Positions 1 through 64,000 of a stretch of 64,000 nucleotides of DNA are shown here, in pieces. The DNA is from Acidimicrobiia bacterium. GTDB lineage: Bacteria > Actinomycetota > Acidimicrobiia > Spongiisociales > ZC4RG35. The position numbers and the translations under genes were made by a program. The notes under the pieces were generated by a model. That model had not been told where the DNA came from. It did no database searches and was given only the letters and a program-made list of their open reading frames with translations. The DNA lies in assembly GCA_036555105.1 (NCBI GenBank), contig DATBMA010000062.1, forward strand, positions 7,063-71,062, in the 5' to 3' direction. Position 1 is the first letter of the stretch, and every line of letters begins with the position of its first letter.

Positions 1-135
1 GGTGAGGAATTCGCCCAGAGCCTGACGGGCGGTATCGCAGGCGGCAGCCAGTTCGGAGAACTCGCCGAGGTGGCGCTCGGCGACCGGCTCCCCCGGCCGG
101 TCTCTCGCCTCCACGTACTCGACTGCCTCGAACAT
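1..135 (-). CDS. Hypothetical protein, N-terminal fragment. The start codon is in the window and the gene runs off the 5' edge.
   Basis: ATG at 133-135 on the complement, preceded by GGGAGGACGAGG (RBS-like) at an appropriate spacing. The translation begins MFEAVEYVEARDRPGEPVAERHLGEF. It was too short to appear in the ORF track because it is truncated by the window edge. Confidence 0.35.
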   Translation of the reverse strand, partial: MFEAVEYVEARDRPGEPVAERHLGEFSELAAACDTARQALGEFLT

Positions 136-189
136 CCTCGTCCTCCCAGACCGTGGTCAGGCTACTCCACCCCGGTGGGTGGGAAGGGG

Positions 190-1809
190 TCAGTCGGAGG
201 CGTCCATCAACAGGTCGGCGTACTGGTCGCGCACGACCTTCTTGTCGAACTTGCCGGTGCCGGTCTTGGGAATGGCATCGATGAAAACGATCTTGTCCGG
301 CAGCCACCATGTCGCCACCCGCGACTCGAGGAATTCGCTCAACTCCTCGGCGCTGGCTTCTGCCTCGGGCTTGAGCACCACGAAGGCGACGGGCCGCTCC
401 TGCCATTTCACGTGCTTGAGCCCCACCACGGTCGCCTCCGCCACCGCCGGGTGGGCCATGAGGTGGTTCTCCAGGTCGAGCGAGGAGATCCATTCGCCGC
501 CGGACTTGATCACGTCCTTGGCACGGTCGGTGATGCGGATGTATCCCTCGGGGGTGATCTTGCAGACGTCACCGGTGCGGAGCCATCCATCGACGAAGCT
601 TTGCGATGAGCGGGGGTCGTTGTAGTACTCGGCTGCGATCCATGGCCCTCTGATCAAGAGCTCTCCAAAGGCCTCTCCGTCATGTGGTAACTCCTCCCCC
701 AGCTCGTCGACGATCTTGACCTGCAAGCCGGGGACAGGAATCCCCGCCGTCTCCATGAAGTCGAGCTGGCGCTCGAAGTCCCAGTCCTCCATCCCCGGTT
801 TCAGCATTGCCGTGGCCGCCACCGGGTTGGTCTCGGTCATGCCCCAGCCCTGCAGCACCCTGATGCCGCGGTTCCTCCAGTACCAGTCGATCATCGCCCT
901 CGGCACTGCCGAGCCCCCACAGAAGAAGGCGCGCAGCGACGAAACGTCTACGTCCGGGTTGGCGGCGAGATACTGCTGGATGCCGAGCCACACCGTGGGG
1001 ACTCCGGCCGAGATCGTGACGTGCTCACTCTTGAACAGGGCGGTCAGGCCCTGGGGGGTGAGATCCGGGCCCGGATAGGTGAGCTTGGCCCCGACGGTGA
1101 CCGCCTGGAATGGATAACCCCATGCGGCCGCGTGGAACATGGGGACCACCGGCAGCACGTTGTCGTTGGCGGAGACGGCGAAGTTGGCCAGGTTGGAGAT
1201 CGTGTGCAAATAGGTGGAGCGCTGGGTGTATGCAACCCCTTTCGGGTTGCCGGTGGTACCCGACGAGTAACAGAACATCATCGGCGAGCGCTCGTCGAGA
1301 AGCGGCCACTGCCCGTGCGGCTCCACCCCGTCGATCAGATCCTCATAGGCGATGGAGCCCGGGATCAGGTCACTCGCCTCTGGGCCCATAACTACGAATG
1401 CTCGAACCGATCCGAGCTTGGGAGCCAGTGGTGCCATCAGCTTTGCCAGGTCGGGATCGACGAAAATGACCTCGTCCCCGGCGTGGCCGACGATGTATTC
1501 GATCTGGTCGGGGAACAGACGGATATTGAGGGTGTGGCAGACCCGCCCTGTGTTGGCGGTTGCCCAATAGAGCTCGTGGTGGCGGTGGTTGTTCCAGGCG
1601 AAGGTTCCTATCACCCCGCCAGGGTCGACCCCCAGCTTGGTCTGGAGAGCAGTGGCCAGCCTTCGGACCCTGTCGTCGAGGGAGCCGTAGGTGTGACGCC
1701 CCACGGTGCGATCGGCATCGACTGAGACCACCTCCTGATCCGCGTAGAGCCCGACCGCGCGGTCGTAGAGAGTTGAAAGGAGAAGAGGGAAGTCGTCCAT
1801 CATGTGCAT
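190..1809 (-). CDS. Fatty-acid--CoA ligase (AMP-binding, FadD-like), about 539 aa.
   Basis: The ORF 190-1977 carries the AMP-binding signature YSSGTTGNPKG. The start was refined to ATG at 1809 (the reading is MHMMDDFPLLL) because the upstream 56 codons are Arg/Gly/Pro-rich with no family-like sequence. Confidence 0.85.
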   Translation of the reverse strand: MHMMDDFPLLLSTLYDRAVGLYADQEVVSVDADRTVGRHTYGSLDDRVRRLATALQTKLGVDPGGVIGTFAWNNHRHHELYWATANTGRVCHTLNIRLFPDQIEYIVGHAGDEVIFVDPDLAKLMAPLAPKLGSVRAFVVMGPEASDLIPGSIAYEDLIDGVEPHGQWPLLDERSPMMFCYSSGTTGNPKGVAYTQRSTYLHTISNLANFAVSANDNVLPVVPMFHAAAWGYPFQAVTVGAKLTYPGPDLTPQGLTALFKSEHVTISAGVPTVWLGIQQYLAANPDVDVSSLRAFFCGGSAVPRAMIDWYWRNRGIRVLQGWGMTETNPVAATAMLKPGMEDWDFERQLDFMETAGIPVPGLQVKIVDELGEELPHDGEAFGELLIRGPWIAAEYYNDPRSSQSFVDGWLRTGDVCKITPEGYIRITDRAKDVIKSGGEWISSLDLENHLMAHPAVAEATVVGLKHVKWQERPVAFVVLKPEAEASAEELSEFLESRVATWWLPDKIVFIDAIPKTGTGKFDKKVVRDQYADLLMDASD

Positions 1810-1841
1810 GCGCCGGAGCCTAGAGAAAGGCGCAGACGCGA

Positions 1842-1889
1842 GAGACCCCGAGGGAGCCTCGGCCGAAGCCTCCGCCCTCTCGGGGTTCC
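1842..1889. repeat. Copy 1 of an intergenic hairpin repeat of about 48 bp (ACCCCGAGRGAGCC...GGCCGAAGCC...CCCTCTCGGGGTTCC).
   Basis: It is near-identical to 2196-2244. A 10-bp inverted repeat, CCCCGAGAG/CTCTCGGGG, flanks an inner GGC-CGAA-GCC mini-hairpin. Confidence 0.6.
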
Positions 1890-2195
1890 CGCTACCACCT
1901 TGCGATGGCAGTGTCCCCGTTTCCGGGGAACGCTTCGGCGTCTCGACGGCCCGAAGGCCCCCGGCCGGCTTTCGCACACCCTTGCGGATGTCCGAAGCGT
2001 GCAGTCCGCCTTGCGGCTTCCTGCCGCCTCAGGAGTCACCCCCTGAAGCGGTCGGCACGATAACCGTCCGCTACAGGATGGCAAGCCCGGAGCCAACCCA
2101 GTTTTCGCGAGGTGGTGTGGGCGTTCCCTTCAGGGTGGGAAAGGTTTTCGTCACCCCGAATCACTCCCCGCGAGGCCCACAAAAGTGAAACCCCG

Positions 2196-2244
2196 AGAGA
2201 GCCAGGGCCGAAGCCCCCACCCTCTCGGGGTTCCTTGCCTCCGG
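2196..2244. repeat. Copy 2 of the intergenic hairpin repeat.
   Basis: The sequence AAACCCCGAGAGAGCCAGGGCCGAAGCCCCCACCCTCTCGGGGTTCC is a direct repeat of the element at 1842-1889. Confidence 0.6.
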
Positions 2245-2430
2245 CTTCCCGGGCCCGAAGACCCGTTCCCCCGGTGACCCCGTTGAGGCCTTTCGGCCCC
2301 TCCGAGACCGGTCTGGAGTCACCCCCACACCGGCCTGCGCAACATACGAGGGCATCCTCCGCCTCGTCAAGCCGGGAGCCTCTCCAGTTTTCGCGAGGGC
2401 CTGCCTGGTTTTCGCGAAACAACGCTCCCG

Positions 2431-2464
2431 GTTTCTGTCACAGGCCGGCCATATAGTCGGAGGG
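2431..2464 (+). promoter_or_regulatory. Candidate DNA-damage (RecA-NDp / PafBC-type) promoter with a leaderless start.
   Basis: The sequence is tTTCTGTCAcaGGC-N6-TATAGT, i.e. TGTCA at 2436-2440 and TATAGT at 2451-2456. The GTG start of the downstream nuclease lies 8 nt after the -10. The same architecture is seen at 5511-5538. Confidence 0.4.
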
Positions 2465-3247
2465 GTGACGCTGGAGACTCTCTCGCCCAGCCGGGCGGCC
2501 GATTTCAAGGCCTGCCCAAGGCTTTTTCGCTTCCGGGCAATCGAGCACCTGCCCGAGCCGACCACGGTTCACCAGGCTCGTGGGACCACGGCCCACCTCG
2601 CTCTGCAGCGGCTTTTCGACGAGGCCCCGGCCGAGCGGACCCCGGACCGGCTCTTCGACCTCTTCCGCCAGGCATGGACCGAGTTGCGCTCGGACGAGGA
2701 GTTCGCGGGGCTCTTCCCTGACCTCGACGAGGAGCGCGCCTGGGGGGTGTCGAGCCTGGCGGTGCTGGCCAACTACTTCGGGTTGGAGGACCCGACCTCC
2801 TTCGATCCCCTCGACCGCGAGCTCGACCTCCTACAGGACTTCGACGGGGGCATCACCATCCGCGGCATCCTCGACCGGATCGATCGGAGGCCGGATGGGC
2901 GCCTGGTCATCACCGACTACAAGACCGGGAGCGCTCCCCCAGAGCCATACGCCCTGCCTGCGTTCTTCGCCTTGAAGATCTACGCCCTGTTGATCCGCCG
3001 ACATCTGGGAGAGACGCCGGCCGAGATCCGGCTGCTCTACTTGAACGGCCCCACCATGTACCGGATCCCGGTGGACGACGGTCAGCTCGACGCAATGGAG
3101 CGTCAGCTGCGGGCGCTGTGGAAGGCGATCGAGCGAGCCCTCGAGAAGGATCTCTTTCCGCCCCGGCCCTCGCGTCTCTGCGACTACTGCTCTTTCCGAG
3201 ACCGCTGCCCGGCATGGGTGGAGCTGGCGGCTGACCTGGCCGGCTGA
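2465..3247 (+). CDS. PD-(D/E)XK nuclease of the Cas4/RecB family carrying the cysteines of a 4Fe-4S cluster.
   Basis: It has a GTG start. It carries the RecB nuclease motif LVITDYKTGS, a C-terminal CDYCSFRDRCPAW (C-x2-C-x5-C) and an N-terminal Cys (FKACPRLF), which is the Cas4/AddB-type Fe-S arrangement. Confidence 0.8.
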   Translation: MTLETLSPSRAADFKACPRLFRFRAIEHLPEPTTVHQARGTTAHLALQRLFDEAPAERTPDRLFDLFRQAWTELRSDEEFAGLFPDLDEERAWGVSSLAVLANYFGLEDPTSFDPLDRELDLLQDFDGGITIRGILDRIDRRPDGRLVITDYKTGSAPPEPYALPAFFALKIYALLIRRHLGETPAEIRLLYLNGPTMYRIPVDDGQLDAMERQLRALWKAIERALEKDLFPPRPSRLCDYCSFRDRCPAWVELAADLAG

Positions 3248-3273
3248 CCTGGCCGGCTGACCTGGCCGGCTGA
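3228..3273. repeat. Tandem 13-bp repeat (CGGCTGACCTGGC, about 3.5 copies) spanning the stop codon of the nuclease gene.
   Basis: Read directly from the sequence. It lies in the 32-bp gap between the convergent genes 2465-3247 (+) and 3280-4551 (-). Each copy carries a TGA in a different frame. Confidence 0.85.
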
Positions 3274-3279
3274 GGTCCG

Positions 3280-4551
3280 CTAGGGGAATATCCCCCTCAC
3301 CAGCTTGGCCTCGGCCACCTTGCCTATCCCGCGCATCAGCGCGGCGGTGCGCATGTCGACGTCGCGGGCGATGCTCACCGAGAGGACGTCATCGAAGGCC
3401 CTGGTCATGATCTCCCGCAGCCTGGCCACGATCTCGTTCTCGGTCCAGAAGTACTTCTGCACGTCCTGGACCCACTCGAAGTAGGAAGCGGTCACCCCCC
3501 CGGCATTGGCGAGGATGTCGGGAACGATGAAGACGCCCTGCTTGCGGAGGATCTCGTCCGCCTCGAGCGTGGTCGGGTTGTTGGCGCCCTCGATCACGAT
3601 CCTCGCCTGCACCTCATGGGCATTTTCGACCGTGAGCACGTTCTGCACTGCGGCCGGCACCAGGATGTCGCATGGGAGCCCGAACACCGCACCCGGGGCG
3701 AGCTGGTCCGCATCGGGATAGCCCTCCAGGTATCGATTCTGGTCCACCCACTTGGCGACGTTCTCGAGCTCGAGCCCATCCGGGTTGTAGAGGGCGGAGC
3801 CGATGTCGGCCACGGCCACCACCTTGCAGCCGAGCTCGTTTGCCGCGATCGCCGCGTAGCGCCCGACGTTGCCGAACCCGTGCACGGCCACCGCGGCGTC
3901 CTTGTATGGGATGCCGACATGGGTGGTGGCCTGGGGGATAAGGCTCACCAGCCCGCGCCCGGTCGCCTCCCGCCTGGCGACGCTGCCGCCCAGTGCGGGC
4001 GGCTTGCCGGTGACCACTGCCGGGACCGAATGCCCGACATGCTGGCTGTAGGTGTCCATCAGCCAGGCCATCACCTGCTCGTTGGTCCCCAGGTCGGGAG
4101 CGGGGATGTCGACCTCGGGACCGATCACGTTGATGATCTCCATCGTGTAGCGGCGTGTGACCCGCTGCAGCTCGGCCCTCGAGAGCTCCATTGGGTTGAC
4201 CCGCACCCCGCCCTTGGCCCCCCCGAAGGGGAGCCCGACGATGGCGCACTTCCAGGTCATCAGCATTGCCAGCGCCGAAACCTCGCCCAGGTCGACATCC
4301 GGGGCGAAGCGGATCCCGCCCTTGGTCGGGCCCATCGTCTTGAGATGCTGAACGCGGTATCCGAAGAGGGTGTCGACCTTGTTGTAGCTGTCACGACGGA
4401 ATGGGAAGCTGACAACTGTGGCGCGCTGGGGGACGCGCAGGCGGTCGGCGACATTGGCGTCGAGCTCCATGAGGGCCGCCACCCGGTCGAACTGCCCCAC
4501 CGCCTCCCGGTACATCGGGGAGTCCCACTCTTTGTTGAGCTCTTCTGGCAT
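3280..4551 (-). CDS. gdh: Glutamate dehydrogenase (Glu/Leu/Phe/Val dehydrogenase family).
   Basis: It has the KGGIRF and GLPFGGAKGG motifs and is 423 aa long. The RBS GAAGGAG precedes the ATG at 4551. Confidence 0.9.
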   Translation of the reverse strand: MPEELNKEWDSPMYREAVGQFDRVAALMELDANVADRLRVPQRATVVSFPFRRDSYNKVDTLFGYRVQHLKTMGPTKGGIRFAPDVDLGEVSALAMLMTWKCAIVGLPFGGAKGGVRVNPMELSRAELQRVTRRYTMEIINVIGPEVDIPAPDLGTNEQVMAWLMDTYSQHVGHSVPAVVTGKPPALGGSVARREATGRGLVSLIPQATTHVGIPYKDAAVAVHGFGNVGRYAAIAANELGCKVVAVADIGSALYNPDGLELENVAKWVDQNRYLEGYPDADQLAPGAVFGLPCDILVPAAVQNVLTVENAHEVQARIVIEGANNPTTLEADEILRKQGVFIVPDILANAGGVTASYFEWVQDVQKYFWTENEIVARLREIMTRAFDDVLSVSIARDVDMRTAALMRGIGKVAEAKLVRGIFP

Positions 4552-4675
4552 GGCTCCTTCTCTGGTGGCGGGCGGATGTTACGTCTGGCCACTGAATCGG
4601 CGGGGTTGGCGGGTCCCTCAAGTATCGAAAAGCCATTGCCGATAGGCATGAGATGGGACGGAGGTCCGCGGCCTG

Positions 4676-5401
4676 ATGCGCCGTGCGCTCGTGCTCGTTG
4701 CAACTGTCGGTGGCTGGGTCCTGGCCATCAACCTCACGGTCTCCGCCGTCGCCCCTCCCGGCCCCGTCTACGAGGTGGAGGTGGCTACCACCTATGCCAA
4801 CGCCACCTTTCCCGAGATCACCGACCCCTCCCCCGATCGCCTGACCCCGGCAGCCGCCCTGCCCAGCATCACCTCCACGGCTCCCACCACCTCCACTACC
4901 GCCGCCCCCTCGACCACCACCGCCCCGACCACTACCACGGCCGCGCCGACCACCACGACCAGGCCAAAGCCCAAGCCGACCACCACCAGCACCACCAACA
5001 CGACCGCGGCGCCGACCACCACCGCGGCACCGGCAGGCAGCTTCTCCTCTTCGGCGGAGACCGACTTCGTCAACCGCATCAACGGCCTCCGAGCCGACAA
5101 CGGCCTGCCGGCGCTCAAGGTCGACGGCGACCTCAAGGCTTACGCCCGCAATTGGGCGGAACACATGGCGACGGTGGACAAGTTCCAGCATTCCGACATC
5201 GGCGACCTCCTAAACCCGTGGACCATCGTCGGGGAGAACATCGGGAAGGGCGGCTCGGTCGCCTCGTTGTTCCAGGCGCTGGTCAACAGCCCCGGCCACT
5301 ACGCCAACATGGTCGAGGACTCCTTCACCCATGTGGGAGTGGGAGTGTGGATCGACGACGACGGCACGATGTGGACCACCCACGTCTTCGCCGGCAAGTA
5401 G
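4676..5401 (+). CDS. Secreted CAP/SCP (PR-1-like) domain protein with an N-terminal TM/signal segment and a Thr/Pro-rich linker.
   Basis: It has the CAP signature GHYANMV...HVGVGVW. The N-terminus is hydrophobic. A TTTAAPTTTT low-complexity linker lies at about 4880-5035. Confidence 0.75.
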   Translation: MRRALVLVATVGGWVLAINLTVSAVAPPGPVYEVEVATTYANATFPEITDPSPDRLTPAAALPSITSTAPTTSTTAAPSTTTAPTTTTAAPTTTTRPKPKPTTTSTTNTTAAPTTTAAPAGSFSSSAETDFVNRINGLRADNGLPALKVDGDLKAYARNWAEHMATVDKFQHSDIGDLLNPWTIVGENIGKGGSVASLFQALVNSPGHYANMVEDSFTHVGVGVWIDDDGTMWTTHVFAGK

Positions 5402-5512
5402 CACAGTCTCACGGTCTCACGGTCTCACGGTCTCACGGTCTCACGGTCTCACGGTCTCACGGTCAGACTTCGAGACCTCGAGACCTCGAGACTGTCCGAC
5501 TTCGAGACCTCA
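5402..5512. repeat. Tandem octamer array (ACGGTCTC, about 7 copies) followed by an array of its inverse (CGAGACCT, about 4 copies), forming a long imperfect hairpin.
   Basis: Read directly: cacagtctc(acggtctc)x6acggtcagacttcgagacctcgagacctcgagactgtccgacttcgagacctc. GGTCTC and GAGACC units can pair, leaving 2-nt bulges between them. Confidence 0.85.
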
Positions 5513-5544
5513 TTTCTGTCCCTGCCCTCTGATACGTTGGCCGG
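5511..5544 (+). promoter_or_regulatory. Second copy of the candidate DNA-damage promoter, with a leaderless start for adnA.
   Basis: The sequence is tTTCTGTCCctGCC-N6-TACGTT, and the GTG start at 5545 lies 7 nt after the -10. It shares the layout TTCTGTC[A/C]-N11-TANNNT with 2431-2456. Confidence 0.35.
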
Positions 5545-8508
5545 GTGAGTGAGGAGCGGAGGATCGGGCCGGCCGAATGGCCCGAGGCGATAGAGGCGAC
5601 CGACGGCCCCCAGCTGGTGGTGGCCGGCCCCGGCACGGGCAAGACCGAGTTTCTGGTGCAACGGGCGGTGCACTTGATCCGGTCCGGCCGGGCAAGGTCT
5701 GACCAGATCCTGGTGCTGTCCTTCTCCCGGCGGGCGGCGACCGACCTACGCAACCGGATCGGGGCTGGGGTCGAGGGCTCGTGGACTGGGATCGCCGCGT
5801 CGACCTTCCACTCCTTCGCCTTCAGGCTGCTCGAGGCCCATTCGGAAAGGGCGCTGGGGTGGCCTTCGATGCCGTCGCTCCTGACTGGGCCTGAACAGGT
5901 CGCTCTGGTTCATCATCTCCTTCGCGAGGAGGACAGTGAGGACTGGCCATCTGACCTCGGCGCCTTTCTGGGAACCCAGACGCTGGCGGTGGAGCTGAGC
6001 GACCTGATCATGAGGACTCGCGAGCTGTTGCTCGATGGGACAGCGTTGGCGGCGATGGGAGTGCCTGAATGGCAGGCCATCCCCTCCTTCCTCCAAGCGT
6101 ACGACCGCAGGCTCGAGGCCGAGGGCAGGATCGACTACGGGACCTTGCTGCTGAGAGCCGCGCAATGCCTCGAGTCGGGGGTGGCCGCCGAGGCCGAAGA
6201 GCAGTACCCCTACGTGTTGGTCGACGAGTTCCAGGACACCACCGTCGTCCAGGCCCGGATGCTCGACCTCCTCACCGCCAGTCGCCGCAACCTCACAGTG
6301 GCAGCCGATCCCTATCAGTCCATCTACGGCTTCCGGGGGGCCGCGATCGACAACGTGATCTCGTTCGTGGAACGCTTCGGTGGAGGCCGTGAGCCTCGTC
6401 GGTGGGTGCTGGCGGAAAGCTTTCGGGTCCCGGCCCCGATCCTGGAGTCGGCCCTGCGGGTGGTGGCGGGTGGGGCCCTTCCTGGCGGGGCCGGCGTGGT
6501 ACTCCCGGCCGGGCATGGCGGCCAGGTTGGGGCATATGTGTTCGACCAGGCGACTGCCGAAGCGGAGTGGATCGCAACCGAGGTCGAGCGGATGCACCTC
6601 GAGGAGGCCGTGCCCTATTCGGCGATGGCGGTCCTGGTCCGCTCCAAGCGCCACCTGCTGCCAGAGCTGTCGAGGGCGCTTGACCGGCGCAACATCCCCC
6701 ATGACCCTCCCGACTCGAGGCTGGCCGACCACCCGGCGGTGCGGATGGTCCTCGACCTCGTCACCGCCGCCACCGACACTGATCCGGAGGAAGTCGACCG
6801 GGCGGTGCGCAGGCTCCTGCTGGGACCGCTCTTCGCCCTCTCGCTCAGCCAGGAGCGCGAGATCTGGCGCATGCGGCGCCGCACCGACAGAGACTGGCCG
6901 CAGCTGCTGAGAGAGACGCTGCCGGAGGGCTCCGCTCTGGCCGGCTTGATCGAAGACCCGGCCTGGGCCGGCCAGGAGGCTGCCGCCGACGGGTTCTGGA
7001 AGGTCTGGTCGCGACTGCCTCAGTTCGGTCGCGTGGTGCACGAGCCCGGGTTCGAGGAGCATCGGGCAGCCCTGGCCTCGCTCGCCCAGTCGCTCACCCA
7101 GCAGAGCGAGCGCGATCCCCGAGTGACGCTGAGGGACTATGGCCGAATGGCGGCCGAGGAGGACTTCGAGGCCACCCCGCTCCTCTCGTTTCGCGCACAC
7201 CAGCCCCACTTGACCCTCACCACGCTCCACCAGGCCAAGGGTCTCGAGTTCGACACCGTCTTCATCGCCGACGCCATCGAAGGCCTGTTCCCCGACAACC
7301 GCCGCACCCAGGCTCTGATCAGGCTCGAACTCCTCACGAGACGCGATGACGACCCCGAGGGCAGGCGGGCGCGCCTCCAGGAGGAGATGCGCCTGGCCTA
7401 CACAGCCATGACCCGGGCAAGGCGCCGGGTGGTCTGGTCGGCGACCTCCGCCGGTCTGGACGAAACCGAAAACCGCCCCTCACGCTTCCTGTTGGCGGCA
7501 GCCGGTGTTTCCCAAGTGGATGAGCTCGTCAGTCCCCCGGCCGAGGCGACCAAGCCGCTGACGGCGGCAGCCGCACAAGCATTCCTACGCCGCACGCTGA
7601 CGGACGCCGCCGCACCGGCTCCTGCTCGAGTAGCCGCGCTGGCAGCCCTGTCCCACCCGCCGGCGGGAGACTGGTGGGAGCCACGACGTTTCCCCGGCGT
7701 AGCCGAGCGCGGCCCCGATCACGGGGTCATCTCGTTGCCCATCGTCCTTTCCCCGAGCCAGGCCGACTCCTACGAGTCCTGCCCGCGCCGCTACGTGCTG
7801 GAGAAGCGCCTGGGCCTGCAAGGAGGCGACAGCCCGTATGCCCAATTCGGCCGGCTGATCCACACAGTCCTCGAGCGAGCCGAGAGTGCTGCCAGGGTGA
7901 GCGGGCTCCCCCACGCCCAGTTGGAGACCGCCCTTGCCAAGCTGGCCGAGGTGTGGGCGAAGGAGGCCGACTTCGGAAGCCCCGTCCTCACCGAGGCATG
8001 GGAGATGCGCGGCGCCAAGTTGCTCACCATCCTCTATGAGGCGTGGCCGCCTCCGGAGGGCACCGAGTTGCTCGCCGTCGAGAAGAGCCTCGAGTGGACG
8101 CTTGACGAGATCAAGTGGTGGGGGCGGGCCGATCGGATCGAGCGGCTCCCCACCGGTGGGCTGCGGGTCATCGACTACAAAACGACCACCAGTCCCCCCA
8201 CCACCGGGGAGGCAGCCGAGTCCCTCCAGCTCGGCTTCTATCTCTGCGCAGTCGCAGACGATCCCGAGATGGCGGCCTGGGGCGAGCCGGAGGCAGCCCA
8301 GATGTGGTTCCCGCTCGGCGGCAAGAGGCCGGCGGTGCGCGACTTCGAGGTCGCCAAGCTCGAGGGGGTGGGCCATCGCCTCCTCGAGGTCGAACGGGGG
8401 ATCAAGGCAGAGGAGTGGCCGGCCCGGCCCTCCAAGGATTGCGGCCGCTGCTCGGTCAAGCTCGTCTGCCCGGCATGGCCCGAGGGAAGAGAGGCCTACC
8501 TCCCATGA
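5545..8508 (+). CDS. adnA: AdnA-like subunit of an ATP-dependent helicase-nuclease: an N-terminal UvrD/PcrA-type SF1 helicase and a C-terminal RecB-type nuclease with Fe-S cysteines.
   Basis: It has the Walker A motif GPGTGKTEF, UvrD-family helicase motifs (DEFQDT), the C-terminal nuclease motif RVIDYKTT and a Cys cluster KDCGRCSVKLVCP. Its stop TGA overlaps the start of the next gene (ATGA at 8505-8508). Confidence 0.75.
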   Translation: MSEERRIGPAEWPEAIEATDGPQLVVAGPGTGKTEFLVQRAVHLIRSGRARSDQILVLSFSRRAATDLRNRIGAGVEGSWTGIAASTFHSFAFRLLEAHSERALGWPSMPSLLTGPEQVALVHHLLREEDSEDWPSDLGAFLGTQTLAVELSDLIMRTRELLLDGTALAAMGVPEWQAIPSFLQAYDRRLEAEGRIDYGTLLLRAAQCLESGVAAEAEEQYPYVLVDEFQDTTVVQARMLDLLTASRRNLTVAADPYQSIYGFRGAAIDNVISFVERFGGGREPRRWVLAESFRVPAPILESALRVVAGGALPGGAGVVLPAGHGGQVGAYVFDQATAEAEWIATEVERMHLEEAVPYSAMAVLVRSKRHLLPELSRALDRRNIPHDPPDSRLADHPAVRMVLDLVTAATDTDPEEVDRAVRRLLLGPLFALSLSQEREIWRMRRRTDRDWPQLLRETLPEGSALAGLIEDPAWAGQEAAADGFWKVWSRLPQFGRVVHEPGFEEHRAALASLAQSLTQQSERDPRVTLRDYGRMAAEEDFEATPLLSFRAHQPHLTLTTLHQAKGLEFDTVFIADAIEGLFPDNRRTQALIRLELLTRRDDDPEGRRARLQEEMRLAYTAMTRARRRVVWSATSAGLDETENRPSRFLLAAAGVSQVDELVSPPAEATKPLTAAAAQAFLRRTLTDAAAPAPARVAALAALSHPPAGDWWEPRRFPGVAERGPDHGVISLPIVLSPSQADSYESCPRRYVLEKRLGLQGGDSPYAQFGRLIHTVLERAESAARVSGLPHAQLETALAKLAEVWAKEADFGSPVLTEAWEMRGAKLLTILYEAWPPPEGTELLAVEKSLEWTLDEIKWWGRADRIERLPTGGLRVIDYKTTTSPPTTGEAAESLQLGFYLCAVADDPEMAAWGEPEAAQMWFPLGGKRPAVRDFEVAKLEGVGHRLLEVERGIKAEEWPARPSKDCGRCSVKLVCPAWPEGREAYLP

Positions 8509-11500
8509 CCTTCGAACCGACGCCCGAGCAGCAGGCGGTCATCGACGCCCCCACCGGTCCGCTGCGGGTGTCGGCCGGCGCGGGAACCGGCAAGACCACC
8601 ACCATCGCCCTGCGGGTGGCATCAATGGTGACCAATGGCGGAGTCGCCCCCGAGGAGGTCCTCGGGGTCACGTTCACCAACAAGGCGGCCGGCGAGCTGT
8701 CCGACCGGATCCGATTCCATCTCGCCTCCCGTGTCGAGGCCGGACAGGAGGTCGAGGTCCGCACCTATCACGGCTTCGCCGCCCAGATCGTCCGGGAGTT
8801 CGGCGTGCTGATCGGGATCGAACGGGGCACCAAGGTCATCAGCCCCACCTACAGCCGCCAGCTGCTGCTGGAAGTGATGCGGCGCCATCGCCTGCCCGGC
8901 GTCGACCAGACCTACTTCCAGGTCGTGGGGAGGATGCTCCGACTGTCGTCCAGCCTCGGCGACCACCTCCTGACCGCCAGAGAGGTGGCGGCCCCTGAGG
9001 GAGCCGGCGGGGCCTGGGTGGAGCGGGCGGGGCTGTTGGAAGGCCTTCGCCACTACGAGTTGGAGAAGAGGCGGCTGGGGGTGGCCGACTACGGCGATCT
9101 GATCACCGGCGCCCACCGGGTCTTGATCGAGCGGCCGGAGACGGCCGCCCGCATCTCCGCCCGGTACCGGGTCGTCCTGCTCGACGAGTATCAGGACACC
9201 AACCCGGCCCAGCGAAAGATGCTCCAGGCGCTCTTTCCATCCGGGCACTCGGTGACCGCGGTCGGGGACACGGACCAGACCATCTATGAATGGAGGGGAG
9301 CCTCCCTCGACAACTTCAGGAGCTTCCCCCTTCACTTTCCGTCGGCCTCAGGCCATCCGGCGCCGACCCTTCCCCTCACCTTCAACCGGCGGTCCGGTAC
9401 CAGGATCATCGAAGTGGCGAACGCCATCCGCGACCAGATCGGGTCGGACTCGGCCCCGCTGCAGCCCAAGCCCGACGCCCCCGAAGGCGGGGTGGAGACC
9501 GCTTGGTGGCGAACCTCGGTCGACGAGGCCGAATGGATAGCCACCCGGCTGGAGGAGTTGCACGAATCGATGCGCTGGCGCGACGCGGCGGTCCTGTTCC
9601 GCAAGAACAAGGACATCCCGTTGATCCTGGAGACTCTTGGCCGCCACGAGATCCCGGTCGAGGTCGCCAATCTGGGTGGGCTGCTCTCGGTTCCCGAGGT
9701 GACCGACCTCCACTGCTGGCTGCGGATCCTGGCGGATCCCGAGGACGGTCCCGCCTTGGCCAGGGTGATGCTTGGGTCCGGCTACCGGCTGGGCCTGGCC
9801 GACCTGGCCGCACTGGCCAGGTGGGTTCGAAGCCTGCGGCCCAGGCGACCCGAGCGTGATGACGAGGCGGGGCCCTCGCCGATCGAAGCCGTCGACCGAC
9901 TCGAAGACGTGGCCGGCCTCCGACCGGAGGCGGCACCGGTCCTCCAGTCGTTCCGCGCCACCTACAGAGCGCTGTTGGTGGCCGCCCAGGGATCATCCCT
10001 GGTGGAGTTGTGCCGGACGGTGCTCGAGGCCACCCGCGCCTGGTCCCACGTCGATGCCTTGCCCAGCGCATCGAGGCTTAGTGCCCGGCTCAACCTCTAC
10101 AGATTCCTCGATCTGGCAGAGGACTGGTCGCCGTTGGAGGGGCGCCCCTCGTTGGATGCATTCCTGCTCTTCCTCGCCGACTCGGCGGACGCCGAGGCCG
10201 ACGAGCTCGATCCGGCGCGGCTGTCTGGCGCCGATGCAGTCACCCTGGTGACGGTCCACCGAGCCAAGGGCTTGGAGTGGGAAGCCGTCTTCCTGCCCGC
10301 CGTCCACAAGGACAACTTCCCTTCCCGGCAGATCAACTCGGACAATCCGCGCAAGAACGCCCAGTCCCTGCCCTATGAGCTGCGCCTCGACGCCGGCGAC
10401 CTGCCTGGCCCGGAGATGACCGACGCCAAGTTCGAGGCCGCGGTCCGCGAGCGTCACCTCCAGCAGGAGTGGCGAGTGGCGTACGTCGCCGCCACCAGGG
10501 CCAAGAGCCTCCTGGCGGTGAGCGGCGCCTTTTGGGGGGGCAGCCCCGAGCCGAACACCAACCCGCGGGAGCCCAGCCCGCTGTTCGAGCTCGTCGACAG
10601 CCATCCGATGTCAAGGCAAGTGAACTTCGAACCCGATCCGGGCGAGCAGCCCGAGCTGCTCGGACTCGAGCCGACGGCCCCCTCCCCTGATCCCACCTTC
10701 GCCAGCGGTTGGGAGGAGGCCATGCGACGCGCCATCGCCGACCCCGCCTACCCGGCCCAGCTGGCTGACGAGCTGAAGGTGTCCGACGCGTTCGAGCGCA
10801 GATTGGCCGACGAGGAGGCGACCCTGTTCGACCTACCCCAACTCCCGGGCGAGGAGGCCTCCGCTACTCCCATCGTCTCGGTGACCGGGCTGGTCACCTA
10901 TGCATCCTGTCCCCTCCGGTACAGGTGGTCGGAGGTCGACCGACTGCCCCAGCGACGCTCACCGGCGGCCAGGCGCGGGTCCGAGGTGCACCGGCGCATC
11001 GAGCTCCACAACCTGGGAGTGGTCCCGCTCGACGATCTCGCCTTCGACACATATGACGCCACTTCCGACGTCACCACCGCCGCAGGACAGGACGAACGAC
11101 CTCACGACCCCATGGTCTCTTTCCTCGGCTCGCGCTTCTCGACCGACAGGCCCCTGCTGACAGAGGCCCCGTTCGAGTTGCGACTCAATTCGGGCACCAA
11201 GGTGCGCGGGCGGATCGATGCCGTGTACGAGAGCTCGGAGGGAATCTGGGAGGTGGTCGACTTCAAGACCGGCCCGCCGAGCGCCGACCCGGCCACCCGC
11301 GTGCAGCTGCAGGCATACGCGGTGGCGGTCGAGGACGTCCCGTTTCGCAGCAATCCGCCCGATGATGTGACCGTCACCTTCGCCCACCTAGGCAAGGAGG
11401 CAATCGAGCTGAGCGAGCACGTCGATGAAGCCTGGCTGCAGGAGGCGCGAGAACATCTGGATCAGCTGACGGCCGGGATCGAGGCGCAGGCCTACCCGGC

Positions 11501-11573
11501 CACCCCGGGTCCCGGCTGCGCGAGCTGTGACTTCTTCGGCTTCTGCGCCGCCGGCCAGGCCTATCTCAGCTGA
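8505..11573 (+). CDS. adnB: AdnB-like subunit of an ATP-dependent helicase-nuclease (UvrD-like helicase fused to a RecB nuclease with Fe-S cysteines).
   Basis: The start was set at ATG 8505 (reading MTFEPTPEQQAVIDAP), in frame with the track ORF 8115-11573, whose upstream extension is Arg/Gly-rich. It has the Walker A motif GAGTGKTTT and DEYQDT, the C-terminal nuclease motif EVVDFKTG and the cysteines PGCASCDFFGFC. Confidence 0.75.
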   Translation: MTFEPTPEQQAVIDAPTGPLRVSAGAGTGKTTTIALRVASMVTNGGVAPEEVLGVTFTNKAAGELSDRIRFHLASRVEAGQEVEVRTYHGFAAQIVREFGVLIGIERGTKVISPTYSRQLLLEVMRRHRLPGVDQTYFQVVGRMLRLSSSLGDHLLTAREVAAPEGAGGAWVERAGLLEGLRHYELEKRRLGVADYGDLITGAHRVLIERPETAARISARYRVVLLDEYQDTNPAQRKMLQALFPSGHSVTAVGDTDQTIYEWRGASLDNFRSFPLHFPSASGHPAPTLPLTFNRRSGTRIIEVANAIRDQIGSDSAPLQPKPDAPEGGVETAWWRTSVDEAEWIATRLEELHESMRWRDAAVLFRKNKDIPLILETLGRHEIPVEVANLGGLLSVPEVTDLHCWLRILADPEDGPALARVMLGSGYRLGLADLAALARWVRSLRPRRPERDDEAGPSPIEAVDRLEDVAGLRPEAAPVLQSFRATYRALLVAAQGSSLVELCRTVLEATRAWSHVDALPSASRLSARLNLYRFLDLAEDWSPLEGRPSLDAFLLFLADSADAEADELDPARLSGADAVTLVTVHRAKGLEWEAVFLPAVHKDNFPSRQINSDNPRKNAQSLPYELRLDAGDLPGPEMTDAKFEAAVRERHLQQEWRVAYVAATRAKSLLAVSGAFWGGSPEPNTNPREPSPLFELVDSHPMSRQVNFEPDPGEQPELLGLEPTAPSPDPTFASGWEEAMRRAIADPAYPAQLADELKVSDAFERRLADEEATLFDLPQLPGEEASATPIVSVTGLVTYASCPLRYRWSEVDRLPQRRSPAARRGSEVHRRIELHNLGVVPLDDLAFDTYDATSDVTTAAGQDERPHDPMVSFLGSRFSTDRPLLTEAPFELRLNSGTKVRGRIDAVYESSEGIWEVVDFKTGPPSADPATRVQLQAYAVAVEDVPFRSNPPDDVTVTFAHLGKEAIELSEHVDEAWLQEAREHLDQLTAGIEAQAYPATPGPGCASCDFFGFCAAGQAYLS

Positions 11574-12021
11574 TCCGGCCTTCCCTCACCTCGATGACGA
11601 GCGTCACCGGACCGTCGTTGACGAGTTCCACCTCCATGTGGGAGCCGAAATGCCCGACGGCCACTGCCAACCCGTTCGATCGGATCCGCTCAACCAGCCG
11701 TTGCACCAGGGATGCCGCTACAGCCGGGGGCGCCGCCCGGGTGAAGGACGGACGCCTCCCCCGGCGCAAGTCGGCCGCGAGAGTGAATTGGCTGATGACC
11801 AGGGCCTGACCGCCCACGTCGCGCAGCGAGCGATTCATCAGCCCTCCCTGATCGGCGAAGATGCGCAGATCGACCAGCTTCGCCGCGAGGGCGTCGACGT
11901 CAGCCTCGCCATCGCCTTCCTCCATGGCCACCAAGACGACGAGGCCGAGGCCGATTGACCCGATCGTCGTCCCCGCCACCGACACCTGGGCTCGGCTCAC
12001 CCTCTGCACCACGGCGCGCAT
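11566..12021 (-). CDS. dtd: D-aminoacyl-tRNA deacylase.
   Basis: It begins MRAVVQRVSRAQVSV, carries the SQFTL motif and is 151 aa long. Confidence 0.9.
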   Translation of the reverse strand: MRAVVQRVSRAQVSVAGTTIGSIGLGLVVLVAMEEGDGEADVDALAAKLVDLRIFADQGGLMNRSLRDVGGQALVISQFTLAADLRRGRRPSFTRAAPPAVAASLVQRLVERIRSNGLAVAVGHFGSHMEVELVNDGPVTLVIEVREGRIS

Positions 12022-12058
12022 GAGGGAGTAGAAGGTAACGATCCCGTACCATCCGGAC

Positions 12059-14347
12059 GTGGCTCAGGCCGAAGGGGCAGCCTCGACTCCGCTGTGGCCG
12101 TCCGAGTCCGACGGCTCGGCGACGGCCGTCGTGCTGATCGATGCCTCGAGCCGGCTCGAGGAGAACCTCCTCCGGCAGTGGGTTGAGCTTCGGCGCCCCC
12201 CCGGTCAACAGGTCGATGTCTTCGACGTCACCTCCAGCCGCCGAAGGCGGCGGGCGGTGAGAACCTCGCCGGCTGTGGTCGAGCGCCTCGAGAGGGGTGA
12301 CGACCCGCTCGTGTTCGCCATCCGACTTGCGTGGTCCCCATCCGAGCGCGACGGGACGCGTTCTGCCAGGTGGACCGACCTGCTGAAGCTGGGCGATCCC
12401 CGCGACCCGGGGTTCATCCGCCAGCGGGTAATCGCCGGGCGACGACCCGATCGGATGGCGATCGTCGTCGGCGAAGCCGTTCTTGCCTCCCGCGCCCTCG
12501 CCGACCACGGCTCGCACCGCGAGAACATCGACCCGGTCGAGTTCATCACCTTGCGGGCCTGGCGGAGCCTGGAGCGGGCCGAGCGGGCCCTGCGCGGCAA
12601 CCGGTACAAGGTCCCCAAGTTCGTGCATGAGGAGCTGACTGCCCGCAGCGAGTTCCGAGGTGGAGCAGAGGAATCTGGCAGCGCGATGGGACTGGATCCC
12701 GAGCAGTCCATGCGGAAGGCCGGGGCCTATCTGGATGAGATGGCCGCTTCCCACAGCACCTTCCTGATCGACCTCATCGCCAACGCCATTCATGCCCTTT
12801 ACCGCCAGGGCTACAACGAGATCCGGTACGACCCGGCCGACCTCGCCGAGGTGGCCGCCCTAGGTCAAGAGCATCCGGTGGTGTTCCTTCCTTCCCATCG
12901 CTCCAATCTGGACCGGCTGGCTCTCCAGTATCTGCTCTGGGAGAACGATCTCCCACCCAACCACACCGCCGGCGGGATCAACATGGACTTCTTTCCGGTG
13001 GGCCCGCTGGTGAGGAGAACAGGTGTCTTCTTCATCCGACGCTCGTTCAAGGACAATCCCTTGTACAAGTTCGTTTTGCAGTCCTACCTCGACTACCTGC
13101 TCCAGAAGCGCTTCACCCTCGAGTGGTACCTGGAGGGAGGTCGCTCTCGCAGCGGGAAGCTCCTGCCTCCGCGGTTCGGGTTGCTCGCCTACGTCGTGGA
13201 CAGCTGGCGCCGGGGCAAGGCCGAGGATGTGATGCTGGTCCCGGTATCCATCTCCTACGACCAGATCCAGGATCTCTCCGCCTACACCGACGAGGCCAAG
13301 GGGCAAGCGAAGGAGAAGGAAACCCTGGGGTGGGTGATCCGCGGGGTCTCCTCCTTGCGGCGACGCTACGGGGACATCCACGTCGCCTTCGCGGATCCCC
13401 TGTCGCTGGTCAAGGAGCTGGGACCTGCCCCCGACAGCCCAGATGACCTCGACATCGCCAAGCTGGGACTCGAGGTCATGTACCGCATCTCACGGGTCAC
13501 ACCCATCACGCCCGCTTCGGTGGTGGTGACCGCGGTCCTCGAGGCCGATGGCGCCCCCGCCTCGATCGAGGAGATCGGCAGACGTGCTCATGCCATGCAA
13601 CAGCTGATCGAGCAACACCGACTTCCGACGACCGACCGGCTGGGTTTCGCCGACCTCGCCGAGGTGAGGAGGGTGCTGACCCTGCTCGCCTCACACGGCA
13701 ATGTCACCCTCGCCTCCGATGGCTCCCTCCCCTCCCAGCTGACCGACGATCAGGTACTCCGGGCGTCGTACTACCGGAACGCAATCGTCCATCACTTCCT
13801 GTCTCGGGCCATCAGCGAGATGGCCCTGGCAGGAACCAGCCCTCTGGTCCCGGAGGAGTTCTGGGAGGAAGTGGGGCGGTTGCGCGACCTTCTGAAGTTC
13901 GAATTCTTCTTCCCCGAGAAGGAAGAATTCAAGATGGGGATCGAGCGCGACCTGGATACCGCATGCCCTGGCTGGCTCGACGCCCTGGCTGAACCTGCCC
14001 TGATCCTCGAACGTCTGCAGCCCCCGGTGGCGGGGTGGGCGATCGCTCCTTTTCTCGAGGCCTATCAGATCGCGGCCGACGTCTTGCTCGAATGGGAAGG
14101 AGAGCTGGAGGACAAACAGTTCCTCGCCGCCTGTCAGCGGCGAGGGGTGTCGTATCGGGGGGAACGCCGCGTCACCGCCGCCAGCGTCTCCCAGCCGCTC
14201 TTCGAGCAGGCGCTGGGCCTCGCCCGACACCGGAGCCTGCTCGAGGCCGGATTCAAAGAGAGAGAGCAGTTCGCCGCCGAGGTGGGGGACGCCTTGGGGA
14301 GAGCGAGGTCGAGGGTCAGCCGCGCCCAACCAGCTGCAGCTGGCTGA
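12059..14347 (+). CDS. plsB: Glycerol-3-phosphate acyltransferase (PlsB-like).
   Basis: It is 762 aa long, has a GTG start and carries the acyltransferase HX4D motif (LPSHRSNLDRL). Confidence 0.7.
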   Translation: MAQAEGAASTPLWPSESDGSATAVVLIDASSRLEENLLRQWVELRRPPGQQVDVFDVTSSRRRRRAVRTSPAVVERLERGDDPLVFAIRLAWSPSERDGTRSARWTDLLKLGDPRDPGFIRQRVIAGRRPDRMAIVVGEAVLASRALADHGSHRENIDPVEFITLRAWRSLERAERALRGNRYKVPKFVHEELTARSEFRGGAEESGSAMGLDPEQSMRKAGAYLDEMAASHSTFLIDLIANAIHALYRQGYNEIRYDPADLAEVAALGQEHPVVFLPSHRSNLDRLALQYLLWENDLPPNHTAGGINMDFFPVGPLVRRTGVFFIRRSFKDNPLYKFVLQSYLDYLLQKRFTLEWYLEGGRSRSGKLLPPRFGLLAYVVDSWRRGKAEDVMLVPVSISYDQIQDLSAYTDEAKGQAKEKETLGWVIRGVSSLRRRYGDIHVAFADPLSLVKELGPAPDSPDDLDIAKLGLEVMYRISRVTPITPASVVVTAVLEADGAPASIEEIGRRAHAMQQLIEQHRLPTTDRLGFADLAEVRRVLTLLASHGNVTLASDGSLPSQLTDDQVLRASYYRNAIVHHFLSRAISEMALAGTSPLVPEEFWEEVGRLRDLLKFEFFFPEKEEFKMGIERDLDTACPGWLDALAEPALILERLQPPVAGWAIAPFLEAYQIAADVLLEWEGELEDKQFLAACQRRGVSYRGERRVTAASVSQPLFEQALGLARHRSLLEAGFKEREQFAAEVGDALGRARSRVSRAQPAAAG

Positions 14348-15680
14348 TCGTCGGCTCGGCGCAGCAGAACCAAGGCTCGGTCAGGTGCGGCCCGGCAGGT
14401 CCGGCCTCCAGCACCGGCGGCGACGGGCGAAGGGCGGCCGCTGCCGCCTGCGACCACATCTCAGCGAGGGTGTCGGCGGGTGGGTGTCCGCCTGCACCCT
14501 CCTCAGCGAGGCGCGCCGCCTCAGCCTGCAGCGCGTCGACCATCGGGTCGGCAGCGGACCAGGTGTGAGTCAGGGAACGGTGGTCGTACGGCCCGAGGTG
14601 CGGTTGCATTTCGGGCAAGCCCAGCAACAGTGATCCGTCCGGGACCAGCAGCCTGATGCTGAGCTGGACGGGGTCGGTGGCGCCGAACAGCCGGTGTCTT
14701 TGGAGGAACTCGAAGATGTCGGCGACGTCGGCCGGAGTAGTCCATGGCGTGTATGGCAGCCACGAAGGTCGCACCTCCGCTCCGGCACAGCGCACCAGAT
14801 CGACCACCTCGCTCATGTCGCTCGCCGTGTGCCCCTTGTCGAGGAGACCGAGGATGCGGCCATTGGTTGACTCGAAGGCGGATACGACGAAGACGAGCCC
14901 CTTGTCGACCATTCCGGGAAGGACATCGCGATGGGCCAGCAGGTGCTCGACCTTGGCGGTGATGTCGAAGGTGAGGCCGGGGAAGGAGGCGTGGAGCTCG
15001 TCGACCACGTGCTGGGAGTGAGCGGGCCCGTTGAGGAAGTCGGGATCGCCGAAAGTGACGTGGCGCGCCCCCATCGCCACGAGCTGGGAGATGTCGGCCA
15101 ACAACGACTCGCGGTCGACGATTCGGAATCGGCCGTCGTATACGGACGGCACCGGACAGTGCCTGCATCGATGCCGGCATCCGCGGGAGGCCTCGACATA
15201 GGCGGCCACTCGCTCCTCCCCGTCGATCGAGAGGCGGGCATAACCGTCGAGGGGCGGAAGGAGATTGCGGGCAGGGACCACCGATTCGTGCAAACCGATT
15301 TCGACGGTGAGCCCGGAACCGGTTCCGGCCGGCCAGGCGGCCAGGTCGTCGACGTATTCCCCGGCGATGAGGCGGTCGGCGAGCCCCGCCAGGGTGCGAT
15401 CTGCCCCGACCGCGGCATAGAGGCCGTAGAAGGCGATGGGCAGGTCGGGCCGGGATAGGCGGAGACCGACGGCCACCTCCACCCCCAAGCGCATTGCCGT
15501 GTGCATCGGGACCGAGATCGCCGCCGCCTCGGCCCATCCGGCCAGATCGGAGGGCAAGGGCTCCACGGCCAGGTCGCAGCATCGAACTTCATGCCCCTCC
15601 ATCAGCAGACGGGCCGCCGGCGCCGCCACGTGCAGCGGCTGGTGGCCGAGCTCGTAGGTGGAGATGAGGGCTATACGCAT
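14316..15680 (-). CDS. B12-binding-domain radical SAM protein with a C-terminal CCAEP tail (CUAEP/CCAEP-tail family).
   Basis: The N-terminal MRIALISTYELGHQP resembles a B12-binding-domain start. It has the radical SAM motif CRHRCRHC (C-x3-C-x2-C), and the extreme C-terminus reads EPWFCCAEPTISQLQLVGRG. Confidence 0.7.
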   Translation of the reverse strand: MRIALISTYELGHQPLHVAAPAARLLMEGHEVRCCDLAVEPLPSDLAGWAEAAAISVPMHTAMRLGVEVAVGLRLSRPDLPIAFYGLYAAVGADRTLAGLADRLIAGEYVDDLAAWPAGTGSGLTVEIGLHESVVPARNLLPPLDGYARLSIDGEERVAAYVEASRGCRHRCRHCPVPSVYDGRFRIVDRESLLADISQLVAMGARHVTFGDPDFLNGPAHSQHVVDELHASFPGLTFDITAKVEHLLAHRDVLPGMVDKGLVFVVSAFESTNGRILGLLDKGHTASDMSEVVDLVRCAGAEVRPSWLPYTPWTTPADVADIFEFLQRHRLFGATDPVQLSIRLLVPDGSLLLGLPEMQPHLGPYDHRSLTHTWSAADPMVDALQAEAARLAEEGAGGHPPADTLAEMWSQAAAAALRPSPPVLEAGPAGPHLTEPWFCCAEPTISQLQLVGRG

Positions 15681-15688
15681 CTGGTGAG

Positions 15689-16618
15689 ATGGTACGGGCG
15701 CCGCGGTACTGTGAGCAGGTGCCTGGAACCTTCTGGCCCCTCAGCACCGGGCCGGTATACGTCGAGGACGAGGGCCAAGGGATCCCGATCGTCTGTGTGC
15801 ACGGGCTGGGCGGGTCCCACCTCAACTGGCGCCCGGCGGCCAAGGCCCTTGGCCAGATCGGGAGGGTGATTGCCCTCGACCTGCCAGGATTCGGGTACTC
15901 CCCTCCTGGCCGGCGCTCAACCATCGGCGCGTACGTCGACACCGTCACAGAGCTCATAGCCGGCCTCGGGCGCCCGGCCCTGCTGATCGGCAACTCGATG
16001 GGCGGAGTGGTGGCCCTGGAGACCGCCTACCGCTCACCGCAGCTCATCGAAGGCCTGGTCTTGATCAATCCCGCCCTTCCCTTGGCGCCGGGAGCCAGGG
16101 ACATCGACCGGGAGACCGCCCCCCGGCTCCTGATCCAGTCGATCCCGGTGGTCGGCACCAGGATGGTGGCCCGGTACCTCGAAGGGACCACCCCGGAGGT
16201 CCAGGTGTGGGACGCCCTGGGAGTGGTCTGCGCCAATCGGGATCGGGTCCCCATGACCGTGCTCACCGAGGGCACCAGGTTCGCCGCGATGCGGAGGCGC
16301 CAGCCGTGGACGGCAGCCACCCATGCTCGGTCGGCCAGGTCAACGGCGCTCAGGCTGTTCAGGCGCAGGCACATGCTCGACCAGCTGGCGGCCGTGCAGC
16401 CGCCGACGCTGGTGATCTTCGGCGCCAAGGATCGCATCATCCCTCCCTCGTCTCACCGGCGGGTGCGAGAGCTCCGCCCTGACTGGACCGTGCTCGAAAT
16501 CAAGGACTGCGGCCACTGTCCTCAGATCGAAGACCCGGAAATGACCGCGGATCTGATCCGAACGTGGTGGGACGAGAGCGGAGCGAAGGTGCCAGAGGGG
16601 AATGCAGCGGCCGGCTGA
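15689..16618 (+). CDS. Alpha/beta-fold hydrolase.
   Basis: It has HGLGGSHLNW and a GNSMGG nucleophile elbow (GxSxG). It is 309 aa long. An in-frame GTG at 15719 is an alternative start. Confidence 0.75.
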   Translation: MVRAPRYCEQVPGTFWPLSTGPVYVEDEGQGIPIVCVHGLGGSHLNWRPAAKALGQIGRVIALDLPGFGYSPPGRRSTIGAYVDTVTELIAGLGRPALLIGNSMGGVVALETAYRSPQLIEGLVLINPALPLAPGARDIDRETAPRLLIQSIPVVGTRMVARYLEGTTPEVQVWDALGVVCANRDRVPMTVLTEGTRFAAMRRRQPWTAATHARSARSTALRLFRRRHMLDQLAAVQPPTLVIFGAKDRIIPPSSHRRVRELRPDWTVLEIKDCGHCPQIEDPEMTADLIRTWWDESGAKVPEGNAAAG

Positions 16619-16630
16619 TAGGCTCGGCGA

Positions 16631-19354
16631 ATGACGGACCCCGGCGAATCGCGCCGGACCCTTCCCGACGAGTTCGTACACCAGCTCACCGACAACGACC
16701 CGGTCGAGACGCAGGAATGGATCGACTCGCTCGATCAGGTGGTGTCGGCCCACGGGCCGGTGCGGGCGCGCTACCTGCTTGCCAAGCTGCTCGAACGCGC
16801 TCACCAGACCAACCTCGGCATCCCACCCACCATCACCACGCCTTATGTGAACTCGATCCCGCCGGAGGAGGAGCCCGAGTACCCGGGTGACACCGACCTC
16901 GAGCAACAGATCCGGCGCTACATCCGCTGGAACGCGGCAGTGATGGTGGTCAAGGCCAACCACGCCGAGAAGGGCATCGGCGGCCACCTCTCCACCTTTG
17001 CCTCATCCGCCACTTTGTACGAGGTGGGCTTCAACCACTTCTTCCGCGGCAAGGCCGACGGCAGCCCGGGCGACCACGTCTATTTCCAGGGCCACGCCGT
17101 GCCAGGCGTATATGCCCGCGCATTCCTGGAGCGGCGGCTCGATGAAGGACAGCTGGACAACTTCCGATTTGAGATCGGCGGCAACGGGCTGTCGTCATAC
17201 CCCCACCCACGGCTGATGCCCGACTTCTGGGAGTTCCCAACCGTCTCCATGGGCCTGGGCCCGATCAACTCCATCTACCACGCCCGCTTCAACCGCTATC
17301 TCCACAATCGCGGAATCGACGACACCTCCGACTCCAAGGTCTGGTGCTTCCTCGGCGACGGCGAGACCGACGAGCCGGAGACGTTGGGAGCGATCGGACT
17401 GGCAGCCAGGGAGCGGCTCGACAACCTCATATGGGTGGTCAACTGCAATCTCCAGCGCCTTGACGGGCCGGTGCGGGGCAACGGGAAGATCATCCAGGAG
17501 CTCGAGGCCGTGTTCCGAGGGGCCGGGTGGAACGTCATCAAGGTGATCTGGGGATCTGGCTGGGATCCGCTGCTCGCCGCCGACAAGGACGGCGCCCTCG
17601 TCCAGGTGATGACCGACACCGTCGACGGCGAGTACCAGCGATACAAGGCGGAGGATGGGGCCTTCGTCCGCGAGCGCTTCTTCGGCAAGGACCCCCGCAC
17701 CCTGGCCTTGGTGGAGAAATGGACCGACGACGAGATCTGGGCACTGCGACGCGGCGGGCTGGACTTCCGCAAGGTGTACTCGGCTTATCGCCTGGCCAGT
17801 GAGATGACCGAGGCGCCGACGGTCGTGCTGGCCAAGACCATCAAGGGCTGGACGCTCGGCCCTGACGTGGAAGGGCGCAACGCCACCCATCAAATCAAGG
17901 AGCTCACCAACCAGCAGCTGATGCAGCTGCGAACCCGGCTCCACCTCGAGAACGAGATCCCGGCCGAGGCGCTCGAAGGGGACCGCGAGCCACCCTACTT
18001 CCGGCCGCCGGAGGACTCCCCCGAGTTCCAGTACCTGCAGGAGAGGCGCAAGATCCTCAACGGCAGCGTGCCCACCAGGGTGGTCCGCACCCGGCGGCCG
18101 ATGACCCTGCCGGGGCCGGAGCCGTTCGCCGACATCTACGCGGGAAGCGACAAGGTGGACGCCTCCACCACTACGGCCTTCACACGCCTCGTGCGCAACC
18201 TGTCGAGAGTGGAGGGATTCGGGGACCGGGTGGTTCCAATCGTCCCTGACGAGGCCCGCACCTTCGGCATGGACTCATTGTTCAAGGAGCTGAAGATCTA
18301 CGCCTCGCAAGGCCAGCTGTACGAGCCGGTCGACGCCAAGATGGTCCTCTCCTACAGCGAGTCGCGCGACGGCCAGATCCTCGAAGAAGGGATAACCGAG
18401 GCCGGCTCCACCGCCAGCTGGATTGCCGCCGCCACCTCCTACGCGGTGCGGGGCGTCCCAATGGTCCCGTTCTTCATCTTCTATTCGATGTTCGGCTTCC
18501 AGCGGGTCGGGGACCTGCTGTGGGGCGCGGGCGACGCCAGAGCCCGCGGCTTTCTCCTCGGCGCCACCGCCGGCAGGACCACCCTCCAGGGTGAGGGGCT
18601 CCAGCACCAGGACGGCCACAGCCTGATCCTCTCCTCCACCAATCCAGCCTGTGAGTCATACGACCCCGCCTTCGCATACGAGGTGGGGGTGGTCGTCGAG
18701 CGGGGGCTGCAGCGCATGTACGGGGCAGAACCCGAGGACGTCTTCTTCTACGTCACTCTCTACAACGAGAACTTCCGACAGCCGCCCAAGCCCGACGGTG
18801 TCGACCAGGGTGTGGTCGACGGCCTCTACCGCTTCGCTGCCGCCCCGGAGGGCACGAACCTGGGCGCTGCCCTTCTGTTCTCCGGCTCGGCCAACCTGGC
18901 CGCGAGGGAGGCGGCCGCGGTGCTGGCCAACGAGTACGGGGTGGGCGTGGAGTTGTGGTCGGCAACCTCCTATCAACGCCTGCGCCGCGAGGCGATGGAG
19001 GCAGAGCGATGGAATCGCCTCCACCCAGGGCTGCCCCCGCGGGTGCCGATGGTGACCAGGCTGCTCTCCCACGTTCAAGGCCCGGTCGTCGCGGTGACTG
19101 ACTTCATGCACATGGTCCCCGACCAGGTCGGCCGCTGGGTCCCCGGCGGGCTGGCCACCCTGGGCACGGACGGCTACGGCAGGTCCGACAGTCGCGCCCG
19201 GCTGCGCCGATTCTTCGAGGTCGACGCCCCCCATGTCACGGTGGCGGTGTTGGCCTCCCTGGCGGCCGCCGGGAGCCTCGAGCCTGCGGTCGTCCACGAT
19301 GCCATCACCCGTTACGGAATCGACCCCGAGACGGCGCCTCCCTGGCTGCGCTGA
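16631..19354 (+). CDS. aceE: Pyruvate dehydrogenase E1 component, homodimeric type.
   Basis: It is 907 aa long. It has an AceE-like N-terminus (DNDPVETQEWIDSLD), and the TPP-binding and transketolase-like regions are conserved throughout. Confidence 0.9.
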   Translation: MTDPGESRRTLPDEFVHQLTDNDPVETQEWIDSLDQVVSAHGPVRARYLLAKLLERAHQTNLGIPPTITTPYVNSIPPEEEPEYPGDTDLEQQIRRYIRWNAAVMVVKANHAEKGIGGHLSTFASSATLYEVGFNHFFRGKADGSPGDHVYFQGHAVPGVYARAFLERRLDEGQLDNFRFEIGGNGLSSYPHPRLMPDFWEFPTVSMGLGPINSIYHARFNRYLHNRGIDDTSDSKVWCFLGDGETDEPETLGAIGLAARERLDNLIWVVNCNLQRLDGPVRGNGKIIQELEAVFRGAGWNVIKVIWGSGWDPLLAADKDGALVQVMTDTVDGEYQRYKAEDGAFVRERFFGKDPRTLALVEKWTDDEIWALRRGGLDFRKVYSAYRLASEMTEAPTVVLAKTIKGWTLGPDVEGRNATHQIKELTNQQLMQLRTRLHLENEIPAEALEGDREPPYFRPPEDSPEFQYLQERRKILNGSVPTRVVRTRRPMTLPGPEPFADIYAGSDKVDASTTTAFTRLVRNLSRVEGFGDRVVPIVPDEARTFGMDSLFKELKIYASQGQLYEPVDAKMVLSYSESRDGQILEEGITEAGSTASWIAAATSYAVRGVPMVPFFIFYSMFGFQRVGDLLWGAGDARARGFLLGATAGRTTLQGEGLQHQDGHSLILSSTNPACESYDPAFAYEVGVVVERGLQRMYGAEPEDVFFYVTLYNENFRQPPKPDGVDQGVVDGLYRFAAAPEGTNLGAALLFSGSANLAAREAAAVLANEYGVGVELWSATSYQRLRREAMEAERWNRLHPGLPPRVPMVTRLLSHVQGPVVAVTDFMHMVPDQVGRWVPGGLATLGTDGYGRSDSRARLRRFFEVDAPHVTVAVLASLAAAGSLEPAVVHDAITRYGIDPETAPPWLR

Positions 19355-19410
19355 CCAGGGCTTTCTTCTCAGGTTTGGTCCTTCAGACCCACTAACCCGG
19401 GCCTCTCGCC

Positions 19411-21504
19411 GTGCCGATAAAGGAATCGGTCACGAGGAGGGCTGCCGGCCTGGCTGCACCCGAGCTCCATACGCCCGAGCGGTGGCGCTCCCGAAGGGGA
19501 GCGGCCGCGCTTTTGCGCGCCTGTGTCTTCCTGCTCCCGCTGGGTGCCGGCTACCTCGCCGGAAGGATCGTCTCGGCTTCCCTGCCTGAGCCGAGCTCGG
19601 TCGCCGAGACAGTGGGATGGTGGGTTCTGGTCCTCGCCTCCGCCGCCGTGGCCGGCCATTTCGCCGACCGGCTGGGACGCCGACTCCTCCCGCTCACGGT
19701 CCTGCTGCGGATGACCATGCTCTTCCCCGACCAGGCCCCTTCCCGCCTGCGCATCGCCCAGCAGGCCGGCAACGTCACCGAGCTCAAGCGCCGTATCCAC
19801 GAGTCCCTCGAACAGGGCAACAACGACATGGCGGCTACCTCCGAGCTGATCCTGTCACTGGCCGGTGCGCTCAGCGCTCATGACCGCAAGACCCGCGGAC
19901 ACTCGGAGCGGACCCGCGCATACGCCGACCTCCTGGCCGAGCAGATGCGAATCCCCGACGATGGGCGGGACCGGCTGCGGTGGGCAGCCCTGCTCCACGA
20001 CGTCGGCAAGCTGGAGATACCGGGCGAGATCCTCAACAAGAACGGCCCGCTATCGGAGGATGAGTGGGAGCTGGTCAGCAAGCACCCGATCCATGGAATG
20101 CGGCTGATCGCTCCCCTGGCCGAATGGCTCGGCCCCTGGGCGCAGACCATCGAGCATCACCACGAGCGCTGGGATGGCTCCGGCTATCCATACGGGCTGG
20201 TCGGAATCGACATCGCGCTGGGGGCGCGCATCGTCTCTGTGGCCGACGCATACGACGTGATCACCACCGGCCGCTCGTATCAGAGCAAGGTCGACCACGC
20301 TTCGGCCCGGGCCGAGATCGCGAAGCACTCTGGAACCCAATTCGACCCCACTGTGGTGCGGGCGCTGATGAACCTGAACCTGACCAAGATGAGATGGGCC
20401 ACCGGGCCGTTGGCGGCCCTGGCCGAGTTTCCTTTGCTACGGCCCCTGCAGTCGCTCGGTCGCGATGTCTCCACGCTGCTGTCGGCAGCGGCGGTTGTGG
20501 GAGCGGCCGGGCTGGCGGGCGTGGCCGCGGCTCCGATCCTGCCGCCCCCGCCGGTGGTCGCCGCCGAAGCTCCCTCGACCTCCACCACCCAGACGACATC
20601 GGCCGCGGTCGGCACCACCATCCCCGGGCCCGGCACCACCCTCGACTCGACCACCACCTCCCAGGCCGAGGGGCCGACGACGACCACCTTCGTCGAGCCG
20701 ACCGTCACCCAGCCGGGATCCACCACCCAGCCTCCGACCACTACCACCACTGAGCCCACCACGACCAGCCAGCCGACCACCACCTCCACCACCCAGCCTT
20801 CAACCACGACCACCACCCAGCCGACCACCACCTCGACCACCCAGCCATCCACCACCACCACCACCCAGCCTCCCACCACGACCACCACCCAGCCCGGCAA
20901 CCACCCGCCCAATGCCGTGAACGACACCGCCACCACTCAGACCGGGCGAAGGGTCGACATCCCGGTGCTGGCCAACGACAGCGACCCGGACGGGGACCCG
21001 ATCACGATCAGGCCGCCGCTGGGCAGCCCTCAGCACGGGACCGTATCCCTACGCAATAACGGAACCGTCGTCCGCTACCGACCTGCCCAGGGTTTCGCCG
21101 GCAGCGACAGCTTCGGTTACACGGTTTGCGATTCCCACAACGCCTGTTCCACGACGACCGTGGCGGTAACGGTCACGCCCAACGGACAGCCTCCGAATGC
21201 CCAACCCGATTCAGCATCGGTATCCCCGGGAGAATCGGTCTGGATACAGGTCCTGCGCAACGACTCCGACCCGAACGGGGACCTGAACAACAACAGCCTC
21301 ACGATCACGGTGCCACCCCCTGCCGGGCAGGGCAATGCGGTGGTCAGCAACAGTTGGAGTCGCTGTGGCCGAGGCAATGGAGTGCGGCCCTGCATCCGCT
21401 ACACGGCGCCGCCGCTTTTCACCGGGACCGTGGTGTTCACATATCGAGTGTGTGACTTCGGTGGCAACTGTTCGACGGCAACGGTGACTGTCACCGTCTC
21501 CTGA
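19411..21504 (+). CDS. HD-GYP phosphodiesterase with two N-terminal TM helices, a third TM helix, and a C-terminal Thr/Pro-rich linker plus two cadherin-like/VCBS-like repeat domains.
   Basis: It has the HD-GYP signatures HDVGKLEIP and HHERWDGSGYPYGL. After residue about 330 there is a TM segment (LLSAAAVVGAAGLAGVAAAPILPPP), then a TTTQP repeat region, then VNDTATTQTGRRVDIPVLANDSDPDGDPITI and a second LRNDSDPNGD-containing repeat. Confidence 0.75.
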   Translation: MPIKESVTRRAAGLAAPELHTPERWRSRRGAAALLRACVFLLPLGAGYLAGRIVSASLPEPSSVAETVGWWVLVLASAAVAGHFADRLGRRLLPLTVLLRMTMLFPDQAPSRLRIAQQAGNVTELKRRIHESLEQGNNDMAATSELILSLAGALSAHDRKTRGHSERTRAYADLLAEQMRIPDDGRDRLRWAALLHDVGKLEIPGEILNKNGPLSEDEWELVSKHPIHGMRLIAPLAEWLGPWAQTIEHHHERWDGSGYPYGLVGIDIALGARIVSVADAYDVITTGRSYQSKVDHASARAEIAKHSGTQFDPTVVRALMNLNLTKMRWATGPLAALAEFPLLRPLQSLGRDVSTLLSAAAVVGAAGLAGVAAAPILPPPPVVAAEAPSTSTTQTTSAAVGTTIPGPGTTLDSTTTSQAEGPTTTTFVEPTVTQPGSTTQPPTTTTTEPTTTSQPTTTSTTQPSTTTTTQPTTTSTTQPSTTTTTQPPTTTTTQPGNHPPNAVNDTATTQTGRRVDIPVLANDSDPDGDPITIRPPLGSPQHGTVSLRNNGTVVRYRPAQGFAGSDSFGYTVCDSHNACSTTTVAVTVTPNGQPPNAQPDSASVSPGESVWIQVLRNDSDPNGDLNNNSLTITVPPPAGQGNAVVSNSWSRCGRGNGVRPCIRYTAPPLFTGTVVFTYRVCDFGGNCSTATVTVTVS

Positions 21505-21519
21505 CCCTACGATCGGTCG

Positions 21520-22311
21520 GTGCGCGCCGGCTACGACCGACTCCCGTTCGACCAGGTGAAGGATGATGCCCGCGACTGGGTCTCATTCGAGGACCCCGAC
21601 TTCGAGCGCACGTGGATCTTCGACGCCACTTTTCTCACCTCCAACTGGAAGTGCATCTACGGAGCCGGCTGCCTAGGCATCCTCCCTTACGCAGCTCCCG
21701 AAAAGGCATTGGGATGCTGCCACCTCGGCGCCTACCTGACGGACGGCAAGGACGCACGCCGGGTTGAGAAGGCGGCCGCCAGGCTCACCCCCGAGCAGTG
21801 GCAGCACATCCCGGCACCAGACAAGAGCCCGCTCCGCAATCGTCCTGGTGGGGACCGCAGCACCCGGGTGGTGGACGGCGCCTGCATCTTCCTCAACCGG
21901 CCCGGCTTTGCAGGTGGCACGGGCTGTGCCCTTCACATCGGGGCCGTGGCCGCCGGGGAGGAACCGCACACCTGGAAGCCAACCACCTGCTGGCAGCTGC
22001 CCTTGCGCCTCGAAGACACGGTCGACGACAACGGGTGGATGACCTCGATCGTGCGCGAGTGGCGGAGCCGTGACTTCGGGCCGGGCGGCGAGGAGTTCAA
22101 CTGGTGGTGCACGGAGTCACCACTCGCCTTCGTGGGGGCGACTCCGGTCTATGTCGGCTTGCGAGCGGAGCTGGTGGAGATGATTGGTCCGCGTGTGTAC
22201 GAGATGCTGGCTGCCAAGCTGCGCCGCCCGCAGCTGCTACCCCATCCGATGATGCGCAACGGTCACACCAGTCCGCCGGCCAAGGCCCCCAATCCCAGAA
22301 CCACCGCGTAG
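21520..22311 (+). CDS. Conserved hypothetical cysteine-rich protein.
   Basis: It has a GTG start and 263 aa. It carries about 9 Cys in clustered pairs (CIYGAGC, GCCH, ACIFLNRPGFAGGTGC, TCW, WWC). I could not assign a family from memory. Confidence 0.4.
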   Translation: MRAGYDRLPFDQVKDDARDWVSFEDPDFERTWIFDATFLTSNWKCIYGAGCLGILPYAAPEKALGCCHLGAYLTDGKDARRVEKAAARLTPEQWQHIPAPDKSPLRNRPGGDRSTRVVDGACIFLNRPGFAGGTGCALHIGAVAAGEEPHTWKPTTCWQLPLRLEDTVDDNGWMTSIVREWRSRDFGPGGEEFNWWCTESPLAFVGATPVYVGLRAELVEMIGPRVYEMLAAKLRRPQLLPHPMMRNGHTSPPAKAPNPRTTA

Positions 22312-24197
22312 GCGAGCAGTCCGCCGACCACCACCCCCCACCGCAGCCAGGCGGGTAGCTTGGAGCGGCCGAAGACGAAATAGATGATCGGCCCCAGGAG
22401 GGGGACGAGCAGGATCACCGCCAGCCAGCCGACCACCCGCCAACCACTGCGACCGGACTGGGCCAGATCGATCAGGGCGATGGCGAGCCATGCTGCGTAG
22501 AGAGCCACCGGCAAGAAGTAGCCGAACACCTCGAAGAACGTCGAGGTGGCCGAGCCGAGCACCATCCCGAACACAGTAACCACGGGCGCCTGGTCGGCTA
22601 CCAGCCCGGCAGGCATGGGCGGGACCGAGACCGCCGCCAGGTCGACCACGGCCCCGGCAAAGACCGACACCGCCGGATGCACAGCGGCAAACTCGATATC
22701 CGGCATCGGCTCCTGCAGCCCGGGAGTCGGAGCACTCCCCACCGGGTTGTCGGGTGCCCGTCCGAGGTTGGTGTCTGCAAAGCGACCCGCCAACTCCATC
22801 AAGGCCGCCAGCTCGTACTTGACCGGCAGCCGCAGCCCGGTGCAGCCGTGCACAAGTTGCAGCCCTGGCGGGAGGCTGGTCGCAGCCTGGTTGTCACTGA
22901 AGCAGTTGCCGTCCCCGGCCGGCCCTGCCATGGCCAGATCCGCCCGGCCAGAGCCTTCGACCAGATTCCCCTCGACCCGGTTGTCCGAGCTGGTCCAGAA
23001 GTTCTTGTCGAGGATCGGGGTGACGATGATCCCGTTGCCCTGGTGGTTCACCACGCGGTTGCGGATCACCTGTGACCCGTTGCTGCCGGCCAGGACGATG
23101 CCGTTGCCGAACCCGGCCCACTCCCACGCCTTCATCGGCGCTTCCAGGTTGTCGTTGTCGTGCACGAGATTGCCCGCGATCACCACCTCCTGGGATGGAG
23201 GCAGTAGCTCGGAGTCGAGGGTGTTGGGAACGATGCCGGCCCCATTGAACCGGAAGACCGACTCCACGATGTAGATGTCACCCGACGAGTTGGTCCCCGA
23301 GTAGCCGAGCCCGTTCCACTCCGAGATCACATCTCGAATCATCGCCCGGCACGGGTTGCACTGGCCGACATAGAAGCCAGAGTCGGGCGAGCCCGAGGCA
23401 TAGGAGTGCTCGAACAATCCCTCCGACGCGTCGAAGGCATAGATGCCGTAGTCGCCGTTGTCGATGGCCGTCACGTAGGACGCCCGGTAGCCGACCACCC
23501 GGCTCCAGTAGATGCCGTTCAGGTCGGCGTTGCGGACCGTCAGATTCTCGACCGCCACCCCGTCGGCGAACACGTCGATTGCGTTCTCATGACCGTCAGC
23601 GTCGATTACCACCTCATTGCGGTCCGTGCCTCTTATCACCAGTCCCGGGGTGCCGACTTCCACCCCTTCCCGGTATACCCCTGGCGCGATCAGGATCAGA
23701 TCACCTGGCTCGGCGGCGTCGACCGCCGCCTGAATGGTGGGATACTCGTCGGGGACGTTGCGGGTCTCGCCGGACCAGCCTGCGGGAGCCTGGCTATGGG
23801 CGGCGCCCTGGGCGGCAGCCGAGGCATCGGGGTCCCCCACGATCACCTTGCCGGCCATCCCGCTGCCGTAGGCGGTGCCGTGGAACGTGCAGAAGAACTC
23901 GTACTGGCCCGGCTGGTCAAAAGTGACGGCGGCTGCGTCTCCGTCCAGTTGATTCAGGCTCCCGAACGAGTCCTCGGTGCTCCATGAGCCGTCTGAGGCG
24001 ACCGCATTGTGAGGGTTGCGGCCCGCCCCGACAAATGTGACGGTGCCCCCCACCGGGACATGCACCTCGGCGGGGCCGAAGCTGTTGTCGAGCATCTCGA
24101 CCACCGCATCACCGGTGGCCTGGCTCTCGGCGCAGGCCCCCAAAGCCAATGCCGTCACCGGCAGCAGCAAGAGCCACCACCGGCCGTGCCGGGTCAC
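22263..24197 (-). CDS. Predicted lipoprotein with a type-1 copper (cupredoxin) domain, a NosD-like right-handed beta-helix domain and a C-terminal membrane-embedded PLDc_N-like segment.
   Basis: The start was set at GTG 24197, which overlaps the coxG stop as GTGA and is in frame with the track ORF. It has a signal/lipobox-like RWWLLLLPVTALALGAC, a cupredoxin ligand pattern CTFHGTAYGSGM, parallel beta-helix repeats (NLTVRNADLNGIYW..., VISEWNGLGYSG..., NLVHDNDN) and a C-terminal LAVILLVPLLGPIIYFVFGRS (PLDc_N-like). Confidence 0.65.
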   Translation of the reverse strand: MTRHGRWWLLLLPVTALALGACAESQATGDAVVEMLDNSFGPAEVHVPVGGTVTFVGAGRNPHNAVASDGSWSTEDSFGSLNQLDGDAAAVTFDQPGQYEFFCTFHGTAYGSGMAGKVIVGDPDASAAAQGAAHSQAPAGWSGETRNVPDEYPTIQAAVDAAEPGDLILIAPGVYREGVEVGTPGLVIRGTDRNEVVIDADGHENAIDVFADGVAVENLTVRNADLNGIYWSRVVGYRASYVTAIDNGDYGIYAFDASEGLFEHSYASGSPDSGFYVGQCNPCRAMIRDVISEWNGLGYSGTNSSGDIYIVESVFRFNGAGIVPNTLDSELLPPSQEVVIAGNLVHDNDNLEAPMKAWEWAGFGNGIVLAGSNGSQVIRNRVVNHQGNGIIVTPILDKNFWTSSDNRVEGNLVEGSGRADLAMAGPAGDGNCFSDNQAATSLPPGLQLVHGCTGLRLPVKYELAALMELAGRFADTNLGRAPDNPVGSAPTPGLQEPMPDIEFAAVHPAVSVFAGAVVDLAAVSVPPMPAGLVADQAPVVTVFGMVLGSATSTFFEVFGYFLPVALYAAWLAIALIDLAQSGRSGWRVVGWLAVILLVPLLGPIIYFVFGRSKLPAWLRWGVVVGGLLAYAVVLGLGALAGGLV

Positions 24198-24748
24198 TTG
24201 TGGCGGCGGAACAGGTTCTTGAACCAGGCTGCCAGGCTGGCGAAGAACAGCGAGATGCCCTTGACCTCGCCCGCTTTGATGGCCGCGGCCTCCTCGGCGG
24301 TGCCCGCCTCGAGCTTTCCTTCCAGGCACTGGGCGAACTCGCCTATGAGACGCGACGACATCTCGTTGATCAGGCCGGTGCGACCGAACTGGGCAGCGGC
24401 ACCGCTCAAGGTGACATCGGCCTCGATCTTGACATCGGTTCCTCCCTCGGCCGGGGCGATTGAATAGCCCACCTTCACTTGACCGCGGCTCCCTCCTTTG
24501 CGGTCGACGCCGGTGCCGTCGATCACACAGGTCCGGGTGCTCGAGTCGGGGTTGATCAACGCCTCACCCTCGAAGACCGCATGGAGGGGCCCGAGCTTGA
24601 CCGAGACCTTGCCAATGCAAGTGCCGTCCTCAGCCACCGAGATGAGCTCGGCACCGGGCATGCAGGCGGCGACAGCCGGCACGTCCTGGAAGAAGTCCCA
24701 CACGACGTCGGGCGTGCGCGCAACCTGGAATTGATGCGTCATCTTCAT
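24194..24748 (-). CDS. coxG: SRPBCC-fold protein of the CoxG family (carbon monoxide dehydrogenase subunit G-like).
   Basis: It begins MKMTHQFQVARTPDVVWDFFQDVPAVAACMPGAELI and is 184 aa long. Confidence 0.75.
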   Translation of the reverse strand: MKMTHQFQVARTPDVVWDFFQDVPAVAACMPGAELISVAEDGTCIGKVSVKLGPLHAVFEGEALINPDSSTRTCVIDGTGVDRKGGSRGQVKVGYSIAPAEGGTDVKIEADVTLSGAAAQFGRTGLINEMSSRLIGEFAQCLEGKLEAGTAEEAAAIKAGEVKGISLFFASLAAWFKNLFRRHK

Positions 24749-24766
24749 GGCACGGGACGGTAGCCG

Positions 24767-25804
24767 TCAGGCCGAATTGCGACGCCCGTTGAGAGAGCCT
24801 CCGTCTCGTCCGCGCCGACTGGCGAGGATCTCAGCCATGATCGACCACGCGATCTCCACCGGCCCCTCGGCTCCCATGTCGAGACCGGCCGGGCCCCGCA
24901 GGTTGGCCATGTCTTGGGACCCAACCTCAACGCCCTCGGCCGCCAGATCCTCGAGCATCCTTTGAGTTCGAGCCGATGGCCCCAGGCAGCCGATGTAGCC
25001 GACGCCGGTGCCGAGGACCGATCGGAGGTAGTCGAGGTCGCGCAGATAGTTGTGAGACATGATCACCACCGAGGTGGATGGGCCAGTTGGGACGTGCTTG
25101 GCCAGGTCGATTGGCTGGCAATTGACCAGGGTGGTCGCCTCCGGGAACCGCTCGCGGTTGAGGAACCCTGTGCGGTCGTCGACCAAGATGACTTCGAACC
25201 CGAGCTCCCACCCGAACCTGACGAGCGGCACCGCATCGTGCCCGGCACCGCACACCACCAGCAGAGGCGGGCCTGCCATGACCTCCACCAGCGCGTGCCC
25301 CATCTTCGTCTCCGCCCTGGCATTGCGCCCTGCCGTCAGGGCTTGCTCGACAGCTTCCCCCTGAGATCGATCACCGGATCCGACCGCATAGTGGGCTCCC
25401 AACTCGGCTCCGTCGAGCGGGTGGATGATGGCAGCGGCCCTGCCCCCTTTGACGATCTCGACAAGCTTCCTCGCCCCTTCTGCCGGCTCGACCAGCAGCT
25501 CGGTGGCGCCGTTGCAGCCGATCCCCCATCCCCACACCGCCTCGTCGTCGGCGGTGAGGTCGAACTCGACCAACTGCGGGGAGCCGGACTCGATGACCTT
25601 CATCGCCACTTCCTGTAGGTCTCGATCCAGGCACCCACCGGAGACGGTCCCCACCGAAGCACCATCAGCTGCGACCAGCTGGCGGGCGCCCAAGCCTCTG
25701 TAGGTGGAGCCGCGCACCCCGACCACGGTCGCCAGCGCGAATTCGATGCCGCGCGCCGACCACTCCTCGATCGAGGTGAATATGCGCTCACTGTCACCGG
25801 CCAC
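24767..25804 (-). CDS. xdhC: XdhC/CoxI-family molybdoenzyme maturation factor.
   Basis: It has the XdhC_CoxI N-terminus (GSTYRGLGARQ...GTVSGGCLD) and a Rossmann-like C-terminal domain (VVCGAGHDAV). Confidence 0.8.
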   Translation of the reverse strand: MAGDSERIFTSIEEWSARGIEFALATVVGVRGSTYRGLGARQLVAADGASVGTVSGGCLDRDLQEVAMKVIESGSPQLVEFDLTADDEAVWGWGIGCNGATELLVEPAEGARKLVEIVKGGRAAAIIHPLDGAELGAHYAVGSGDRSQGEAVEQALTAGRNARAETKMGHALVEVMAGPPLLVVCGAGHDAVPLVRFGWELGFEVILVDDRTGFLNRERFPEATTLVNCQPIDLAKHVPTGPSTSVVIMSHNYLRDLDYLRSVLGTGVGYIGCLGPSARTQRMLEDLAAEGVEVGSQDMANLRGPAGLDMGAEGPVEIAWSIMAEILASRRGRDGGSLNGRRNSA

Positions 25805-25837
25805 GACGATCAGGTTACCGACGGGGCGGGAATCGGC

Positions 25838-26320
25838 TCACTGATGTTCGGTGTCGCCGCCGAGCAAATCCAGGGCATGGCCGACCACAGGAAGGACCGC
25901 CTGCAGCCCTGACCTGGCTCCGGCCGGGCTCCCCGGCAGGTTGATGATCAGCGTGCTGCCACGCCCTCCCGCCCGCGGCCGGGAAAGGGCGGCCATGGGG
26001 GTGGATTCGATCCCCCTGGCCAGCATCAGGTGGACCAACCCCGGGGCCTCCCGCTCGAGGATCTCGGCCGTCGCCTCGGGGGTCACATCCCGCGGGCCGA
26101 AGCCGGTGCCCCCGGTCGTGAGCAGCAGATCGCAGGCGTCGGCCAGATCCGCCAGCGCGCTTGCAATGGCGGCTCGATCGTCGGGAACCACTCCCCTCGC
26201 CACCACCTCGAAACCTGCCGCAGTGAGGTCTTCCTGTAGAGCGTGCCCCGAGTCGTCCTGCCTGGTCCCGGCGGCAACCCCATCCGAGACCGTGAGGACC
26301 GCCGCCCGGCGCCGGGTCAC
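25838..26320 (-). CDS. mogA: Molybdenum cofactor biosynthesis protein of the MogA/MoaB family.
   Basis: The start was set at GTG 26320, which overlaps the upstream stop as GTGA. It has the MogA-like core LTVSDG...LLLTTGGTGFGPRDVTPEA...INLPGSP. The remainder of the track ORF 25838-26839 is an unsupported Arg/Gly-rich extension. Confidence 0.75.
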   Translation of the reverse strand: MTRRRAAVLTVSDGVAAGTRQDDSGHALQEDLTAAGFEVVARGVVPDDRAAIASALADLADACDLLLTTGGTGFGPRDVTPEATAEILEREAPGLVHLMLARGIESTPMAALSRPRAGGRGSTLIINLPGSPAGARSGLQAVLPVVGHALDLLGGDTEHQ

Positions 26321-27168
26321 TGCGCGAAGAAGCCGTCTGGATTCGGTGGGAGCGGGATGCCCCTGGAGAGGAAGAACCGAAAGACAACCAGCGTGACCAC
26401 GAACGTGCCCGCCAAACCCCAGGAGAAATTCTGCTCCACCGGGTACTGAGGAGCCTGGACATGTTTGGTGCCTGGGCTGGCCAACAGAGTGATCAAGGTG
26501 AACGCCGCTCCCAAGGGGACGGCGGCGATCAACCCGGTACCGGGATCGGGGAGGAAGAAGGGGACAGCCAACAGTGCTCCCAGGACCCCCGCCAGCACCG
26601 CCACCCTCGCCACGAAGCCCAACCGCTTGCGGGGCCCGGCAATATCGTCGCGGGAGGGGGCGTAGGCGAGGAAGGCAGGGGCCGCCGCCAGAGACACGAG
26701 CAGGATCCCGATCGCCCCGGCGGCACCGATCACCACGTCGAACCCACCCGGGAGATCGAGGGTGGCGAGGGCCTTCGTGAGGTCGGCGTCGGAGTCGAAC
26801 GGGACCATGGCCATTTGCACGAAGCCCTGACGGAAGCAATGGAGGATCAGCCAGAGGACCGCAAGCCGGGAGGCATCATGGGCACGGCTGCCCGGGTAGA
26901 TCGCCAGGAAGATGATCCCCGCGACGATCGAAGCGGCTGCACCAGCGGCCAGGGCCAGATCCGATCCCCCGGTCGTGAACTCGACGCGGTTGTTGTAGAG
27001 CACAGGGCCCCGGTCCAACAGCGCTCCCACCACCCACCGGCCGAGTGAGTCGATGAAGAATGCGAACACGACGCCGAGGGCGGCGGCGATCGTGGAGTTG
27101 ATGGTGAGGATGGTGGTTGGCGCCAACCGGCGCTTCTCCACCACCTGCTCGGCGGTCATCGATCCCAA
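26317..27168 (-). CDS. Multi-pass integral membrane protein, hypothetical.
   Basis: It has 283 aa and about 7 hydrophobic helices. It is the first gene of the mogA-xdhC-coxG-cupredoxin operon. Confidence 0.55.
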   Translation of the reverse strand: MGSMTAEQVVEKRRLAPTTILTINSTIAAALGVVFAFFIDSLGRWVVGALLDRGPVLYNNRVEFTTGGSDLALAAGAAASIVAGIIFLAIYPGSRAHDASRLAVLWLILHCFRQGFVQMAMVPFDSDADLTKALATLDLPGGFDVVIGAAGAIGILLVSLAAAPAFLAYAPSRDDIAGPRKRLGFVARVAVLAGVLGALLAVPFFLPDPGTGLIAAVPLGAAFTLITLLASPGTKHVQAPQYPVEQNFSWGLAGTFVVTLVVFRFFLSRGIPLPPNPDGFFAQ

Positions 27169-27232
27169 TGCTAGAGGGGGTCTCCCCTCCGGCCTGTCCT
27201 CTCCGGATCTCCGACGTGGATAGCGTTGTCAG

Positions 27233-27646
27233 ATGACTTCGGAAGACGGCGTCGAGCCGATAGGGCCGACCTCCGGATCGGCGGTGGAGGACTCCATCCT
27301 CCGGGCGATCGCCCAAGGCGATTTCGACCAGCTTCCGGGAGCCGGGAAGCCGATTCCCGGGCGGGGGGTGGCAGACCCGCCCGGTTGGTGGGCGCAACGC
27401 CTCCTCGATGACGAGCGGCGACGACGCACGAGGGCACGGGAGGACGCACTACTGGAGGCAGAGTTGAGCGCCATCTGGATGCTCGAAATCGAGGCGGAAG
27501 CCAGGGCAGCCGCCGAGGACCTGGCTCGAAGGGTCACCTCGATCAACGCCGCACGGCTGGCGGAAGATGCATTTCCCACGCCCGAGCCCGATCAAGTTAT
27601 GGCTGAGTGGAGGGCGATGTCGGCGGCGCGCCGGGCCCGCCCCTAG
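27233..27646 (+). CDS. DUF1992 (DnaJ-C28-like) domain protein.
   Basis: It has the DUF1992 core IAQGDFDQLPGAGKPIPGRG and is 137 aa long. Confidence 0.5.
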   Translation: MTSEDGVEPIGPTSGSAVEDSILRAIAQGDFDQLPGAGKPIPGRGVADPPGWWAQRLLDDERRRRTRAREDALLEAELSAIWMLEIEAEARAAAEDLARRVTSINAARLAEDAFPTPEPDQVMAEWRAMSAARRARP

Positions 27647-30336
27647 CTGTGCTTGCGCCGCATCAGCCGCTGCAGGGTCTCCGACTCGGACAGGGTGGGG
27701 GGCGGCTGTCCCCCGGCCTCGGCCTCCTGCTTCTTCTCGTCGACCTGCTTGCGCCCGCGCACCTTGGCCGGGGTGAAGCCCGACTTCCATGCGGAGCTGT
27801 CGCCTGCGGTGAAGACCAGCCGTCGCAAGGCGACGTCGGCCAGGAAGAGGGCGAGGGCCAGGCCCACCAGCCATGGCCAGACACCGACCTCGGCGCTGCC
27901 CCTGACCGGCGCCGGATCGAAGACCGAGTCGGCTGCTGGGTCGATCCGCCCGCCGGTGGGGCCGGTCAGGTCGGTGGCCAGAGTCGGGTCGGGCTCGCGA
28001 AAGGCGAACTCCTCCTGGTAGCTGGAAACCGCCCCCGAGCTGGAGCCGGTGCGGGAGCCGTCCTCGCCGTCCAGCAGCACAGACACCCAGTAGGCGCCTG
28101 GCCCGGAGGCGGGCGCGTCGGCCACGAAGGTATCTGAGCCGAGGCGGCTCATCGGAACCAACACCACCTCGCCGCCGGGCAGGCGGATGCGGGCGGTGGC
28201 GGTGTCGTCGATGCCCGCCCCCTCGGCGGTGTAGCTGACCTTCACGCGCCCGTCCTCCACCGCGACCTCCGGCGGGTTGTCCCTGCCGGCCGGAAGGACG
28301 TCGCGCACGACCTTGCCCCAGAATTCCACGTACCCGTCCCAGTCGACCCAGAGGGATGACCAGCGGGCGGTTGCATCCGAGGTCCACACCGACGCCCGGC
28401 CGAGCCCGCGTTGCCAAGAGGCGAAGAGAGGATCTCCCGGCCCGATCTCGAGCGCGACCGAGGCGGTGCCCTTCGCCTTGGTGAGCACGTAACCGAGTAG
28501 CGCCGGCGAGCTCGTGAGGCCGGCCGTCACCTGCGACGGCGCCGCCAGGGCCGGGAAGAAGCTGCCCTCCTCGGCGAGGTTGCGGGCGACTGTCAGAGTC
28601 TCTTCCACGAAGATGTCGGGGATGGATTCGAGGTCGTCCCCCGGGTAGTAGCGGCCTCCGCCCAGCTCGGCCATGCGTTGCAGGGCGCTGCCAGGGCCCT
28701 CCCCGGTACCGAGAACCGAGAGGGTCACGCCGGCGTCGGCGATCTCGCGAGCGATTGGAAGGAGGTTGGCGTCGCTCGGGTCCCAGCCGTCGGTGAAAAG
28801 CACGATGTGCCGCAGCGACTCCGGCACGTCGCGCAGGCTGTCGAGCGCCACCTCCAGCGCCGCCGAAATCTCGGTGTCGCCGTTGGGGGTGATGGTGCCA
28901 AGTGCATCTCGCACCTCCGCTGTCCCCGGACGCTGTGCCAGCGGCAGCACCCAGCGGCTGCCCGAGGTGAAGGCCAGGACCCCCACCCGATCGGTGTCGG
29001 ACAACGCCTGGATCGCCAGCTCCGCCCCCGCCTTGGCGATGTCGGTCTTGACGACCCCGCCCTCCTGGGCATTGCCACTGTTGCAATGGCAGGCCGCCAT
29101 CGAGCCGGATGAGTCGATGACCAGTACCTCGGCCACCGGCTGGCGCCGCACCAGGTCGTCGGGATTGGAGGAGACGGGCAGGACCGACTCCAGCGCCGTG
29201 AGGTGATAATCACCGAGCCCGAAGGATTGGTCGCCGCCGATCACCACCAGGCCCCGCCCCAGGTCCTCGACGAACGAGGCGAGGGCCGCGGCGGAGGCAT
29301 CTGAAGGACGGTCCACGTTCACCAGGACCACGGCGTCGTAAGTCAGCAGCTGCTCCGGCCCGGGAATGGTGCCAACCAACTCGACATTGATCCCTCCGGC
29401 CTCGAGTGCCCTGGTGACCTCGTCCGCCTCGCCTTCAACTCCCTCGACCACCGCCACTTTGGCCGGGCCAAGGACCCGAGTGATCCCCTCGGCTTCGTCG
29501 TTCTCGGGCCGCTCGTCGAAGGGTGCCGTCAGCCTGGCGTCCACCCGCAGGAACCCGCTTTCGCCTGCCGGCACCTCCACTTCCACCTCGTTGCGGCCGG
29601 CTTCGAGCTCGATGTCCATCTCCTGGCGATCGGCGCCCGCCGTCACCACCAGATGGGCGGTCCCAGCGACGTTGGAGCGGATGACCACCGTGGCGGTGAC
29701 CATCTCACCCTGTCTGACCGATGAGGGAAGGCGGACCGACTCGACCAACCCATCTGCCGCCCGGCCCGGGTCCAGCGAGACCACGTCTACGGCGATGCCG
29801 GCCTCCTCCAGCTGGGTGACCACTTCCCTGGGATCGGCCCCGGTCGCCACCAGGTCGGTCAGCACGATGATCCGGCGGGAGCCCTCACTCGGCATCAAGG
29901 CCGCCGCCCCCCGCAGGGCGCCGGCCAGGTCAGAGGCCGACCCGTCCACTTCGGTGAGGATCGGGGCGAACAGTCGCCCAGGGGTGAAGGCTGACTCGAG
30001 GCGCAGCTCGGACCCGAACACCGCGATCGCGGACCGATCAGCAGGGCGACCCTGATCGAGGGCGGCCGCCAGGTATTGCTCCTGCAGCGCCCGCGCCTCC
30101 GATGAGATCGAGGCGGATCTGTCGAGGAGGAAGAGGACGTGCCGGTCTTCGACGGCGCGGTTGAGGATCGGAGCGGCCGCGGCCAGGACCAACAGCACCA
30201 GCGCCACGGTGCGGGCCACCACCGCCCAACGATGCTGGGAGCGCGGCACGGTGCGCCCCCCGCGTCTAGCAACGAAGTGCGCGATGAGCAACACCGGCAC
30301 CAGGGCGAGCAACCACCAGGGGTTCTCGAAGCTCAC
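27643..30336 (-). CDS. Large membrane-anchored von Willebrand factor A (VWA) domain protein (BatB-like) with a C-terminal TM helix.
   Basis: The start was set at GTG 30336, which overlaps the upstream stop as GTGA and gives a BatA_N-like start VSFENPWWLLALVPVLLIAHFVARRGG. It has the VWA motifs LFLLDRSASIS and VLVIDSSGSM, and a C-terminal TM segment WPWLVGLALALFLADVAL. Confidence 0.75.
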   Translation of the reverse strand: MSFENPWWLLALVPVLLIAHFVARRGGRTVPRSQHRWAVVARTVALVLLVLAAAAPILNRAVEDRHVLFLLDRSASISSEARALQEQYLAAALDQGRPADRSAIAVFGSELRLESAFTPGRLFAPILTEVDGSASDLAGALRGAAALMPSEGSRRIIVLTDLVATGADPREVVTQLEEAGIAVDVVSLDPGRAADGLVESVRLPSSVRQGEMVTATVVIRSNVAGTAHLVVTAGADRQEMDIELEAGRNEVEVEVPAGESGFLRVDARLTAPFDERPENDEAEGITRVLGPAKVAVVEGVEGEADEVTRALEAGGINVELVGTIPGPEQLLTYDAVVLVNVDRPSDASAAALASFVEDLGRGLVVIGGDQSFGLGDYHLTALESVLPVSSNPDDLVRRQPVAEVLVIDSSGSMAACHCNSGNAQEGGVVKTDIAKAGAELAIQALSDTDRVGVLAFTSGSRWVLPLAQRPGTAEVRDALGTITPNGDTEISAALEVALDSLRDVPESLRHIVLFTDGWDPSDANLLPIAREIADAGVTLSVLGTGEGPGSALQRMAELGGGRYYPGDDLESIPDIFVEETLTVARNLAEEGSFFPALAAPSQVTAGLTSSPALLGYVLTKAKGTASVALEIGPGDPLFASWQRGLGRASVWTSDATARWSSLWVDWDGYVEFWGKVVRDVLPAGRDNPPEVAVEDGRVKVSYTAEGAGIDDTATARIRLPGGEVVLVPMSRLGSDTFVADAPASGPGAYWVSVLLDGEDGSRTGSSSGAVSSYQEEFAFREPDPTLATDLTGPTGGRIDPAADSVFDPAPVRGSAEVGVWPWLVGLALALFLADVALRRLVFTAGDSSAWKSGFTPAKVRGRKQVDEKKQEAEAGGQPPPTLSESETLQRLMRRKHS

Positions 30337-32135
30337 GCCATTGCCTCCTTGCGCCGCAAGCCAGGTCGCTGATGGCCCACCCACCATTCGATCGCCATAA
30401 GGAGGAGAACCAGCCCGATGAACCATGGCGCCCACTCCCTTATCAACTGAGCCGCTTCCTGAGGGGCCCCGGGAGCATCGGCTGTGGCGATCTGACGCGA
30501 CGCTCCCGCCGACTCGTCAGAGACGAATGTCCTCACCGCCATAGGGCCGGGGCTGCTGGTGCCGTCCGCCTTCAGGTAGTCGACCCTGTAGAGACCGGGC
30601 AGGCCGGTGTCGGCAAAGGAAGCCGCTTCTGGCGGGAGGTCGCGGGTGGAGGCATCCGGGAGGGTGACCCTGGGAACGGTCCCGGCCGGGGCAGAGAGGG
30701 CGATGGGGGTGCCTGCCGTCTCGGAGGAAACCGTTCCAGCACCCGCCCCTGCCAGCCAATCGAGCAGCCTGGCTCCCAGGATCGGGAACCCGATCTGCAC
30801 CGGCAGGTTCGACTTGGAGATGTCGAACGTGAAGTATGCGACCCGCTGCCCTTCCACCTCGCCGAGGAGCACCAGCGGGACGTCCCCGGCTCTCACCAGA
30901 GGCAGCCAGCCTGGTGCATCCACCACTTGGGCTTCGGCCACCGCCACCTGTGAGAGATCGACGCCATCGAGGATGGGCTCCCCAGGCCGTTGCCAGGTGA
31001 CCACGGTGTTCCGTACCAGCTCCGTCGGTGTGATGCCGGCTGGCGGGGTCTCGGTGGCGATCACCCAGGCCGGCCTGTCGATGGTGGCACTCGCCCCGCC
31101 ATCGACCACCAGCAGCTCGGGCTCGCCTTCGCCACCGCCGGTGAAGCCAGGTGCGGCCTCGATCAGAGCAGCGAGGAATGGCGACCCCGAGCTGAGGCCT
31201 ACCTTCCTCTCCGGGCCTCCCCCCACCACCAGCACGGACTCGTCGTCGAGGCTCAGTGAGTCCTCCGTGTCGAGCAGCTGAACGGTGACCACGTCGCCGG
31301 GGCCGGCATCGACCGGGATCGTCTGCCTGGCCTCACCCAGCCCGGGCAACTCGAGGGTGACCACCCCGGCGGGCAGGCCGTTGACCGCCACCTCGGCCGC
31401 CACCGACTTGGCATCACCGCCGTAGTTCGAGAGCTGCAGGAACGCCCGCAGGCTTCCCTCGGTCGATGGCTCGATCGACCACGCACTCACTCCCACGTTG
31501 GGGCCGAAGTCGTCGATTCGGACCTGGCGGGCACCGGCGACCGGCTCCTCAGGCAGGGGGTCGGTGCCACCGTCGGAGAAGATCAGCAGGCTGGTCGGGC
31601 GATCGGGAGTGGCCAGGCCTCGACCCAGCCTGATGGCGGCAGAGAGGTCGCCGTTCCCGCCGGTCGCCTGAAGCGAAGTGATGGCGGCAATGACCAGGTC
31701 TGGATCCCGGGACAGGCCGGCGAGGACCCTGGGCTGCGCCCCGGCCTCCACCACCGACACCAGGTTGGCTTCAGAGATGTCGGCGACCATGGTCAGCGCC
31801 CGCTCCTTGGCCCGTTCCAGCCGCCCCGCCATCGCCATCGAGCCGGATACATCGAACACCATGACGGTGTGCGGGCCCAGCAGGGTGTCCTGCGAATAGA
31901 AGGGCCGGGCCAGGGTGAAGACCAGTGCAGCCAGCACCAAGAGTTGGAGCAGCAACAGAGGGGTGAGCCGCAGCTTCTGCCATGGGACCGCCGACGAAAC
32001 CGGAGCACCGACCTGCTCCCACAACAGAGTGCTCGGCACCTCCACCCGGCGCCGGCGGGAACGCAACATATAGAGGACAACCAGGGGGATGGCCAGGGAG
32101 GCCAGGCCCAAGGCGATCGGGGCCAGCAGGTTCAT
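30333..32135 (-). CDS. BatA-like VWA domain membrane protein.
   Basis: It has an N-terminal TM pair MNLLAPIALGLASLAIPLVVLYMLRSRRRR and the VWA motif VMVFDVSGSMAM. Its start overlaps the DUF58 stop as ATGA at 32132-32135. Confidence 0.75.
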   Translation of the reverse strand: MNLLAPIALGLASLAIPLVVLYMLRSRRRRVEVPSTLLWEQVGAPVSSAVPWQKLRLTPLLLLQLLVLAALVFTLARPFYSQDTLLGPHTVMVFDVSGSMAMAGRLERAKERALTMVADISEANLVSVVEAGAQPRVLAGLSRDPDLVIAAITSLQATGGNGDLSAAIRLGRGLATPDRPTSLLIFSDGGTDPLPEEPVAGARQVRIDDFGPNVGVSAWSIEPSTEGSLRAFLQLSNYGGDAKSVAAEVAVNGLPAGVVTLELPGLGEARQTIPVDAGPGDVVTVQLLDTEDSLSLDDESVLVVGGGPERKVGLSSGSPFLAALIEAAPGFTGGGEGEPELLVVDGGASATIDRPAWVIATETPPAGITPTELVRNTVVTWQRPGEPILDGVDLSQVAVAEAQVVDAPGWLPLVRAGDVPLVLLGEVEGQRVAYFTFDISKSNLPVQIGFPILGARLLDWLAGAGAGTVSSETAGTPIALSAPAGTVPRVTLPDASTRDLPPEAASFADTGLPGLYRVDYLKADGTSSPGPMAVRTFVSDESAGASRQIATADAPGAPQEAAQLIREWAPWFIGLVLLLMAIEWWVGHQRPGLRRKEAMA

Positions 32136-33014
32136 GCCACCGCCTCGGCCCCGGCCAGCGCCGCCAGCACCTGGTCGGCGGCTTCGGGCCCGGCAGGCAC
32201 CAGGACGTAGTCGAGCCCCGCCCGCCTGGCTCTCCCGGCCGCCCCTGCCGCGAAAGCCTCGAGGGCGGCCCGGTACTTGCGCATGGTCTCCTCGGAGGTG
32301 GAGACCGGGACCTCGCGCCCAGACTCCGCATCCGCCAGCCGCAAATCACCTGCCAGGGTCGGCTCCAGCTCCTCTTGACCGAGCACATGCAGCACCACTC
32401 CGCCGGAGGTCACCAGCAGCCCGTCCAGCGCCGACTGCCAGTCGGGCGACATGAGGTCGGAGACCAACACCAGCGAGCCGCGGTTGACGCCCTCTCCCGC
32501 CAGGCGCCTCACCGGCGGGCTCAGCTCCGCCCCCCCGACAGGTTCGATCTCCTCCAACCATCGCTCCAGCGCGGGCCATGACGACAGGTGCCGGCCGGCT
32601 GGGCCGGCAGCCCACGCCCTCCCCTCCGGCCCAGGTATCGAGTAGACCTGCACACGGTCCCCGCCTGCCAGGCCGAGGTACGCAACCATCCCCGCCAGCA
32701 CCCTCGCCGTATCGTGCTTCGAGTAGAAGCCCATCGACCGCGAGCGATCGAGCACGACCCTCACGGGCAGCTCTTCCTCGGCCTCGAAGCGCCGCACCAG
32801 CAGGACCCCGAGCCGTGCCCAGAGGTTATGGTCGATACGCCTGAAGTCGTCACCCGGCACGTATTCGCGGTAGTCGGCGAAGTCGAGGCTCTCGCCCTTG
32901 TGCTGCGAGCCGTGGCGTCCCGCCCACTGCGCTCTGACCCTCCGCCTCGCCACCAGCGAGAGTCGCTCGAGCCTTCCCCTCAGTTCGACCGGAAGCAGCA
33001 TGATGCGGCGCCTC

Positions 33015-35648
<2,634 letters not shown>

Positions 35649-35662
<14 letters not shown>

Positions 35663-36704
35663 TTCGTGACCTCCTGGTGAGGAAAGGCTTGGAGGCGGGT
35701 GCCCGCACCCAGGCAGCTGCCCTTATCAACGAGATGAGGGTGATTGTCAGGAATATGACGATCGTTCGCACCCAGATGGGTCCCCGTCGCAACGCCGGGG
35801 CCACCTGGGCGACCGCGGCAGCAGGGTCATCCTTGGGCAAGTCGACCGCGATCGCTCCATCGTCTCCCACCCCGATCACTCCTCCCCGCCCCACTCCCTC
35901 GAAGGGGACCGGGTTGAAGCCAACCCCCTGCCGCCGCAGGAGGACCTGGGTGAAGACCGCATATGGGCCGGCCTCCACCCCGGACTGGATCTCGTTGAGC
36001 GGTGCCACCACTGCGTCGACCATCCCGAAGTAGGGGTTGGGCCAGATCGTGTAGAGCTCGCGACCCTGGAACCCGAACGGGTCGCCGACGTTGTCGTTGG
36101 GCGAGAACACCAGCATCTCACCGATCATCAGGGCGAACGTGAAGAACCCTATGAGGAAGGCGATCACGTATGAGCCCGCCACGGCGGCTCTCGACGACTT
36201 GGCCCTGGCGGACACGTAGATCGAGACGCTGCCGAGGGTGACGGCGGTGAGGAGAATCATGCCGAGGGCGATGAGCACCTCGTCGACCCCCACTCCCCCG
36301 TACAGGAGGGGCAGCGCCATGACCGGGGTGATCGCCAGCAGGAGCAATAGGAGAAAGGCGAGCGATGACCAGAGCTTGCCCCCGATCAACTGCATGGGCT
36401 TGAGCTGAGTCACCTGCAGCAGCGGGAAGGTCTGCCGTTCACGCTCGCTGACAATGGCCAGGGCTGCCAGGCCGGGGACGACCATGATCACCGCGGTCAT
36501 GAGGACGAGAGTTATCCCCTCGAACATGAACCGGCCCATCAGGCCGGTGGCCACGAGGCGGCCCACCCCGGTGTAGCTCCCACGGGCCATCAGGTAGAGC
36601 AGGTAGACGAACAGGCCCACCAGCAGGGTCCAGGCGAACACCCAGAACGAAGCCCGGCGTGTGCGGAAGCGCTCCTTGACCTCGCGGGCGAGCACCGGGT
36701 TCAT
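35649..36704 (-). CDS. ABC-2 type transporter permease (NosY/GldF-like).
   Basis: The start was set at ATG 36704, which overlaps the ATPase stop as ATGA (reading MNPVLAREVKERF). It has six hydrophobic helices. Confidence 0.7.
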
Positions 36705-37636
36705 TGCTCGGCCTCGTCCTGAGCCGTGATCTGGAGGAAGATCTCCTCGAGCCCGGCCGCGTCGAGCCTCCACTCCGAGACCGGGACCCCGGCCTCGACC
36801 AGTCCGGCCAGCAACCTCGAGGAGACCTCGTCGTCTCCCGCCATCATGAAGCGCAGGCGCCCTCGTTCGACGTCGACCTCGGACACCGCCGGGTCCCCGT
36901 TGACGATCTCGAGCGCCTGGTCGACCTGCTCGTCGGGGAGGCGCGCCACCACCCGGCGTCCTGACACCAGTGCGGAGCGAATCTGGTTGAGGTCGCCGAA
37001 TGCGCGAACCTTCCCCCGGTCGACCACCGCCAGATGGGTGCAGATCCCCTCGAGCTCGGAGAGGATGTGGGAGCTGATCACCACTGTCTTGCCCATACGG
37101 CTCAGCTCGGCGATCAGCTCGCGCAGCTGCACCCTGGCCCGCGGATCGAGCCCCGACGCCGGCTCGTCCAGGATCAGGAGGCGGGGGTCGTGTACCAACG
37201 CCCGCGCCAGGGAGAGCCGCTGCTTCATGCCGCGTGAGAGGGTGTTCACTTCGGCATCTGCCTTGTGGTCCAGATCGACCAGACCCAACAGGTCTTCGGT
37301 GACCGAGAGAATCTGATCGCCGGGGACGTGCTGAGTCGAGGCGAAGAACTCCAGGTACTCCCGGGCGGTGAGGTGGTCGTAGAAGCCGAAGAAGTCGGGC
37401 ATGTAGCCGAGGACCTTGCGCACCTTCTCGGGGCTGTGCTGCGGGTCCTCCCCGGCCACGGTCACTGAGCCGCCATCGCGTCCGAGCAAGGTGCTCATCA
37501 CCAACATCGAGGTGGTCTTCCCCGCTCCGTTGGGCCCGATGAGACCGACCACCGAGCCCTCTTCCACCTCGAGGTCGAGGCCGTCGAGCGCCTTCAGCCC
37601 CCCGTAGCGCTTATCGACCTGTTGCATCGAGATCAT
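36701..37636 (-). CDS. ABC transporter ATP-binding protein.
   Basis: The start was set at ATG 37636 (reading MISMQQVDKRYGG). It has Walker A GPNGAGKTT, the ABC signature LSRGMKQRL and Walker B LLILDEPASGLD. The 404-codon upstream extension in the track ORF is unsupported. Confidence 0.85.
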   Translation of the reverse strand: MISMQQVDKRYGGLKALDGLDLEVEEGSVVGLIGPNGAGKTTSMLVMSTLLGRDGGSVTVAGEDPQHSPEKVRKVLGYMPDFFGFYDHLTAREYLEFFASTQHVPGDQILSVTEDLLGLVDLDHKADAEVNTLSRGMKQRLSLARALVHDPRLLILDEPASGLDPRARVQLRELIAELSRMGKTVVISSHILSELEGICTHLAVVDRGKVRAFGDLNQIRSALVSGRRVVARLPDEQVDQALEIVNGDPAVSEVDVERGRLRFMMAGDDEVSSRLLAGLVEAGVPVSEWRLDAAGLEEIFLQITAQDEAEQ

Positions 37637-39720
37637 CCGGCTGCTCCCCAGTCGAGAGAGAAGGCCATGGGTGTGAACATCATCTCGAACATGTCGGGGT
37701 CGGGGTTGTCCGGGTCCTGAGCGAGAGCTCGCAACAGGTACTCGCCGGACGACGAGCGGTGGGTGGTGGCATCGAGAGATGCCCCTACCTCCACCGACTC
37801 GTAGGTCGACGTCGCCCAGTTGTAGGCCTCGAGCTTGCCGGGGAACTGCCCGAAGAAATTCTGCATCGACAGCGTCGGGTTGCCCGCCTCTGCCGGCACG
37901 TGGAAGCTCATCGTGATCTCGTCGGTGGAGAAGTTCACATAGCCGGCCCCGCGCTCGACATAGGAAGGGGATCCGGCGTCGACCACGGTGGCGGCTGCCC
38001 GATTGCTCGAGTACTCGAGGGGCACCAGGATCAGCGTCCACCCCGAGACCTGGCGGGGGGCGCCGTCTAGTTGGAGGTCGAGCTTCAGGTCTTCGACGTA
38101 GGCGAACACGTACTCGCCGTTGGTGGCCGCGAGGGCGGCGGCGGCCGTGCTCAACCCGTTGTATCTCTGCCAGGCCAGATCGTCGAGCGGCTGGCGGCTC
38201 TGCATCACCGCGTCCCCGATTTGGGAGAACATCATGTTGGGGATCAGGGAGGTGGTGACCGTCCCTTCCTCGCCGGTGGCCAGGGGCTGGAGCGCCACGT
38301 CTACCTGGCCACCCCTCACCACTCCCCATGCCCACAGGTCCCATGGGCTGGTGTTGGCCACCGTCACCTCGATGCCGTTCCCGCCCTCTTGCAACTCGGT
38401 GGTGATCGTGGGCAGCGCCACCGCCGGGCCTGGCCAGCTTGCCTGCAAGCCGGCAGACTCGAGCTCGCCAAGGTCGAACTCCATCGAGGTCGGACCCACT
38501 TTGGTGGCGCTGGGAGACGCCAGCACTCCTGACATGTCGGTCACCCCACCCGGGTATGCCCGCCAATCGGCGGGAAGCCCGATCTCGTGGTGGCCTCCAC
38601 CTCCACTGGCCAGGACCAGGGCGGTCTGGGCAGTCAAGGCGTCGCCGGTACCCACCAGCACCGTGGCGTGATTCATCACATTGGTCTCCAGCCGCTGCCG
38701 CCCTGCCACCCAGAACCCGGCCAGGGCGAGCAGAGAGATGGCAGGGATGGTGATCCAGGCCAGCTCCCGACGGTGAAAGCGCTTCAGCACCAGCATGTTG
38801 ACCGGGCCGAGGACAACCGCCAGCAGGACTACCGCCGCCAGCAGCCACGGCAGCTCCGGAACTCTCTGATCGGTGGCGGCGGTGGCAGAAGACATCAGCT
38901 GCTGGTCGGGGGTCTGCCAGCTGTCACGGAAGGCGACCTCGACCGGCGACGGCCTCAGGACCTCGGCCCATTGCTCTGCGTCGATGGCGCCGATGGCGGC
39001 GACGGTTATCACCTCCCCCTGTCCAACGCGATAGATCGTGGCGTCGGCCTCGGCCTGGGGATCTCCGGCCCCAGGGTCGATGCCGATGCGAGAGAGCGAG
39101 TCGGATTCGATCACGAGCCGGCCCCCCTGATGCAGCCAGCGCACCGCCGAGGGGGGCAGCTCAACCGGGTCGGCCAGGACCAGATAGGCGATCGGGTCGA
39201 GGTAGCCGTCGAGCGAATCGGCGGCGAGGTCGATCGGGACCACAGGTCGCTCGGTGACGATCGACTCGACCCGCTTGAGCAGGCCGTCGAGCTCCGGGGC
39301 GCCAACCACTCCCACCAGGGTCTCGTCCTCAGGCACCTTGAGCTGGGTCGACTCATCGGCCACCACTTGGCCGTCCACCAGGAGCCGAACCCGCACCGCC
39401 TCCCGGGCCAGTGGGGCCGGGACCACCGAGGTGTAGGTCTTGACTCCGGCGGCCGGCACCTCGACCGGGATGTCGACGGTGCTGTCTCGAAGCTTGACCT
39501 GGAGGGTGCCGGAGATGAGGACGTCACTGCTGATGGTGACGCTCACCTCCACCGGCCGCTGGGGGTGGACATAGCCGCTCACCCCTGCTGCGATCGCGAT
39601 GGTCACGGGCGTCTGGGCTGCGCCCGCCGCGGCCGCCGGGCCAAGGAGTATCGAGCCGAGCACGACCGCGAGGAACCGCACGGTCGTAAGACGAATGCGG
39701 CGGGTGGCAGGTTCCCGCAT
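37633..39720 (-). CDS. Large exported/membrane protein, possibly a GldG-like ABC-associated auxiliary component.
   Basis: The start was set at ATG 39720 (reading MREPATRRIRLTTVRFLAVVLGSILL), which gives a signal or TM segment. It has internal TM segments (LPWLLAAVVLLAVVLGPV; ITIPAISLLALAGFWVAG). Its stop overlaps the ATPase start as ATGA. Confidence 0.5.
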   Translation of the reverse strand: MREPATRRIRLTTVRFLAVVLGSILLGPAAAAGAAQTPVTIAIAAGVSGYVHPQRPVEVSVTISSDVLISGTLQVKLRDSTVDIPVEVPAAGVKTYTSVVPAPLAREAVRVRLLVDGQVVADESTQLKVPEDETLVGVVGAPELDGLLKRVESIVTERPVVPIDLAADSLDGYLDPIAYLVLADPVELPPSAVRWLHQGGRLVIESDSLSRIGIDPGAGDPQAEADATIYRVGQGEVITVAAIGAIDAEQWAEVLRPSPVEVAFRDSWQTPDQQLMSSATAATDQRVPELPWLLAAVVLLAVVLGPVNMLVLKRFHRRELAWITIPAISLLALAGFWVAGRQRLETNVMNHATVLVGTGDALTAQTALVLASGGGGHHEIGLPADWRAYPGGVTDMSGVLASPSATKVGPTSMEFDLGELESAGLQASWPGPAVALPTITTELQEGGNGIEVTVANTSPWDLWAWGVVRGGQVDVALQPLATGEEGTVTTSLIPNMMFSQIGDAVMQSRQPLDDLAWQRYNGLSTAAAALAATNGEYVFAYVEDLKLDLQLDGAPRQVSGWTLILVPLEYSSNRAAATVVDAGSPSYVERGAGYVNFSTDEITMSFHVPAEAGNPTLSMQNFFGQFPGKLEAYNWATSTYESVEVGASLDATTHRSSSGEYLLRALAQDPDNPDPDMFEMMFTPMAFSLDWGAAG

Positions 39721-39730
39721 GTAGCTCAAG

Positions 39731-40333
39731 CTATTTCTTCGAGCGTTGGTAGTAGGGATTGCTCCCTGCTCCATGGTCCGTCACGTCGACGACCTCGGTC
39801 AGCTCCGGTATCGCCTCGCGCAGAATGCGATCGATCCCCTGGCTCAGCGTCACCTGGGCGAGGCCGCATCCCTGGCAGCCGCCGCTCAGGCGCAAGTAGG
39901 CCACGGTGCCATCCACCGAGACCAGCTCGGCTGCCCCGCCATGCATCGCAATCGAAGGGTTGACGCTCTCTGTCAGCACCCTGGCAACCTGGTCGGCCAG
40001 CGGGCCCTCGAGGTCGCCTGGCACTGCCGCCATCGCCGGGCTCGGGCTGTTGGGGTTGTTCATTGACAGACCCTCGTCGGTCAATCCGAGCGAGGCCCCC
40101 TGGAGGTTGGAGACGTCGCGCTCGAACACGATGACCGCGAGGTCGTCGTGGCGCTCGAGTACCTGGTCGTCCTGCAGGTCGGCGACCGGGATGAAGGCGA
40201 GATCGTAAGAGAACTGCCCTCCCCGCACTCCGGTGATCTCGAGTAGGAGTCCTACCTCCCCCTCCGTCCCTTCCTGGTCCCGGAGGCTGCGGATCATCTG
40301 CAGGGCATCCGCTTCGACTGTGAGGATGGCCAT
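39731..40333 (-). CDS. nfuA: Fe-S cluster biogenesis protein NfuA-like (an IscA/HesB-like N-domain plus a NifU C-domain).
   Basis: It has a C-terminal GGCQGCGLA (CxxC NifU motif) and is 200 aa long. Confidence 0.65.
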   Translation of the reverse strand: MAILTVEADALQMIRSLRDQEGTEGEVGLLLEITGVRGGQFSYDLAFIPVADLQDDQVLERHDDLAVIVFERDVSNLQGASLGLTDEGLSMNNPNSPSPAMAAVPGDLEGPLADQVARVLTESVNPSIAMHGGAAELVSVDGTVAYLRLSGGCQGCGLAQVTLSQGIDRILREAIPELTEVVDVTDHGAGSNPYYQRSKK

Positions 40334-40392
40334 GAGACTTCAATGGTACCGGACCGACCCCCCTAGACCCCCCTCGTCATTAGCGTTGCCTG

Positions 40393-41631
40393 GTGCCGCG
40401 AGTCCTCCTCGTGCTCCCCACTTCCACCTATCGCGCCAGTGACTTCCTGGAAGCCGCGGCCGAAGCCGGGGTGGAGGTGGCAGTGGCGGCAGAGGCACCG
40501 CTCCCCCTGATTCCCGAGGACCGATTCGTCCTGATCGACTGCTCACGCCCAGAGCACGCCGCCGAGGAGATCGCCGACTTCCTGGCGAGAACGCCCGTCG
40601 ATGCGATCGTGCCGGTGGACGATGCCGGCGTGGTGGTGGCGGCTCTTGCAGCCGATCGCATGGGGATGGCCCACAACCCACCCGAAGCGGTTGCCGCCAC
40701 CCGCAACAAGGTCCAGATGCGCAGGCTCCTCGACCGATCCGAAGTCCCCCAACCGACTTTCCGATTGCTCGGTCAGAGTGATGACCCCTCCGAGGTGGCC
40801 GAGCAGGTGGGGTATCCGCTCGTGGTCAAGCCGCTCGGGCTCTCCGGGAGCCGCGGGGTGATCAAGGTCACATCTCCATCCGACCTGGAGCAGACGGTCG
40901 AGCGAGTCCGCCTGATCAACATCACCTCGGGCTCGAGCCCTTCCGAGCCACTCCTGATGGAAGCTTTCATGCCGGGCCCTGAGGTTGCGGTCGAGGGCCT
41001 GGTATGGAACGGGCGCCTCGAGGTCCTGGCCGTGTTCGACAAGCCAGAAGCGCTGGACGGGCCCTATTTCGAGGAGACCATCATGGTCGCCCCCTCCACC
41101 CTCCATCCCGAGATGCTGGAGGAGGTCGAGCGGGTGGCCGGCCTGGCAGTATCGGCAATAGGCATCGCCAACGGTCCCGTCCACGCCGAGCTCAGGATCA
41201 CCGATGGCCGGGTCGGGGTGCTCGAGGTTGCGGCCAGATCGATTGGGGGCCTCTGCGGGCGCACCCTTCGCTTCGGTCTGTCCGGCGACAGCCTGGAGAG
41301 CCTCATCATCGAGCAGGCGTTGGGCAAGCCCCAGGACGGCAGACGGCTGCTGGGCAGCACCGGGGTGCTGATGATCCCCATCCCGGCCGGCGGCAGGTTG
41401 GCCGGCGTCGATGGGATAGGTGAGGTATCGGCGCTGCCGCACGTGACCGGGGTCGAGATCACGGTCCCGGTCGGGAGCAGGATCCGCCCTGTGCCCGAGG
41501 CCGACCGCTATCTCGGGTTCGTCTTCGCTCGCGCGCCAGATCCGAAGACCGTCACCGACACTCTGCTGGCCGCCAAGCGCATGCTGGTCGTGCTGATCGA
41601 GCCTCCTACGACTTCAGCCCCCAGCGCGTGA
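40393..41631 (+). CDS. ATP-grasp domain protein (predicted carboxylate-amine ligase).
   Basis: It has a GTG start. It has a pre-ATP-grasp N-domain and an ATP-grasp core (VVKPLGLSGSRGV...; E/N-rich Mg-binding region). Confidence 0.6.
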   Translation: MPRVLLVLPTSTYRASDFLEAAAEAGVEVAVAAEAPLPLIPEDRFVLIDCSRPEHAAEEIADFLARTPVDAIVPVDDAGVVVAALAADRMGMAHNPPEAVAATRNKVQMRRLLDRSEVPQPTFRLLGQSDDPSEVAEQVGYPLVVKPLGLSGSRGVIKVTSPSDLEQTVERVRLINITSGSSPSEPLLMEAFMPGPEVAVEGLVWNGRLEVLAVFDKPEALDGPYFEETIMVAPSTLHPEMLEEVERVAGLAVSAIGIANGPVHAELRITDGRVGVLEVAARSIGGLCGRTLRFGLSGDSLESLIIEQALGKPQDGRRLLGSTGVLMIPIPAGGRLAGVDGIGEVSALPHVTGVEITVPVGSRIRPVPEADRYLGFVFARAPDPKTVTDTLLAAKRMLVVLIEPPTTSAPSA

Positions 41632-42691
41632 TGCGCGGCCGATGATGGCCGAGTGACGAGCGATCCGACACCCATGGGGCGTATGGGGCCATGGTCAGCT
41701 CGGCCAGCTCCAGCAGGACCGTGTCGTAGTTGACTCTCCAGCCGGCAAAGTCCCGCCACGCCTGCTCGCGATCAACCACCACCGGCAGGCCGGCCTCGGC
41801 CAGGTGATCCAGGGCGTCGTCGAACTCGGCCCGGCCGATCGAGATCGGATCCGTGGGCGCAGGGTCGGGATCGAACTGGATGCCGAAGAATGCGGCCACC
41901 CTTCTCAAGGCCAGGTATCCGGCCCGGATGCACAGCGGGGCCTGGGGGTCACGCGGGTGCTCGATGGCGGCCAGCCAGATGCCGGCCGAGTCGAGGACGG
42001 TGCCGGCCGCCGTCACCCATGACCGATCGGGCTGCGGCGATCGGAACCAGGTGAGCGCCGGGTAGGTGAGGTGGCTTTCTTCTATGTGGGCGAACCAGGC
42101 CTCCCAACGCTCCCAGGTGCTGGAGAGGTCCCTGGTCCAGCCGATGATGTGGAAGCGGGTCAGCAGCTCCACCGCGGTGGGCGGTGAGCCGGCCCTCACC
42201 TCGAGCAGATTGACCGCCTGCTCGCGGCGGGCGAAGGCGCTGTAGATGGCAGGGAGGAAACTGATCAGGAGGGCCAGGAGGCCGAGGCCGAGAGCGGCCT
42301 CAGTCGTTGCTAACACGTGGTGGACTCCGCTTTCCAGCGGCACCGAGCCCAAGGTCAGCAGGGACGACGCCGACGCCCAGCCCGACTCGCCGAAGTCGCC
42401 AAACCCGGTCGCCCAGAAGAGGGTCGTGTAGCCGAGGCCGACCAGGCTCAGCCAGGCGATCGGCAGCAGCATGAGCGTGACCGGGGCGTAGAGCGCCATC
42501 ACCCGGTCGCGTTGCCCGAACGAGCGCCGCTCCGACGCCAGCGATCGGAACACACCGGCGGAAGTGCGAAAGATCAGCTGGGTGATGAGCGAAGCATCGG
42601 CTCGCGGCAGTACCACCGTACGTATCGCCGAAAGCAGGGTCACAATCACCAAGCCGACACCTGCCACTGCCACCAGCCATCGCGCCCACAT
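41606..42691 (-). CDS. Hypothetical membrane protein with four N-terminal TM helices and a soluble C-domain.
   Basis: It is a 361-aa ORF with a hydrophobic N-terminal third. It lies downstream of pfkA on the same strand. Confidence 0.45.
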   Translation of the reverse strand: MWARWLVAVAGVGLVIVTLLSAIRTVVLPRADASLITQLIFRTSAGVFRSLASERRSFGQRDRVMALYAPVTLMLLPIAWLSLVGLGYTTLFWATGFGDFGESGWASASSLLTLGSVPLESGVHHVLATTEAALGLGLLALLISFLPAIYSAFARREQAVNLLEVRAGSPPTAVELLTRFHIIGWTRDLSSTWERWEAWFAHIEESHLTYPALTWFRSPQPDRSWVTAAGTVLDSAGIWLAAIEHPRDPQAPLCIRAGYLALRRVAAFFGIQFDPDPAPTDPISIGRAEFDDALDHLAEAGLPVVVDREQAWRDFAGWRVNYDTVLLELAELTMAPYAPWVSDRSSLGHHRPRITRWGLKS

Positions 42692-42748
42692 CGGCAGCCA
42701 CGATAGATGTGGGGGGCTTGCGCACTCCGGACGCGCGGATTTGCAGGC

Positions 42749-43843
42749 CTAGAGGCTGAGCACGCCCTGGATGGCTTCCATCCTTCGCATCCGGTCCTGG
42801 GTCACCGCACTCGATCCATCGAGCAACGCAGCCGTCTCCTCCAGCACCGACTCGAAGCTGAAGAGGCGAATCCACGAATCGGAGGTGGGCTCGCCGAGAT
42901 CTGTGAGGTTCCAGCCCGCCATCTTGTCGGTCTTGCCCGCCAGCACCGCCTCCACTGCCACCAAGCCGTAACGGCCGGCGAGCAGGCGATCGCGAAACGA
43001 CGGGCTGCCTCCCCTGACCAGGTGCCCGAGCACCGTGCCCCGCACCTCGGCGTCGTAGCCTGGTCCGAGCCGGTTCTGCACCTCGGTGACCAGCTCGTGG
43101 GTCGGGATGGTCACACCCTCAGCCTTGATGATCAGCACCAGGTTCTTGTCCCGGGTGGCATCGAAGCTCCGCCGGATCGAGTCGGCCACCGAGGAGATCG
43201 CCTCTTCCGGAGTGCGATTCTGTTCGGGCAGCAGCACGGCGTCGGCCGCTGCCGCCACCGCCGATGACATCGCCAGGTAACCGGAGTGGCGGCCCATCAC
43301 CTCGACGATGAACGCGCGGTGGTGGCTGCGGGCGGTATCACCGATGCGGTCGCAGGCCTCGACGATCGTGTTGAGGGCCGAGTCGACGCCAAGCGACTCG
43401 CGGGCCAGGCCTATGTCGTTGTCGATCGAGGCCGGGATTCCGATGATCGGCACCGAGCACTCATTGGCAAGGGCGTGGGCCCCGGCCATGGTGCCGTTTC
43501 CGCCGATGACCAAAAGGCCGCCGACTCCTCGCTCTTCCAGTTGGGCCACGGCCGCGGCCCGGCCCGGCCCTCCATAGAAGCGCCCGCAGCGGGATGACCC
43601 GAGCACGGTTCCCCCCAACCCGCCCATCGTCTCTACCTCCGGCACCGGGTTGAGGCTGCCGCCGGCATCGAGCCTGCGGGTGAGCTGCCTGAACTCCCCG
43701 TCGATCAGCCCGTCGTAGCCCATCTCGATGCCCCACACCTCCACCCCGCGGGCGGCGGCGACCTTGGTGACCGAGCGGATCGCCGCGTTCATCCCCGGGG
43801 CATCTCCGCCCGAGGTCAGCACGGCGAGTGAAGTCGCGGTCAT
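42749..43843 (-). CDS. pfkA: 6-phosphofructokinase.
   Basis: The start was set at ATG 43843 (reading MTATSLAVLTSGGDAPGMNAAIR). It has the PFK motifs GGDGS and MGR. Confidence 0.85.
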   Translation of the reverse strand: MTATSLAVLTSGGDAPGMNAAIRSVTKVAAARGVEVWGIEMGYDGLIDGEFRQLTRRLDAGGSLNPVPEVETMGGLGGTVLGSSRCGRFYGGPGRAAAVAQLEERGVGGLLVIGGNGTMAGAHALANECSVPIIGIPASIDNDIGLARESLGVDSALNTIVEACDRIGDTARSHHRAFIVEVMGRHSGYLAMSSAVAAAADAVLLPEQNRTPEEAISSVADSIRRSFDATRDKNLVLIIKAEGVTIPTHELVTEVQNRLGPGYDAEVRGTVLGHLVRGGSPSFRDRLLAGRYGLVAVEAVLAGKTDKMAGWNLTDLGEPTSDSWIRLFSFESVLEETAALLDGSSAVTQDRMRRMEAIQGVLSL

Positions 43844-43923
43844 TGGAGGTCCGAGGCCATTGGTCACGAACACGGTACCCACGCCTGCCGGCGGCCCTAG
43901 GATCCGCGCGACGAGAGGCGGTG

Positions 43924-45093
43924 ATGCGTAGGCACGCACTGGTCCTGACAGCGGCCTTAGCCCTCGCCGCGTGCGCCCCCGCTTCCGAAGAAGTGGAGCC
44001 TGCACTGATGGTGCAGGGACCGCAAGGCTCGCTCGCCACCCTCGACTCGGCCGGGATGATCACCGACCTCCTCGAGGAAGGGGCGGGGAAGGTGGCCCTC
44101 CAGCCCACCTGGGGACCGGGAGGAGAAGCCGCGTGGACCGAGCTCAGTGGCAGCGACGCCGAGGTCGCCATCCTTCGGGAAGGCGAGGTCAATCGCTATC
44201 CGTCAGGCCACTCGCCCTTCTATTACGCCTGGAGCCCCGATGGTGAGAGACTCGTTCACCTCGGCTCAACGGTCCCGGGGGTGATCGACCTCACGCTCGT
44301 CAACGTGGATGGCGGGGGCGAGCGAGCGCTCGACCAGGGAGGGCCGTACTACTTCGACTGGGCCCCATCCTCGGACCGGCTGCTGGCGAACATCCAGAGC
44401 AGCAGGCTGGCGCTGGTCGATGTCGATGGGAATGCGACCGACCTGGCGGTGGCAGTGGCTCCGTTCCAAGCCCCGGAATGGGTGGGAGACCACGAGGCGG
44501 TCGTGGTGATCAGGCGAGCCGACAGCGGCACAGCCGGCCTCGGCGAAGCGGCCGCAGCCCAGCTCGAGGTAGACGTGCTGGCGGTGATCGCCGACGATGG
44601 GTCGATAGTCCGCGAGCTGGCGACGCTTCGTGGATCCGCGGCATTCACTGTCGACCCGCAGCAGGAACGGGTTGCCTACACCGACACCGTGGGGCGGCGC
44701 TCGTACAGCCTGGGGCCACTGTATGTGGTGCCGCTGGCGGGCGGGGAGCCCGAACAGATCAGCGAAGACCGCGTCATCGCCCACCAGTGGAGCCCGAACG
44801 GGCGGCGCCTCCTCTACATGACCTTCGTAGAGGACATCGCCGGGCTGGCCCCCCACGTCTGGGAGGACGGAGTGCAGACCCAGTTCGAGGCATTCGTGCC
44901 CACCCAGACCTTCGCGCAGAACTACCTCCCATTCTGGGATCAGTACACCCGGTCGTTGTCTCTGTGGGCACCAGACTCGGAGTCGTTCGTCTACCCGTCG
45001 GTTGATGGGGTGAAGACCCAAAAGATGGGGGACGATTCACCCGAGATCCTGGCCGAAGGCGAGTTCGCCACCTGGAGCGTCGCCGCCGGCTGA
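43924..45093 (+). CDS. TolB-like beta-propeller lipoprotein (PD40 repeats).
   Basis: The start was set at ATG 43924 (reading MRRHALVLTAALALAACAP), which gives a lipoprotein signal. It has repeated WSPDGERL, WAPSSDRL, WSPNGRRL and WAPDSESF motifs. Confidence 0.7.
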   Translation: MRRHALVLTAALALAACAPASEEVEPALMVQGPQGSLATLDSAGMITDLLEEGAGKVALQPTWGPGGEAAWTELSGSDAEVAILREGEVNRYPSGHSPFYYAWSPDGERLVHLGSTVPGVIDLTLVNVDGGGERALDQGGPYYFDWAPSSDRLLANIQSSRLALVDVDGNATDLAVAVAPFQAPEWVGDHEAVVVIRRADSGTAGLGEAAAAQLEVDVLAVIADDGSIVRELATLRGSAAFTVDPQQERVAYTDTVGRRSYSLGPLYVVPLAGGEPEQISEDRVIAHQWSPNGRRLLYMTFVEDIAGLAPHVWEDGVQTQFEAFVPTQTFAQNYLPFWDQYTRSLSLWAPDSESFVYPSVDGVKTQKMGDDSPEILAEGEFATWSVAAG

Positions 45094-45115
45094 CCTGACC
45101 GGATATGGTCGGCGG

Positions 45116-47068
45116 ATGGGCCGGGTGTTAACTGCCGAAGACCTCTGGACGCTGGCGCGGGTTGGCAGGCCGGCGCCGGCGGGCGCAGGGCGGGTGGTGG
45201 TTCCGGTCACCGAGCACGACATCGCCGAGAACAACTCCACCAGCCGGCTGTGGCTGGTGGACGGGGACGGCCCGCCTCGCCCGCTTACCGCGGCCGGCCG
45301 GGACGCCGCCAAGCCAGTTGTCTCCCCGGCCGGCGACCGCCTGATCTTCGTGAGGAAGGTCGCCGACCGGCCACAACTCCATCTCATGCCGATCGACGGC
45401 GGGGAACCGGAGCCGATCACCGACCTCCCCCTGGGCGTGCACGGGGGGAGATGGATGCCGGATGGCAGGCGGCTGGTGGTGCTTGCCAACCTCTTCAGGG
45501 GCCACCTGACGATCGAAGAGACGGCAGCCGAGCAGGAGCTCAGGCAAGCCCGGAAATTCGAAGTGCACGTCACCGAAGACGCGGTGTACCGCTATTGGGA
45601 TGCATGGCTCACCGGAGGTGAGACCCCCCATCTGTTCATGCTCGATCTGGACGGAGGGCAACTGCGGGACCTGACCCCGGACGCCGTCCGCTGGTGGCTC
45701 TGGCCGAGCACCGACGATCCCTTGCAGGAGTTCGACGTCGCCCCTGACGGATCCGAGATGGCATTCGCCGCAGACCGCAGCGAGCCTCCGCACCGATTCC
45801 TCCACTGGGGGGTATACCGACTCCGGCTGGACGACCTTGCCACCACCCTGATCACCGGCGAAGCCACCGGCCATTGTCACCGACCTCGGTACTCCCCCGA
45901 TGGCCGCTCGCTCGTGTACGGACGGCAGTACGACCTCGACTTCTACGCGGACCGTGTCCGGCTTGCCAAGGTCGACCTCGCCTCGGGCGAGCACACGATC
46001 CTGACCGACCACTGGGACCAATCCGCTGCCGAGTGGGAGCACCACCCGGACGGATCGCTCTTGCTCGTCGCCGAGCACAACGCTCGCCAGCATCTCTACC
46101 GCCTGGATGACGGTGACCACGAGCCGGTGCTGGTTGCGTCCGGCGGGACGATCGACGGTCCCCGGATCTCGCCGGAGGGCGCGGTGTACTCGTTGCACCA
46201 CACCCTCTCCCATCCACCTGAGGTCGTGAGGGTGGAAGGCGGCTCACTGGTGCCGGTCACCTCGTTCACCGAGGCCGGCCTGAGCGGGATCGAGTTTGGC
46301 GAAGTCAGCGACCTCGCGGTGGAGGGAGCTGACGGGGCCGCGATCCAAGCCTTCCTGGTGATGCCGCCTGCGCCCCCGGCCGCGACGCCGCTGCCGCTGG
46401 TTCACATGATCCACGGCGGCCCCCATGCCACGTTCGGAGATGCATGGCACTGGCGATGGAACGCCCACGTCTTCGCTTCTCCCGGTTTCACCGTCTGCCT
46501 CGTCAACTTCCATGGATCGACCTCGTTCGGGCAGGCATTCACGGAGTCGATCTCGGGCGAATGGGGGGACAAGCCATTCCGCGATATCGAGGCCACGACC
46601 GACCACCTGCTGGGCCTAGGCCTGGTCGATCCAGCGCGGATGGCGGTCGCAGGCGGCTCCTACGGCGGCTACCTCACCGCCTACATCACGTCGCAGACCA
46701 GTCGTTATGCGGCGGCGGTGGCGCACGCCGCCGTCACCAACCTCGGTGCGATGTATGCCTCCGACGTGACCTCGGGGAGGGCCCGGGCATACGGGGCCGA
46801 GGTCTGGGAAGACCTGGCGGCGGTCGAGCGTTGGAGCCCATCGGCCCACGCCGGCGGCTACTCGACCCCCACCCTGGTGGTACATGGTGAGCGCGACTAT
46901 CGGGTGCCGTTGACCCAGGGCCTCGAGCTCTATGGAGTGCTGCGGGCCAAAGGGGTCCCTGCCCGCCTCCTGTACTACCCGGGGGAGAATCACTGGATCC
47001 TCCACCCGCAGAGCTCGCTGCACTGGTATCAGGAAGTCCTCGGATGGCTCAAGCTCTACTTGACATAG
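45116..47068 (+). CDS. S9-family serine peptidase (prolyl oligopeptidase / acylaminoacyl-peptidase-like) with an N-terminal beta-propeller.
   Basis: It has the catalytic GGSYGGYL, a later HGERDYRVP and GENHW (the Asp and His of the triad), and is 650 aa long. Confidence 0.8.
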   Translation: MGRVLTAEDLWTLARVGRPAPAGAGRVVVPVTEHDIAENNSTSRLWLVDGDGPPRPLTAAGRDAAKPVVSPAGDRLIFVRKVADRPQLHLMPIDGGEPEPITDLPLGVHGGRWMPDGRRLVVLANLFRGHLTIEETAAEQELRQARKFEVHVTEDAVYRYWDAWLTGGETPHLFMLDLDGGQLRDLTPDAVRWWLWPSTDDPLQEFDVAPDGSEMAFAADRSEPPHRFLHWGVYRLRLDDLATTLITGEATGHCHRPRYSPDGRSLVYGRQYDLDFYADRVRLAKVDLASGEHTILTDHWDQSAAEWEHHPDGSLLLVAEHNARQHLYRLDDGDHEPVLVASGGTIDGPRISPEGAVYSLHHTLSHPPEVVRVEGGSLVPVTSFTEAGLSGIEFGEVSDLAVEGADGAAIQAFLVMPPAPPAATPLPLVHMIHGGPHATFGDAWHWRWNAHVFASPGFTVCLVNFHGSTSFGQAFTESISGEWGDKPFRDIEATTDHLLGLGLVDPARMAVAGGSYGGYLTAYITSQTSRYAAAVAHAAVTNLGAMYASDVTSGRARAYGAEVWEDLAAVERWSPSAHAGGYSTPTLVVHGERDYRVPLTQGLELYGVLRAKGVPARLLYYPGENHWILHPQSSLHWYQEVLGWLKLYLT

Positions 47069-47144
47069 AGTTCTTACGCGCGCAGTGGCGGGTAAGACGA
47101 TTTTGTCATTTGCTCGCTCCCCCAACCGCAGACCTGGAGGGGAG

Positions 47145-47783
47145 ATGAGGCCTGAGGTCGTGGTGGTGGTGGCCGGGGGCGAGTCCCTCCCGGCTGCCCT
47201 CCTTCATGAGATCCCTGAAGGTGCCTACGTGATCGCAGCCGATGGCGGTCTCGACCAGGCCAGGAAGCTCGGCCTCGAGGTCGCCCTGGTGATCGGTGAC
47301 CTCGACTCCACCATCGGGTCACCGGCGGCGGGGGATGATCCGGAGACGGTCCGCCTGCCGGTCGACAAGGACCTCACCGACCTCGAGGCCGCGCTCACGC
47401 GGGCCGCCTCCCTCGATCCCGATCGAATCGTGGTCCTCGGCGGCTTCGGCGGCAGGCTCGGGCACCTCATCGCCAATGCCAACCTGATCGCGGCCGCCGA
47501 CCTCCGGCCATTCGGGATCGAGTGGGTCGGCGCCGGCGGCCGGGTGACGGTGGTGACGGACGTCGTCGAGCTGCACGGCTCCCCCGGAGACCTGGTGGCG
47601 CTGGTCCCGGTGGGGGGAGACTGCGGAGGGGTGTCCGCCCGTGGCTTCCGATGGGAGCTCGACGGTGCCACCCTCGAGTTCGGGACGACTCGCGGGGTCT
47701 CGAATGAGATGACCTCTCCCGTGGCCAAGGTGACCGTTGGGCACGGCTGCCTGCTGGTGATCCAGGAGTTCTCCCGGAGATAG
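47145..47783 (+). CDS. Thiamine pyrophosphokinase.
   Basis: The start was set at ATG 47145 after the RBS GGAGGGG. It has the TPK-like core VVVVAGGE...YVIAADGG...VIGDLDS. Confidence 0.6.
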   Translation: MRPEVVVVVAGGESLPAALLHEIPEGAYVIAADGGLDQARKLGLEVALVIGDLDSTIGSPAAGDDPETVRLPVDKDLTDLEAALTRAASLDPDRIVVLGGFGGRLGHLIANANLIAAADLRPFGIEWVGAGGRVTVVTDVVELHGSPGDLVALVPVGGDCGGVSARGFRWELDGATLEFGTTRGVSNEMTSPVAKVTVGHGCLLVIQEFSRR

Positions 47784-47793
47784 GAGCAGATGG

Positions 47794-48081
47794 TCAGGCG
47801 GCCGGATCCGACCTGAGGTCCTCGACCATGAAGCGGGCGTAGGCCCGCGGCCATGCCTCACCCTCTCTGGGCGGCACTCGGGAGGCCGCCACCAACAGGT
47901 AGACGAGCCTGCTCTCGGTCAAATCCGGCCCGAGCAGCGCCCGGGTCCGGCCAACCATGCGCTGCGCATACCAGAGGGGCCACTCCGGGTCCGCTCCGTC
48001 CACGTCGGCGAAGGCATCGTGGTGGGCTTCCGAGACCTCAGTCAGCAGGGCAGCCAATTGCTCTTCCACTGCCTCAAACAT
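47794..48081 (-). CDS. Small hypothetical protein (95 aa).
   Basis: The ORF begins MFEAVEEQLAALLTEV and is the last gene of the beta-oxidation operon. The partial gene at 1-135 begins with the same six residues, MFEAVE. Confidence 0.4.
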   Translation of the reverse strand: MFEAVEEQLAALLTEVSEAHHDAFADVDGADPEWPLWYAQRMVGRTRALLGPDLTESRLVYLLVAASRVPPREGEAWPRAYARFMVEDLRSDPAA

Positions 48082-49045
48082 ATACCGCCGGGTTGGCGCA
48101 CTCGGGCATCCTCTCCCCTGCCAGCCCGGCCAGGAGGTTGCTCACGGCCAGGTCCGCCATCGCCAGGCGAGTCTCCTCAGATGCCGAGCCCAGGTGGGGG
48201 ATGATCAGGCAGTTGGGCCGCGCCATCAATGGATGATCCGGGGGCAAGGGCTCGGGATCTGTCACGTCGAGGGCGGCTGCCCAGATCTGGCCGGAAGCGA
48301 GAGCAGCATCGAGAGCGGCGTGATCAACCAGCCCCCCACGGGAGATGTTGACCAGCAAGGCGGTCGGCTTCATCAACCCGAGGGCATCTGCATCGATCAA
48401 GTTCCTGGTCGAGTCGTTGAGCGGTGTAGACAGCACCACGACGTCAGACTCGGCCAGCAATTGGTCAGGATGCCGGTAGGCAACGCCGAGCTCGGCTTCG
48501 GCCTCCGGGTGGCGGCGGGGCCCGGTATAGAGGAGATGGCAATCGAAGCCCCGCAGCCTGCGAGCCACCGCCGTGCCGATCCGCCCCAGGCCGACGATCC
48601 CCACAGTCGCACCATGCAAGTCCTTCCCAACCAAGAGGTCGGGCACCCACTGTCCCCAGAGGCCGGCCCGGACGTGCTCCGCCCCTTCGGTTACCCGCCG
48701 CAAGCAGTCGAGCATCAGAGCCAGGGCAGTGTCGGCCGTGGTCTCGGTGAGAACGCCGGGGGTGTGGCCTACCGGTATGCCGCGCACGATGCACTCGGCC
48801 AGGTCGATGTTGTCAACCCCGACGGCCATCTGCGATATCGCCTTCAGCCGGGGTGCGACCTCCAACAAGGCTGCATCTACCCGATCGGTCAGCAGGCAGA
48901 AGAGACCGTCCGCCTCCGCCACCACTTCCGCAAGCTTTTCGGGCGGGACCGGGCTGTCCTCGGGCCAAACCCAGAGGTCGTGATCGGCCGAGAGACGGTC
49001 GGGGATCACAGGATGGGCCACTCTGGTGACGACGATCAGGGCCAT
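48074..49045 (-). CDS. D-isomer-specific 2-hydroxyacid dehydrogenase (glyoxylate/hydroxypyruvate reductase-like).
   Basis: The start was set at ATG 49045 (reading MALIVVTRV). It has the NAD-binding motif GIVGLGRIGTAVARRL and the catalytic-region residues RGG...D...H. Confidence 0.8.
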   Translation of the reverse strand: MALIVVTRVAHPVIPDRLSADHDLWVWPEDSPVPPEKLAEVVAEADGLFCLLTDRVDAALLEVAPRLKAISQMAVGVDNIDLAECIVRGIPVGHTPGVLTETTADTALALMLDCLRRVTEGAEHVRAGLWGQWVPDLLVGKDLHGATVGIVGLGRIGTAVARRLRGFDCHLLYTGPRRHPEAEAELGVAYRHPDQLLAESDVVVLSTPLNDSTRNLIDADALGLMKPTALLVNISRGGLVDHAALDAALASGQIWAAALDVTDPEPLPPDHPLMARPNCLIIPHLGSASEETRLAMADLAVSNLLAGLAGERMPECANPAVYV

Positions 49046-49070
49046 CAGGGACCGGAGCCGGCGATCGGTC

Positions 49071-50267
49071 TCATCGCGGGATCTGGGACCAGGGCAGGTC
49101 GCGGTCGACCCGGGGCTCGCCAGGCAGCCCCAGCACCCGCTCTCCGAGGATGTTGCGCATGATCTCGGACGTTCCCCCCTCGATCGAGTTGGCACGCGCC
49201 CGCAGGAAGCGCATCTGGTGACTGTGGTGGCGGCTGCTCTCCTGGTCGGGGATGGAGAGCCCGTATCCATCCGGATACAGCATCCCCTCCGGTCCCATGA
49301 GATCGACACAGAACTCCCCGATCCTTCGATTGAGCTCGGCCCACTGCAACTTGGTGGTCGATCCGGCCGGGCCCGGCGTGCCTGACATGGCACCGCGAGC
49401 TGCCCTTCGCCCGGTCAGGCGGAGAACCTCGGCCTCGCACCAGAGGCGCATCAAGCGGTCGCGGCGCAGGGAGTCGCTCACATCACGGCGCCGCCATATG
49501 GAGACCGCCCCGGCGATCGGCCCCTCGCCGCGGGCAAGCGGGTTCGAGCCGATCGCCACCCGCTCGTTCATCAGCGTGGTCAGGGAGACCGACCATCCCT
49601 CCCCTACGGCCCCGATGCGGTTGCCGTCTGGGACTCTGACCTCGGTCAGGTACACCTCGTTGAATTCGGCCTCTCCCGTCATCTGCCGCAGCGGACGCAC
49701 CTCGATCCCGGGAGCCGTCATGTCGACCACGAAGTAGGTGAGCCCGGCATGCTTGGGCAGCGCAGAGTCGTGTCGAGCCACCAGCATCCCCCAACGCGCC
49801 AGATGGGCGAAGGTGCTCCAGACCTTCTGCCCGCTGATGACCCACTCATCGCCATCGCGCACGGCACTCGTGGAGAGGCCGGCGAGATCCGACCCTGCCC
49901 CCGGCTCGGAGAAGAGCTGGCACCAGATCTCGTCGGCAGTGAAGAGGGGCCGCAGCCATCGGCTGAGTTGCGGGTCGGTGGCGTGGGCGATGAGGGTGGG
50001 GGCTCCCATGCCATAGCCCAGCAGGTTGCGCCTGATGTTGGAGATAGAGGCTCCGGCTGCGAGCAAGCGATCGAAGACAACCTGCTGCATGGCGGGCGCC
50101 ACCCCCAGACCCCCTCTCCCCACCGGGAAATGCACCCAGGCGAGCCCAAGGTCGAACTGCGCTGCCCAGAAACGTGAGTCGGGAGTCGATCCGGGCGGAT
50201 TGGCGGCGAGGAGCGCGTCCAACCGTGACTCGACCAGCGCGGCGGGATCGACATTCACCATCGCCAC
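49071..50267 (-). CDS. Acyl-CoA dehydrogenase.
   Basis: It is 398 aa long and ACAD-family throughout (LFSEPGAGSDLAG; a C-terminal ARANSIEGGTSEIMRNILGE). Confidence 0.85.
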   Translation of the reverse strand: MAMVNVDPAALVESRLDALLAANPPGSTPDSRFWAAQFDLGLAWVHFPVGRGGLGVAPAMQQVVFDRLLAAGASISNIRRNLLGYGMGAPTLIAHATDPQLSRWLRPLFTADEIWCQLFSEPGAGSDLAGLSTSAVRDGDEWVISGQKVWSTFAHLARWGMLVARHDSALPKHAGLTYFVVDMTAPGIEVRPLRQMTGEAEFNEVYLTEVRVPDGNRIGAVGEGWSVSLTTLMNERVAIGSNPLARGEGPIAGAVSIWRRRDVSDSLRRDRLMRLWCEAEVLRLTGRRAARGAMSGTPGPAGSTTKLQWAELNRRIGEFCVDLMGPEGMLYPDGYGLSIPDQESSRHHSHQMRFLRARANSIEGGTSEIMRNILGERVLGLPGEPRVDRDLPWSQIPR

Positions 50268-51094
50268 TCCCCGGTCAGGACCGGGGCCGATCGCTCCTGG
50301 GCGATCATGTGGACACTCACCCCGTCGTCCTCCTCCCAGATGCTGACCTCCATCGTCTCACCCGGGTATGCCACCCCGCTGAACCTGGCCCACAGTGATC
50401 CCAGTCGAGCTGTGTCACCGCCCAACACCGAGTCGACCACCGCCTTGCATGCGATCCCGTACGAGCACAGGCCATGCAAGATCGGGCGGTCGTAGCCGGC
50501 GAAGGCGGCAAAGCCCGGGTCGGCGTGAAGGGGGTTCTTGTCTCCAGACAGCCGGTAGAGCAGCGCCTGTTGGTGGGTCGTCTGCGACTCCACCACGACG
50601 TCGGGCTCCCGGGCCGGTGGGGTGGGGGTGCGGGCTGGGCCGGGGTCACCCCCGAACCCACCCTCACCTTTGAATAGGATCGAGAGGCGATTCACGAAGA
50701 GCGGGCCTGATCCGTCTTCGCTCTCGAGCACCACCACGACCAGGGCATGGCGACCTTTGTCGTAGATCGCCTCGATCCGGCCCTTCGTCACTACCTGCCC
50801 GTTGGGGGGCAGGGGTCGAAGCAGGGTCAGCCGGTGGTCACCGTGCAAAGCCGAGGCCAGGCTGACGTCCATCCCGTCAACTCCTCCCACCGCGAAGACA
50901 TCCGGGAACAGCGGAACTGTGGCGAACGTAGGAAGGACCTTCAGATGTGGCTCGTAGCAATAGGCCAGATCGTCCTGGCCGGGTCGCAGCCCCGCTCCCA
51001 GTCCCAGGTGGTAGAGGATCACCCGGTCTTCGTCCCAGGAGAAGTCGCTGATTTGGAGCTCGGCGCCGACAGCCCGGGTCGGATCGACTGGCAT
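50255..51094 (-). CDS. MaoC-like double hot-dog (R)-specific enoyl-CoA hydratase / hydroxyacyl dehydratase.
   Basis: The start was set at ATG 51094 (reading MPVDPTRAVG). It has two hot-dog halves, and the hydratase-2 motif region YRLSGDKNPLHADP is present. Confidence 0.75.
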   Translation of the reverse strand: MPVDPTRAVGAELQISDFSWDEDRVILYHLGLGAGLRPGQDDLAYCYEPHLKVLPTFATVPLFPDVFAVGGVDGMDVSLASALHGDHRLTLLRPLPPNGQVVTKGRIEAIYDKGRHALVVVVLESEDGSGPLFVNRLSILFKGEGGFGGDPGPARTPTPPAREPDVVVESQTTHQQALLYRLSGDKNPLHADPGFAAFAGYDRPILHGLCSYGIACKAVVDSVLGGDTARLGSLWARFSGVAYPGETMEVSIWEEDDGVSVHMIAQERSAPVLTGEWRW

Positions 51095-51096
51095 CC

Positions 51097-52014
51097 CTAG
51101 CCGCCTTCGGTTGAGGCGAGCATCGAGGCGAGAAGCATGATCTCCTCGGTGGAGTTCGATGGTGTGACCAGCTCGGAGGAGTCGGTTATCTCGCTCAGGT
51201 GGGCCTCCACCTCCTCGAGGCTCGGCACCCTGCCCGACCCGGCAAACCAACCTCGGTTGGTAGAGATGACGATCGACCCATACCGGCCCCCTCCCGCGGT
51301 GAAGATCCGATGGGTGAGATCACACCTCTCCGAGCAGAGATAGAGGACCATCGGCATGACCTGGGCCGGCTCCACCTGCCCTGCCAACGGGCCGAGCAGC
51401 TCCTCTGTCATACGGGTCCGGGCGATGGGAGCGATCACGTTGGATTTGATCCCGTACTTGGCGCCTTCGATGGCGACTACGTTCGAGAGCCCGACCAGCC
51501 CCATCTTGGCCGCCGCGTAATTTGCCTGGCCGAAGTTGCCGAACAACCCCGACCCGGAGCTGGTGAAGACGAAGCGGCCGTAGCCGGCTTCCTTCATCAC
51601 CGGGTAGGCGGCAATCGACACATTGAAAGCGCCACCCAGATGGACGTCGATGACTGGATCGAGCTCCTCGCTGGTCAACTTGGCGAAGCTGCGATCGCGC
51701 AGGATCCCCGCGTTGCTTATGACGATGTCAACCGAGCCGAAGGCCGCCAGCGCAGCCTCGACCACGGCCTTGCCTCCGGCCGGGGAGGCGATGGAGTCGT
51801 AGTTGGCGAGCGCCTCCCCTCCAGCCGCCGTGATCCCGGCGACGACCGCATCAGCCGGGCCGGTGCCGGAGCCCGTCCCGTCGACCCCTCCTCCGAGGTC
51901 GTTGACCACCACCCTGGCGCCCCGGCGGGCGAGCTCGGCGGCGTAGGCGCGGCCCAGTCCTCCTCCCCCTCCGGTGACGATCGCCGTCCGGCCGTCGAAT
52001 CCGATCTGTTCCAT
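51097..52014 (-). CDS. SDR-family dehydrogenase of the MFE-2 / 3-hydroxyacyl-CoA dehydrogenase type.
   Basis: It has TGGGGGLG in a Rossmann fold and the catalytic YAAAK. Confidence 0.8.
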   Translation of the reverse strand: MEQIGFDGRTAIVTGGGGGLGRAYAAELARRGARVVVNDLGGGVDGTGSGTGPADAVVAGITAAGGEALANYDSIASPAGGKAVVEAALAAFGSVDIVISNAGILRDRSFAKLTSEELDPVIDVHLGGAFNVSIAAYPVMKEAGYGRFVFTSSGSGLFGNFGQANYAAAKMGLVGLSNVVAIEGAKYGIKSNVIAPIARTRMTEELLGPLAGQVEPAQVMPMVLYLCSERCDLTHRIFTAGGGRYGSIVISTNRGWFAGSGRVPSLEEVEAHLSEITDSSELVTPSNSTEEIMLLASMLASTEGG

Positions 52015-52031
52015 GGGTTGTGGCGAGTCGC

Positions 52032-53891
52032 TCAGAGGTCTGCAGGCCCGCCGTACATGTCGTCGATCGACCCCTGGTACTTCTCCAGCACCACCCGGCG
52101 CTTGAGCTTGAGCGATGGGGTGATCTCACCGGACTCGGGCGTCCAGACGTCGGACACGATGACGAACTTCTTCACCTGCTCGACCCTGGACACCTTCTCG
52201 TTGGCCGCGTCCAGCGCCTTCTGCACCTCGACCCGCACCTCGGCCAACCCGCTGAAGGAGGTCATGTCCGTGTATTCGAGGCTGTTGGCCTTGGCCCATC
52301 CAGGCGCCTCATCGGGGTCGAGGGAAATGACCATCGACAGGAACTGCCTGCCATCACCGACCATGCAGGCGTGGGCCACGAGAGGATGGTTCTTGATCGC
52401 CGTCTCCAGGGTCGCCGGGGCGATGTTCTTGCCGGCGGCGGTGATGATGATCTCCTTCTTGCGGCCGACGATGAACAGGAAGCCGTCCTCGTCGAACCGG
52501 CCGAGGTCACCCGAGTGGATCCATCCGTCCTTGGTGAAGGTGGCGGCCGTCTCCTCTGGCATCTTGTAATAGCCGGCGGTGACCACTCCCCCTCTCATCA
52601 TGATCTCGCCGTCCTCAGCCAGCTCCACCTCGACCCCGGGAATGGCCTTCCCGATCGAGCCGATCCGATCGGCGCCGGGAAGGTTGGTCGTGGCAGGACC
52701 GGTGGTCTCGCTCATGCCGTACAGCTCGTAGAGAGGCACCCCGACTGCCCGGAAGAAGCGAATGAGGTCGTCGTTGATCGGAGCAGCGGCGGTGATCGCG
52801 ATGAGCAATTGGTCCAGGCCGAGGCCGTGCCTCACCTTGGAGAACACGAGACGTTCGAACACGGCGTGCTTGACCCTGCGACCGCCGGGCGAGCGCCGCC
52901 CGGCTTCCTGATCCGCCACCACCTCCAAGCCGTTTTTGAGGGCGGCCTTGATGATTCCTTCCCGTTTGGGATCCTCTGCGAAGCGCGCAAGGAGCCGTGA
53001 GTGGAACTTCTCCCACACTCGCGGCACTGCCACGAACACGGTGGGGCGGGCCTTGGTTATGTAGTCGAGCACCCGACCGAGGTCGGGGCAGTAGAACACC
53101 TCGCCCGCCTTGTAGAGGCCCAGGTAGTGGGTGGCGAGCCGCTCGGCGATGTGGGCGAGCGGGAGATAGCTCACCAGCCTGGGGTTGTCCGGGATCTCGA
53201 TCGCTCGCACGAGGCATTCGGTCGTCCACAGCACGTTGCGATGGGTGATCATCACGCCCTTGGGGGTGCCAGTGGTGCCGCTCGTGTAGATCAGGGTGGC
53301 CAGTCCGTCGGGTCTGGCGGCGGCGGCTGCCCTCGTCACCAGGTCATGGTCTTCGGCCAGCGCCTTGCGTCCACGGGCGACCAGGTCCTCCCAAGAGAGC
53401 ACCCAGTCGGTGGTGTCGTAGTTGTCGGCTCCCTCCATCAGCACGATGTAACGGAGCTCCGGCAGCTCCGACTTGATCGCCTCCCACCGTTTCATGAACG
53501 TGAGATCCTCGAGGATGGCGACCTTGGCAGAGCAGTTCGAGGCGATGTACTGGATCTGGCCCTGGGCGAGGGTCGAGTAGATGGTCACCCCGGTGCCGGC
53601 GGCATGCACCGCCCCGAGGTCGGCGATGACATGCTCGGGCCGGTTGCCGGCCATGATGGCGACAAAGTCGCCAGCTCCCACGCCGAGCCCGATCAACCCG
53701 GCCGCGACCTCGTGGACCGCGGTCCGGTAGCCGGACCAGGTGAGATCCTTCCAATCCTCCCCTTCCTTCCACCAGATGGCGGACTTGTCGGGGAAGTCAC
53801 GGGCATTGCGGTCGATCACGTCGACCAGGGTCTTGCCCTCGACGGTTGCGTCGATCTCGGACCGCTCTTGCAGGACGGTGCTGCGGGTCAT
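52032..53891 (-). CDS. Long-chain fatty-acid--CoA ligase (AMP-forming).
   Basis: The start was set at ATG 53891 (reading MTRSTVLQERSEI) after the RBS GGAGGAGG. It has the AMP-binding motif YTSGTTGTPKGV. Confidence 0.85.
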   Translation of the reverse strand: MTRSTVLQERSEIDATVEGKTLVDVIDRNARDFPDKSAIWWKEGEDWKDLTWSGYRTAVHEVAAGLIGLGVGAGDFVAIMAGNRPEHVIADLGAVHAAGTGVTIYSTLAQGQIQYIASNCSAKVAILEDLTFMKRWEAIKSELPELRYIVLMEGADNYDTTDWVLSWEDLVARGRKALAEDHDLVTRAAAAARPDGLATLIYTSGTTGTPKGVMITHRNVLWTTECLVRAIEIPDNPRLVSYLPLAHIAERLATHYLGLYKAGEVFYCPDLGRVLDYITKARPTVFVAVPRVWEKFHSRLLARFAEDPKREGIIKAALKNGLEVVADQEAGRRSPGGRRVKHAVFERLVFSKVRHGLGLDQLLIAITAAAPINDDLIRFFRAVGVPLYELYGMSETTGPATTNLPGADRIGSIGKAIPGVEVELAEDGEIMMRGGVVTAGYYKMPEETAATFTKDGWIHSGDLGRFDEDGFLFIVGRKKEIIITAAGKNIAPATLETAIKNHPLVAHACMVGDGRQFLSMVISLDPDEAPGWAKANSLEYTDMTSFSGLAEVRVEVQKALDAANEKVSRVEQVKKFVIVSDVWTPESGEITPSLKLKRRVVLEKYQGSIDDMYGGPADL

Positions 53892-54040
53892 TCCTCCTCC
53901 TGTCCAGGCACTTGGCTGTCCAAGCGATTGGCTGTCAAAGCGGTTGGCATTTGAGCCCTTGGCGCCCGGGCAGCATACCGGCCGGGGTCGGGAACGTCCC
54001 GGCCGGTCCCATGGCCCAGCCGCGCTGCTTTCATGAGCCC

Positions 54041-54664
54041 ATGTCATCCAAGACGATCACGGTCACCGGGAACGGCGCCGCCTCGGGAGCGCCGGATGTA
54101 TGCAGGGTCAACCTGGGCGTGAGCGTGGCCAGGGCAGGGGTGGGTGAGGCCGCCTCCGAGGCCGATGCCGCGCTGCAGGCGATGCTGGCAGTTCTCACCG
54201 CCAAGGGAGTGGCCAAGGAAGATATCCGTACAGTCGACTACGGGATCCATCCTGAATACGAGCACCGTCCCGAAGGCGGGCGGTTCATCGGCTTCCGAAT
54301 TCGGAATCAGGTAGAGGCGCTCGTGAGGAGTGCGGAAGACGTCGGCGATGTGCTCACCGCTGTGGTGGCAGCCGGGGGCGACGCAGTCGAGGTGCAGGGG
54401 CTTACGTTCGAGGTGTCGGACCCGGCCGCCCTGCTCTTACATGCACGCGATCTGGCGTGGGCCGACGCCGTGGCGAAGGCGGGCCAACTAGCCAAGCTGG
54501 CCGGCGCCAAGCTTGGCCCGGCCCGGCGCATCGAGGAGGGGAGGCTCGGGCCTCCGGGACCGATGCCGATGGCAAGGCTCGCCATGGCCGACAGCACTCC
54601 CATCGAGCCTGGCACGAGCACACTGCGCACGTCGATCACGGTCACCTTCTCGATCGGAAAGTGA
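54041..54664 (+). CDS. SIMPL (DUF541) domain protein.
   Basis: The start was set at ATG 54041 (reading MSSKTITVTGNGAASGAPD), which matches SIMPL-family N-termini. Confidence 0.65.
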   Translation: MSSKTITVTGNGAASGAPDVCRVNLGVSVARAGVGEAASEADAALQAMLAVLTAKGVAKEDIRTVDYGIHPEYEHRPEGGRFIGFRIRNQVEALVRSAEDVGDVLTAVVAAGGDAVEVQGLTFEVSDPAALLLHARDLAWADAVAKAGQLAKLAGAKLGPARRIEEGRLGPPGPMPMARLAMADSTPIEPGTSTLRTSITVTFSIGK

Positions 54665-56169
54665 GACCAACCCGCGAGCGCAGCTCCGGGGTCCTTCTCC
54701 ACATAACTTCGCTGCCGGGCGACGAAGGGATCGGGACGCTGGGGGAGCCGGCCCTTCGCTTCGCCGACCAGCTGGCTCAAGCCGGTCAGAGCTGGTGGCA
54801 GATGCTCCCGGTCGGCCCCACCGGATACCAGGACTCGCCATACCAATCGACCTCGACATTTGCCGGGAACCCAATGCTCGTGTCGTTGCCGGGCCTGGTG
54901 GCCGATGGCCTGCTCGAGCCCGCTGAGATCGAAGGCGCTCTCACTCAGGGAGGGGACACGGTCGAGTTCGGGAGAGTGATCCCGGTCAAGCACGCTCTGC
55001 TCGAGCTGGCGGCGTCACGGTTCCTCCTCGGCGGCGCCGACCCCGAATACGCCGTGTTCCGGAAGACCTCGTGGCTGGCCGACTTTGCCCTGTTCGCGGC
55101 CCTGAAAGCCGAGCATCGCGGGGCTTCCTGGACGGACTGGGACGCCGGGCTGGGTGCCAGGCGAGAGCCCGACCTGCAGCGCGCCGGGCGGAGGCTGGCT
55201 GCCAAGGTCGAGCGACACGCGGCGATCCAATATCTCTTCGACCGCCAATGGTCGGAACTGGCTCAACGCTGTCGCAGCCTCGGCATCGGCCTGATCGGCG
55301 ACCTCCCGATCTATCTCGCTCTCGACTCCGCCGACATCTGGGCGCGGCCGGAACTGGTTCAACTCGGCAACGACTTCGCCCCCCGGGTTGTGGGCGGGGT
55401 GCCTCCCGATTACTACACCCGGTTCGGGCAGCTGTGGGGCAATCCCATCTATCGATGGGAGGAGATGGCCGCAGATGGCTTCACCTGGTGGGCCTCGAGG
55501 CTACGTCATGCCTGCGCGCGCTTCGACCTGGTCCGACTCGACCACTTTCGGGGCTTCGCCGCCTATTGGGAGGTGGCTCCCGACGCGCCCGACGCGGTCA
55601 ACGGGCGGTGGGTGCCTGGGCCGGGGCTTCGATTCTTCGAGGCGATGCGATCCTCCCTGGGCGGGCTGCCGCTCGTGGCGGAGGACCTGGGCTTCATGAC
55701 CGATGATGTCCACGAGCTGCGGGCCACGCTCGGGCTGCCGGGGATGCGAGTCGCACAGTTCGGGTTCGGACCGGAGCCGGGTGCCAAGCTCCATCACCCG
55801 GCCAATTACCCGGAGGATGTCGTCGCATATACCGCCACCCACGACAGCGACACCACGCAGGGCTGGTTCTGGAAGGCCAATCCTCGCCACGACCGTCGAC
55901 GCCTGCGGGGTGGGCCGCGGCGAATGACCCGTGAGCTCGGCATCGACGGGACCGAAGTGCACTGGGATCTGGCCGGCCTGGTCTGGGAGTCGGCGGCCGG
56001 GGTGGCGATGATGCCGGCTCAGGACCTGCTCGGCCTCGGGTCGGAGGCAAGGATGAACGTGCCCGGTGAGCCCCGTGGGAACTGGCGCTGGCGACTGGCC
56101 CGTCCGGTGACCGAGGTCACATGGCAGCGCATGCGGCAGCTGACGGTGGGGTCCGGCCGTGATCGATGA
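54661..56169 (+). CDS. malQ: 4-alpha-glucanotransferase (amylomaltase, GH77).
   Basis: The GTG start at 54661 overlaps the SIMPL stop as GTGA. It has the MalQ N-terminus SSGVLLHITSLPG...GIGTLG and conserved GH77 blocks. Confidence 0.85.
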   Translation: MRPTRERSSGVLLHITSLPGDEGIGTLGEPALRFADQLAQAGQSWWQMLPVGPTGYQDSPYQSTSTFAGNPMLVSLPGLVADGLLEPAEIEGALTQGGDTVEFGRVIPVKHALLELAASRFLLGGADPEYAVFRKTSWLADFALFAALKAEHRGASWTDWDAGLGARREPDLQRAGRRLAAKVERHAAIQYLFDRQWSELAQRCRSLGIGLIGDLPIYLALDSADIWARPELVQLGNDFAPRVVGGVPPDYYTRFGQLWGNPIYRWEEMAADGFTWWASRLRHACARFDLVRLDHFRGFAAYWEVAPDAPDAVNGRWVPGPGLRFFEAMRSSLGGLPLVAEDLGFMTDDVHELRATLGLPGMRVAQFGFGPEPGAKLHHPANYPEDVVAYTATHDSDTTQGWFWKANPRHDRRRLRGGPRRMTRELGIDGTEVHWDLAGLVWESAAGVAMMPAQDLLGLGSEARMNVPGEPRGNWRWRLARPVTEVTWQRMRQLTVGSGRDR

Positions 56170-58096
56170 CGTCGCCTGGCGCCAGCAGCCCGAGGAGGCC
56201 GCCCGCAGCGCCACCGGCCGGTTCATGGCGGTGCACGAGATCGAGACCTACGAAGAGCTGGTCTCGCGCTCCCGGGCCGATCCCGCATGGTTCTGGCCGG
56301 CCGCGCTGGACTTCCTGGGGATTCGATTCGACCCGCCTTTCTCCGGGGTGTGGGACCAGAGCCGGGGACTGCCCTGGACCACCTGGTTCACGGAAGGCGG
56401 GCTCAACCTCTCGACGGTGTGCGTCGACCGCTGGGCGGCCGCCCAGCCGGAACGCCCGGCATTGCTCTCGACCCGGGAGGACGGCAGCCGGACGACCCTC
56501 AGCTTCGGCGCGCTGCGGGCGGAGGTAGGTCGCTGGGCGTCAGCCCTCTCGGCACTCGGTGTCCGTAAAGGCGACGCAGTGGCCGGCTACCTGCCCATGT
56601 CCCCCCAGGCGGTCGTCCTCTTCCTGGCCGTTGCTCGGCTGGGGGCGGTATTCGTACCGATCTTCTCTGGGTTCGGGGCAGGGGCGGTGGCGGAGAGGCT
56701 CAGGCGACCACCGATCAAGGTGATCGTCACGGCCGACGGCTTCGTGCGCAGAGGACGGCTCAATCCGATGAAAGAGGTGGCATCGGAGGCGGTCGAGCTG
56801 GCCGGGACGGTCACCACGGTGGCAGTGGTCAGGTACTCGAAACCGGACGATATGGCGGTGTCGCCGGGCGAGGTGTCGATGGATGATCTGCTTTCCCAGG
56901 CGGGGGATGCGCCCGCGGCCGCCACTGGCTCGGAGGACCCGCTGCTGATCGCATACACATCCGGCACGACCGGCCGGCCCAAGGCGGCAGTGCACGTCCA
57001 TGGCGGGCTGACCGCCAAGCTGGCAGTGGAAGGGGCGTTCCAGTTCGACCTCGGCCAGGGGGACATCCTCATGTGGATGACCGACATGGGCTGGATCATG
57101 GGCCCGTGGACCGTTGTAGCCGGCCTGGCCAACGGCGCCGCCATCGCCACCTTCGACGGCGTCCCCGACCATCCGAGCCCTGGCAGGCTGTGGCAGCTGA
57201 CCCGCGACATGGGGGTGACGGTGCTGGGGGTCTCGCCGACGCTGATCCGCACCCTGCAGCCCCATGGCACCGCCCACGTCGGAGCCGACGACCTCGCGAC
57301 GGTGCGAGCCTTCGGCTCCACCGGGGAACCATGGAACCCCGACCCGTGGTGGTGGCTGTTTCGCGACGTCGGCCATGCCACCCGCCCGATCATCAACATT
57401 TCGGGTGGCACCGAGATCGGGGCATGCATCCTCTCGGCCCACCCCATGCAGGGGATCAAGCCGACCTCACTTGGCGGCCCTGCACTGGGAATGGATGCGG
57501 ATGTGGTCGGCCCCGACGGCCGGCCCGTACGAGGCGAGGTCGGGGAGCTGGTGGTGCGGCGGCCCTGGCCGGCGATGACCCGCGGCTTCTGGGATGAGCC
57601 CGAGCGCTATCTGGATGCCTACTGGCGGCGATTCGACGACGTGTGGGTTCATGGAGACTGGGCTTCGATCGATGCCGACGGCTTCTGGTATCTGCACGGT
57701 CGATCGGACGACACCCTCAACATCGCCGGTAAGCGGATCGGCCCTGCCGAGGTGGAGTCGGCGGCGGTGGCGCTGCCTGACGTGACGATGGCGGCCGCGG
57801 TCTCACTCCCCCACCCGACCAAGGGCGAGTCCATCGCGGTCTACGTGGTGGCAGGCACGGGGATCGAGCGAGGGCCGGAGCTGGCCGCGCGGGTGGCCGA
57901 CGCCGTCGCCGAGAGCCTCGGCCGCCCCTTCCGCCCTAGTCGAGTCGAGTTCGTCGAGGATCTTCCCAGGACCCGATCCGCCAAGATCATGCGGAGAGTC
58001 ATAAGGGCGCTGGCGCTGGGTCAGGACCCTGGCGACCTCACCAGCCTCGAGAACCCTGGCTCACTCGAGGGCTTCGCGACCCTGGACCTCGATTGA
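56159..58096 (+). CDS. AMP-forming acyl-CoA synthetase (acetate/propionate--CoA ligase family).
   Basis: It has an Acs-like N-terminal region (WFWPAALDFLGIRFDPPFSG...GGLNLSTVCVDRW), the AMP-binding YTSGTTGRPKA and a C-terminal RTRSAKIMRR. An alternative start is the ATG at 56225. Confidence 0.8.
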   Translation: MIDDVAWRQQPEEAARSATGRFMAVHEIETYEELVSRSRADPAWFWPAALDFLGIRFDPPFSGVWDQSRGLPWTTWFTEGGLNLSTVCVDRWAAAQPERPALLSTREDGSRTTLSFGALRAEVGRWASALSALGVRKGDAVAGYLPMSPQAVVLFLAVARLGAVFVPIFSGFGAGAVAERLRRPPIKVIVTADGFVRRGRLNPMKEVASEAVELAGTVTTVAVVRYSKPDDMAVSPGEVSMDDLLSQAGDAPAAATGSEDPLLIAYTSGTTGRPKAAVHVHGGLTAKLAVEGAFQFDLGQGDILMWMTDMGWIMGPWTVVAGLANGAAIATFDGVPDHPSPGRLWQLTRDMGVTVLGVSPTLIRTLQPHGTAHVGADDLATVRAFGSTGEPWNPDPWWWLFRDVGHATRPIINISGGTEIGACILSAHPMQGIKPTSLGGPALGMDADVVGPDGRPVRGEVGELVVRRPWPAMTRGFWDEPERYLDAYWRRFDDVWVHGDWASIDADGFWYLHGRSDDTLNIAGKRIGPAEVESAAVALPDVTMAAAVSLPHPTKGESIAVYVVAGTGIERGPELAARVADAVAESLGRPFRPSRVEFVEDLPRTRSAKIMRRVIRALALGQDPGDLTSLENPGSLEGFATLDLD

Positions 58097-58101
58097 GCCG
58101 G

Positions 58102-58899
58102 CTACTTGGGGGCCATGCGGATTCCGCCATCCATCCGGATCACCTCTCCATTCATGTAGGAGTGACCCAGGAGAAAGCAGGCAAGCTCCGCAAACTCCTC
58201 GGGACGCCCGAGGCGCTTCGGGAAGAGGACCTGCTCTCCCAACGAGAGCCGGGCCGGCTCCGGCATGGCAGCCAGCATGGGCGTGTCCATGATCCCGGGG
58301 GCGATGGTATTGACCCTCACTCCGATGGCGGACAGATCGCGTGCCAGGGGCAGCGTCATTCCTACGATTCCCCCTTTGGACGCCGAGTACGCCACTTGTC
58401 CGATCTGACCGTCGAACGCCGCCACCGAGGCGACGTTGACGACCGCCCCTCGCTCCCCATCCTCGCCGGGCTCGTTGGCAGCCATCACCTTCGCCACGTG
58501 CCTGGTGACGTCGAACACTCCGACCAGGTTGATCCTGACGGTCAGCTCGAAGAGGTCGAGAGGGTGAAGGTCGCCGCTGCGGCTCAGCAGGCGATGGGCT
58601 GGGCCGATTCCGGCCGCATTGACGAGGAAGCGAAGGGCTCCCAGCGCCCCGGCCGCCTGCCCGACAGCCTGCTCAACCTGTTCAGTCCGTGTGACATCTG
58701 CGGGCACGAACACGCAACCGGTTCCAAGCGACGCCGCCATCGCCTCCCCGCGCTCTCCCGGGAGATCGACGATCGCCACCGTGGCACCTGCGTCGACCAG
58801 CCTTCGGGCCGTTGCCGCGCCCAGCCCGGACGCGCCTCCCGTCACTACTCCTGCCGACCCCCGCAGTTGCAACGACACCTCCCGGCTAGGGCCGGGCAA
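58102..58899 (-). CDS. SDR-family 3-hydroxyacyl-CoA dehydrogenase (type II / HSD10-like).
   Basis: It has VVTGGASGLG and the catalytic YSASKGG. Confidence 0.8.
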   Translation of the reverse strand: MPGPSREVSLQLRGSAGVVTGGASGLGAATARRLVDAGATVAIVDLPGERGEAMAASLGTGCVFVPADVTRTEQVEQAVGQAAGALGALRFLVNAAGIGPAHRLLSRSGDLHPLDLFELTVRINLVGVFDVTRHVAKVMAANEPGEDGERGAVVNVASVAAFDGQIGQVAYSASKGGIVGMTLPLARDLSAIGVRVNTIAPGIMDTPMLAAMPEPARLSLGEQVLFPKRLGRPEEFAELACFLLGHSYMNGEVIRMDGGIRMAPK

Positions 58900-58913
58900 G
58901 CTACCACCGACCC

Positions 58914-59687
58914 ATGATCGGCGTATTCGACTCTGGGCTCGGCGGCTTGTCGGTGTTGCGCCACGTGCGCGCCCAATTGGCCGCTGCCGACCTCGTGTAC
59001 GTGGCCGATCGGGCCCACGCCCCCTACGGGGAGCGGAGCCTCGACTTCGTGCGCGAGCGAGCGGAGGCCATTACGAGCGGCCTGCTGGCGGCAGGCGCCG
59101 ATGTGATCGTGATCGCATGCAACACCGCCTCGGCCGCGGCCCTCAACCATCTCAGGCAGGTTCATCCAACGATTCCGTTCGTGGGAATGGAGCCTGCGGT
59201 GAAGCCGGCAGCTGCCAGCACCAGGTCGGGAGTTATAGGAGTCCTCGCCACCACTGCCACATTCCAGGGAGACCTATTTGCTTCCCTGATCGATCGCCAT
59301 GCCAACGGTGTGACGGTTCTCGAGCAGCCCTGTCCTGGATGGGCAGATCTGGTCGAGGCTGGCGTCCTCGATGGGCCCGAGGTGGAAGCCAAGGTCCGCC
59401 CGCCGGTGACCAGCCTGGTGCGACAAGGGGCGGACACGCTGGTCCTCGGGTGCACCCACTACCCCTTCCTGGCCCCCGCCGTGCAGCGGGTGGCGGGAAG
59501 CGGGGTGAGCCTGATCGACCCGGGTGGAGCGGTCGCCAAGCAGGCGGCGCGCACCGCAGATGGCATCGACGGGGCATCGGGCTCGGGGACCACTCGGGTC
59601 CTGGTGACCGGGGAGGTCACAGGGGTGGCGCAGCTGATCGATCAACTCATCGGGTGGCAGGCCGAGATCGAAGCGGTGGGATGGTGA
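58914..59687 (+). CDS. murI: Glutamate racemase.
   Basis: It begins MIGVFDSGLGGLSVL and has the two catalytic-Cys regions (ACNTAS; GCTHYP). Confidence 0.9.
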   Translation: MIGVFDSGLGGLSVLRHVRAQLAAADLVYVADRAHAPYGERSLDFVRERAEAITSGLLAAGADVIVIACNTASAAALNHLRQVHPTIPFVGMEPAVKPAAASTRSGVIGVLATTATFQGDLFASLIDRHANGVTVLEQPCPGWADLVEAGVLDGPEVEAKVRPPVTSLVRQGADTLVLGCTHYPFLAPAVQRVAGSGVSLIDPGGAVAKQAARTADGIDGASGSGTTRVLVTGEVTGVAQLIDQLIGWQAEIEAVGW

Positions 59688-60823
59688 GCGTGCCGGCAGA
59701 GCCAAGTCTGCGATCCGTCCTGGCCGCTCGGCCCGACCACTTCTGGTGCTCCCCAGGGTCGCTGGTAGCGGGCTGGGGCACCGCCGCCGTTTTCGATCCC
59801 GGCACCGGCCCACGGCGTTACACCCGCGCCGGGAGGTTTCTTCGGGACTGGTCGCAGGCCAACGGGCAAGCGTCGACCCCGGCTCTTGCCTCTTTCACAT
59901 TCGATCCTGATGTGGCCGGGTCGATCGTCATCGTCGCCCAGCAGACGGCAATGCGACGCGAAGGCCAGTGGTCCGTCTATTCGGCAAACGGCGCAGCTCA
60001 AGCTCCCCCCACTCCCCAATGGGACGCCCCCGGCGGCGACGACGAAGCCGTATTCATCCGCCGGGTCCAAGACGCGCTGTCGGCCATCTCGTCCGGAAGC
60101 CTCTCCAAGGTGGTCATGGCCAGATCGGTCGAGGTGCGGTTCGCCGATCCCCTCGACCGCCACGCCGTGCTGGCCTCGCTGACTTCGCGTTACCCACAGG
60201 GCCACACCTTCCTGCTCGAGGGGCTGATGGGCTCGTCGCCCGAGCTACTCGTGGAGCGGCGGGCCAGCCAGGTGCGTTCGGTGGCGCTGGCCGGGTCGGT
60301 CGCCATTGAAGCGGGCGGTGAGCGCCTCACCGCCTCCGCCAAGGAGGCGGAGGAGCACCGGCTCACGGCCGACTGGGTGGAGTCGAAGCTGCGAGCCGTT
60401 GCCCCCGGCATCACCCGGTCGGCAGTCGAGGTGGTCGAGTTCGGCCCTGCCCTCCACCTCGCCACCGCGTTCGTCGGGGACCTCGTTTCGCCGGTGGAGG
60501 TCATGGACCTGGTCGCCGCCTTGCACCCGACCCCGGCGGTGGCCGGAGTCCCGGCGGATGAGGCCATGGCGCTGATCCGACAAGCGGAGGGGGCCATGCG
60601 GGGAAGATACGGAGGGCCGATCGGCTGGTTCGACCCTGCCGGTGATGGAGAGTGGGCGATCGCCCTCCGATGCGCGTACCTCAACGGTGCCCACGCCAGG
60701 TTGCTGGCAGGAGCAGGCGTCGTGGCAGGGTCAGACCCGGAGGCCGAGCTGGCAGAGACCACCTACAAGCTCGAGACGATGCAGATGGCGCTCGCCGGGA
60801 CCGGAGTGGCGCCGCTCAGCTGA
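59681..60823 (+). CDS. menF: Isochorismate synthase (menaquinone-specific).
   Basis: The ATG at 59681 overlaps the murI stop. It has a chorismate-binding C-terminal domain (GRYGGPIGWFD...AIALRCA...AGAGVVAGSDPEAE). The upstream part of the track ORF 58619-60823 is antisense to murI. Confidence 0.8.
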   Translation: MVSVPAEPSLRSVLAARPDHFWCSPGSLVAGWGTAAVFDPGTGPRRYTRAGRFLRDWSQANGQASTPALASFTFDPDVAGSIVIVAQQTAMRREGQWSVYSANGAAQAPPTPQWDAPGGDDEAVFIRRVQDALSAISSGSLSKVVMARSVEVRFADPLDRHAVLASLTSRYPQGHTFLLEGLMGSSPELLVERRASQVRSVALAGSVAIEAGGERLTASAKEAEEHRLTADWVESKLRAVAPGITRSAVEVVEFGPALHLATAFVGDLVSPVEVMDLVAALHPTPAVAGVPADEAMALIRQAEGAMRGRYGGPIGWFDPAGDGEWAIALRCAYLNGAHARLLAGAGVVAGSDPEAELAETTYKLETMQMALAGTGVAPLS

Positions 60824-62492
60824 GGGCAGCCGTAACCGCCTTTTCGATTTGCTCATGGACCTCGACGTTCCTGATGCGGTCGCCCGGCACCTCGACCAGC
60901 CAACCGGTGCCTTCTGCCAGGGCCGACTCCACCATCGGGATGAGGTCCTCGGCCGATTCGATCCGCCCGAAGGCGAGGCCGTGAAGCTCGGCCACCTTCC
61001 CGAAGCGCCGGTGGTGGGGGGTGGCGAACAACTGCTCGAACCCGGGCAAGGCGGACTGAGGCAAGAAGTGGAAGAGGCCCCCCCCGTCGTTGTTGTTGAC
61101 GACGAACACAACCGGTGGCCGCGGCTCAACCAGCAGCCCGGCCTGGTCGTGCAGCATCGAGAGGTCCCCGGCCAGGGCAAGCACCGGCCCTCCCCGCCCC
61201 CAGCTAACTCCGAGAGCCGTGGAGACAAAGCCGTCGATTCCCGATGCGCCCCGGTTGGCCAGGATCTCCGGTCCACCCGCTTCCATCACCAGGTCGAGGT
61301 CGCGGACCGGCATCGAGGAGCTGACGACCAGAGGATGTTCGCCCGCGATGCGCGCCACATCGCGGGCGGTGCGCGGCTCGCTCGGCTCGCCGAGCGCGTC
61401 GAGGGCGGCGTCGAGTGCGGCCCTCGCCACCGCCTCCGCCTCGGCCCAGCCCTCGAGCCAGCGCCCGGAGGGACGGGGAGTGGGTATCTCAGGCAAAGCC
61501 GAGTGGACAGCCACGGCCGACCGGGAAGGGTCAGACCATGCCCAGGGATCGAAGACGAGGCGGGGAATGTCGCTGTTGGCCAGTGTTGCCACCCGGCGTG
61601 AGAGGCCAACCCGTCCCAGCTGGATGATCACCTCCGGGCGGTGGCTCTCGGCGAACACGTCATGCCCGAGCAGGTAATGAGCGGTGCTTATGGCTCCTTG
61701 CCCTCTTGCCCCGGAGTGGGGCTCCGCGATCAGCGGCCAGCCAAGGGCGGCGGCCATTGCGGCGGCGACGGCGCCCCCTTCGGCCCGGCAATCGCCTGCG
61801 AGGACCAATCCCCGGGCCGCCTGCCACCTCTCGGCGACGGTGACCCGCGGCATGGGGACGGGGGCGACCTCGCTCCAGGGCAAGCCGCCGGGGCGGCCAT
61901 CCACGCCGGACTCGAAAGGACCTGCCGAGCTGCGGCCGTCGTCGGCGACGGGCACGGTCGGCTCCCTGAACCCGAGATTGAGGTGAACCGGGCCGGGCCG
62001 CCTCCCCATGCCGCGAGCGGCGGCCACACCCTGGCACACCACCGACCGCCAGTACCCGTTCGAGGTCGGCAGGTCCTCAGCCGGGCCGACCTCGGCGAAG
62101 AAGCGCACGCGCTCGCCGTAGAGCTTGATCTGATCGATCACCTGGTTGGCTCCCGCCTGGCGCAGCTCGGGTGGGCGATCGGCGGTCAGAGCCAGCAAAG
62201 GAACACCGGCCGCGTCTGCCTCGACGATGGCCGGCAAGAGGTTGGCGGCGGCCGTGCCGGAGGTGGTGACAACGGCAGCCATGTCTCCGGCCAGCCCTGA
62301 CCCGAGGGCGAGGAACCCGGCCGAGCGCTCGTCGATCTCGGTGGCGAGCTCGATGCCGGGATGGCCGGCCAACGCGAGCGCGAGAGCGGCCGACCTCGAC
62401 CCTGGGGCGATGACGGCGCGCTTCACGCCGTTGCGCACCAGCTCGTCGACCATGACCATGGCTTCGGCAGTCGACGGGTTGGGGACAGTCAC
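60816..62492 (-). CDS. menD: SEPHCHC synthase (2-succinyl-5-enolpyruvyl-6-hydroxy-3-cyclohexene-1-carboxylate synthase).
   Basis: The start was set at GTG 62492, which overlaps the menC stop as GTGA (reading VTVPNPSTAEAMVMVDELVRNGV). It is a TPP enzyme with the MenD N-terminus. Confidence 0.85.
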   Translation of the reverse strand: MTVPNPSTAEAMVMVDELVRNGVKRAVIAPGSRSAALALALAGHPGIELATEIDERSAGFLALGSGLAGDMAAVVTTSGTAAANLLPAIVEADAAGVPLLALTADRPPELRQAGANQVIDQIKLYGERVRFFAEVGPAEDLPTSNGYWRSVVCQGVAAARGMGRRPGPVHLNLGFREPTVPVADDGRSSAGPFESGVDGRPGGLPWSEVAPVPMPRVTVAERWQAARGLVLAGDCRAEGGAVAAAMAAALGWPLIAEPHSGARGQGAISTAHYLLGHDVFAESHRPEVIIQLGRVGLSRRVATLANSDIPRLVFDPWAWSDPSRSAVAVHSALPEIPTPRPSGRWLEGWAEAEAVARAALDAALDALGEPSEPRTARDVARIAGEHPLVVSSSMPVRDLDLVMEAGGPEILANRGASGIDGFVSTALGVSWGRGGPVLALAGDLSMLHDQAGLLVEPRPPVVFVVNNNDGGGLFHFLPQSALPGFEQLFATPHHRRFGKVAELHGLAFGRIESAEDLIPMVESALAEGTGWLVEVPGDRIRNVEVHEQIEKAVTAALS

Positions 62493-63451
62493 GTCAGCAC
62501 CTCGGCGGCCCAGCGCAGGCGGCGGAGGAGCTCTGCCGCGGTCTCGCGGCCCGCGGCCCAACGTTCCAAGAGGCCGGGGTCGGGGCTCGGTCGCCGCACT
62601 TCCATCCAGCCATCCTCCGCCAGCATCGGCTCGGTGACGACGTCTCCCTCGAGGAGGGCAACGGTCCCCAATCCGCATGCGTAAGGAAGGTCGGGGAGGT
62701 TGGCTGCGGCAGCTACGCCTGCCGCAATCCCCACCGAGGTCTCCAGCGCCGAGGACACCACTACCGGCAGCCCCGACCGGTCAGCCAAGTCGAGCGCCCT
62801 CCTGACTCCGCCCAGCGGCTGCACCTTGATGACCATCACATCGGCCCCGCCTGCTTCGGCCACCTCCAATGGATCCACCGCCATGCGAATTGCCTCGTCT
62901 GCTGCGATCGGAACCTCCACACGCTGACGAAGGGCGACCATGTCTTCGAGCGACCCCACCGGCTGTTCAACGTATTCGAGGTCGTAGATGGAAAGCTTGA
63001 AGATCTGTTCAACGGCGGTCTCCAGGTCCCAGGCGGCGTTCACATCGATGCGCAGCCTGCCATCCGCGCCTAGGGCACCACGAACTGCGGCCACCCTTGC
63101 TTCGTCTTCCCCGGGGTCCTGACCGGGCTCCGCCACCTTCACTTTGGCAGTCGTGCAGCCGGAGCTCGCGACGAGCTCGGCCGCAATCTCGGGCGCCACC
63201 GCCGGCACGGTCACGTTCACGGGGATGCGCCGCCGGCGGGGCTCTGGGAGGGGCACACAGGCCGATTCGAGTGCCGACGCCAACCAACGGGTCGTCACCT
63301 CGGGTGGGTAATCGGGGAACGGCGAGAATTCACCCCAGCCGGCCGGCCCTCGCATCAGGACAGCGTCTCGCACCGTCACTCTGCGGAAACGATGCCTCAT
63401 GGGAATGCTCACCGGATACAACTCGAGCTGCTCGAGCAGAGAGGCGCTCAT
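62489..63451 (-). CDS. menC: o-Succinylbenzoate synthase (enolase superfamily).
   Basis: The start was set at ATG 63451 (reading MSASLLEQLELYPVSIPMRHRF). It has the enolase-superfamily metal ligands (IDVNAAW...EQP...AADE). Confidence 0.8.
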   Translation of the reverse strand: MSASLLEQLELYPVSIPMRHRFRRVTVRDAVLMRGPAGWGEFSPFPDYPPEVTTRWLASALESACVPLPEPRRRRIPVNVTVPAVAPEIAAELVASSGCTTAKVKVAEPGQDPGEDEARVAAVRGALGADGRLRIDVNAAWDLETAVEQIFKLSIYDLEYVEQPVGSLEDMVALRQRVEVPIAADEAIRMAVDPLEVAEAGGADVMVIKVQPLGGVRRALDLADRSGLPVVVSSALETSVGIAAGVAAAANLPDLPYACGLGTVALLEGDVVTEPMLAEDGWMEVRRPSPDPGLLERWAAGRETAAELLRRLRWAAEVLT

Positions 63452-63753
63452 CCCGCTTCCTTCTCGCGAATGTAGGCGACGACACGATCGACCTGCTCGG
63501 CGGTGAGGGTTCGCTCGAAGGAGGGCATCCGCCCCTCCCCGCGGGTGATCGTCAACACGAGGTAGGAGTCTGGCTTGTCGGCGACCTCGGAGCCCGGACC
63601 CAGAGGAGGGCCGACGCCACCCTCGAGGTCGGCACCATGACAGTGCGCACACAACTGGTCATAGATCTCTGCCCCTGATGCATCCGCCGGAGGCCGGCCG
63701 ACGCAAGCCGACAACATGCAGAAGACCATGCTGACGACGGCAACGCGCTTCAT
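63448..63753 (-). CDS. Small class-I c-type cytochrome with a lipoprotein-like signal.
   Basis: The start was set at ATG 63753 (reading MKRVAVVSMVFCMLSAC). It has the heme motif CAHCH and a distal Met (EGRMPSF). Its stop overlaps the menC start as ATGA. Confidence 0.7.
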   Translation of the reverse strand: MKRVAVVSMVFCMLSACVGRPPADASGAEIYDQLCAHCHGADLEGGVGPPLGPGSEVADKPDSYLVLTITRGEGRMPSFERTLTAEQVDRVVAYIREKEAG

Positions 63754-63784
63754 CGCAGTTGCGGCCACGCGGCGATGGTAAGCC

Positions 63785-64000
63785 TCAGGCCTCGTTTCGC
63801 TCGCCGAGCTTCTCAACCAGGCCCTTGACCATCTGTGAGTGCTGTCGCCCCACTACCAGAACCGCTTCGGGGGTCTCCACCACTACCACATCGTCGACTC
63901 CGGCCACCGACACCAGCCTCGAGGTCGAGCGCACGTATGAACCTGTGACCTCGTTGAGCAACACATCACCGAGCACGACGTTGCCATCTGCATCGTGTTG
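63785..64000 (-). CDS. Mannose-1-phosphate guanylyltransferase-like nucleotidyltransferase. Only the C-terminal end is in the window; the gene continues past the 3' edge.
   Basis: The C-terminal peptide SRLVSVAGVDDVVVVETPEAVLVVGRQHSQMVKGLVEKL resembles the end of the ManC nucleotidyltransferase domain ([26 protein letters not shown]...). It stops without a cupin domain. Confidence 0.5.
   Translation of the reverse strand, partial: QHDADGNVVLGDVLLNEVTGSYVRSTSRLVSVAGVDDVVVVETPEAVLVVGRQHSQMVKGLVEKLGERNEA

Follow-up and report, generated by a model that had tools for sequence, protein, structure and literature searches.

Why do genes for Moco maturation share an operon with a copper lipoprotein at a locus where no Mo enzyme is encoded? 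The question is raised by five co-directional minus-strand genes in a 64-kb stretch of Acidimicrobiia DNA (the window, in its entirety), which encode, in order, a membrane protein, MogA, XdhC, CoxG and a 644-aa lipoprotein, here called BIG. The first-pass annotation had read these genes as a periplasm-facing copper module that works with Moco maturation, possibly for a Mo-Cu enzyme encoded elsewhere. We propose that, very probably, the five genes form a reduced operon that corresponds to the accessory half of a gene cluster for form I (Mo-Cu) aerobic CO dehydrogenase (CODH). The overall explanation, in which this layer is combined with a second concerning the copper module, we put at a probability of roughly 0.6.

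Operon architecture and the Moco genes

All five open reading frames were found where they had been annotated, in a chain with two GTGA overlaps and two short gaps, and the same genes were called independently on identical metagenome contigs. The features are as follows.

27169..27232, no strand: divergent intergenic region between a DJC28-like gene (27233-27646, plus) and the operon; presumed promoter region
26317..27168, minus: memb283, polytopic membrane protein, first gene; Acidimicrobiia-specific; its stop overlaps the MogA start
25838..26320, minus: MogA/MoaB-type molybdopterin adenylyltransferase-like protein, 160 aa (PF00994, 5e-34; TIGR00177)
25805..25837, no strand: MogA-XdhC spacer, 33 nt; site of coxM-coxS-coxL-XdhC_YHS (~4.7 kb) in the gene maps of relatives L010, L167 and L168
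24767..25804, minus: XdhC/CoxI-family Moco insertion chaperone, 345 aa (PF02625 and PF13478; PDB 3on5, 2we7)
24194..24748, minus: CoxG, 184 aa (PF06240); SRPBCC quinone-shuttle domain, linker and C-terminal membrane helix
22263..24197, minus: BIG, 644-aa lipoprotein; type-1 cupredoxin, right-handed beta-helix and three C-terminal TM helices
24132..24197, minus: BIG signal peptide and lipobox (LGAC, Cys22), from the translation
23832..24116, minus: BIG cupredoxin domain, residues 28-122, with the ligand loop at 23856-23891
22788..23780, minus: BIG right-handed parallel beta-helix, residues 140-470, with conserved CxPC (CNPC at 23349-23360) and GNCF motifs
22266..22550, minus: BIG C-terminal membrane anchor, three predicted helices (PF13396 PLDc_N, 2e-7, residues 572-611; AF2)

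The GTGA at 26320-26317 joins the stop of the membrane protein gene to the GTG start of MogA, and the one at 24197-24194 joins the stop of CoxG to the GTG start of BIG; the XdhC-CoxG gap is 18 nt (24749-24766). Terminator-like sites are no more frequent in the operon than expected by chance. Within the presumed promoter region there is no match to the sigma-70 consensus, and an Rfam search of the same 27169..27232 interval gave no match and thus no Moco riboswitch. No metal-binding motif or structural match was found for memb283.

MogA matches MoCF_biosynth with 117 bits and exceeds the cut-off of TIGR00177 (126 vs 85 bits), and misses that of the equivalog PRK09417 (116 vs 158 bits). XdhC scores above the Pfam cut-offs for both XdhC_CoxI (2e-22, 79 bits) and XdhC_C (5e-35, 121 bits) and below the NCBIfam equivalog cut-offs (170 vs 350 and 76 vs 162 bits). 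It aligns with PDB 3on5 (1e-39) and 2we7 (9e-24), and shares 55% identity with the second XdhC in the cox operon of L167, described below. CoxG matches COXG (9e-16; 58 bits, cut-off 22) and, over residues 1-156, the CoxG-family structure 8UDS_D (4.5e-18); its C-terminal sequence is GISLFFASLAAWFKNLFRRHK, and it is 62% and 59% identical to the CoxG proteins within the cox clusters of L167 and L171, respectively. The first-pass annotation had cast CoxG as a factor for the Mo-Cu site, which is contradicted by reports that CoxG plays no part in Mo-Cu cluster maturation (PMC4240915) and is a membrane-tethered menaquinone shuttle (PMC12202499).

That a Mo enzyme is missing from the window was annotated correctly. 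Pfam searches of ~45 major ORFs of the window detected no xanthine-oxidase-family protein, CODH subunit or multicopper oxidase, and tblastn with the CoxM, CoxS, CoxL and oxidase sequences of relatives found nothing in it. CoxD (MoxR AAA+), CoxE (VWA_CoxE) and CoxF are absent from the window operon. In a nearby MoxR-DUF58-BatA-VWA operon (27643-34145), Pfam gave no VWA_CoxE match.

Cox genes in the operons of relatives

At three related loci (L010, L167 and L168), a ten-gene operon has the order membrane protein-MogA-coxM-coxS-coxL-XdhC_YHS-XdhC-CoxG-BIG-two-domain multicopper oxidase. DJC28 lies upstream of all three, as in the window, and HD-GYP/Big_9 and AceE genes lie downstream in L167 and L168, again as at the window; the L010 contig stops earlier. 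A second lineage, L173 (CoxL 84% identical), has coxL-XdhC_YHS-CoxG-BIG with overlapping junctions and shares the HD-GYP flank with the window. CoxG and BIG overlap by 4 nt in the window as well as in L167, L168 and L173. All CoxL proteins checked (L010, L167 and L169-L172, a set that leaves aside L168 and L173) contain the AYRCSFR loop, the Mo-Cu signature of form I, and the cox-linked XdhC carries a YHS domain. The separate cox loci L169, L170 and L172 end at XdhC_YHS and are without CoxG, which is present in the L171 cluster. Seven Acidimicrobiia cox loci showed no CoxD/E/F-type gene at distances of up to 10 kb.

Given that the operons of relatives hold coxMSL and XdhC_YHS, we read the window as a reduced cox accessory operon. 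In the window lineage, coxMSL/XdhC_YHS and the oxidase are missing at this site. The enzyme served by MogA (for molybdopterin adenylylation), by XdhC (for Moco insertion) and by CoxG (as menaquinone shuttle) would then be a CODH or another member of the xanthine-oxidase family, encoded elsewhere in the genome. It may also be that the CODH enzyme is missing from the genome and that the operon is decaying. A further point against this reading is that coxMSL was seen integrated into the operon in only two lineages (1/80 species-level loci, plus L173). The order membrane-MogA-CoxG upstream of BIG recurs in 34 of the 57 species-level loci with sufficient upstream DNA, which shows the operon to be syntenic in relatives and argues against chance adjacency. 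The link of the operon to a Mo-Cu enzyme, also part of the first-pass reading, is likewise well supported by gene context, through syntenic operons with form I coxMSL and AYRCSFR.

BIG, its neighbors and alternative readings

BIG has Pfam matches to Copper-bind (5e-11), Beta_helix (5e-13), NosD (2e-6) and PLDc_N (2e-7), and more than 5000 homologues. Its signal peptide and lipobox read VTRHGRWWLLLLPVTALALGAC, with Cys22 invariant or near-invariant among homologues, and an AF2 model (pLDDT 88.6, pTM 0.81) places C-terminal helices at residues 550-580, 585-609 and 616-643. As annotated, BIG is predicted to face outward, with a signal peptide, lipobox and TM helices; the same extracytoplasmic location undercuts the accompanying suggestion that it may deliver copper to a Mo-Cu enzyme, as CODH is cytoplasmic.

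The annotated type-1 copper site also holds. The cupredoxin scores 43.3 bits against PF00127 (cut-off 21.2), its ligand loop is CTFHGTAYGSGM, and the ligands His63, Cys103, His106 and Met114 are invariant across 55 homologues and in register with those of plastocyanin and amicyanin (amicyanin alignment 3e-10). The domain further aligns to tethered cupredoxins, those of NirK 6hbe (9e-10) and the 2dMCO Nmar_1354 (9cck, 2e-5). Judged from its sequence, the copper center is of the type-1 kind that transfers electrons, unlike the sites of copper chaperones, and BIG is an uncharacterized, outward-facing predicted blue-copper protein, doubly anchored on the outer face of the membrane. BIG, which appears to have arisen by fusion of a cupredoxin lipoprotein gene with a beta-helix/TM lipoprotein gene, is fused in 45/80 species loci and split into two such genes in 31/80.

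The most widespread neighbor of BIG is a two-domain multicopper oxidase, which follows it in 51/74 species loci. In the relatives, the oxidase shows a Tat signal together with four HxH motifs and an HCH motif, and its closest PDB matches are two-domain MCOs. It is missing beside BIG in the window clade, L173 and several further loci. Pairs of BIG and the oxidase that lack CoxG and MogA were found in 11 loci (in Nitriliruptoria, Chloroflexota and other groups), and another 11 loci have BIG by itself; thus, BIG is not specific to CODH. The suggestion that the copper module works with Moco maturation stands as regards synteny with cox genes, but the commonest neighbor of BIG is the oxidase and not a Moco gene.

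Where the Tat-exported oxidase is present, the BIG cupredoxin would most plausibly exchange electrons with the oxidase T1 site, by analogy with Nmar_1354 and three-domain NirKs; tethered cupredoxins have precedent (PMC11761707). More tentatively, and at well below even odds, we suggest for this outward-facing copper redox module a role in conditioning the CuSMoO2 site or in supplying its copper, with XdhC_YHS as the cytoplasmic receiver. In this proposal, the BIG module would stand in for the functions of CoxD/E/F, which are not seen beside these cox genes. Copper delivery by BIG is possible; to our knowledge, T1 sites normally do not release copper, and no importer was recognized, both of which count against copper supply. 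If the proposal is true, BIG may show how Acidimicrobiia service the CODH copper site.

The main rival to copper delivery is a dedicated electron sink, in which electrons pass from CODH via CoxG-carried menaquinol to the BIG cupredoxin, the two-domain oxidase and O2, giving a complete copper-based CO:O2 route. Such a route would suit the gene order in L167 and L168 (structural genes, maturation genes, CoxG, BIG, oxidase), the 4-nt overlap of CoxG with BIG, a T1 ligand set typical of electron carriers, the precedents for tethered cupredoxins (6hbe, 9cck), and the full trinuclear-cluster motif set of the oxidase. We nevertheless consider it unlikely, as no quinol-oxidizing cofactor or domain is recognizable in the BIG TM region or memb283, and the oxidase is absent from beside BIG in the window clade, among others. 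Quinol oxidation at the outer face with O2 reduction would, in addition, conserve no energy, and so would fit poorly with CO as a survival energy source (PMC12202499).

More doubtful still is that BIG and the oxidase form an independent extracytoplasmic module whose substrate is a thiol, a polysaccharide or part of the cell envelope, with the MogA/CoxG link as inherited order. Wider synteny is indeed conserved across Acidimicrobiia and may account for some of the linkage by inheritance, and in other phyla BIG is found, alone or paired with the oxidase, where no Moco or cox gene is present. The CxPC motif is conserved throughout the BIG family, the best fold matches of the beta-helix are alginate epimerases/lyases and pectin-lyase-like enzymes, and in relatives that have only the beta-helix the partners are extracytoplasmic redox proteins of other kinds, di-haem oxidoreductase (DHOR; 15 loci) or DUF1996 (11 loci), neither of them known as a copper enzyme. 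Against this rival, CoxG, XdhC and coxMSL + XdhC_YHS appear in several different combinations within this operon, 29 of the 31 split-gene loci still sit behind CoxG, and the core order is kept even where the flanking genes differ from locus to locus.

NosD is reported to relay Cu(I) for nitrous oxide reductase, and a similar relay by the beta-helix into an exported apo-multicopper oxidase is very improbable: BIG adjoins a multicopper enzyme gene and its match to Pfam NosD PF05048, found in 63/93 family representatives, is just over the cut-off (27.7 vs 23.6 bits), but the NCBIfam NosD model TIGR04247 gives 49 vs 300 bits over only positions 1-119 of 377, no nosF, nosY, nosL or nosZ partners lie nearby in the window or relatives, a PDB profile search yields no NosD, BIG is kept where the oxidase is lacking, and its relatives partner with haem and not copper proteins.

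Comparison with known systems

The reduced cox operon that we propose resembles described form I cox clusters (Oligotropha carboxidovorans coxMSLDEFG; Mycobacterium smegmatis coxMSL and coxG) in its CoxG with SRPBCC domain, linker and C-terminal helix, in its XdhC/CoxI-type chaperone and, in the relatives L010 and L167, in coxM, coxS and a coxL with AYRCSFR. It differs in that the window is without coxMSL, in that Acidimicrobiia cox genes have no adjoining CoxD/E/F-type genes, and in the extra memb283, MogA, XdhC_YHS, BIG and two-domain multicopper oxidase, which, as far as could be found, are not in described cox clusters.

Nmar_1354 (MCO4, PDB 9CCK) and three-domain NirKs (PDB 6hbe) likewise combine a two-domain multicopper protein with an extra T1 cupredoxin, whereas the BIG cupredoxin is on a separate membrane-anchored lipoprotein, where its neighbor, in the same protein or in the adjoining gene, is the beta-helix, and is not fused to the oxidase. 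With NosD of NosDFY, BIG shares a marginal Pfam match, an extracytoplasmic right-handed beta-helix of the CASH/pectin-lyase-like superfamily and, in most relatives, an adjoining multicopper enzyme gene. Unlike NosD, it is without ABC partners, NosL and NosZ, has its own TM anchor and an attached T1 cupredoxin, and is below the NCBIfam NosD cut-off. Mannuronan C5-epimerases/alginate lyases (PDB 8ja4; AlgE4, 2pyg) and pectate lyase Pel9A match the fold at only 16-18% identity, and nothing in the gene context of the window relates to polysaccharides.

The top NCBIfam match of the BIG beta-helix is TIGR03805, an uncharacterized parallel beta-helix family (84 bits vs a cut-off of 141.5), whose members are described as paired with a di-haem cytochrome. 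Beta-helix-only relatives found here are similarly located, directly upstream of a di-haem oxidoreductase (PF06537), whereas the BIG beta-helix is partnered by a cupredoxin and by the multicopper oxidase. Its association with cox genes is new.

Operon structure and surroundings

Five minus-strand ORFs joined by GTGA overlaps and short spacers form the operon, at the coordinates reported in the first-pass annotation, and Pfam and NCBIfam confirmed every domain that it had named. From upstream to downstream, the genes are:

26317-27168, minus strand: membrane protein (memb283), ORF
25838-26320, minus strand: MogA, ORF, domain by Pfam/NCBIfam
24767-25804, minus strand: XdhC, ORF, domains by Pfam/NCBIfam
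24194-24748, minus strand: CoxG, ORF, domain by Pfam/NCBIfam
22263-24197, minus strand: BIG, the 644-aa lipoprotein, ORF, domains by Pfam/NCBIfam

The overlaps lie at 26320-26317 and 24197-24194, and the remaining spacers measure 33 and 18 nt. Both overlap junctions contain the same 10-nt string, GTGACCCGGC (24188-24197 and 26311-26320), so that MogA and BIG both start V-T-R. The window has a GC content of ~67%, and its proteins are exact matches to Acidimicrobiia MAG proteins. In 21000-28500, Rfam gave no match at E<=1, either to a Moco riboswitch or to any other RNA ahead of the operon; a scan for promoter and terminator consensus was uninformative and found no consensus promoter.

The lack of a Mo enzyme in the 64 kb had also been noted previously, and Pfam searches of ~45 further ORFs agree with tblastn on this point, as queries for CoxM, CoxS, and CoxL from relatives had no tblastn match. 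Neither the Pfam searches nor tblastn with the relatives' oxidase (a Tat-exported two-domain protein) found a multicopper oxidase in the 64-kb window. Elsewhere in the window, an AdnAB-like pair of two consecutive UvrD-helicase plus PD-(D/E)XK nuclease proteins is encoded at 5533-11573 (plus strand). The gene at 19411-21504 (plus strand), for an HD-GYP-type (HD_5) protein with a long Thr/Pro-rich linker and Big_9/cadherin-like domains, is a conserved downstream neighbor of the operon, also present in L167, L168, and L173, three loci from related genomes.

Gene contexts in relatives

The gene order on which the first-pass annotation had built its proposal is syntenic in relatives. In a first pass over 80 species-level genome loci, the membrane-MogA-CoxG unit was found ahead of BIG in 34 of 57 loci, with XdhC present in only 12 of the 57. 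At one locus (L032, 7946-9292), the memb283 and MogA matches fall in one stop-to-stop ORF, either by fusion or through an artifact of assembly.

In the related locus L010, a large ORF that Pfam identifies as a xanthine-oxidase-family large subunit lies between MogA and XdhC. Reading of the ORFs gives the order membrane protein, MogA, CoxM, CoxS, CoxL, XdhC_YHS (an XdhC-family protein with a YHS domain), XdhC, CoxG, BIG, and oxidase. AYRCSFR-type loops mark form I CoxL, and the active-site loop of the L010 CoxL, VAYRCSFR, is the signature of form I Mo-Cu CO dehydrogenase (CODH). Its homologs, 82-100% identical among the best matches, occur across Acidimicrobiia and bear the name aerobic CO dehydrogenase large subunit. 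The ten-gene operon is repeated in L167 and L168, flanked as in the window by a divergent DJC28 gene upstream and HD-GYP/Big_9 and AceE genes downstream. In L173, a member of another lineage, the order is coxL-XdhC_YHS-CoxG-BIG, the junctions overlap, and the oxidase is missing; the cox cluster of L171 includes CoxG, and in L169, L170, and L172 coxMSL-XdhC_YHS stands by itself with no CoxG. The window CoxG shares 59-62% identity with CoxG proteins from inside these clusters, and the window XdhC shares 55% with the second XdhC encoded in L167. Given these contexts and identities, the window operon very probably represents the accessory portion of a cox cluster of form I, and its 33-nt MogA-XdhC spacer marks the position of coxMSL-XdhC_YHS in the full operon.

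We dropped the idea that the Moco link reflects inherited synteny only, since coxMSL lies inside the L010 operon. The same gene context lends good support to the earlier suggestion that the operon is linked to a Mo-Cu enzyme whose genes lie elsewhere, and MogA, XdhC, and CoxG may serve a CODH encoded elsewhere in the genome. Directly upstream of coxMSL, three separate Acidimicrobiia loci encode a GAF-HisKA_3 sensor kinase and a GerE-type response regulator:

L170, 6617-8529
L171, 6390-8329
L172, 6448-8420

BIG, its family, and the oxidase

The topology signals of BIG are a lipobox (Cys22) and three C-terminal helices, including a PLDc_N match; between them lie the T1 loop (CTFHGTAYGSGM) and the beta-helix. 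All 55 sequences compared retain His63, Cys103, His106, and Met114, and also C280 and C283 (a CxPC motif) and C432. In 31 of the 80 species-level loci, BIG is split into adjacent genes for a cupredoxin and a beta-helix/TM lipoprotein, preceded by CoxG in 29 of the 31. The split-form genes each have their own lipobox, and those of L044 (9932-10348 and 10345-11991) overlap by 4 nt. These pairs indicate that the window BIG is the fused form of two lipoprotein genes, and the fusion ties the cupredoxin and beta-helix halves functionally.

The oxidase follows BIG in 51 of the 74 loci with downstream DNA. Four HxH motifs and one HCH motif point to a trinuclear cluster, a Tat signal is present, and the closest matches with a solved structure, 3gdc (7.5e-74), 7rab, and 9cck, belong to two-domain multicopper oxidases. 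We rejected an assignment as NirK on the basis of the trinuclear-cluster motifs and a NirK equivalog score of 84 bits against a cut-off of 296. The oxidase is absent from the operon site in the window clade, including the 85%-identical nearest relative. At 14 loci (for example L063, 13029-13931), it is followed on the same strand by a conserved cytoplasmic protein of ~300 aa that has no Pfam or NCBIfam match.

An exhaustive search with the BIG beta-helix alone returned 10,261 representatives at E<=1e-3; the best 93 of these include a cupredoxin in 24 and PLDc_N in 14. Relatives that have only the beta-helix are either secreted or lipoproteins, and the next gene downstream often encodes a di-haem oxidoreductase (DHOR; 15 loci), DUF1996 (11), or an unidentified lipoprotein (18). 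None of the 80 metagenome loci of these relatives had an oxidase, CoxG, MogA, or XdhC neighbor, nor any Moco or cox gene. Lone BIG genes have no shared downstream partner, their neighbors being mutually unrelated (methyltransferase, glycosyltransferase, patatin, EF-G, LigD, MFS). In L153, from a lower-GC lineage, genes for a small, separate cupredoxin-like lipoprotein (5520-5987), a beta-helix lipoprotein (5980-7260), and DUF1996 (7254-8144) come after an XDH-like MSL cluster. This adjacency, seen in L151-L153, is probably coincidental, as the cluster lacks the AYxCSFR loop and has a purine-catabolism-like context. In Chloroflexota MAGs L027 (7782-10022, minus strand) and L043, a gene for MoeA fused to PBP_like lies divergently beside BIG, a weak association that we set aside as limited to two related genomes.

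A possible role in copper provisioning, and alternatives

To our knowledge, little is understood of the route by which the Mo-Cu site of aerobic CO dehydrogenase acquires its copper, and a single proteobacterium underlies the CoxD/E/F model. We found no CoxD/E/F-type genes within 10 kb in L167, L168, L169, L170, L171, L172, or L173. CoxD is of the MoxR class and CoxE of the VWA class. Just upstream of the window operon, on the same strand, lies a MoxR (AAA_3)-DUF58-BatA/VWA-VWA+GATase1_like operon (27643-34145, minus strand), which we rejected as a CoxD/E analog given its Bat-type architecture, the lack of a VWA_CoxE match, and its restriction to the window clade. The XdhC-family gene right after Acidimicrobiia form I coxL encodes a C-terminal YHS (TRASH-like) putative metal-binding domain (DPVCGMVV...YFCARSC), making XdhC_YHS a candidate for handling the copper of the Mo-Cu site in the cytoplasm:

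L167, 12370-13257, after coxL
L169, 12441-13268, after coxL
L170, 12362-13249, after coxL
L172, 12528-13271, after coxL
L173, 2508-3413, after coxL

Several premises of the first-pass annotation do not hold: BIG lies outside the membrane whereas CODH is inside, and a His-Cys-His-Met copper site is an electron-transfer site. The proposed role of CoxG in Mo-Cu cluster maturation is contradicted by published work, in which CoxG takes no part in cluster maturation (PMC4240915) and is a menaquinone shuttle tethered to the membrane (PMC12202499). The reading that we favor, at a probability of roughly one third, is of a module facing outward that serves CODH maturation by copper redox chemistry or copper supply, XdhC_YHS being the receiver in the cytoplasm. 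Such a module could compensate for the missing CoxD/E/F neighbors, and the BIG cupredoxin might exchange electrons with the oxidase, where present. Tentatively, BIG, the two-domain oxidase, and XdhC_YHS might even make up an unrecognized class of accessory proteins for the form I CODH of Acidimicrobiia, replacing CoxD/E/F through copper capture or redox-conditioning outside the cell for the CuSMoO2 site; alternatively, they might pass electrons from CO-derived quinol to O2 through copper centers only.

An electron sink dedicated to the transfer from CO to O2 is unlikely; it has no recognizable quinol site and would conserve no energy. Still harder to credit is an unrelated envelope oxidase hitch-hiking in the operon. 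In other phyla, BIG and the oxidase do occur where cox and Moco genes are lacking. We judged the beta-helix, previously called NosD-like, not to be NosD, and a NosD-like maturation factor for the oxidase is very improbable.

Acidimicrobiia are widespread. In the Acidimicrobiia cox loci examined, CoxG is repeatedly linked to an outward-facing blue-copper/beta-helix protein, often also with a two-domain multicopper oxidase, a linkage for which conserved neighborhoods may be partly responsible. For atmospheric CO oxidizers, the BIG module is a concrete, testable candidate for supplying copper or for serving as a new outlet for electrons. A genomic context can now be assigned to a large unnamed family of more than 5000 homologs, named in databases only as "plastocyanin" or "right-handed parallel beta-helix repeat-containing protein", of which the best 120 are full-length proteins that share the BIG architecture. 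In the PDB, the BIG family profile matches cupredoxins exclusively, namely amicyanin, plastocyanin, and the tethered cupredoxin domains of the NirK 6hbe and of Nmar_1354 (9cck), a two-domain oxidase (PMC11761707).

Follow-up and report, generated by a model that had tools for sequence, protein, structure and literature searches.

The question raised by this locus is whether eight neighboring genes, four of an ABC transporter type and four of a MoxR/DUF58/VWA type, form one unit, and what such a unit may do. The genes, G1 to G8, are found on the minus strand at positions 27643-39720 of a 64,000-nt stretch of contig DATBMA010000062.1 (GCA_036555105.1) from an Acidimicrobiia bacterium. This whole stretch is termed the window, and all coordinates refer to it.

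The gene chain, its borders and its conservation

Open reading frames and junctions were re-derived and show a head-to-tail chain. G1 (37633-39720) and G2 (36701-37636) share a 4-bp ATGA overlap, G2 and G3 (35649-36704) also overlap in ATGA, G3 and G4 (33977-35662) overlap by 14 bp with AGGAGG upstream of the G4 start, and the TTG start of G5 (33015-33980) overlaps the G4 stop codon in TTGA. Further along, G6, which ends at 32132, and G7 (30333-32135) are joined by ATGA, and G7 and G8 (27643-30336) by GTGA. The first-pass annotation had described every junction as an overlap, and this holds for these six. The remaining junction, between the MoxR gene G5 and the DUF58 gene G6, is either a 32-bp overlap (G6 start at TTG 33046) or a 13-bp gap (start at ATG 33001). 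The gap is more likely, because GGAGG is situated 5 nt upstream of ATG 33001 and the resulting 289 aa correspond to the length of the orthologs (median 288 aa); the TTG start would give 304 aa. The same annotation had treated the long open reading frames 36701-38848 and 27643-30435 as over-extended, and independent gene calls support the re-set starts: P0001 (695 aa) matches G1, and P0012 (351 aa) matches G3, with 100% identity over 100% of the length in both cases, and the orthologs of G2 to G8 in locus L001 are called at 312, 340, 529, 322, 289, 598 and 898 aa.

The downstream end of the unit is marked by a convergent DUF1992/DJC28_CD gene (27233-27646, plus strand; PF09350, 38.9 bits), the 3′ end of which overlaps the G8 stop codon. 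Upstream, an nfuA-like gene (39731-40333, minus strand) ends 10 bp before G1, as had been noted earlier; it shows a NifU domain (73 bits) and matches TIGR03341 at 89 bits, which is below the cut-off. This gene is probably the first of the transcript in this genome, and beyond it lies a divergent ATP-grasp gene (40393-41631). It immediately precedes G1 in about 20 close loci and is not a constant member of the unit: amtB-glnB-glnD take its place in loci L001-L004, and in most deeper clades no nfuA was found within 10 kb upstream of G1. A scan of 26-42 kb for promoters and terminators revealed none on either strand. This null result is expected for actinobacterial sequence of 68% GC, and thus speaks neither for nor against a single transcript. 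An Rfam search over the whole window gave zero matches.

Conservation was assessed in 70 species-level genome loci, nearly all from Acidimicrobiia metagenome-assembled genomes (MAGs), and 80 metagenome loci. All Acidimicrobiia matches are MAGs, with no isolate genome among them. The view of the locus as a single unit depends on the ABC module being syntenic with the MoxR module in relatives, and this is what was found: of 47 Acidimicrobiia genome and metagenome loci that are long enough to judge, 41 are collinear from G1 to G8, and in the genome loci the order is kept wherever the contig is long enough. The HMM-based adjacencies in testable loci are 120/124 for G1 to G2, 115/117 for G2 to G3, 70/73 for G3 to G4, 58/65 for G4 to G5 (the weakest), 55/56 for G5 to G6, 51/52 for G6 to G7 and 44/44 for G7 to G8. 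Order is also maintained in an Anaerolineae MAG (L076) and in L077, a distant locus of unassigned origin, despite inserted unrelated genes.

Overlaps of 4 bp are generally common in high-GC actinobacterial operons. In orthologous loci a 4-bp overlap is found at G1-G2 in 46/69, at G2-G3 in 54/71, at G4-G5 in 27/46, at G6-G7 in 37/44 and at G7-G8 in 37/41, and the G3-G4 overlap is 14 or 11 bp in 53/67. Since the same overlaps recur in orthologous loci, the junction pattern is more than chance. The combined order and overlaps support G1 to G8 as one co-inherited unit, the genes of which are probably co-translated.

It should be noted that the unit is modular. In one distant clade (L137, L139, L143, L150-152) G1 to G4 occur alone and are followed by convergent unrelated genes. 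MoxR-DUF58-BatA genes without the ABC module are found in L078, as they are in every published Bat-type operon, those of Bacteroides, Borrelia and Rhizobium (PMC5700661) included. In L159, G3-like, G4-like and MoxR genes are together, and the DUF58 and VWA genes are gone from the locus. The modules are separable, and thus their coupling could represent co-regulation of two functions and not one machine.

The ABC transporter module

G1 (695 aa) has an N-terminal signal/anchor helix followed by an Ig-like sandwich (residues ~39-128), a ThuA/GATase1-like alpha/beta domain (~134-254), a transmembrane (TM) hairpin (293-338) and, as its C-terminal part, a beta-rich ectodomain. The most conserved motif of the family, GPxN...RRELAWxTIP, is in the TM hairpin. 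No Pfam or NCBIfam match was detected for G1, with none in Pfam even at E<=10. The domain calls of the first-pass annotation were right for the other seven genes, but its name “GldG-like” for G1 stands only in part: there is no GldG HMM match, and what G1 does have is one ThuA/GATase1-like domain, of the fold class shared with GldG and DUF4350. Among the models it had proposed for searching, BatA_N, VWA and MoxR (AAA_3) do match, but DUF4350 and DUF4129, like the GldG models, hit no window protein even at E<=10.

Distant G1 orthologs match DUF4350 below threshold. Full-length homologs in L077, L076 and L139 score 34.5, 30.1 and 31.3 bits against DUF7408 (GA 27) and are linked to G1 by hhalign with 99% probability. 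The window G1 itself does not match DUF7408, and its apparent membership in the DUF7408-containing family is transitive only. A word-indexed search for G1 homologs gave 11 matches, and an exhaustive profile search gave thousands. G1 is the fastest-evolving gene: its identity is 25-43% in loci that share 60-85% in MoxR, as one would expect of a part exposed at the surface.

G2 (311 aa) is an ABC ATPase of the DrrA/GldA/NodI type, with intact Walker A (GPNGAGKT), signature (LSRGMK) and Walker B (LLILDE) motifs and a PF00005 ABC_tran score of 100 bits. It matches TIGR01188 drrA at 231 bits, below the equivalog cut-off, and TIGR03522 GldA at 207.6 bits, about half of the equivalog cut-off of 402.6.

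G3 (351 aa) is an ABC-2 permease of type V; its fold is NosY-like, and the last of its six TM helices is preceded by a loop of ~115 aa. Its Pfam matches (ABC2_membrane_3, ABC2_membrane and ABC2_membrane_2) are sub-threshold, a PDB sequence search gave zero relatives, and its homologs carry the JGI label COG1277 NosY-type. An AF2 model (pLDDT 86.5, pTM 0.86) was used in a Foldseek search of the PDB, and the nine best matches are NosY chains of NosDFY/NosFY (7o0y_D, 7znq_Y, 7qba_D among them; prob 1.00, TM 0.55-0.68 on target), with modest E-values of about 1e-3. ABCG transporters are next and nearly as good. With such E-values and near-equal ABCG matches, both mechanotransduction and true export fit the G3 model.

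G4 (561 aa) consists, in order, of a predicted TM hairpin, a conserved loop motif VDRRLxGxDRVSTALEL, a third predicted TM segment, an acidic helical stalk of ~200 aa, a GQ linker and a conserved C-terminal domain, or head, of ~100 aa that ends in VRxYFTELEP. The linker (residues 364-437; 34352-34573, minus strand) had been given as (GQ)38, but a count shows 37 uninterrupted GQ units. Its codons are mixed (CAG 25, CAA 12, GGA 23, GGC 11, GGT 3), and TRF reports a period of 6, 35.8 copies and 83% matches. A conservation profile was built over 44 orthologs, and a GQ/GEQ/GDQ/GSQ-rich run is present at the same position in 46/46 full-length orthologs. Distant homologs from Chloroflexi-type loci keep every G4 element, with Q/G/S/E-rich runs at the linker position. 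G4 has no meaningful Pfam or NCBIfam match and matches no described family, and hhalign shows no significant relation between G4 and either G1 or G8. The GQ protein belongs with the ABC module and is not a separate element: its gene comes after that of the permease in every case and before that of MoxR in most.

Two known transporters invite comparison. Like NosDFY (7o0y, 7znq, 7qba), the module pairs a DrrA/NodI-like ATPase with a NosY-fold ABC-2 permease, and its operon also encodes a large extracytoplasmic partner, here G1. Unlike NosDFY, this partner has Ig-like, ThuA-like and beta-rich parts on a TM-hairpin anchor, and its model is a beta-sandwich plus ThuA-like fold and not the beta-helix of NosD; G3 has only 16-19% identity to NosY and the extra ~115-aa loop. 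No NosD, NosL or NosZ domains were detected in the operon or its flanks. With GldAFG the module shares an ABC ATPase, an ABC-2 permease and an accessory protein that is anchored in the membrane and has a GATase1-like (flavodoxin-like) ectodomain. It differs in that the accessory gene comes first and that G1 has a single ThuA-like domain flanked by beta-sandwiches and an internal TM hairpin. The GldF and GldG NCBIfam equivalogs and Pfam ABC_transp_aux find no match in G3 or G1.

The MoxR/DUF58/VWA module

G5 (321 aa) is a MoxR AAA+ ATPase, predicted to be cytoplasmic, with PF07726 AAA_3 at 207 bits, AAA_lid_2 (PF17863) at 54 bits, Walker A GVPGLGKT and Walker B LVLADE. It is the best-conserved gene of the set (60-85% identity across genome loci). 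Its nearest solved structure is the uncharacterised MoxR 2r44 (E 1.6e-72), with NorQ at only 4e-7. The MRP (MoxR-proper) subfamily is recognized by adjacent DUF58 and VWA-domain gene(s), a criterion of Snider and Houry as summarised in PMC12067865, and G5 fits it by its AAA_3 domain, Walker motifs and lid, and by the adjacent DUF58 and VWA genes. G6 (289 aa; 32132-33001) is a VWA-like DUF58 protein (PF01882, 96 bits) with the MIDAS motif DRSRS (DxSxS); it has no TM segment and is thus predicted to be cytoplasmic. A PDB sequence search with G6 gave zero relatives.

G7 (600 aa) has a BatA-type double TM (PF07584, 46 bits, cut-off 25.9), a VWA domain (VWA_2, 50 bits; MIDAS DVSGS), a beta-rich region and a C-terminal TM. 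Its N-terminal ~320 residues align with G8 in hhalign (91% probability). G8 (897 aa) begins with a BatA-like double TM (BatA_N 22 bits, sub-threshold) and displays two VWA domains, with DRSAS in the first and DSSGS in the second (VWA_2 84 bits in two stretches, VWA 69.5), a GATase1_like domain at 595-677 (45 bits), a beta-rich region, and a C-terminal TM with a basic cytoplasmic tail. The GATase1_like region shows no significant relation to G1 in hhalign. Judging from TM segments with positive-inside loops, the Ig, VWA and GATase-like domains are predicted to lie on the extracellular side. For the BatA-type protein BB0173, the VWA domain was experimentally shown to face the periplasm (PMC5700661). 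As MoxR and DUF58 are cytoplasmic, and G7 and G8 are predicted to expose their VWA domains outside, no direct contact between these parts is evident.

The genes G5 to G8 correspond to those of Bat-type operons, which have an AAA_3 MoxR, a DUF58 protein, a BatA_N double-TM plus VWA protein and a second VWA membrane protein. Examples are Bacteroides fragilis BatI, Borrelia bb0170-0176, Rhizobium leguminosarum RL3499-RL3502 and the mycobacterial moxR1-DUF58-VWA genes. Of their BatA/BatB feature, a double TM plus VWA, G7 is a clear example and G8 has the sub-threshold BatA_N. Three further features of these operons (PMC5700661), TPR (BatC/BatE), SH3 and BatD, were detected neither in the eight proteins nor in the genes on either side. 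Unlike Bat-type operons, the module has a G8 with two VWA domains and a GATase1_like domain, and is joined head to tail to an ABC-2 module; the literature found on Bat-type operons has no description of such a join. Phenotypes of Bat-type/MRP operons concern the integrity of the envelope, cell morphology, and stress tolerance or aerotolerance (PMC5700661, PMC3893208). According to Vanderlinde 2011, as cited in PMC3893208, membrane integrity and cell morphology depend on RL3499, an MRP-type MoxR.

A proposed role and its alternatives

The reading we prefer, held with about even confidence, is that G1 to G8 constitute one conserved, translationally coupled operon for a membrane-embedded envelope system of monoderms, built from two older modules. 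The first would be a NosFY-like type-V ABC-2 transporter (G2 and G3) with two membrane partners, G1 and G4, the latter with three TM segments and a helical stalk, followed by a flexible (GQ)n tether and a head that is small and conserved. The second would comprise a cytoplasmic MoxR(MRP)/DUF58 AAA+ pair and two BatA-type membrane proteins, G7 and G8, which would expose to the exterior three VWA domains with MIDAS motifs and one GATase1-like domain. The ABC module may act like NosDFY, and in the way suggested for GldAFG, with ATP hydrolysis transmitted through the NosY-like permease to the ectodomains; alternatively it may export a non-protein envelope component for extracytoplasmic partners. 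From the cytoplasm, MoxR/DUF58 may assemble or remodel the VWA membrane proteins. G4, placed between permease and MoxR, is a candidate link between the two motors. Overall, the system would serve to build or maintain a structure of the surface or cell envelope; the operon itself contains no gene for a substrate or target. The topology, the physical complex, the direction of action and the physiological role of the eight products are what we infer from these data.

A related neighborhood has been described in archaea, where arCOG01314 (DUF4350, GldG-like) with MoxR and vWA is a predicted novel secretion system (Makarova, Galperin, Koonin 2015, PMC5898192). Shared with these loci are an anchored GldG-fold ectodomain protein, COG0714 MoxR, vWA, and Ig-like membrane/surface proteins. 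As described, the archaeal loci have neither an ABC ATPase/permease pair nor a G4-like stalk protein, whereas in the present loci, from bacterial hosts, a real ABC transporter goes with the GldG-fold protein.

A possible though somewhat unlikely alternative is that an ABC-2 exporter (G1 to G4) and a Bat-like system (G5 to G8) are independent, and have been neighbors since the Acidimicrobiia ancestor through co-regulation or inertia with no mechanistic link. Each module does occur alone, in the loci given above and in published operons, and the border between them, G4 to G5, is the weakest adjacency of the chain. However the joint order holds over deep divergence, with G1 down to 25% identity within Acidimicrobiia, and recurs in L076 and L077 through gene insertions; the 4-bp G4/G5 overlap is kept in over half of the loci (27/46), and L159 retains the G4-MoxR adjacency after loss of DUF58 and VWA.

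Maturation of a cofactor or metal center in an extracytoplasmic enzyme encoded elsewhere, by a NosDFY-like ABC transporter and a MoxR/VWA chaperone of the CoxD/NorQ kind, is improbable. It would account for the best structural match of G3, since NosY takes part in nitrous-oxide-reductase assembly, for the JGI name “multi-copper enzyme maturation permease” given to homologs, for the nfuA-like Fe-S gene 10 bp upstream of G1, and for a multicopper oxidase that adjoins the locus in L159; MoxR-family CoxD, NorQ and MoxR do activate metalloenzymes (PMC3893208). Yet neither NosD, NosL, NosZ nor another target enzyme is in the operon or conserved beside it, the nfuA adjacency is lineage-specific, G5 is of the AAA_3/MRP type and not of the CbbQ/NorQ or CoxD subfamily, and large Ig/VWA/GATase-like ectodomains are without precedent in metallocenter assembly.

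A role in anti-phage defence or biological conflict, as a ternary system of the MoxR-vWA type, is very improbable. Kaur et al. 2020, as cited in PMC12067865, connect MoxR-vWA systems with conflict, and the bpMoxR Pfam model, of MoxR-vWA-beta-propeller systems, matches G5 at 39.6 bits, but AAA_3 scores 207 against this 40. Membership in a defence system was rejected, as PADLOC yields only generic P-loop matches to the ABC ATPase. The Pfam search showed no effector domains, and no effector, beta-propeller or NTPase-sensor gene is present; defence islands are patchy, whereas this locus has a stable chromosomal context and a vertical-looking conservation across about 70 species. That the locus is a GldAFG-type gliding-motility or T9SS-associated ABC transporter is hardly credible: TIGR03522 matches G2, and one domain of G1 belongs to the GldG fold class, but the GldA score is only half of its cut-off, the GldF and GldG models miss G3 and G1, no other gld or T9SS genes are nearby, and the hosts are monoderm Actinomycetota and Chloroflexota, the T9SS being an outer-membrane system of Bacteroidota.

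Both MoxR(MRP)-DUF58-VWA operons and ABC-2 transporters with GldG-like accessories are widespread, envelope-linked and mechanistically unexplained. Their fusion in one coupled operon, kept over deep divergence and met again in a Chloroflexota (Anaerolineae) MAG, argues that the two modules can work on the same cell-surface process. It nominates parts for attention, namely the G4 stalk and tether, the G1 TM-hairpin motif and the cytoplasmic loops of the BatA-type proteins, and places two orphan families in a genomic context: DUF7408 and that of G4, for which Pfam has no model. The more specific idea of an undescribed two-motor surface assembly apparatus of monoderms, in which a NosFY-like ABC mechanotransducer and a MoxR/DUF58 AAA+ chaperone act through G4 on a shared extracytoplasmic VWA/Ig/GATase-like scaffold, is rather doubtful. 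If true, the apparatus would be present in Acidimicrobiia and at least one Anaerolineae (Chloroflexota) MAG, and would provide a first mechanistic handle on the MoxR(MRP)-DUF58-BatA “aerotolerance” systems and on GldG-like ABC accessories.

The gene chain and its boundaries

Eight ORFs were re-derived on the minus strand between 27643 and 39720, in a window of about 68% GC, and all those named in the first-pass annotation were recovered at their coordinates. Reading from the 39720 end, the DUF7408-related gene G1 (37633-39720) is joined to the ABC ATPase gene G2 (36701-37636), and G2 to the permease gene G3 (35649-36704), by an ATGA at each junction. G3 overlaps the gene for the GQ-linker protein, G4 (33977-35662), by 14 bp, with AGGAGG preceding the G4 ATG, and G4 is joined to the MoxR gene G5 (33015-33980) by TTGA. 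Further along, the DUF58 gene G6 and the first VWA gene, G7 (30333-32135), share ATGA, and G7 and the second VWA gene, G8 (27643-30336), share GTGA. These six overlaps are as first described; the seventh, between MoxR and DUF58, is ambiguous. A TTG at 33046 would produce a 32-bp overlap, but the ATG at 33001 has GGAGG ahead of it and yields a product of 289 aa, equal to the orthologs, and for these reasons a 13-bp gap is more likely.

Two long ORFs had been regarded as over-extended and their starts re-set; independent gene calls agree. The database proteins P0001 (695 aa) and P0012 (351 aa) match G1 and G3, respectively, with 100% identity and coverage, and orthologs in the homologous locus L001 are called at 312 and 898 aa.

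The nfuA-like gene (39731-40333, minus strand) does lie 10 bp upstream of G1, and upstream of it is a divergent ATP-grasp gene. At the other end is a convergent DUF1992/DJC28_CD gene (27233-27646, plus strand, 137 aa), whose 3′ end overlaps the G8 stop codon tail to tail. Thus the unit is bounded on both sides, and its transcription in the source genome probably starts upstream of nfuA. A molybdenum-cofactor insertion accessory of the XdhC/CoxI family is encoded 2 kb past the downstream end of the operon (24767-25804), on the minus strand like the operon itself, with the DUF1992 gene and ORFs lacking a Pfam match in between.

Elsewhere in the window, ARAGORN calls a 92-nt tRNA-Gly with anticodon ACC at 9755-9846 (plus strand), a length and an anticodon both unusual for bacteria. 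Rfam at gathering score detects no tRNA anywhere in the window, and the call may be false or reflect a degenerate gene. CCACCACC-rich tandem repeats at 20720-20905 and 4862-5032 (periods 24/48/72 and 18/21) probably encode Pro/Thr-rich or Gly-rich low-complexity segments. A near-perfect 8-bp tandem repeat at 5402-5464, CACGGTCT x 7.9 with 98% matches, has a period that is not a multiple of three and is therefore an intergenic or frameshift-prone tract.

Proteins of the two modules

G1 has no Pfam or NCBIfam HMM match. Its full-length homologs (hhalign probability 99%, E about 1e-17) exceed the threshold for DUF7408 and fall short of it for DUF4350, and thus the initial label "GldG-like" applies to a single domain, and there only at the level of fold class. 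The AF2 model of G1 (pLDDT 79.9, pTM 0.77) displays an Ig-like sandwich followed by an alpha/beta domain, then a TM hairpin and, at the C-terminus, a beta-rich ectodomain. The family is not rare: an exhaustive search found 4829 representatives at E ≤ 1e-3, 340 of them at E ≤ 1e-30. G2, predicted to be cytoplasmic, is an ABC ATPase of the DrrA/GldA/NodI type with intact motifs. G3 matches ABC-2 permeases in Pfam at sub-threshold scores only. The nine best PDB matches of its AF2 model (pLDDT 86.5) are all NosY of NosDFY, with ABCG exporters next; judged from the model, NosY is the closest solved relative of the permease.

G4 belongs to no described family. After a TM hairpin come the strongly conserved loop VDRRLxGxDRVSTALEL and a third TM; an acidic helical stalk follows, then the GQ run and, at the C-terminus, a conserved domain (...VRxYFTELEP). 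The GQ run is present as noted before, but has 37 units and not 38. It is a selected flexible linker and not a fresh microsatellite, since its codons are mixed (83% matches at the DNA level by TRF), a GQ-type run (GQ, GEQ, GDQ or GSQ) is at the same position in 46/46 full-length orthologs, and distant G4 homologs have Q/G/S/E-rich runs there.

G5 is an AAA_3 MoxR protein (207 bits) and G6 a DUF58 protein with the DxSxS MIDAS motif, both predicted to be cytoplasmic. In G7 a VWA domain lies between the BatA N-terminal double-TM domain and a C-terminal TM. In G8, which starts similarly, two VWA domains precede a GATase1_like domain, and the C-terminus again has a TM; the first ~320 residues are common to both proteins (hhalign probability 91%).

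Conservation of the gene order

A peptide-pattern scan of one genome per species provided 70 loci with a G3 relative, and the MAGs concerned are almost all labelled as Acidimicrobiia, Acidimicrobiaceae or Actinomycetota. All 70 (L006-L075) are from metagenome-assembled genomes and none from an isolate of Acidimicrobiia; therefore either cultured members do not have the system or the single peptide pattern missed them. When the eight window proteins were used in tblastn against these loci, G1 to G8 were collinear wherever the contig was long enough, with identities down to 25% for G1 and of 60-85% for MoxR. A metagenome scan with a G1 profile gave 436 relatives; 80 loci were retained.

A lack of synteny between the ABC and MoxR modules in related genomes would have refuted the initial proposal, but the two are syntenic: 41 of the 47 loci that extend at least 9.5 kb beyond G1 carry the eight genes in this order. 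G1 and G2 are adjacent in 120/124 testable loci (commonest overlap 4 bp, 46/69), G2 and G3 in 115/117 (4 bp, 54/71), and G3 and G4 in 70/73 (14 or 11 bp, 53/67). At the seam, G4 and G5 are adjacent in 58/65 (4 bp, 27/46). G5 and G6 follow with 55/56 (1 bp, 23/46), G6 and G7 with 51/52 (4 bp, 37/44), and G7 and G8 with 44/44 (4 bp, 37/41). The nfuA-like gene is directly upstream of G1 in about 20 close Acidimicrobiia loci as well, is replaced by amtB-glnB-glnD in L001-L004, and was not found there in most deeper clades. This Fe-S gene is a lineage-specific passenger or a co-transcribed gene, not a core member.

It is possible, though rather doubtful, that the two modules are co-located but independent, and each is indeed separable. 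In six loci (L137, L139, L143, L150-152) G1-G4 form a self-standing operon, since convergent unrelated genes (UDG, baeRF, HtrA-like) come next. MoxR-DUF58-BatA occurs without the ABC module in L078 and in published Bat-type operons (PMC5700661). In a variant clade (L107, L111, L112 and L123; e.g. L123:8539-11483) a G3-like permease comes straight after the G1-like gene, with neither ATPase nor G4 between; downstream in L123 are, among others, two proteins without a Pfam match and a Kelch-repeat protein.

Against independence, the joint order is deeply conserved despite insertions. L076 (Anaerolineae) and L077, reached by a G4 profile search, have G1-like, ABC ATPase, permease, G4-like, MoxR, DUF58 and BatA/VWA genes in that order, interrupted by unrelated genes. 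Those in L077 encode an acetyltransferase and a PDDEXK protein, those in L076 a second ABC-2 transporter as well as a PMT_2-like protein. At L076:14244-20564 the ATPase and two ABC2_membrane_4 permeases of this transporter are placed between MoxR and DUF58, and between DUF58 and BatA is a protein of 893 aa that weakly matches PMT_2 (GT-C glycosyltransferase-like); the inserts hint at a glycan or lipid-linked substrate. An Egibacteraceae contig carries G1-like, ATPase and permease genes up to its end. L159 (Anaerolineae-type) also argues against independence: permease-like, 130-aa, G4-like and MoxR genes are together at 2058-6116, with DUF58 and VWA not adjacent. Immediately downstream, on the opposite strand, are a multicopper oxidase and a cytochrome c gene. 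Taken together, the stand-alone loci, L159 and the other partial loci show that G4 is part of the ABC module and forms its border with MoxR.

Proposed role of the joined unit

A metallocentre maturation system is unlikely. The NosY fold of G3, the COG1277 label, the upstream nfuA and the oxidase adjoining L159 would fit it, but a conserved target enzyme, NosD and NosL are absent. A defence or conflict system is very improbable, PADLOC being negative, and a gliding or T9SS system hardly deserves consideration, as Gld equivalogs were not matched and the hosts are monoderms.

No account of ABC-2 and MoxR-DUF58-VWA modules fused together turned up in full-text literature searches, nor did any text on DUF7408. 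The nearest published idea is an archaeal neighbourhood of DUF4350 (GldG-like), MoxR and vWA, predicted to be a secretion system (PMC5898192); unlike G1-G8, it is described without the ABC pair and without a G4-like protein. The kinds of component are all known, and the fixed combination is new.

From TM predictions and positive-inside loops, the G1 ectodomains, the stalk, linker and head of G4, and the VWA, GATase-like and Ig-like parts of G7/G8 are predicted to be outside the membrane. Experiments on Borrelia BB0173 support this topology for BatA-type proteins (PMC5700661). In NosDFY, NosY partners a large periplasmic protein and docks NosL and NosZ (PDB entry titles). By analogy, G2/G3 may power or supply G1 and G4 outside the membrane. 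NosDFY was reportedly read as mechanotransduction by Müller et al. in 2022.

MoxR and DUF58 would in turn assemble or remodel the BatA-type VWA proteins. The maturation of specific complexes has precedent in the MoxR family. The MRP-type RL3499 influences envelope integrity and morphology (PMC3893208), and mycobacterial MoxR1 helps RipA export (PMC12067865). No substrate gene was found in the operon. From the conserved fusion we infer that both motors may serve one surface structure.
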